A stretch of DNA of 36,750 nt from Jimgerdemannia flammicorona. Taxonomy: Eukaryota. The stretch spans positions 1 to 36,750 of the forward strand of contig RBNJ01000202.1 in the NCBI GenBank assembly GCA_003990765.1. The letters are read 5' to 3'. Shown piece by piece: positions 1 through 36,750 of this stretch. Numbering within the stretch: position 1 is the first letter of the stretch; each line of letters starts with the position of its first letter. Position numbers and translations under genes: made by a program. The notes beneath the pieces are model-generated. The model was not told the origin of the DNA and did not search any database. It was given only the letters and a program-made list of their open reading frames with translations.

Positions 1-3000
1 TGTCTAACACAATATCCACCCTCCCACCACTCTGCTCACAGATCCTTACTACCAAACCATGCCTTCGCCCTCCCTGAGGACCCCAACCCACCCACCATCC
101 AGTCAGCAGATCCCCCAACAGCTCCTCCCACCTTGACACCTTCTCCTGTAGCCCCAAACACTACATCTCCTCAAATACAAAAAGCCAATATCCTGCCAGT
201 CTCACCCACACTGCTAACACCCACTCTATAGTGAGCCAACTATCACCCACCCCACCCACAAGCCGAGATCTCAAGTCCTCCCATTGGCCCCCCTCCCCCA
301 TCAGCCTACTCTCCACACCCAGTCTATTTCCTATTTCTACCCAAAATTCTCCCAGAACCTCACACTCTCCCAACCAATGTTCTGGTGTCTGCACATAACC
401 CCCAGCTTGCCCAACATCATAACACTCCTCACAATCGAAATGGCCACCATCTACCAGATGCCCAGTGCAGAAATTCAACATGACATTCCTCTGCAGCATT
501 CTCCACCATACTACCCAGAACTTGGGAGGAAGCCACTGCTGCACCTCAGCACTCCAGGACCAGATACCTGCTCAGTCCCACTCTCCACCGATCCCTGCCA
601 CCTGCCAGCCACTTGGCCAAAGATCCTGGCCAAGATCCTACTGACACTCCACTCTATCCCCAATATCAAACATTGTAAGTGGAGCACCCCCCAGGAGTAG
701 TCTATCCCATTGCCACATACTAGGCCTCCACATCACCTCCCCCTCATTACCTTGCCAGCATAGGCCAATTCGGTGTGCTCCATCTACCACTCCCCACCAA
801 AAGCCCTTAAACTGCACCTGCTGAGTTCCATTCAACTCTACCAAAGAGAGCAGATCTCCAGAAAACCCTCAAGTGGAGGTTCTCATCTCCCACACTCTCT
901 GCAGCAGAGGCACCCAATCCCCTTCCTGCAATTCAACAGCTCTCTTCAACCACCAGGCTCACAAGTAGTGCAATCTCTTAGGGAAATCTACAAGGCCAAG
1001 TCCTCTCCTGATCACCAGTGTTGCAAGAGTATCCCAACTGATCTGGGACCTCCTCCCTGCCCAAATCCAATCTCTAGCCATCTTTGTCAGCCTCTTCACC
1101 ACCTAAGCTGGGAATTCTAGATGATAGGCCACATACCACAGCTTGGGGAACCAGTATACATTCAGAATCGATACCTGCTCTGCCAGAGAAATATGGTGGC
1201 CTCCTCAATCTTGAAGGACCTCCCTCCAAATGGTCACCCTGCTCTCCCATCACACTCATGGTAAGACAGAACTATATACAGAAAGATAGATCCCCAGATA
1301 CCACACCACCTCACTAGTAGGGACAATTGTTCCAATGATGTCCCCACCCACTAGTCCATTCTCAAGCACTATTGTCTCACACTTATGCCAGTTGAGCTTT
1401 GCCCCAGAGTGAGCCTCATACTATTCTACCATCTCTCTAAGTGTCTCAACATCTGCCACTGACCCAAGTTCAACCACCATGTCATCAGCAAAGGCCCCCA
1501 CCTTTTACATTATATCATATATAGAGAGCCCTGCCACCTTCTGGTGAATCCTATCCATCAATGGCTCCAACAAAAGGGTATAGAGGATAGGGAACAGAGG
1601 GTCCCCCTGAGGTACTCCTCTCCCCAAGGAAAATGCCAGACCACAGTGACCATTATACATCAGCACCGCCTGACTGCTCTCTAGCAGGTTCAATATAGAA
1701 GTCTGAAATCTTGGAGGAACACCAATTCAGTCCAAAACCTTGCCCAGCCAAACTTGCCATACATGGTCATAAGCCTTCTCCTGGTCCAAAAAGACCAACC
1801 TTCTATCCTGTCCATAAGCCTGGGCCCCTTCAATGACCCCATGCATCCATGCAGTCCCATCCCTTATAAATCTGCCCCCAACAAAGCCCTGCTGCTCCTC
1901 CCCCAGCACCTGTTGGGCAACTTTCTGCAGCCTTGCAACAATCACCTTAGTCACCATCTTCCTGTCCATATCCAGAAGCATAATTGGTCCCCAGTTCTTC
2001 TAGTCTTCCCTCCTCTCCTTGTCCTTGTACAATAAGGCCACTAGCCCAAGGTCCTGCTCTCCCACCCACTTGCTACTCTGAAGAATGTGGTCACAGAGAG
2101 CAGCCATCTCACCCAAAACTCCAGAGACCTTCACTAGCTTCTTCCAGAAGTCCCATGGTAATCCATCCTCCCCTGGCACTGTTCCAAGTTTAGTTGCTGC
2201 CAGGACACTCTGAATCTCCTCTCCCTGCACTGATAAGATCAAGTCACCCAGTCCATCTATTTGTGGTGGCCCCCACTCCTCTAGTGTGTCTGCAATCGCT
2301 GCCTCATCAGCACCCCCTTCTCCCTCACTCCACAAACCCTGCCATCTCGCCTTCAGAACCCCTAGGATTTGTTGTGTTCCATGCACTATGTCCCCATCAG
2401 CATCTAGGATCCCATCCTACTGATGTTGCACTCTCCTAGCTTTGAGGAGTCTTGATAAGTACCTAGTAGGCTGCTCATCCTCCTCAAGTCTCTGCCACTA
2501 TAGCCTAGCAGCCATACCTCGCATATGGGTCTCCTCCTCCTCTCTCAACACCTGTTGCAGTTCCACTATCTCCAATTTTGCCTGCTCTACCCTCCAATCC
2601 TCCACCCCATCCAAAGAAAGCAAATCTGCCCAATCCATTTGCAATCTCCACAGCCTGCTGGAAGCACACCTTGTGCACTTCCTCTTCTGTCTCCCCACTT
2701 CTCTACCAGCTTCTCCCCAATAGACCCTCGCAGCCTCTTTCAATCTTATCCAATGGACCCCCACAGACAAACCCTCATACCTCCAGGTACAGACTTTCGC
2801 CTGAATGTCCTCTACCCATATGTCCCACAACCCCTTCTCAGCCAGCAGGGAGGAGTTAAGGCACCAATGTCTGGGTCCATCTCCACTCCCCCCAAACTGC
2901 CCCTGCCCCAACAGTCCCCAGTGATCAGACCAAGGGCACCACTCCACCTCCAGCACTTTCCAGACATCAGAACCCCAGTACTCTGCCATCAGAATCCAGT

Positions 3001-3601
3001 CAATTCTTGTACCCAAGCCATTCATCCAATGTGTGTAAACCCTGGTGTTGCCCCACTGTGTTCTGCCCATATCCCCTAAGGAGCTCAACCTCTCCACCTC
3101 CTCCCATACATCCAAACCTCCACTTCTCCCCCCTGCACTCCTCCCTCCATCAGTCCTGTCTAGATGCTGATCCTGAACCATATTAAAGTCCCCACCAAGA
3201 ACATCAACCCCTTCCTCCAAGAGAATACCCTCCTCCAGCAGCTCCTGAATTCACACAGTCCTCTCACCCCTAACTGCAGGACAGTAGCAAGAACCAACTG
3301 TCACCAACTCCCACCCTGGTCGATGCCAATCTCCCCAGACCAGGCAATCACCCCAGCTCCTGATTCCCCCCAACTCTCCTCTACCCTTCTTTACCAGAAT
3401 CGCCACTTTTCCAAACCAAGCAGCAGCCCCACCCCATTCCCTAGTCCACTCCACCTGATCATCCTTATCCTCACACCACACATTCTGTAGTAAAAAGAGA
3501 TCAGCCTCCAATCCCTTGAGCCAAGTAAAAATGTTCCTATGCCACCCAGATCCCCTTAACCCATTCACATTCAAAGAGAAAATGTTGGTTGTACTGTTCA
3601 T
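1..3601 (-). pseudogene. LINE-A ORF2 (APE endonuclease + reverse transcriptase + Cys/His finger), disrupted
   Basis: MNSTTNIFSLNVNGLR...DLFLLQ, LGGDFN, TRIDWIL, WSDH (APE). PGEDG, QQGFVGGRFIRD, FLDQEKAYD, GVPQGDPLFP, FADD at 1481-1492 (RT). CEEC...TPEHWLGEC. Many stops and frameshifts. Confidence 0.93.
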
Positions 3602-3632
3602 AAGAGATAATGCTAAAGAAAGATCCCAACCT

Positions 3633-5655
3633 CTACAAGTCTGCATTCAGCTCCTCCTGCATTAAGTCCAAGTTGTGTTCAGCAACTAATTCCTTTTCTC
3701 CAACTTCCCATGCCTCCAACCCTCCCAACAGTTCCACCATTACCTCATCTTCTTTCTCCTAAAAGTCCTCATGGTACTCCAGACAGATCTCCTGCCAGAG
3801 CTGCAAACCATGATGCTCCACCCAACAGTATGCAGCCTGCTCATCAGTGACAACCATCAGCTCCACCTTCCTCACCTCATCAACCTCATATCCCTCCTCC
3901 TCCAGGAAGATCACAAGGATCTCCACCTTCAGTGCCTCCACCATTCCATTACTGCACAGAATTCAAGCCCAATGCTCCTCTGGCATCACCCGCAGGTCAA
4001 CTTCTCCCAAAGCCTCAGCCACCAGGTTATCCATGATCTTGCTCATCCACAGCAGGTTCCCCACCTCCTTCCCTCCCGGGGTCCCTGGCTGCCCAGCATC
4101 TAGCATTGTGGTGTCTGCTCCTACACTGGCAGCCTCTTCCCACTCCTCCTCTGGGATATCTACCAGCTCATCCTCACCAACTGCCACCACCTGGCCCCCT
4201 TTCACCACATTGGGTACCCCAAATTGAACTTGCTGGGCCCCCTTCATCAGCACATCCTCTGCTACCCCTCTCTTCCCAACCAGGCCCCTCCTGATAAGTG
4301 GGGGGGGGGGTGTCATCCAACTCCTGTTCTCAGATCTTAAATGTACCATCGGCATAGAGATCCTTTTCCAATACCTTCCCAGCCCCTCCTTTGTTCGCCA
4401 CCACCTCCTTTCCTTCCTTACTAGCCCAGACACTGGCCTCAATGCCTCCAGACTCTACAGCCCCATCAGACTTCTTCTCTGCCCCTCCTTTCATACTCGC
4501 CAAAAGCTCCCTCTGTCGCTTTTGCCCCTGGGCCCACTCCCACTGCCTCTTGTTAGTGTGGATATGCTTTCCCTCCACAATCTCCAAGTGCATTAACTCT
4601 ACATACTCCTTCCAAGCCTTTGCTCTCTGCTCGACAGCCCCACTCATCTCCTTCAGTACCTCCAGTAGATCCTCCTCCTCCTCCTCACTCCCCTTCACCC
4701 TCGACACTTGACAGCTGAAAGCCCCCCACATCATCACCACCAGCCAGTCACTCAACTTCCCTGTAGCCTCCTTCCCTACCAGTCGAATCCTGACATCAAC
4801 ATCCCCAGTCCTTATATTGGTCCCCTCCCAAATCTGGAAACCAATATCCACCACATTGCCATACTCTGCCATCACCTCCTCAACTCTCCTCCTCATCTTG
4901 ACTGCCATCACCATGAGCACTCCCTTCACCAACAGCTGTACCACCCTGGGGTCCCACCACAGGCAATGCACCATAGGGACCACCACCTCCCCAACTACCA
5001 CTCCAGCCCTCAGAGCCTCATCCAGCATGCCCACCTCCTCAAAACCCACCTCCACCCCCTCCAGTCCCTTCAGAAACTTCACTGAGGCAGCTCCAGCCAC
5101 CTGCTTCGAAATCAGCCCCAATACCATCCTCACCATCACCACCAAGCCATAGAAGCACAAGGTGGTGGCAAACTCTGAGATCGATTTCTTGAGTAATGGG
5201 GCCACCACCAGCCCTGTCACACCATCGGCCAGGTCCCTTTCCTCTTTGGGCACATCTGCCTAGCCCCCACATCAACAGTCACATCTGGATTTTTTCTAGA
5301 TTCCCCATCATGCCACCATCAGCAGTCCTGCCACTACCCCCAGCAGCTACTCCACTTCCCCTACCTCCTCCCAGCAAAGGCCTAGCTCCCCCAGCATTTC
5401 CATCCTTCTGCTTCCCCTTCCCTCCTTTCTGTTCACTATGAGCACCCATTGGCCAACCCCCAGTCCACAGCATGTCCGCAAAGCTCCTCTCTGGCAGCCC
5501 ACCAGCCCCCCCACCAGTGCCACCTCCACTACCCAAGCTGCCCAGTCCACTCAAGCCACCAAAAGACCCCATCCCCAGCCCATACCCTCTCCCAACATAC
5601 TGCCAGTCAAAGGCCCCAGATCTACCTGACCTAGTGCTTACTTGCTGGTTGACAT
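3633..5655 (-). pseudogene. LINE-A ORF1 (Gly-rich N-terminus, RRM-like middle, coiled coil), disrupted
   Basis: Chained ORFs 5279-5572, 4330-5253, 3963-4442 and 3759-3944. YGNVVDIGFQIWEGTNIRTGDVDVRIRL resembles the Tx1/ZCCHC3-type ORF1 RRM. Start codon approximate. Confidence 0.8.
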
Positions 5656-5736
5656 CTTCTTAATATTTTTCTCCAATAAACGATTTGAAAGTATGTTGTA
5701 AAGTATGTGTAATGTGAATTGTAGTGGAGAGAGATT

Positions 5737-5901
5737 TACCTCTGCTCACTTCACTCACTCTAGTGCTGAGGCTTTACTCTACTTGTGAGGCTCTAGGCCT
5801 GATATCTGTATACCTATACTCTGTGATATGTGTCTACCTCTGCTCACTTCACTCACTCCAGTGCTGAGGCTCTACTCTACTTATGAGGCTCTAGGCCTGA
5901 T
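5737..5901. repeat. Two 67 bp direct repeats, 98 bp period
   Basis: tacctctgctcacttcactcactc...ctctaggcctgat at 5737-5803 and 5835-5901, with few mismatches. Confidence 0.9.
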
Positions 5902-6519
5902 GCCTGTGCCTTTGGATAATGATAATTTTTAGGTTTTTAAAATCTATAAGTGATAATCACATGATTACACATGACCATCATTGGTCTGGTTCTGTTTTTG
6001 GCATTAGTTATATATGTGAAATGCTTTTTGATCAACTGACCAGTACCTTTTCCCAATCATTTCTATAATAGATTTTTAATAGTCTATCATGTGTGTAAAT
6101 TGATGATGACCAATTCAGACATTTGTTTAGATTGGGAAATCGTCTGAAAACTTATATATAATTCCAATTCTGGAATTCTGGAGTTAGATCTGTGGTTTTT
6201 ATAACCAATCCTTATTTTTAAATTTGAATAAAGACCATCACATATTGTGGTGCTATGAGTAGGTTACAGATCAATTATACCTTGCTTCAGAAAACACTTT
6301 ATTCTACTTTCTTGCTCTATTATAAAAATTCACATAAGCTTTTTATTTCATTCTGCTTAACTCTTACTGCTGACCTTTATATCTACCATATCAGTATCAT
6401 ACCTCAATATAACATATTTCTCTATTATCTACATGTTATATAATAAAATAAAATAAAATAAAATAAAATAAAATAAAAATTAAATAAAATAAAATTAAAA
6501 AACAAAAAAAAATAGGGTA

Positions 6520-7800
6520 AGGATATAAGACAGAGTGAGGAAGAGAGTGAATCAGAGCAAGAGTAACAAAAACAAGACCATCAGAACTGAGTATATGTCT
6601 CCCCCATTCTTAAAAAAAAAAAAAAAAAAAACATAATAAATATATACAATATATCTCTAGTAAGGAGTATAAATTGCCTTTTTAAGTAATAAGATATATT
6701 GGAGTGATCGGAATAATGAGAGAGTATATCAAAACAGATATCAGAATGGGCAGAGCACTAGAGTAACTAGTAAGAAAGAGTGAAAAGGAGTAAGATAGAG
6801 TGAGTGATATAAGTCTGAGTAAGAGTAATATGAGTTAGAGTAATAAAATCAAGACCACTAGAACTGGGCACATGTCTTCTCTCCTAAATATATATATATA
6901 TATATAGAATATATATAATATATCTTAAGTAAGGAGTATGGATAGTCTTTTTAAGTAGTGAGATATATTAGAAGAGTTAGAATAGTAACATAATATACTG
7001 AAAAAGGTATCAAAATTATTAGAGCACCAGTGTATATAGTGTGAGGTAGAGTGAGGGAGGAGGTGAGTCAGAGTGAGAGCAATATGAGTAAGTGATAAAA
7101 ATAAGGCCATCAGAACTAGATATATATCTCTTCTCTCTCTCTAAATAAAAAAAACACAGAGAATATATTTAATTACACCTTGAGTAAGAAGTGTGAACAG
7201 CCTTTTTAAGTAGTGAGATGATTAGAAGATAAGTGTTTTTCAATCTATAAAAATCAGAGTCTTTTTTTCAAGCAGTAAGAAATAGAGAGCAATAAGTGAA
7301 GAGTGAAGAGGTGAGATTAAGTGAGGAGATAAAGCAGAGAGAGCAAAGGTCCCTCTCTGAAAAAAAAAAAAAAGGTAGACAAATCTATACTATGAGAAGA
7401 TGGGTCTTTTTTCAAGCTGTAAGATCAGAGTCTTTTTTTGAGTAGTGAGAAATAAAGAGTAGTAAGAGAGAAGTGAAAGGGCGAGATAGAGTGAGGGAAT
7501 AAAGTGTGAGAGCAAAGGCCTCTCTCCCAAAAAAAAGACAGGCAAATTTATACAATGAGTAGTTGAGTCTTTTTTGAGCTATGAGAATTAGAAATAGAGA
7601 GTAGTAAGGGGGGATGAGAGAAAAAAAAAACCATAGTATTATATAGAAGATATAATTGACAGATATATATACTAGATAAATATGATTACCAGATATTTAA
7701 TCACTAGATGTATGATCACCAAATGTATAATTATCAGATATATGTAATTTTCAGATACACATAATTACTAGATATGTGTAATTGTGAGATAAGTCATAAC
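6520..7800. repeat. Degenerate repeat arrays (~250-280 bp x3, ~140-170 bp x3, ~20 bp units)
   Basis: ccaYYagaact...tctc-A tract near 6579, 6856 and 7108. gagtctttttt...gaaataRagag near 7257, 7427 and 7566. (t)aattaccagata-like units at 7655-7800. Confidence 0.7.
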
Positions 7801-7943
7801 TGCTATATACTGGATGAATTTTACTCTCTTAGATAAACTATCTGAATTAGATAAACTTAAGATGTATTTATTAAAAATTAATTCAGTATTAACTTATTGA
7901 GTAAATTCAACTTCTTCAAACAATCTTCTACTAAGTATTATAT

Positions 7944-9392
7944 TGTAATGTGCCTGGCTCAATTGAGGCAAATTACAAGGTTGGGGGGTTGATGTAGTTT
8001 GGCTTGAACCCATAGTTACTTTGTCAAAAAGCAACAAAATGTTCTATGATTCCTGATGTCCTTGGTGTTTAGTGGTATAATAAGTCAAAGCTGGATATCT
8101 GCAAGTAATTTTCTTATTGAGATGGTTCTCTGGGTATAGTGGCAATTTGTGTGTGAACAGACTTCCTTCTTGGGTCAACTGGGAATTGGTAGAAATTCAT
8201 TTGTAGTGCAATGATCTTCCTTATGCATAATGGTCTGGCAATTTAATAGTTTCCTTCTTGAGCAATGTGATTTCTGTGTGATAATCTTTTGTATAGTGTG
8301 ATGATCTTCATATAGTGTAGGTTCTTTATGCAGAGTGATCTGGTAATTTGGTGGATAACTCAATTTGGTGCAGATTCTCCAAAAGTGATAGGCTTCTTGA
8401 ATGTTGCAGATTCTTCTTACTGGGAATTATACTGGTGGCAGATAACTCACTAACTCAGGCTTTCTGGGAACAATGAATAACTCAGATGGTACAGATAATT
8501 TGGATAACTTGGAGGTCGCACATTCTTTCTGAATTGGTGGCTTTAACTGGGAATATGGATAACTTAAAAACAGCAGATGATGTGGATTCTCCTGAATTAG
8601 CAGGCTTCTGGAAAATAACTTAGATGGTATGGATTCTTCCTGAATCGGTACCTTCAACTGGGAATACTACTTAGATGGCATGGATTCTTCCAGAATTAGT
8701 GAGCTCTTCTGGGAATACAATGGTGTAGATTCTTTCTGAATTGGCGGCTTTAACTGAGAAACATGCTGACAGCTTCTTGGAAAGGGTCTCTTGGCAAAGT
8801 TGCATCAAAGACTGGCTTCATTTGTATGAATGGATCACTGCAAAGTTGTGTCAGAAACTGGCTTGAGCAAGGCAGCTTTCTATTAGGTGGTGGAAACTTG
8901 GGTTCTTCAGGCTTAGTCTGGCAAGCATACCAATAATTCCAAAGGTGGTGAAGTTCTTCCTTGAACTTGGCAGCAAAATCTTCAAGCTTTGTATTGGAAA
9001 GTAGACTGGAGTGGAAAAGGGGACCAATGCTCACAATCTCCTAACAGTGGCTGTAGAGTTTCTCTCAAAGTGTGGTAGACAGACTTGACTTTTGTTTTTG
9101 GATTCAATTTCAGACTGAGGTTTATTCACTCTTGTCTCTGGGGTAATTTATACAAGTTGGTTGCCTTCTGGTTACTACATTGCTAATTATAGATTACTAT
9201 CTATGGCAAGTGTGCAGGTTTTGCATAGATGTATAGGTCTTACACAGGTGTGTAGGTCTTATACAGGTATATCTCATCTGGTAGTCTGGCTATTTATATA
9301 GCTTTCTACAGCAATGGTATCTAGTTACTATGCTATGTGTTCATATCATCTGGCTAAGTTATAATTCAGGTGATATGTTCTGATTTGTCACA
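7944..9392 (-). repeat. 3' LTR (1449 bp)
   Basis: TGTAAT...GTCACA termini; roughly 90% similar by eye to 21838-23322; internal cagattcttcctgaat repeats. Confidence 0.95.
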
Positions 9393-9410
9393 TCAGCCCC
9401 CACTAAAGGA
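9393..9410 (-). promoter_or_regulatory. Polypurine tract
   Basis: Minus strand TCCTTTAGTGGGGGCTGA abuts the TG of the 3' LTR. Confidence 0.75.
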
Positions 9411-9953
9411 TGCTCTGTCCTCAGACTGTCCTTTAGTCATCATCTCAGTATAGGTAAGCATCTTCTACATCAATATCTGTTCCATCATCTTCATCATCTG
9501 TACCATGGTTGCTCCATTTCAAGGGTTCTTCTTCTTCTTCTGGAAATAGAATTTCAACAGCATTGATGATGCTCAGATAGGTGGCTAAGTTCATTCTATA
9601 TACATCCCATTAGGAGAATTGTGCTTGCAATAAGACTGTAGGGTTACATTTGTAAAGGGTACATATAGAGCCTGTCTACAGCAGTGACATATCTTCTTAA
9701 TAGTCCTATAGTGCTTCGGATGTATGTTTGTTCTGGGACTGGGAGGTTCTTTTTTTTATTTTATTTTATTTTTTTTTTTTTATAGTCACTTGGACTCCTT
9801 TATTACGAACTATCTAATATAGTAACAATGAACCACAAACCACTACTAACATCACATAATACACATAAGTATAGTCCTTCAGCCAACTCCTTCCTTTCAT
9901 CTTACCCTATGATTATCTAATATCAGGTACTCTTGACTCCACTGTACAATATC

Positions 9954-12900
9954 CTACATCTTCTTTAAGGCCCCTGGTTGAAGTTGCTTCCCCTGATACC
10001 ACCTCCCCTGAACCACCTCCTGGAGAAGCCACCTCCACTGCTCCACCATCTCTCCAATCCCCATCCATGGGTCCTGTTCAAAAATCCACCACCAATTCAC
10101 TGCCATCAAGACCCAGACCCCCAAAACTCGACCTAGGCCCCCCCATATATCACCAATTTCCCCTACCAGCTGGCACTTGATCACCAGACTGGCCAGATCC
10201 TCTGCCCTTCACCTCTCTGAGCCACAGTAACCTTCCAAACTCCACCAAAACCCTTCCACACCTGGGCAGGCCCCCAGAACATGTTCCGGTGTCTGAACAA
10301 CTCCTCCATCCACCTCATTACACCACTCACAGTCCCAACAGCCATCTATCTCCATCCAGCCTGTCCAATAGCTCAGCATCACATTATGTCTCAAGAATCG
10401 CCACCAAACCACCCAGTACTTGGGTGGTACCATCTTGCATACTGAGGCTCCCCAATTCTAAATTCAAACCCACTCCCAGTCTTCACCAATACCAGTCCTC
10501 TGCCAACCAGGTGGCCATCTCTCCAGAGGGCTGGACCTGATCTACTCCATTGCCTTGATCAGAGAGTACTCCTTCAGACTGTGGCCACCAACATAAAGGT
10601 CTCCCAGTTGCCACCATCTCTGCTCAGGGTTCTCACCCACCTCTATCTCTGGGCCTGCCAGCCTCATGGCCAGCCAGGCCTCTACAATACTCTACCAGAA
10701 CCCCTTAAACCGCAGTCTACCTACACTTTCAACCTAAAGCAAGCCCCCTATATCCTTCCAAACCTCACCATGAGAGCTGAACCAGACCTCCCAATTGTCC
10801 ATGGTCAGCCTGCCCCAACCTTCCTCACCTAGTTCTATCATTCAGCACCCCCACCAACTCCGAAGTACCTTCAGCTGGTGCCTGAAATCCACCAGCCCCA
10901 GGTCTCCATCAGAAGTCCTCATCACCACAGTCTCCCATCCAATCTGCAGATACCTCTCATACCATAACCACCCTTCCACAATCTTCTTCAGCTGCTGCAC
11001 CACCCACCCTGGAAAATCCAGATAATAACCCAGATACCATAGTTTGGGCAGCCAATACACATTCAAGACCACTATCCTGCCAACCAAGGAGAAGCTCCTC
11101 TCTGACCAATCTGTCAGTGCACCTTCCAGCTTCTGAATCAATCCACACCACCACTCCCTTGGCAGAACTGTCCCATACACTGAGAACCAGATATCCAGAT
11201 ACCAAACAGCACTCCCTGTGGCTACCAGTTCCCTGTCCCCCCAGGCCAGCACCAATCCAACCCCTTCTTGTAGGGCTTCTACATCCTCCCGACTACCCAA
11301 CCCTCCCACTATGTCATTCGCAAAGGCACCCAACTACCAGACCACATCTTCCATCTGCAGTCTAGAGAGCCACCTCTTCAGCCATACCAGCAAAGGCCCT
11401 AGAGAAAGTACATAAAGAAGGGGGGAGAGAGGATCCCTCTATGGTACCCCTCACCCCAAGGCAAACTCTGGTCCACACCATCTATTCATTATTACTGCTG
11501 CTCTGCATCCCTGTACCAAGCCCATCAGTTGCCCTGCCTCTACTATACCAAACTCTGCCCTCCTAAGAACAGCCTCCAGGTAACTCTACTGTACTCTGTC
11601 ATAGGCCTTCTCTTGATCCAGAAAGACCATCTGGTCATCTACCTGCCAGCTCCTACAGCTCTCTAAGACATTCTGTACCCAGACAGTACTATCTCTGATC
11701 CGTCTCCCCTTGATAAAGCCTCACTGCTCTTCCCTAACTAGTGCACCAATATACTGCTGCATCCTCCCTGCTAGAATCTTTGACACCAACTTTCTATCCA
11801 CATTCAGCAGCATGATAGGTCACCAATTACACCACACTCATTGATCTCCCTTTTCCTTATATAGAAGAGAAACTAGCCCCAAGAGACCATTGCCAATCCA
11901 GCTACCCTCCTTCAGAACAGCATTGGTCATCTCCACCAACCAGTCACCAAACTTGGTCTTGAACTCCTTCCAGAATTCCCAGAGCAACCCATCCTCCCCA
12001 GGAGATGAATCAGTCTGTATCTTCCTCAGTACTTCCAATACTTCATCTAGAGATACCTTCCCCATGACTGCCTCTCCTATCTTGGGTATCACTTTTACTG
12101 GCCACTTGGTCACCATATTGTTGTTATCCTCCCCAAGCCTGGAACCCTCAGCATGCTCCCCACTATTCTGCCAAAGAGCTTGCCATTGGCTGGATATCTC
12201 CCCTAACATGTCAGCAATCCCAGAGACCTCTACTCCATCTTCATGCAATACTGAGGCCCAACTATATTGTACTCTTCTGGCCTTCAAGACACCAGATAGA
12301 TATCTCGTCGGCCTCTCTCCTTCTTCCAACTGTCTAGCTTGCAGCCTGGCCAGCAGGCCATCTACCACCCTGGTCTCAGACACTCTTAAATCCGCCTGCA
12401 GCTCTGCCACCTCTAACACCAACCAGTGGCACACCTCTTCAGACAAGTTCCCCCTTTCCAAAAGCTTCAATCGCCATTTCAGCCCCTTCTCTACTCTCCT
12501 TTCCTTGTCCTTCTGTTCCTTTCCAGCCACTTCTCCAACATCACACCAGTAAGCTCCAGCCAAATGTTTGAATTTACCCCACCATTCTGCTATCAACTGC
12601 CCTTCATTCCACTATCACATAACTTTCTATCTCATAACCATCACAAAATTGTCCCTCTCCTTCTTCCTCTTGAGTAAGGCCACATTGAGGCACAAGCACC
12701 CTCCACTACTGCCTGCTGCTTGGAATCTACCACAAACCTCCACTCCCCAGTGATCAGACCAGGGGCACCAGTGCACCTCAGCAGTGTCCAGTACATTGCC
12801 CCAGCACTTCACCACTAGCACCCAATCTATTTATATCTCAACCAATGCTGATCCAACTGGATACCACCTGGTGAAAGGTCCCAACTTATCCTCCTATCAT

Positions 12901-13442
12901 TGATGAATGCCATCCACCAAACCTATGTCATGCTCCACCTGAAGCCATTGAGTAAGTCCAGAGGATACTGTGACTCCTGCTCCACCATCAGACCTATCAA
13001 GTGTTCAATCATGCACCATATTGAAGTCCCCCTCCAGAATGTCCAAAGCAACTACCTCCCAACCATCTCATACCTGTCATCTCTCAACCCATTGCTTTTG
13101 CTCTCTGCCAACCACAGGGAGGTAAACTGAGCCAACTATCAAACCATCACCTGCCCCTCCTTTTAGTCTTCCCCAAATCAGTCTGTCACCATAGATCTTT
13201 ACCTCCACCAGCTTGCCTTTGCCTATATCAACCAAGATGCCCACCTGCTTATTCCAACCTGCTCCACCATACCATTCTTTACTCTACATCTCATAGTCTG
13301 ACTCACCATAAGCCTGAACATTCTGAAGAAACATAATATCATATCTCCTGACTTTAAGCCATCTGAAAAGCCTCCATCTTTTAACACCATCCCGCAGTCT
13401 ATTGACATTGATCAATAAAATACATAGATTGTTCATCATCAT
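9954..13442 (-). pseudogene. LINE-B ORF2 (APE + RT + Cys/His finger), disrupted
   Basis: INVNxLRD, GDFN, WSDH, SPGEDG, FLDQEKAYD, FAND (decayed FADD) at 11313-11324, SLVGRIVVLN, CEWC...TPEHVLGAC. Confidence 0.92.
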
Positions 13443-13454
13443 TAAGGAAATTGT

Positions 13455-15303
13455 TTAAAGCTCAGCTGGGACTACCACCACTTTCTCAGCCCTTCCTCTA
13501 ATGATCTCTCACTGGTCCTCGCAAATTGCCCTCCAGATTCAATCACCATTGGCACTGCTGCAGAAAAGGTCTACTCTTTCTGTTGCCACCTTCCTGATGT
13601 CAGCCATTCTGCTCATCATATCCTTCATCATCCAGAAGGGTGGCTACCATTGCTGTCACCAGCTTAGGCCCCTGCATCACTACATTGAGAAATCCTTCCC
13701 ATGTCTCCTGAGATCCATGAAACACATCCACTTCCTTGATATCTTCCTCTGCCAGCTCCTCAAGCACCACCTGATACCAGCTCTCTGCTGTCATCACCAG
13801 GGGCCCAGAAGTCGAAGGCCTGGGGGTCCTGCTCAGCTCCTATAGTTGCTCCCTGTCTGCTGACACATCAGAAGCCACATTTATAGCTCATCCTTCTCCA
13901 CAACTTTCTCCAAATGAATTACCTCACCAGCTTCTGGGCACTCTCAATGAACATTCACCACCCCAGCCATATGGGTGTCCTCCACCTGAGTCTCTGGCAC
14001 TACTTCAATATCAGCCTCAAAACCTCCTTCACTAACCTCCTCCTTATCCACCCACTTTCCTCTCACCAGCACATGTGCCGAGCTCTCTACACCACCCAGC
14101 TGGGAGAAGGACACCTCTGCCACCTCCACTCCTTCCATATGATTCTTGGCTGCCTCTACTCTTGCCTCCTCTTCCACTGCTGCCCCTTGAAGGGCTGCCT
14201 GCAGATGCTCCCAGTTCTCTTTCCTCTACCTCTTCCACTTGCCATCTGCCTGGATCCAGACCCAATCCTTGGCATACTCCTCCCACTTCCTCTTTCACAG
14301 CTCCTTGGCAGCCTCTCTCTCCTCCAGAGCAATTGCCAACTTGTCCTCCTCTGGTTCTGCTCTCTTTCTCCTCTACACCTTGCACTCTTGCCCCCCAATT
14401 CTAATTCCCTCAGGCCAATTGCGGCCCAGCCCAGTCACCTCCTTGCCTTCCAGTCACAGCATCACCTCACAGTTGCTATTCCTCAACTTGGTGCCCTCCC
14501 AGAACATGAACCCGAAGTCCACCATCTCACTATATCCACCCAGTGCCTCAACCACCATCTCCTTGGTCTCCTGTCTGCCCAGGGTTAGCAATCCTTCCAC
14601 CACCAGCCAAACAGCATGTGGATCTCACCTCAGACACCTTGCCATCCCAATCTGGACACCCTTGACTATCATCCCTTTCTCCAGTGCCTTCACCATTGCA
14701 TCCTCCTCCACAAATCCAATCTCTACAGCCTCTGCCGAAGGGATGAAATTCAGAGATTCTGACCCAGCCACTTTCTCTCCCACCAGTCTCAGAACCTCTC
14801 TCACTGACATTGCCAATCCCAGGAAGTTTGCTGAGATTGCCCACATCAATACCAATTTGTAGAAGAAGGGCCTCACCACCAACTTGCCTGTCCCAGTTGC
14901 CAGTATCACCTTTCTCTTGGTCTCTGAAACACCTGTAGTTGTCCCACCAGGCACAGCTGCACCACCAGCAGTCCTCTCCCCAGCCACCTGCCTAGCCACA
15001 GAAGAACCAGTCCCCATCAGACCCCTGTCTCCTGCCTGCCACCTGACCCATCACCTGACTCATCACCTGACCCCTCCTCCTGTCAACACTACATCCCCCC
15101 TGTCCCACCCCCATGGGCCTAGCTGCAGCCCTCCTATTTCCAACCACCATATACCAGGCCTCGATCCCACCAGTCCTCCCCTGCCCACCAGCCCCTCCTG
15201 CAGCCATACCAGCCCCTGCAGTAGCTGCAAAACTCTTGGGAATACCCAGACCAGGCCTCCTCCTCTCCAGATGCTTAGAGCTAGAGGAATCTTGACTAGC
15301 CAT
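13455..15303 (-). pseudogene. LINE-B ORF1, disrupted
   Basis: ORFs 14992-15303, 14625-15017 and 13600-13797 are collinear with LINE-A ORF1 (e.g. VAGSESLNFI vs VAGAASVKFL; LLDDEGY vs FLEEEGY). Confidence 0.8.
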
Positions 15304-15675
15304 ATCACCAAAACTTGATGGTTTTCCTTGAAACTTACTGTGCCTTGTAGGTAGACTCCTGCTGCATGATATATACCAGTATGTTCGAAATAAAAACTTG
15401 AAAACATGTTGTCTTTCACTGAAAGATGCCTGTGTGGCTTAGCTTACTCTGAGTGGTTCAAGCAAAAGAAGTCTGGGACTGGGAGGTTCTACAATTATTC
15501 TCTAATTGCATAGTGGGCCTGGAGTTGGTGGACCTGTAGCAATCATCTGGCCAGGACAAGATTCTCTTAATGAATCTGGATCTTCTAGAGAGTATTCCCA
15601 TTGACTTCTCAGAATTGGGGTAGGGGAACTGGCAGTGATTAAAATGAGCTGAGAACAAGAGTCTGGAGACAGTTG

Positions 15676-16700
15676 TCAACTCTCTGATTCATGATGTGGG
15701 GGAAGGTATAACTTGAGGCGATTGATATATACTGGTGTCTTCAGGGTTCATCCATCCATACTTCTTAAATAGATGTTGGTTCCTCTGATGTTATATACAA
15801 GATAAGGTCCTTCCCATTTGGGTTCCAATTTGGTAGCAAAATTTGTTTCAATCATGCTTCTCCAACTAGTACTTGATCTCCAATCTTGATCTCCTGGTCC
15901 TTCTGTTTCTAATTATAATACTTCTTTTGTCTTTCTTGGACTTTGATAATCTGACCTCAGGCTTGATTATGTAACTGTTCGCCTTTTTGAGGAGGTCTCT
16001 GAGATTCTCATAGTCAGCAGTTCTGGTTTTCTTAGCAAATATCATTTCAAATGACTTTTGTTTGGTGGAGACAGCAGGGGTGTTCCAAATTTCCCATAGG
16101 ATCTCAGGTACACAGAGGTCCCAATTGGTAGGATTGACTCAGACAAGTCCTTTCTTGATGGTCTGGTTCATTCTTTCTGTCATGCCATTGGTCTGAGGGT
16201 GGTATGATGTGGTCCATTTGAGGTAGATCTTGTGAATTTGGGAATAACTTATAATTATGTTGTTGATGAATTCTGTGCCTCAGTCAGAGATGAGTTCTTC
16301 TGGGAGTCCATATCTGAGTGTGAGTCTATGGAGAAGGCCTACAATGGTTAAGACATCTGCAATTTCCATTAGGAAAGCCTTGAGGCACTTGGTCAGATAT
16401 TCTACAAATACAAGAATATATTTGTTTCTTCTCAGTATAACTGGTAGGGGTCTAATTACATCTATTCTCCATCTCTGAAAGATATTGTCTGGTAGTGCAA
16501 TTGGTTGCAATGGTGCTTGATAGTTCTTCCTTCCTTGGTACTTTTGGCAGGTATCACATTTCTTAAGTATATTCTGGACTTATATTCTGAGGTTGGGCCA
16601 ATGTTGGTGTGTTGTTCACAGCTTCTCTTCTATATTCACCTGTCTCTGGTGGGCTTTCTGATATTCTTTTTGAATGAGATCTTCTTATGTCTTGATGGTT
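15676..16700 (-). pseudogene. Gypsy integrase (HHCC, D-D-E core, GPY/F), no chromodomain
   Basis: CDTCQ; FQRWRIDVI, YGLPEELISD*GTEF, YHPQTNGMTERMN; KLEPKWEGPY...INRLKLY then a stop at 15676. Confidence 0.93.
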
Positions 16701-16752
16701 TGAGGAGCTTCCTTTAGGGTATAGTTCCTTGAGACACCCTTCTTCTGATTTA

Positions 16753-17332
16753 TTAGGGCTGGCAGGAAAGTACATCAACATTGTTGTGAGCTTTCTCTGC
16801 TTTGTGGATGATGGTGATTTTGTAATCCTGATGGATAAGAATCCAGTGGGCTAGGATTCTGGTGGGTTCCTTGCAGTTGGATTTCATAGAATCCTGTGAA
16901 AAGGTCCATACTGCTGAAGTATTTGGTATCTTGTAACTGATCCAAAAGGTCATTGATTCTAGGCAAAGGATAGGCATTCTTTTTAGTAACTGAATTGAAT
17001 TTCCTGTAATCTACACAAAGTCTCCATCCTCCTTTCTTTGGTACAATAAGAATAGGGCTTGTCCAGGGGCTAGTAGAGGCTCAGATGACTCTATTGTCTA
17101 AGAGTTCTTAAATATGATCCTTTTCAAATATTTTCAAGTGATGGGATATTCTATAGGGTTTCTGCCAGATGAGTGTTGCATTCCCTGTATTTATGCTATA
17201 GTGATATAATAGATTGTATAGCAGATTGCCATAATCATTGGTGAAGATATCTTGATATTTGTTGAGAAGTTCTACTAGTTGTTGCTGTTGTTGAGGTGTC
17301 AATTCTTCTCTAATATTGGTGGAAGGCTTCAC
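16753..17332 (-). pseudogene. Gypsy RT N-terminal part fused to the RNase H C-terminal end (internal deletion)
   Basis: QKPYR, SPWTSPILIVPKKGGWRLCVDYRK, AYPLPRINDLL, FSSMDLFTGFYEI, then directly ILAHWIL...IIHKAEKAHNNVDVLS. Confidence 0.92.
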
Positions 17333-17736
17333 TGTTTCCTGGGTCGCAGAGGGGTCTTTCCTTTCTTCTAGGACCTTTTGCTGTTTTCTGATAGATTTAG
17401 TTCATAAACTTCCCTATGAGTTCAGTTGAGAAAAGGCACCAGGTGTCCTATGATGGTTCCTTTCAGCAAGATAATGATCTCTCAACTTTGGTTGGTTCCT
17501 TGGCAGTGCACTGGGTTCATCTTGTCAGAGAAGGTGTGTCCTTCTATATCCAGGTGCAATCTTCATTGGGTTTAAAGAAAAGATTTCTGGGGTTGGGTGG
17601 TGCAACGATTTTGAAGGTGGTTTGTTCTCCAGGCTCCAGAATGAGATTCTTGTGTAGTTTGACTGGTTGGCAGTATATTTGCTGGGGAATATTCCTCTTG
17701 AGGTAGTTGACTTGAAGGAGATGTACTTCCTTCTTG

Positions 17737-18090
17737 TCTGAGCTTCCAAATCCTCTGGCTTGTCTTGTTCCTTCAGTTAGTTTGGAAACTCCTTGTAATT
17801 GTGGGGTCTTAACCTTCATGAAGACTGCTTGGGCAATCTTCTGTCCTCTAATAATTCGGTGCCATTCTGTACTACTGTTGTATAGAATGACCTTGATTTC
17901 ACCTGTATATCCTGGGTCAATAGTTTCTCCTTCTATGGTTATTCCTTATCTGGCAAGTCCAGACCTTGAGGTCAGTTAGATGTGAGCTCCTTGGGGTGGC
18001 TGTATGGCTAGTCCAGTTCTGATTATATGTTTTTTCAGGCTTGATGGATTCATCCTCCAGACTGTGAAGATCATACCCTATATCTTCTGG
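17737..18090 (-). pseudogene. Trimeric dUTPase domain within pol
   Basis: All five motifs readable: IGYDL, TSRSGLA, TIDPGYTGEIKVIL, GQKIAQ, RQARGFGSSD; two stops and a frameshift. Confidence 0.93.
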
Positions 18091-19439
18091 GTGGGCTTTG
18101 GTTGGGAGTTTGGCCTTGGGGTGTAGCAGGGCATACTGTACAACATTCTTGCTGAGCTTGGGCTATCCTTGGGCTGAGGCTCTACTATCAGGGAGCCTCT
18201 AAGCTCTGAGGTTAAGGTGTGGCCATCTGGCTCCAGTGGAGGGGTCTTGGAGGTAGTTGATCCTCTTCTTCCTGTAGGGTCTAGGGCTTCCATGAAGTTG
18301 GTTGTATCTACTACCCATCCTTAGCAAGTTGCATGTCTGATGAGAGCTAGGATATCTTCTCCTAAATCATAGATCTTGAGAGTTCTTCTTCCTGGCTTCT
18401 TGGTCTTACTTTTTTAGATCTGACCTCTACTGTCTCCTCTCTTTAAAGTATAGATTGTAATATCATGACTGAGGTAAATCTTTTGATGTCTGCAGTCTCA
18501 GCAGTCAGGGTATCTTCCATGGTTGCAATATCCCATTACTCGAAAATGATATTTCCAGCTGTTTATCTCTTGTTGTCTTGGGAATTAGTATCCATCTTGA
18601 TCATAAGTTGGGAGAAGGGTAGACAAGGGGTATACTTCTGTCCAGGTGAAGAGGCCTTGTCCTCTGAATCGGCTTTGCAACTTAGTGGTAACTTCTTGAA
18701 AAGTAGTTGACTGTGCAACTGTTTTTGGGAGTTCTGGTCTCTAGGGTCTATGTCTCTCCTGTTGGTTTAGTAGATGGCACTGGTAGCAGTAGTCTCAGGG
18801 AGAGTAGAAGACCATTTGATGTGGACATCTTCCTAGCTGAAAAGCCTTTTCTTGGTGAGTTTCTTTCTTGGGAGTGATGATAATTATACTGAGTCCTTCT
18901 TCCACATTCCAAGAGTCATTGTCTTCAGGTGGTGTCCAGTGAGAGTCATCCCAGGGAATGAGTTTGTGGACTTCTTCCTCTTCAGGTACTTCTTGGTCAG
19001 GAACTTCTTTTTCCTCAGATGATTCTTGTCCCCAAATTGCTTGCACTTCTGCAGCTTTGGCTGCAGGTGTTTCTGGAGTATGTCTGCATTTCTTTTTCTT
19101 CTTTCTGCACTCTGAGCAGGCTGTGCCAGGCAATTTTCTTGTTCCCATGATCTTAGAGGAATGCTCAGGACACTTGTATCTCTTGAGGCATGTAGGGAAT
19201 CCTTTGATTTCTCTTGCAATGGCTCTAATAGTGATAGAGATAGTATTCTTGGCTCACATGTTGTCTTCTGGTCTATCATCTACTAGGTTAATTCAGGGAT
19301 TGAGTCTGGGATCATTTCCATCTTCAGATTCTTCTTCTTTCTCTATAGTAGACTCTTCACTGCTGGCATATTCTTCCTGAATAGTGACCTTCTTCTTCTT
19401 CTTTGATTGCTCATAGCTAGTCACCTTAACTCTGTACTT

Positions 19440-19770
19440 CTTGCCTCAGTAGTCAAACTTCAGTACTTGTTGACTGATGTCAACAACTGCATTCATTTCC
19501 TTCATCTAGTTGGTGGCAAGAATTATGTCATAGGTGACAGCTTCAGTGACAACAGCTTTGGGGATGGAAAACTGATTGTATTCCAGAGAAATGGTGATGT
19601 TTTTCACTTCTCCAAGGGGTTGAGTTTGGGCTCCATCTGCTACTATGATGCTGAGGTTGGATGGTCCATCAATGGGCCATTGGAGGGTGTCCAGGAATCA
19701 TTTAGCAATGATACAGGTAGTGGCTCCTGTGTCTATGAGGATTTTCGCCTTTTGTCCTCCAATATCTCCA
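19440..19770 (-). pseudogene. Gypsy aspartic protease
   Basis: LIDTGATTCII (DTG at 19725-19733); boundaries approximate. Confidence 0.88.
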
Positions 19771-20377
19771 TATAGGTAGGTGCTGACATGTCTTTCAGCT
19801 GCTTGAACAGGGATGGAAACTGGTTCTTGCTGTGGGATTGGAACTCAGCCAGTGCTAGACCTGGTGGTTCTCAGCAATTTGTTTCAGACTCTAGCTGGGG
19901 TCAGTTGCAGGAACTGCAGAAGAGGGACTTCCATCTTGGCCTCTTGAATCTTCTGCCAGGCTTTATTATAAATGTCTCTAGGCATGGTCTTCAGGGTGTA
20001 CTTCTTCTTGGGCTTTGAAGCAGCAGGTTCTCATTCCCTCTTGTTCCATTTCTTCATCCTCTGGTAGTAGCTCATTTGTTTTGGGGATAAAAGGTGAGAG
20101 GGTTTGGGGAGGTATTTCTACCTGCTCCTCTTCATGTTCTTCATATTCTTCTTGGATGATTCTTCTGCTGATATTCCTGGATGGCCTCCCTACAGGTCTC
20201 TTCCTTTTCTCTGCTGGATATACTGTTTTCCAAGTGATAACCTTCTAGGTCACTGTAGTCTTCACTATTGCTTGCTTCCTCGAAATCTTCAATAGGATGG
20301 GCTTCAGTCTTCTTGTCCTGAGTGTCATTCCTTCAGTTTGATGATTCTGAGTCCCTTTGGTCACTTTTTTTATTGTC

Positions 20378-21805
20378 ACATTCAGTAGCATAGTGTCCAA
20401 ATTGTCCACAGTGGAAGCATTGGACCTGGGCTCTATCTTGGATAGGATATCTTCTTTCTTCTTACTGGTAGTTTCTGTTATCTCTTAGTAGATAACCTTG
20501 GCTCCTCTGTGGTGGGTATCCTCTGTTGTCTTGGTAGCTTTGATTTTTATGTATGGTGAGTTTTTCAATCTGTCCAACCAATCAGTCCAACTTGGAGCTG
20601 AGGTCTTGGATTTCACTTCTGTTCTTCTTTCCATCTTTGGCTGGCCTTCTTTCTTTGGATCTTTCTTGTCCTTGAAGGAGTCCTTGTAGGGTTTTGACTA
20701 GGATATCTTCTTTATCTTCTTTCTTGTTATGATCACTCCAGGTAGTTTCTTGTCTGACATCAAAGAATCCTTGGGCTATATCTACTTGCTCTTCAGACCT
20801 TCTGATGCCTAGGGTGCAGACATGCTGGGCAATGTTTGGGGGAATTCTATTCATGAAGGTCATTGGATCTATGATGTCCTGGTTGGTGGCATTGAATCCA
20901 GCAGCATGCATTCTCTTCTAGATTCTTGTGAAGAAGGCTCTGGGTGATTCTCTGAGATTTATCTTCATCCTTATAATGGATTCTTGAGCCTTGTGATGGG
21001 TTTCATTTCCTGCATACTTTTCAATGAGCCAGTGGACCATGGCCACATATTCAAGCTCATCAGACATTGCTGCTTGTATCTGTCTTGCTAGTTCTGAATC
21101 TCAGTTATTTGCTATTCAATGGAAAATTCTTCTGGCTGGTTCTCTGAGCTGAGCCTTATAGATGGCAATTTTTCTTTCATCTGAGAGATTCCTTAGAGCT
21201 GCAATTCCTTCAATTCCATCAAGGAATTCTCTGGGATCTTTTTCTGGATATCCTGCAAAGGTTGGCAATGAGGTGGCCATTTCATCATCACTTTCTTCTG
21301 ATTCTGGTTCTGGTTCAGATTCTGATTCTGATTCACTTTCTGAGCTGTCACTGGAGATGAGGGTGCTTGGGTATCCTGAGGATAGTGTTCTGGATCTTGG
21401 ATGAAGTGGAATGAGCCTAGGTATTCTTATAGGAGCTACTTCCAACTCTGCAAGGGCTTGGGGTAAAGGTTCTATTAGTGAGATTAATAGGACTGGTATG
21501 GGGTGTCTGGCTGTAAGATCTCTGGCTTGTATAATAAGATCTTCTAGTTCTTATACAAGTTCTTCAAAATCTCCAATAGGGTTGCCTGTATTGTCTGATT
21601 GATCTGGTTTGAGATTTCAGGCTGTACTGCCTTCTGCTTCTGGTTGGGATCCTTCTGATGCTAGATAGTTGGCAAGTCTTGATGTGATTACTTCTCTTCC
21701 TGTCCAGATGTTGGTAATAACTGGTTCTCCTGTAGTAGCAGAGATTGGTGTTGTATCAAATATATCTAGTTTGACTGTGGGTTCTTATGAGCTAAAAAGT
21801 CACAT
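20378..21805 (-). pseudogene. Gypsy gag with long N-terminal extension and CCHC knuckle
   Basis: The ATG at 21805 is in frame with LPTFAGYPEKDPREFL (capsid start) and CFHCGQFGHYATEC (20378-20419); the in-frame stops I read are transition-type. Confidence 0.88.
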
Positions 21806-21817
21806 TGATTTGAAATC

Positions 21818-21835
21818 TTCCCAGTTGAGCCCCCA
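21818..21835 (-). promoter_or_regulatory. Primer-binding site, tRNA-Pro type
   Basis: TGGGGGCTCAACTGGGAA, 2 nt from the 5' LTR. Restoring two CpGs gives TGGGGGCTCGACCGGGAA, close to the MLV tRNA-Pro PBS TGGGGGCTCGTCCGGGAT. Confidence 0.8.
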
Positions 21836-21837
21836 AA

Positions 21838-23322
21838 TATAATGTGCCTGGCTCAATGGAGGCAAATTACAAGGTTGGAGAGTTGATGTAGTTTGGCTTG
21901 AGCCCCCAGTTACTTTGTCAAAAAGCAACAAAATGTTCTATAATTCCTGATGTCCTTGGTGTTTAGTGGTATAATAGTCAAAGTTGGATATCTGTGAGTG
22001 ATTTCCTTATTGGGACAGTTCTCTGGGTATAGCAGCGATTTGTGTGTGAATGGACTTCCTTCTTGGGTCAACTGGGAATTGGTAGAAATTTGTATGTAGC
22101 ATGACAATCTTCCTTATGTATAATGGTCTGGCAATTTAATGGTTTCCTTCTTGAGCAGTGGAAATCTCTAAAAGTATGTAATTTCTGCATGACAATCTTT
22201 TGTATAGTGGGACAATCTTTGTGTAGTATGGGTTCCTTATGCTGAGTGATCTGGTAATTTGGCAGATAACTCAATTTGGTACAGATTCTCCAAAAGTAGT
22301 GGGCTTCTTAAATGTTGCAGATTCTTCTTACTGGGAATTATACTAGCAGTAGATAATTTAATAACTCAGACTTACTGGGAATAACAAATAACTCAGATGG
22401 CATGGATAATTCAGATAACTTAGAGGTTGCAGATTCTTCCTGAATCAGCAGCTTCAACTGGAAATGTTGATAACTTGAAAATGGTAGATGATGTGGATTC
22501 TCCTGAATTGGCAGGCTTCTGGGAAATAACTCAGATGGCACAGATTCTTCCTGAATCAGTGGCTTCAACTAAGAATACTACTCAGATGGTACAGATTCTT
22601 TCTGAATCAATGGGCTCTTCTGGGAATGCAATAGTACAGATTCTTCCTAAATTTGCAGCTTAAACTGGGAAATATACTGGTGGCTTCTTGGAAAGGGTCT
22701 CTTGACAAAGTTGCATCAAAGACTGGCTTTGTTTGTTCAAATGGATCACTGTGAAGTTGCATCAGAAACTGACTTGAGCAAGACAGCTTTCTATTAGGTG
22801 GCAGAAACTTGAGTTCTTCAGGCTTAGTCTGGCAAGCATACTAATAATTCCAAAGGTGGCAAAGTTCTTCCTTGAACTTGGTGGCAAAATCTTCAAGCTT
22901 TGTATTAGAAAGTGGACTGGAGTGGAAAATGGGACCAATGCTCACAATCTCCTAACAGTGGCTGTAGAATTCCTCTCAAAGTATGGTAAGCAGACTTAAC
23001 TTTTGCTTTTGGATTCAATTTCAGACTGAGGTTTATTCACTCTTGTCTTTGGGGTAATTTATACAAGTTGGTTGCCTTCTGGTTACTATGTTGCTAATTA
23101 TAAATTACTATTTATTGTAAGTGTACAGGTTTTGCACAGATGTATAGATCTTACATAGATGTGTAGATCTTACACAGGTATGTAGATCTTACACAGGTAT
23201 ACCTCATCTGGTAGTCTGGCTATTTATACAGCTTTCCACAGCAATGGTTGCTGGTTACTATGCTATGTGTTCATGTCATCTGGCTAAGTTATAATTTGGG
23301 TGGCATGTTCTGATTTATCACA
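21838..23322 (-). repeat. 5' LTR (1485 bp)
   Basis: Homologous to 7944-9392; has an extra 18 bp block and an extra 20 bp tgtagatcttacacagg unit. Confidence 0.95.
23032..23063 (-). promoter_or_regulatory. Putative LTR TATA box and AATAAA signal (also at 9121-9152)
   Basis: Minus strand TATAAAT followed about 20 nt later by AATAAA, present in both LTRs. Confidence 0.5.
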
Positions 23323-23348
23323 ATATATATAGCTATAATAAGCTAAAA

Positions 23349-24180
23349 TCAAGATACTAAGCTCTACTAAGATTTCAGATAATATATATTAAAATAGTCT
23401 TAGCTTTAAGAGAGCATCTTCTTGATATAATAAACTCTTTACCACTAGAAAACACTCTTTTAACTAGTATACTTATTGTAGAAATAGCTAGATAATCTCA
23501 GGCCATATTGCTTAAATTAGAAAAGTCTATTTAATATTTCTATAATTTTAAAATATAATGGATTTTAGAGCTAAAAACTTGAGATATTTAATAATACTAA
23601 TTATTCTTATCTTTTACCAATCTAATGTACTAATATTCTCCAATAAGATCACTTGATCAGTAGACAGATGTATTGTAAGCTTATTTATTAAAGATTTTTT
23701 TTTTTTTTTTTTTTTTTTACTATAAAGATACTATATAATAGAATTGTTTGCATAGTTATCTAAACTATAGTCAGAGCCTGATAGAGATATATATTTTTTC
23801 TAATATATACTGGTAATTGATTGCTCTGTCTCCTCAATAAATTTCTTTTTTCAGTCTTAATATTTGTAATATTGAAGCTTTAATTATAGATCTAAAACTA
23901 AACAGATATTAATATAATCAAAATAATGAAAATTCTTATTTTAATTTATAGAAAGTAATACTTTACTCATCTGTACTAACAGAAAATACAGAAGTATCTC
24001 TTTTTGAATAATATTTTTTAAGTTTTTTCAGAGCTACTTTAATATCTTTCTTCTGTCTTGAGAGAGATATATTCTAATTCTTCAATAAGGCTAGTAGGTC
24101 TTTAAGTTGATTCATTAAGAGATAGTATGCTAAAATTGTAGAATATATATTATGGAAACTTTTGCTAAAAAACTTCTTTT
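23349..24180 (-). pseudogene. hAT transposase C-terminal relic with a probable intron
   Basis: KKLKKYYS..ST / VLD[P][R]LKLQYY split by an AT-rich intron-like gap. The dimerisation motif F[P]NLSNMA[R]DYLAI...RVFSSGKEFIISRRCSLKAKTI lies at ~23395-23525. Confidence 0.85.
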
Positions 24181-25746
24181 AATATTTATTAAAATATTAG
24201 AATAAAATAAAGAGTAAAAGAATACTCAGAAGTCTGTATCACTCTATCCTCTTATCTGATATTAAGATACTCCTCACACTCCAAGGTACCTCCTTCTACT
24301 AAATATCCTAACCAATAGTTCAATATCACTGGAGTAGAGGAGGAGGGCCCAGCAAGAGCTATGGAAGCAAATCCAGAGCCAGTGTCAAAGTGAACAGAAG
24401 ATATGTGGAAGAGTGTGTATAAGGGGGATAAATAAAGAATGTAACCAAAAATGCATCAGCCATTTATTGCTATATAAAAATGCAGTCCTTATATACAAAA
24501 TATAATATCCCAAAAGTAAGGATATGCCACAACTCAGAGCAAACCAAATTAGATACTGCATGACTGCTGGAGATAATAGAGATAAAGAGGGAGCCTATCT
24601 CAGTTGTAGAATAAAAATCACAAACAAATACAAACAAAACAAATCCAAATCGAGATTAAAAAACATCTACAGACTCTGGAGGTATGAGCACAAGTGAGGG
24701 GTGAGACCAAAATAGAGCAAGCTACAGTGAGCCTGAGTAAAGCAAGGGGCTGAAGGTAGCAGAGGGGAGCAGAGTGAAGGCTGAGACCCCAGAGTGAGCA
24801 CAAGACCCCAGAGGGGGCAAGAATGTTTTTTAATCCTCTCTGGAGGAACTGAAGACACCAGAAGGTGACAAAAACACAAAATTAGATTGATGAATTAGAG
24901 AAGAAACAGAAGGAAGATGTAAACAAGCAATCAGAGAGTATTAGAGAAGAGATGAAAGTCCATGGCATGAAAGAGAAGAGCACAGGACAGTATCAGAGCA
25001 TTGTGCAACCCAGTGAGCATGATCAAATGGTATGACAAAAATCAGAGGTGGGAAGGAAGAGGGGATACAGATTGAGTAAGGAGGGAGAGAGGAGAGAGAG
25101 GGGGGGTAATGAGAAGAGAGAAGAGAAGAGTAAACAACAGACCATTTAATAGAAGTAAGCAGATCATGAATGATTGAAATAGGGTAGGCATGATAATGGA
25201 CCATGAAGTTGCTAAGAACCCAAACAGCAGACACTCAATGAGAATGACAGTGAAGGAGGAGGGCCCAGCAAGAGCCATGAGAGCGAACCCAGAGCCAGAG
25301 TCAAAGTGAATAGATGATATGTAGAAGAGTATATATAAGGGAGATGAATAAAGAACATAACTGAATTTACATCAGCTGTTTATTACCATCTAAAAATGTG
25401 GTCCTTATATATAAAATATGATATTCCAAAAGGGAGGACATGCCACAACTTGGGGCAAACTGAATTAAGAACCACATAACTACTGGAGATAAGCAGAGAT
25501 AAAGAGGGAGCCAATCCCAGTTGTAGGATAAAATCACAAACAAATACAAATAAAAAAAATCCAAATTAAGATTAAAAAACATCCACAGATACTGGAGGAG
25601 TGAGTGCAAGTGAGGAGTGAGGCTGAAATAGAGCAAGCTGCAGTAAGCCCAAGCAAAGTGAGGGGCCAAAGACAGTAGAGGAGAGCAGAGTGAAGGCTGA
25701 GACTCTGGAGTGAGCATGAGACCCCAGAGGGGGCAAGGATGTTTTT

Positions 25747-27811
25747 TTAATCTTTTCTGAAAGAACTGGAGGCACCAGAAGGTAACAAAAATATAAAACA
25801 AGAGTGATGAATTAGAGAAGTAATAGAGTGTATTATATAGAGGATAGACAGGTGTATTAATAAAGGATGGAGTCCATAAGACTATAGAGAAGTAATAGAA
25901 GGAAGATATGAATAAGCAATTAGAGGGCATCAGAGAAGAGATGAAAGTCTATGGCATAAAAGAGAAGAGAACAGGACAGTATCAGAGTATTGTGCAATCC
26001 AGCAAGTATGATCAAATGGTATGACAAGAATCAGAGGTGGGAAGGAAGAGGGGGTATGGAGTGGATAAGGGGGGAGGGAGGGAAGGGAGGGGAGATAATG
26101 AGGAGAGAGAAGGGAAGAGTGAACAACACACCATTTGACAGAAGTAAGCAGATCATGAACAATAGAAATAGGATAGGTATGATGATGGACCACAACGTTG
26201 CCAAGAACCTAAACAGTAGACACCCAATCAGAATGATATAAGCAGTATAATGCAAGATGACAAACCTCACCATAAATACATTCAAGAAGAGTGCAATGAG
26301 GATGGTTGAAACAGAAGTCAGAGAACTGTTGGATTGAGGGAAATGAGAATAAACAATAGTTTAGAAGGGAGAAAGAGAAATGGAAAGGTCTAAAAAGAGA
26401 ATACTGGTTATACTGCTCACCTAAGTAATAGAATGATGGAGAGGGTAGACAATACAGAATATACTAGGAATATCAATGTCAGCAATAGCAAGAACAATAA
26501 AGTCATCAATGTATCAGTAAAAGAAGATATTGCCAGCCCAGAACACAATGGAAAGAGGTGAAGAAGGATCACATATTGCACAAAGTTCATGGGCCAGGCC
26601 AATGTGATTGGCAAGGGTTGGGGTACAATTTGTTTCTATGGTAATATCAGAAGTCTGATGAAAAGAGCCAAGGGCTGACTCAAAATAGTTGGAGTCACAG
26701 ATGAGGAGTATAAGCTCAAAGATAGAAGCCAATGAGACTAGAGAATCCATAGGAAAAACAATAGTATCTGAGAAGTGAAGACAATTATCAATCTCATCAA
26801 AATGAATAGTAGTGTAGAAGGAAGAGAAATCACCAGAGGCCAAATGGGAAAAACAGTTAACAGGCACAATTGTGGAGTAGAGAAGGGTGAGCTCCTGAGT
26901 ATTATGAAGAATTGTATACTCAGGCCCAAGATGGTATTGTAGAACAGCCATTCAAGAGAGGAAGAAGTAGGACAACTACTTCAAAATCTCAGTGATAAGA
27001 GAACTAAAAGCAGTCATAATGGGATGCTAAGCCAAAATGGACTTGTGGACTTTGGGAAGAGTATAGAAAACCAGAAGACAAATATCTAGCAAGAACAAAG
27101 AGTCTAGGAAGAAGTTAAAAATAGGGTTTGTAAATGGAGAATCTGAAAGCAATCTGGCATGAGTCAGAGAAACCCAAAGAAGAGAGAGAACCTCATCCAA
27201 TCCAAGAGCACTAGGCTCATAAGCCATGGCTCAAAGGTAGGGCAGAAAGGCCATCAAGGTAGAGTAACTTAGGAATAAGTTCAAAATCCTGATTCTTATC
27301 AGTAACTATAAGTAGATGGAAAGGCAATTGCTTGACTGATTTAAGCATGGTATGCCTGATATAGTCTGAAACTAAGCAAGAGTGAGTGTGTCCAGGAACA
27401 GACAGCAAGCAGGCCATATAATAGAATATACAGTATGAAGAGACATTGGGAGGAGAGACCTAATTACTAGGAATATAATAGCAAGGGGGTATCTCATCAT
27501 AATCCTCAAAGAAGATAGCAAGGTCAAGAGCATGACAAAAGTATACCAGATGAGCTGAATTGGTGAAGGAGAATTGTGAGAGAGTCAATGAAGGAAGGAT
27601 TCATGGAAAGGGTAAAGACTTGAAGGGGAGAAAGGGGGTAGTCAGCTAAAGAAAAAGGAGAAGATAAAGTATTCTAAGAGAAGAATAAACCCAAAAGTTT
27701 GGAATAAGCAACTGAGAAAGGTGAAGAGGGAACAGTATGAGGAACCACTCAGGGCACACTAGAAGTAATTATGGGATCTGAGAAGGAACCAGGACACTAG
27801 GGGAGAATCAT
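25747..27811 (-). pseudogene. PLE reverse transcriptase ORF, disrupted
   Basis: LSMNPSF, YIPSN*VSPP, IVTDKN, FYTLPKVHK, HPIM, SGDFSSFYTTI, NYFE...QTSDITIETNCTPTLAN, FY[R]YIDD (~26500-26525), FLDL, thumb HP...YGE, PLIAY...SL, stop at 25747. Confidence 0.88.
25828..25885 (+). mobile_element. ~57 bp 5'-truncated LINE tail inserted in the PLE
   Basis: Duplication (t)agagaagtaataga at 25813-25827 and 25885-25899; absent from the paralogous PLE copy near 24895; ends aataaag...gagtccataagactat like LINE-B. Confidence 0.8.
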
Positions 27812-27824
27812 GCTGGGGGAAAGT

Positions 27825-28984
27825 TTAAGAGTGGGAGGCCTTCTCCTTCCCTCTGACTTTTTTTGAAGGTGGCAAGCCTGATGAGCAGGAACATACCCTG
27901 TCAGAGTGCCAGACCTTATAGCCACAGGCTTTCATACAGCCCTTACATTCAGGGGCATGGGTAGAGGAGGCAGAGGAGGACCTAGTGAAGGAGATAGAGG
28001 GAGAGTAAGCAGCTGAAGGGGCATCAGTGCAAGAGACACCACCATAGGAGCAGACAGACTTGGCTGAGTGCCAATAGGCATAGTGGAGGTGACCAGAGCA
28101 TACAGCATAGGGCCAAGCTCTGATGGGGCAAGAACCAAGTTGGAAGCCACACTTGGGGGCAGGGGGGATAGAGGAGGAGGCCTTGACAGGGGAGGGGGAC
28201 CAAGAAGAGGCTGACAAAGCCTTGTTGGGCTTAGTAGGGGTCTTGGCAGGGGCCTTAGCAGTGGTAGCAGCAAAGGAATGAACCTCAGCATGAGCAGCAG
28301 CATGAGCTTTGGCATAGATGACCTCAGAGACCAAAACCTCAGAGAAGGTAAGTAGGAGAGCAGTGGTGGCAGTGTGAGCAGCAGCAGTAGCATGTGACAT
28401 TTTCTCATAAAGATGAGTGACAAAGGAGGTGCTGGCAAGGCGAAAGCAATGAACAGCATCAATGTTGGTGGCAGCAGATGGAATGTCTTGGATGGTAAAG
28501 CCACAGAAAGGGGCAGTATCTGTGAAGTAGAATGAGGTGAGGGCCACAAAGAAGACACAGCATAGTAGAAGGAGGTAGAAGCAGTAGTAGCAGTAGCAGT
28601 GACAGTATCAGTGGTGGCAAGCTTAGTGGCAGCAGTGGCAGCATGAACCTCTTTAGAGAGGACTTGGTGGTAGACCTCAGGAAGAATAGAGTAGTGGATG
28701 GCAGGTGGAGTAATGATATTGATGTCATAGTGAAGATGAGTCTCCTTGGCAGAGAGGGCTAGAACTGGCCAGAACTGAGAGAGGAGTGGATGACCAGACA
28801 GATGAAGGTCTAGAGGGAGGAAAAGAATGGCAGATGAGATATAGGTCTCAAATGAGATAGTGATGGAGATGAAAGCAGGAGAAGGAGGAGGAGGAAGAAC
28901 CTTGTCCATAATCTCATCAATGGAGGTAGAGGCCCTGGGGGCAGATGGTATAGCAGTAGAGGAGGAGGGCCCAGTAGGAGCTAT
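27825..28984 (-). pseudogene. PLE ORF1 (Ala/Pro/Ser-rich, C-terminal Cys/His cluster and basic tail), one frameshift near 28550
   Basis: ORFs 27932-28909 and 27825-28547. The start lies inside the pLTR: ATA at 28984 is in frame, and the ATG is intact in the copies near 25278 and 29867. Confidence 0.7.
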
Positions 28985-30967
28985 TTGAGTGAATCCAGAG
29001 CCAGTTTCAAAGTGAACAAAAGATATATGAAAGAGTGTGTATAAGGGGGATGAATAAAAAATGTAACTGAATTTGTATCAGCTATTTATTGCTATGTACA
29101 AATATGGTCCTTATATATAAAATATGAGGTCCCAAAAGGAAGGATGTGCCACAACTTAGGGTGAACCAAATTAGGAACCACATGACTATCAGAGATAAGT
29201 GGAGATAAAGAGAGAGCCAATCCCAGTTGTAGGATAAAAATTACAAACAAATACAAACAAAACAAATCCAAATCAAGATTAAAAAACATCCACAGACCCT
29301 GGAGGGGTGAGCATGAGTAAGGGGTGAGACCAAAATAGAGTGAGCCACAGTGAGCCTGAGCAAAGCAAGGGGCTGAAGGCAGCAGAGGGGAGTAGAGTGA
29401 AGGCTGAGACCTCAGAGCAAGTGTGAGACTCTAGAGGGGGCAAAGATGTTTTTGAATCTTGATTTGGATTTGTTTTGTTTGTGTTTGTTTGTGATTTTTA
29501 TCCTGTAACTGAGATTGGCTCTCTCTTTATCTCCACTTATCTCCAGTGGTCATATAGTTCCTAATTCAGTTCACCTGGAGTTGTGGTGCATCCTCCCTTT
29601 TGGGACATCATATTTTATATATAAGGATTGCATTTTTACATAGCAATAAATAGCTGATGCATTTTTGGTTATATTCTTTATTCATCCCCCTTATATATGC
29701 TCTTCCATATATCTTCTGTTCACTTTGACACTGGCTCTGGGTTCACTCCCATAGCTCCCACTGGGCTCTCCTCCTTTACTGTAGTTATGTTCTTTGTTTG
29801 TCCCCCTTATATACACTCTTATATATGTCTTCCATTCACTTTGACACTGGCTCTGGGTTCACTCCCATGGCTTCTGCTGGGTCCTCCTCCTCAACAGGAC
29901 ATCTTCTGGCTCTCCTTCAGTGCCATCAGAGAAAGAAAGTTACCAGATATATTACAGAGAGAGAACTGTACCTCCCACACCCTCTGCATAAGGAGCACTC
30001 ACTCTCAGCCCCTCAACTCACTAACTTACTTCAGCCACCAAGCTCTCAAGTGGTATTGATACTTGGTAAAGTCTACCAGACCTAGTTCTCACTGGTCTAC
30101 TAGTAATATCAATATCTCTCAGCCAATCTGACTATACTATTCTACCCATATCTAGGTTCTGGTTATCTTTAATAGTCTCTTGACCACCTATATCAGGAAG
30201 TCTAAGTGATACCCCAGATATCTAACTTAGACAGCTAATATATATTCAACACCATCACTCTTCCAATCAGAGAGATATATTGGCCACTCCATCCTAGGAG
30301 AGTATTCTCCCACTCAATTAGCTTCTGCTCCCATTTTTTCTGAAGTAATAGGGATCTATATACTGAGAAGTAAATCTCCAGATAATGGACTATCTCTTCT
30401 GCTAGAACAACTGTTCCAATTATATCCCCACTTACTATTACTCTATCTAATATCAGAGTCTCTCACTTATACTAGTTAAGCTTAGTATCTGAGTATCCCT
30501 CATACTATTCCACTACCTTCAGTACTGCCATATTCTTTATAGAGCTTGGCCCAACTACTATATTATTATCAAAGACCCCCATCTTCCAATTCACCCCCAG
30601 AATATTCAACCCCCCTACCTTGTACCTAATTCTATCTAACTAAGGCTCCGGGGAGAGGGTATAAAGAATTGGTGACAGTGGATCCCTCTGAGACACTTCT
30701 CTATTCAGGGGAAATAAATCTCCCCTGTACCTATTTACTAGAATAGTCACTCAACTCCCCTCCAACAGACTAATTAAAGATTATCTAAACCCTAGAGAAG
30801 CTCTCATACACTTCAGCACCCCCTCTAGTCATACTTGCTGAACTCTATCATAGGTCTTCTCCTGGTTCAGAAATACTAGCCAACTATCTACCCCTATAGT
30901 ATATACTCCTTTAATGATATCATATACTCATACTATTTCATCTCTTATCAAATAACCTCTGACAAAG

Positions 30968-31093
30968 AGGGGTCTATGTGAGATTGGGTGAAGGGTACAT
31001 TGTTATCTTTATATTAATAAAACTTAGATTGGATGATAGTTGGTAATAAAAGTAGAAGTCTAAGTAACTATAAAAAATAAAAAATAAAAATAA
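30968..31093 (+). mobile_element. 126 bp 5'-truncated LINE tail with A-rich tail inserted in LINE-C
   Basis: 18 bp TSD aaataacctctgacaaag at 30950-30967 and 31094-31111; 3' end resembles the LINE-B 3' UTR. Confidence 0.88.
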
Positions 31094-34000
31094 AAATAAC
31101 CTCTGACAAAGCCCCTCTACTCTGTCTCCAATATCTCTAGAGTTACTTCTTATAGTCTAGCTATCAATATCTTTATAACCAGCTTATAATCTATATCTAA
31201 AAGTATGATTGACCTCCAGTTCTTCCACTTCTCCCTTCTCTTCTTGTTCTTATATAACAAAGCTACAAGACCCAGATACTGTCCTCCAATCTAAGCCCCA
31301 GAGCTAATAATCTCATTATATATCTACATCATCTCCTCTAATATCAACTCTACACTTACCATTCTCTTCTAGAAATTCTAAAGTAAACTAGCCTCTCTAG
31401 GGGCTATACTAAGACTTATCATTATCAATACTCTATAGATCTCTTCTTCTTAGACAGATATTCCAAGTTTACCTAAGCTCTCTGCTGAGTCTGAATACCA
31501 CTCCTTCAGATACCATTCAATGTTCAGTATATCTTCCCCATCTTTCTCCTCACTCTACAATTGTTTCCATCATAAACTCAACTGGCCTAAGATCTCTGGA
31601 GCTCTGACCACCATCTCTCCTATCTTATCCAATACTCCTTCTCATTGCTACCTTACTCTCCTCATCTAAAGTAGTCTTGACAAGAACTTCATAGATCTCT
31701 CTCTCACTTTTAAGCCCTACTACTGCAACTATATTACAATATCCTTTATCCATAAGTCTTCCTCCTACCTCAGCAGCTCCATCAGTTCCTCTACCTCTAG
31801 CTGGACCCTCTGAATCCTCCAATCTCTCTCCTTCCTATCATTTAGCAAATCAGCCTATATTATCTATAGATTTTCTAACTTCTGAAAAGCCCTCCTTAAA
31901 TAACTCCTCCTCTAAGTATCTCTCTCTCTCTCTATCTCTCTCTAGAACTACTGAGCATCTAATTTCAAATATTACTAATAATCCCCAACCTCCAGTCCCT
32001 TTGTGCTTCAGTTAAGAATTCTAAAGCTAATGTCTACTACTCATACATTCTATAAGATAGGCTCCCCCAGCAATGAAGTATTCAGATACTAATGTCCAGA
32101 CCCCTCCCCACTTCTCCTGAACCCTCTACAATCTAGCAGACTCTAATAATCAGACTATAGATACCAAACTATCTTCAAAGATCTCCAGACATCTATTTCC
32201 CAGTACTCAGCAGTTAAGATCCAGTCAATTCTTAAGCTCAACCCTACTGCTCAGTGAGTATAAACTCTGTAATCTCCCCACCCAAGTTACTTATCATCTT
32301 CAGTCTACTATTCTCTCACTTCTATCAGCCATCCCCCTCCCTCTATCAGTCCTATCCAACTGCTTATTCTATATTATGTTAAAGTCTTTACCCAAATAGA
32401 CAATCTCTATCTCTATTATAGCTTTCACATCTTATAGTCCTCTTATCCACTCTATTACTCTCTCCTATCTGCTAGGTAATAATAGAACCCAACAGTCAGA
32501 GGGCTTTAGCCTGGCCTCCACAATACTCTCCATACTACCCTATCTCTTCAATATTCAATATCTCCAATATCTCTCTTACTCCTCTGAACCAGAATATTCA
32601 CCCAACTCTACTATATGATACACTCCCTCATTTGCTTATCTAGTCTAGTATATTTAAGTCCATATTACATCTTACATCCTACAGTAAGAACAAATCAGTA
32701 TCCAGCCCTTTCAATTAGCTGAAAATATTCCAATACCTTACTGTATTCTATAGTTTATTAATATTCAAAAAGAAGATTTATATTATACTGTTCATATTGA
32801 ATAATGGTTTTAGAGAAAAATCACCTACTTTATAGTTCCATACTCACTATATTGCTAGCAATATCCTGGTTTCTCTCTATCTTAAGCTCATCTGTCTCCT
32901 CTTGCTGAGTATTCAGTATATCCAATATTTCCGGACAATTCTCACTATTCTGTACTTCTATAGAAGACTGATACTTCTTATGCACTATCTGCCACTTTAT
33001 CAACCCCTTTCTAGGGCTCTACAAATAGACCACATGATAATTTACAGTCATTAGAAGAATCACTTCTCTATTATCATCTATCTGATACTCTTCTGTCTTT
33101 AATAGAGCTACTATCAACTTATTCTAAAGCTTCTGTATCATCTCTTCTTCTTACAGAACCTCACTCTAGTATCTCTCACTAATTACCCTATTACTGGACT
33201 CACCTCTTCTACCTCCTCATCCACCAGAGAGAGTACTTAATAGACTCTCTCTAAAGCCATAACTCCTCTTTACATACTACCAGTCAAATATACTAAGGCT
33301 ACCCTACTCTGCTTACTTTTTAAATCACTCATCAGTTACTATATTATTATTACCTTTTCTCTAAAATAATGCTGAAAGTATTGTTAGAAGTTTGTATAAT
33401 CTGAATTATACTAGAGAAAGGTAATAGGATTTAATTTATATATATATATTTTTTAAATCTTAGATATAGTAGAATATCTTCTCATCTTCTATAATATCAG
33501 ATAATTTCAAAAAAAAATTGATAGAAATTATATTTTATAGCTTTGTGTAGACTTCAGTTGCTTGATATTTCTCTAGCTAGTTTGGTAGTATTAGCATACT
33601 TAAACTACTTATAGAGAGTCTTCTTAAATATTGTCTAATTTTTAATTTTGTTCCTCAGTAAAAAGTAATAATTATGATATAATTATACTATCAAATGACT
33701 GTATTTTCTCAGAGAAGTACATATGATAGTAAATTAAACTAATATACTTATCTCTATTTTTGTAATTTTGAAGTACTAGTCTAATTAGAAGATTAGATAT
33801 TAGTAAATAGTTCTTCTTGATAACTATTAAAGATATTTAACTTGAGTGACTTAAAATTGATAAATGTAATTGTGAGATAGACTGCTATATCTATATTTCT
33901 TGCTTTCTATTATTCTTGTTATATTATAGATTTTAAATCTAATATATCATTATACTAATTATCTCTTCTAGATTGATCTATATTTCTGAGTCTATATCTT

Positions 34001-34666
34001 CTACTGCAGAGGGATCTGGACAGTTGACTTGTTCTTTAGTATTTATTTTGGTTTTATTTGACTAATTGTGATAGATTTCCAAATTTATATAAGATTTCTT
34101 AATAAGATAAGCTATAACTTCAGTACTATTATCAGATATAATAGTTTTAGTTTCTTTAAGAGAAAATAGCTAAACTGGATAGTTCTAATAGATCCAAAGT
34201 ATCTTAAAGAGATATTTATAAATTTAAGTAGTTTTAAAAGATTTCTGAAGAAAATAAGCTAAGCTTTATTTAAGTAAAGCAAGAGAATATTTATATAAGA
34301 TCTAAAAGAAGATTCTGAAAGAATCTTAGAAATAAAAAGAAAGTCAAAAAAATAGTTCTCAGCAAAGATAACTAATATAATTCTACAATATTCTAAAAGA
34401 TTCTATGACTAGCTAAGCTAAAATATTTAGTACTAAGAAAAGTCAAGAATATTCTAGTGAAGTCATAGTACTATGTAAGAGAGAATTTCTAAGTATTTAG
34501 AATATACTAGAATATTGTGAAATATTTAATAAAATATAAGAAAAGATATAAAATATATTTAACTAAGATATAACTAAAAAATAATTATATATATATATAA
34601 TAGAATAATATAAGTGTATAAATAAAAATAGATTATATTCTATCATTTACTCAATATACTATAAAA

Positions 34667-34705
34667 TCTCTACTCTCTCTTTCTCTCTCTTTCTCTCTCT
34701 CTCTA

Positions 34706-34772
<67 letters not shown>
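34667..34772. repeat. (TC)n microsatellite
   Basis: About 105 bp of nearly pure TC dinucleotide. Confidence 0.97.
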
Positions 34773-34776
<4 letters not shown>

Positions 34777-36121
34777 TTATTAGCTTATTTACTAGATTTT
34801 TATTTTATAAATATTTCTATAAGTCTTCAAAAGTAAAATATTTGAATTACTGATATAACTCTTTCTCCTTCTCTTGTCCAAATCTCCTTTAATTCCTATA
34901 TCTCATCATTAAATAAGACTTTGTAATAATATAACATTATTGGTATATCTAAGATTAAATATATATATCAAACTATAGACTAAAAAGAATAAATATTAGA
35001 GAATACTAGCAGATATGTACAAGAATACAAAGCTAGAATAGTTATCCTGATTATATATAACCTAAATGGAAGTTTATAATAAAGTAATTATATCTGACAG
35101 TAAACCTAAGAGTAAAGAGATAGTCTAGATGTAGTTATATCAGTAGAACTCAAGGTATATGTAAAAGGAGAGCTGAATGAAAAGATTGAGTTATAGTAAG
35201 AAAGAGAGCTCCTGGAGTCTAAGTTGTCAAGTAATTTGAGGTTAGAAGTTGAGAATAGAAAATAATATATATAATAAGAGAAGACTTTAATCATACTTTG
35301 AGAAATGCCACCAACTCCAATATATATCTATTTACAAATGAGTGATCTCTGTTCACAGCAATGGAGTTGGCCCCACATTTATAGTCAGCATTATAATCAT
35401 ACAAGAGATGAGAGAGTTGTGGCTATGTGAATGAGTTATAGGTGGTCATCTAATATGGATTTGGGTTTGTGATAGTGATGGTGTATATTTGGAAGTTACT
35501 TGGCATAAATCTGTATTATTTGTTAGACAACAAATAGTATTGTTATCAGGCACCCTGAGTTCTATCTACCAGACTATATTTCTATGAGCTTCTTTTGATC
35601 TACTTCTTATATTCCATCTACTCTATTGCAGTCAACTCTGTTTTGATATATTTATTCAGATCCACTTTATTTTGGTCAATTCTGTCTAGTATGTTGACAT
35701 ACTGAGTAGATTTGAGTTTGTTCTAATCTTACCCACTATCAATCTATGTGCTAAATGGTAAAAATTAGCCCTCTTCTTATCTCTTCCACTTCTGACCATA
35801 CTGATGAAACCAAAAAATTGGCTAAATGCCAGTTCTATATAATTGGCAAAGTTACAAATTTTCAGGAAAAGGGCAAGTAGTCTAGTGGAAAGATTGTTCT
35901 CTGCTAACAGCACAGGGTTCAATCTTATTTGTCACCTTTAAAGACTATAACATCAATATGGGGGTGATCATCTTATATTTTACAAGATATATTTCAGAAT
36001 TCTCTTCATTAGTTTAAAGAAGCCTATAGCTTGAAATGCCTGTTGTGATTATCTGTTCCATGTTACCTCAATAATAATTTTATATATCACTATGACATCT
36101 GATATACTTATATGTACCCAG

Positions 36122-36718
36122 AATCACAAAGGATTGAAATAGAAATTGCTGTCACAAGTAATGTGAAATGTGATATAATACTATGAAATACTTGATATAT
36201 TACTGAATTCCATTTTCAGTATATACAACAAATTCAGCATGTATGTCAAAATCATTTTTCTCATATTTCCCACTATTCTAAATACACATAGACCTCCAAA
36301 ATAATATTGTTATTGATGTCAATGAACTTGCTGATGATTATGAAGCTCCTTTGGTAGAACTCTTTGATGTTTTCAACCAGTTTGTTGATCAGCTTCAAGC
36401 CCTGCATTCTGACCCCAGCCTCAAGCAATTTCTACCTACTGATACAATCCAGGTCATCATCAATGAAGGCCCTCACCATGGCAAACCTTTGGATGGTACA
36501 GAATATTTTGTTCCTATCAGCTCTGATATCAGCAAATGGATTAAGGATTTCAAACAATCAACTGGTGCACATTATGTGAAGTGCAAAAGTGAAGAACCCT
36601 CTGAAAATATTGAATTAAGAGTTGTTTACAAATATCATAGGAGCAGAACATATGAGAGCAAGTCTGGCAAGGATCCCATCAAGAAGGCATGAACAGTTTA
36701 GAAAGAAAGCAAGAAAGT

Positions 36719-36720
<2 letters not shown>
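36122..36720 (+). pseudogene. Probable Mutator-like (MULE) transposase 5' fragment with short introns
   Basis: WIKDFKQSTGAHYV...VYK[C]HRS[G]TYESK...KA[R]TV[Q]KESKKV resembles the YxCxRxG...SxKxxC pattern of the FAR1/WRKY-like DNA-binding domain. GTATGT...CATAG intron at 36241-36291; probable 21 nt exon at 36220-36240. Confidence 0.6.

Positions 36721-36750
<30 letters not shown>

Follow-up and report, generated by a model that had tools for sequence, protein, structure and literature searches.

A Cys/His-rich spacer with two putative zinc fingers upstream of dUTPase in a decayed Ty3/gypsy retrotransposon from Jimgerdemannia flammicorona

Results

A dead, dUTPase-bearing Ty3/gypsy element occupies the locus

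Repeat and Pfam analysis of the window, a stretch of 36,750 nucleotides from J. flammicorona contig RBNJ01000202.1, places a Ty3/gypsy LTR retrotransposon on the minus strand. From its 5′ to its 3′ end, the element comprises the following features:

21840..23322, minus strand: 5′ LTR, opening TGTGA and closing ..ACATTATA
20372..20422, minus strand: gag CCHC zinc knuckle (CFHCGQFGHYATEC; Pfam zf-CCHC, E 8.1e-05, 23 bits with a cut-off of 20.8)
19461..19757, minus strand: aspartic protease, DTG at 19733-19725, three internal stops
17739..18117, minus strand: dUTPase, broken by a frameshift near 18030 and by stops
16868..17044, minus strand: reverse transcriptase, N-terminal part only (Pfam RVT_1, E 1.1e-06, profile positions 1-86 of 205)
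16196..16612, minus strand: integrase, H2C2 zinc domain and catalytic core (Integrase_H2C2, E 6.5e-04; rve, E 6.7e-05; both matches under Pfam's curated cut-offs)
9500..15450 (bounds approximate), minus strand: nested non-LTR (LINE-like) retrotransposon, in the 3′ part of the gypsy element
7946..9392, minus strand: 3′ LTR, with the purine tract AGTGGGGGCTGA just before it

The two LTRs form a direct repeat (85.6% over 1484 columns) with ends of the TG..CA type, starting TGTGA and ending ..ACA/..ATA. A check for target-site duplication showed TATAT on one flank and ATATA on the other, in AT-rich DNA, with no exact repeat. The domain order is that of Ty3/gypsy elements: zf-CCHC, protease, the N-terminal part of RVT_1, Integrase_H2C2 and rve, with integrase placed after reverse transcriptase. 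The gag knuckle lies in a different frame from pol. The protease matches three Pfam families (gag-asp_proteas, E 4.5e-07; Asp_protease_2, E 1.2e-06; RVP_2, E 6.4e-04), and at two of its stops the aligned residues in P0006, a close fragment found in the protein library searched below, are Trp and Arg. Between the protease (19757-19461) and the reverse transcriptase (17044-16868), pol carries a trimeric-type dUTPase (Pfam E 6.3e-18 at 18038-17700; N-terminal part in another frame, E 0.0053), which places the copy among the dUTPase-bearing gypsy elements. Near the dUTPase frameshift, at 18026-18028, other copies on metagenome contigs carry one to two extra letters.

This copy is old and dead and cannot be functional, because its LTRs are 12% diverged (1275 matches, 159 transitions, 20 transversions and 39 gap columns), its reverse transcriptase core and RNase H are deleted, a LINE-like element is nested within it, and CpG is nearly absent, with an observed/expected ratio of 0.00-0.10 in all eleven window segments measured. 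The deletion leaves the integrase zinc domain ~250 nt downstream of the reverse transcriptase remnant. The nested element is recognizable from a Pfam RVT_1 match (E 8.7e-10 at about 11828-11271) and from a jump in composition, to a GC content of 0.47-0.53 and a GC skew of about -0.45.

Three Cys/His motifs share the protease frame in the spacer ahead of dUTPase

Pfam matches put the end of the protease near 19461 and the beginning of the dUTPase near 18117, and the spacer between them therefore runs from about 19460 to 18118. Its features are:

18118..19460, minus strand: protease-dUTPase spacer, ~447 codons between Pfam domain edges, 8 stops
19086..19172, minus strand: motif 1, CPEH-x14-CSECRKKKKKC (CPEH-x14-CSEC-x6-C), sub-lineage-specific and missing from deep relatives
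18771..18965, minus strand: conserved block 1 (IPWDD.HW, acidic W.., ETHQEKAFQLGRC.H...FYSP...C..C)
18777..18827, minus strand: finger 1 (motif 2), CPH-x10-CYQC (C-x-H-x10-C-x2-C), one stop inside
18492..18527, minus strand: finger 2 (motif 3), GYC-N-H-G..C-x-x-C, CNHGRYPDC[stop]DC, one stop inside
18261..18287, minus strand: block 3, ALDPTGRRG ahead of dUTPase, aligned to AIDPVGLRG of the relative P0002

A single minus-strand frame, free of shifts between 19802 and 18141, takes in the protease DTG and each of the three Cys/His motifs. Its 554 codons include 11 stops, of which the spacer accounts for 8. An earlier reading of this DNA, made from its sequence only, had reported these three motifs in the DTG frame, and we find them at the same positions on the minus strand. 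Its extent of ~430 codons comes close to our ~447, with the exception that its lower bound, 18090, enters the dUTPase by a few codons. That reading had also remarked that the stops are all single transitions, which is true but carries no weight, because every stop codon sits one transition from a sense codon. At the downstream end, a frame shift near 18150-18165 puts the start of the dUTPase in another frame, and a second shift follows near 18030.

The spacer begins with a linker rich in Ser, Glu and Asp and in Lys, followed in order by motif 1, an acidic stretch with WDD..W, finger 1, a helical stretch, finger 2 and ALDPxGxRG. Cysteine is concentrated in the motifs, which hold 10 of the 12 Cys of the 420-aa window spacer. 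The pattern C-x(1,2)-[HC]-x(4,16)-C-x2-C occurs three times in this spacer, a count reached by none of 20000 residue shuffles. The clustering of Cys and His in the spacer is thus more than chance.

The spacer matches no described family

We searched Pfam at E values up to 10 with the spacers of the window and of two relatives, P0002 and P0005, and none matched any family beyond noise. A PDB sequence profile search with the spacer gave dUTPase N-termini and noise only, at E values of at least 0.18. The description of the block as uncharacterized thus holds against Pfam and PDB sequence profiles, and the spacer is probably an undescribed, putatively zinc-binding accessory part of the polyprotein. 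The retroviral knuckle does not account for the motifs: neither the window spacer nor the P0002 spacer has a zf-CCHC match at E up to 10, the gag knuckle being the sole match, and the spacing of the spacer motifs, C-x(1,2)-H-x(5-14)-C-x2-C, differs from the C-x2-C-x4-H-x4-C of the knuckle (PF00098).

We also considered whether the spacer could have arisen as a nested element. Its edges show no repeats and no frame breaks of the kind that would mark such an insertion, and the same architecture recurs in P0002, on which grounds we rejected this origin. Neither a known nested element nor a described domain, two of the findings that would have spoken against the earlier proposal, turned up in the spacer.

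An uninterrupted relative repeats the gag-protease-spacer-dUTPase order

Used as a query on 1,835,955,588 representative proteins, the spacer gave five matches at E up to 0.001. The best of them, P0002 (1179 aa; E 5.9e-07, query 126-381 against 587-847), is an uninterrupted gag-protease-spacer-dUTPase ORF with the domain order of the window: zf-CCHC at 169-184, protease at about 392-502, 394 residues without a Pfam match, and dUTPase at 897-1021 (E 1.3e-32). P0003, P0004 and P0005 are short fragments of the acidic patch and finger-1 block, and P0006 is a fragment of the protease end and linker, 86% identical. All five resemble pieces of retroelement polyproteins, and none resembles a cellular protein. 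The window and P0002 are 38% identical in the protease (over 153 aa) and 48% identical in the dUTPase (over 105 aa), and the window spacer is 24% identical to P0002 591-846 (276 columns, pairwise E 4e-14). Judged by these identities, the spacer evolves faster than its two neighbors.

Close copies of the stretch are found in soil. Metagenome run X1 holds 435 contigs at a likeness of at least 80%, which together cover all 30 bins of the stretch; 35 of them are at least 99% alike, 97 fall at 95-99%, 170 at 90-95% and 133 below 90%. These contigs come from one soil study, which may include the source organism itself. With the five library matches, the intact P0002 ORF among them, they establish that the spacer is not private to the window copy. 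The same comparisons support the earlier proposal of a block encoded within the polyprotein, as it is conserved in the family and sits in the same gag-protease-spacer-dUTPase order in P0002.

The contigs also show how the window copy has decayed. Among the 40 majority differences listed (140 more are unlisted), 33 fall within 18141-19802, none of them in a ligand codon. C>T or G>A changes in the window copy account for 23 of these 33 and transversions for 3; 12 are synonymous, 20 non-synonymous and one lies in a stop. The decay of the window copy is transition-driven.

Other searches added no relatives. No RNA run was listed with the stretch; its words turned up in a single soil-metagenome study only, at a share of 0.10 of those sampled. 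Longer-length proteins searched with the window spacer gave none that scored, and near-length proteins searched with the P0002 spacer gave P0002 itself alone. Pattern searches yielded 368 and 443 matches in metagenome contigs (with alignment A2 and P0001, respectively), 54 in viral contigs and 72 in genome contigs, none of them confirmed. The ESM Atlas gave no usable match for P0002 600-860 or P0005 55-133.

Two of the three motifs keep their ligands across deep relatives

Finger 1 lies in block 1, which has the consensus (I/V)(P/A)WDDP.W, an acidic run with Trp, and ETHQE(K/R)AF.LGRC.H...FYSP...C..C. Its 18 invariant columns across the window, P0002 and P0005 include the C, H, C and C of finger 1. 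All four finger 1 ligands are kept in the three sequences that span it, the window and two deep relatives, and its orthologous segments outscore 2000 of 2000 shuffles. The most conserved feature apart from cysteine is the acidic, W-rich patch of the block, with W613, D615 and W627 invariant.

Finger 2 aligns with GYCECG..NCFYC of P0002, with His at the second ligand of one sequence and Cys at that of the other, an exchange that retains a metal ligand. Its ligands, C-x-[H/C]...C-x2-C, are kept in both sequences available, the window and one deep relative, which share the block 2 consensus DGY...F...GYC.[H/C]G...C..C...S.D; none of 2000 shuffles of the orthologous segments scored as well. Loss of the motifs among relatives had been named beforehand as a result that would count against the zinc-binding proposal, and motifs 2 and 3 both come through this comparison. 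Overall, two motifs keep every Cys/His ligand across relatives that are 24-38% identical. In the P0002 spacer, moreover, 7 of 8 Cys belong to the two motifs, and 2 of 20000 shuffles reached a count of two such motifs. The fingers stand upstream of dUTPase in the same reading frame of the uninterrupted ORF.

We asked how alike the two fingers are to each other. One cross pair was equaled by 4 of 2000 shuffles, and the other three by 311, 294 and 786 of 2000, which is only a hint that finger 1 and finger 2 may share a common origin.

Motif 1 is confined to near copies

The conservation expected of motif 1 did not materialize: neither of the two deep relatives that extend across its position has it. 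In P0002 that position is a gap of about 45 alignment columns, and the matching part of P0005 is basic and lacks Cys. Metagenome contigs cover the region and motif 1 is present in these near copies; four of the majority differences listed lie inside it, all of them outside its Cys and His codons. We take motif 1 to be either chance or something that the window's own sub-lineage acquired later.

The earlier reading had likened part of motif 1 to the first half of the fungal Zn2Cys6 pattern. The spacing is indeed there, as C-x2-C-x6-C at 19118-19086 fits that half literally, but the family likeness does not extend beyond it. A Zn2Cys6 domain (PF00172) was defined here by six Cys spaced C-x2-C-x6-C-x5-12-C-x2-C-x6-8-C and a score above the Pfam gathering cut-off; Pfam Zn_clus reached motif 1 with 14.2 bits and a cut-off of 21 (E 0.048), over positions 1-16 of a 39-position profile, and of the six Cys motif 1 has the first three, with no second-half triplet after it. 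Very improbable, in our view, is an explanation in which motif 1 forms a DNA-binding domain of the fungal Zn2Cys6 type, or in which the block was captured from a host zinc-finger gene or came in with a nested foreign element. The half-pattern and the weak Zn_clus match point toward it; the score below cut-off, the missing second half, the lack of the motif in P0002 and P0005, the retroelement-like character of the library matches and the unbroken, repeat-free edges of the block all argue against it.

Finger 1 is the one confidently predicted region of the spacer

We predicted the structure of the P0002 spacer with AlphaFold, from a six-row alignment, and that of P0005. The P0002 model has a mean pLDDT of 51.5, with 216 of 419 residues below 50, and most of the spacer is accordingly predicted to be disordered. 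Residues 141-190, which correspond to finger 1, form the confident part of this model (block means of pLDDT 82-92), and the helices and strands of block 2, finger 2 included, are predicted at a middling pLDDT of 55-68. In P0005, block means reach pLDDT 89-91 over residues 91-120, again finger 1, which in both runs is the only confident non-trivial region. The P0005 model shows a helix at 90-97, bridge residues 99 and 105 that flank C100-x-H102, and C113 and C116 at the start of a helix spanning 114-131.

A treble-clef finger binds one zinc through two ligands supplied by a knuckle or beta-hairpin and two more in the opening turn of the helix that follows. The modeled layout of finger 1, a tight turn followed by a helix start, resembles this scheme and suggests that the module may belong to this class. 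Fold comparisons gave no further lead. Foldseek with the 419-aa P0002 spacer model found no match below E 1.4, and a fold search with the same model reached a VIA Z of at most 4.4, where residues 223-295 form a helical hairpin (rmsd 2.6 with 54 aligned). For the P0005 model, all 50 matches listed fell on the poly-Gln helix at 1-45 and none on the finger, with Z of at most 4.3. Taking the ligand conservation and the models together, we consider it likely that the two modules bind zinc.

The disorder prediction and the low identity also bear on another explanation: that the Cys/His clusters are structural only or no metal sites at all, and that the spacer is a tolerated, fast-evolving linker whose islands are kept for folding or RNA-level reasons. 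An identity of 24%, mostly low pLDDT, few relatives (five library matches) and the lack of a known domain would all be expected of such a linker. Against it, two motifs keep all their ligands while three quarters of the other positions differ, one ligand has been exchanged His for Cys, nearly all spacer Cys lie inside motifs, and the intact 1179-aa ORF of P0002 reads through the spacer. We regard a mere linker as improbable.

A second explanation draws on the same models. The spacer could be a protein-interaction or regulatory region that recruits a host factor or a Gag or Pol part, or that times protease processing. The acidic W-rich patch, the most conserved feature besides cysteine, lies in a region predicted to be disordered; disordered regions are typical of short linear binding motifs, and many treble-clef fingers bind proteins. 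On the other side, there is no known partner and no family match pointing that way, and a site upstream of a nucleotide-pool enzyme, with basic runs beside the fingers, fits nucleic-acid binding equally well. We judge an interaction or regulatory role to be rather unlikely.

Discussion

We have described a conserved Cys/His block upstream of the dUTPase in a Ty3/gypsy element. As far as the published text searched goes, the block itself appears to be new; a dUTPase between protease and reverse transcriptase in gypsy elements is already known. With confidence only a little above even, we explain the spacer as a decayed, lineage-specific accessory region of pol in a dUTPase-carrying Ty3/gypsy family, with two zinc fingers and possibly a role as a tether for dUTPase.

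The explanation that we favor would work as follows. Protease and dUTPase would be kept apart by about 400 residues throughout the family. The modules C-x-H-x10-C-x2-C and C-x-[H/C]-x5-11-C-x2-C, each placed after a helix, would fold as knuckle-plus-helix, treble-clef-like zinc fingers, flexible acidic and basic linkers would connect them to the dUTPase, and the A[IL]DP.G.RG block would lead into the enzyme. The fingers may bind nucleic acid or some partner within the particle and in this way hold the dUTPase at the reverse-transcription complex. Placed on the template or inside the particle, the enzyme would then clear dUTP where cDNA is made. The tethering step is the less secure part of this scheme; it is argued from analogy, and we hold it to be possible but doubtful. 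After processing, the block could be either a protein of its own or an N-terminal extension of the dUTPase; in fusions of the betaretroviral type, the mature product is one whose finger module is still attached to the enzyme.

Among known systems, other dUTPase-bearing gypsy elements come close to that of the window. A dUTPase between protease and reverse transcriptase is known in basidiomycete elements, and dUTPase-bearing Ty3/gypsy elements include PosPlaTy3-5 of Postia placenta as well as elements of Phanerochaete and Tuber (PMC2864245). The window element shares the gag-protease-dUTPase-reverse transcriptase-integrase order of the PosPlaTy3-5 group, but the passages of that source on such elements, with which we compared by description only, make no mention of a long Cys-rich region between protease and dUTPase (PMC2864245). 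A literature search over running text likewise gave no description of a Cys-rich block in this position, although one may be drawn without a name in the figures or supplementary tables of PMC2864245.

Bdelloid rotifers offer a second comparison. In Juno, Vesta and TelKA the dUTPase lies between protease and reverse transcriptase, and Juno adds a Zn knuckle after the dUTPase (PMC5408684). Juno thus resembles the window element in coupling a dUTPase at this site to an extra zinc module; on the description given in that source, however, its knuckle follows the dUTPase, whereas the two C-x-H...C-x2-C fingers of the window precede it, past a long acidic linker (PMC5408684).

A functional parallel comes from a retrovirus. 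Mason-Pfizer monkey virus has a nucleocapsid-dUTPase fusion protein (PMC1802613), in which, as in the window, a zinc-finger module is joined upstream of dUTPase by a flexible linker; the likeness is one of analogy only (PMC1802613). As far as the source describes it, the viral nucleocapsid carries CCHC knuckles and is gag-derived, by frameshifting, whereas the window's fingers are of an unclassified type, are encoded in pol and exist beside the element's own gag knuckle. A fusion of the Mason-Pfizer type could serve as a model for the tether, its CCHC knuckles being unrelated to the fingers described here.

A bolder version of the tether would make the modules a new zinc-finger family of one dUTPase-gypsy clade, born by duplication, that acts as a pol-encoded counterpart of nucleocapsid and delivers dUTPase to the cDNA, in convergence with the betaretroviral nucleocapsid-dUTPase. 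We think this unlikely.

Retroviruses and retrotransposons have acquired a dUTPase on several occasions, but to our knowledge only in betaretroviruses is it understood how the enzyme stays where reverse transcription takes place. Accessory domains of retroelements show solutions to problems of replication, the problem here being uracil in cDNA. For the window alone the practical meaning is small, as the copy is a fossil among nested, decayed retroelements. If our explanation is true, the modules would give the databases a new small domain family, and a metal-binding pair ahead of dUTPase would be a second, independent way of keeping the enzyme at reverse transcription.

Internal deletion and LTR-flanking sequence of the gypsy element

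Two further features were located in the gypsy element, the decayed minus-strand Ty3/gypsy LTR retrotransposon:

16780-17050 (-), internal deletion, where the RT profile match breaks off
21790-21840 (-), segment directly after the 5' LTR, beginning TTTGGGGGCTCAACTGGG...

The RT match covers the profile no further than position 86 of 205. Within about 250 nt downstream come the RNase H end and the integrase start; this copy has therefore lost its catalytic YxDD region together with RNase H. The segment after the 5' LTR is similar to the purine tract AGTGGGGGCTGA that lies ahead of the 3' LTR, and does not look like an obvious tRNA primer-binding site.

Other decayed elements and repeats in the window

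Outside the gypsy coding remnants, we identified the following features, the first two by Pfam matches:

1000-3583 (-), decayed LINE-like element
about 9500-15450 (-), decayed LINE-like element nested within the 3' portion of the gypsy element
24300-29900, repeat family with units of roughly 500-980 bp
30500-32780 (-), frame with many stops, starting FLNINKL...

The LINE-like pair matches Exo_endo_phos for the endonuclease (E 1.7e-11) and RVT_1 for the RT (E 5e-25 and 8.7e-10). Both elements have a GC content of about 50% and a strong strand bias, with a plus-strand GC skew of about -0.45, and their sense strand is thus G-rich and C-poor. The start of the stop-ridden frame resembles that of the LINE endonucleases elsewhere in the window; a Pfam search of this frame returned no families at E 0.001.

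Within the repeat family, 24338-25247 and 25254-26236 are 77% identical, 24333-24835 and 28955-29458 are 85% identical, and partial copies lie inverted at 29445-29791. The repeats flank a purine-rich block with plus-strand GC and AT skews each of about +0.3 to +0.39. A Pfam search of 26200-28960 in six frames gave no match. One minus-strand frame of the region reads as an RT-like pair, ..YIDDF.. and ..GDFSSFY.., and the region may perhaps hold a further dead retroelement.

CpG depletion

CpG is close to absent across the window (1-36750), with observed/expected ratios of 0.00-0.10 in all 11 segments measured, and this depletion is common to the retroelements and the AT-rich spacers. TpG and CpA are over-represented within the elements. 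Together, the CpG ratios and the TpG/CpA excess indicate that CpG-directed C-to-T decay has been very heavy in this region of the genome.
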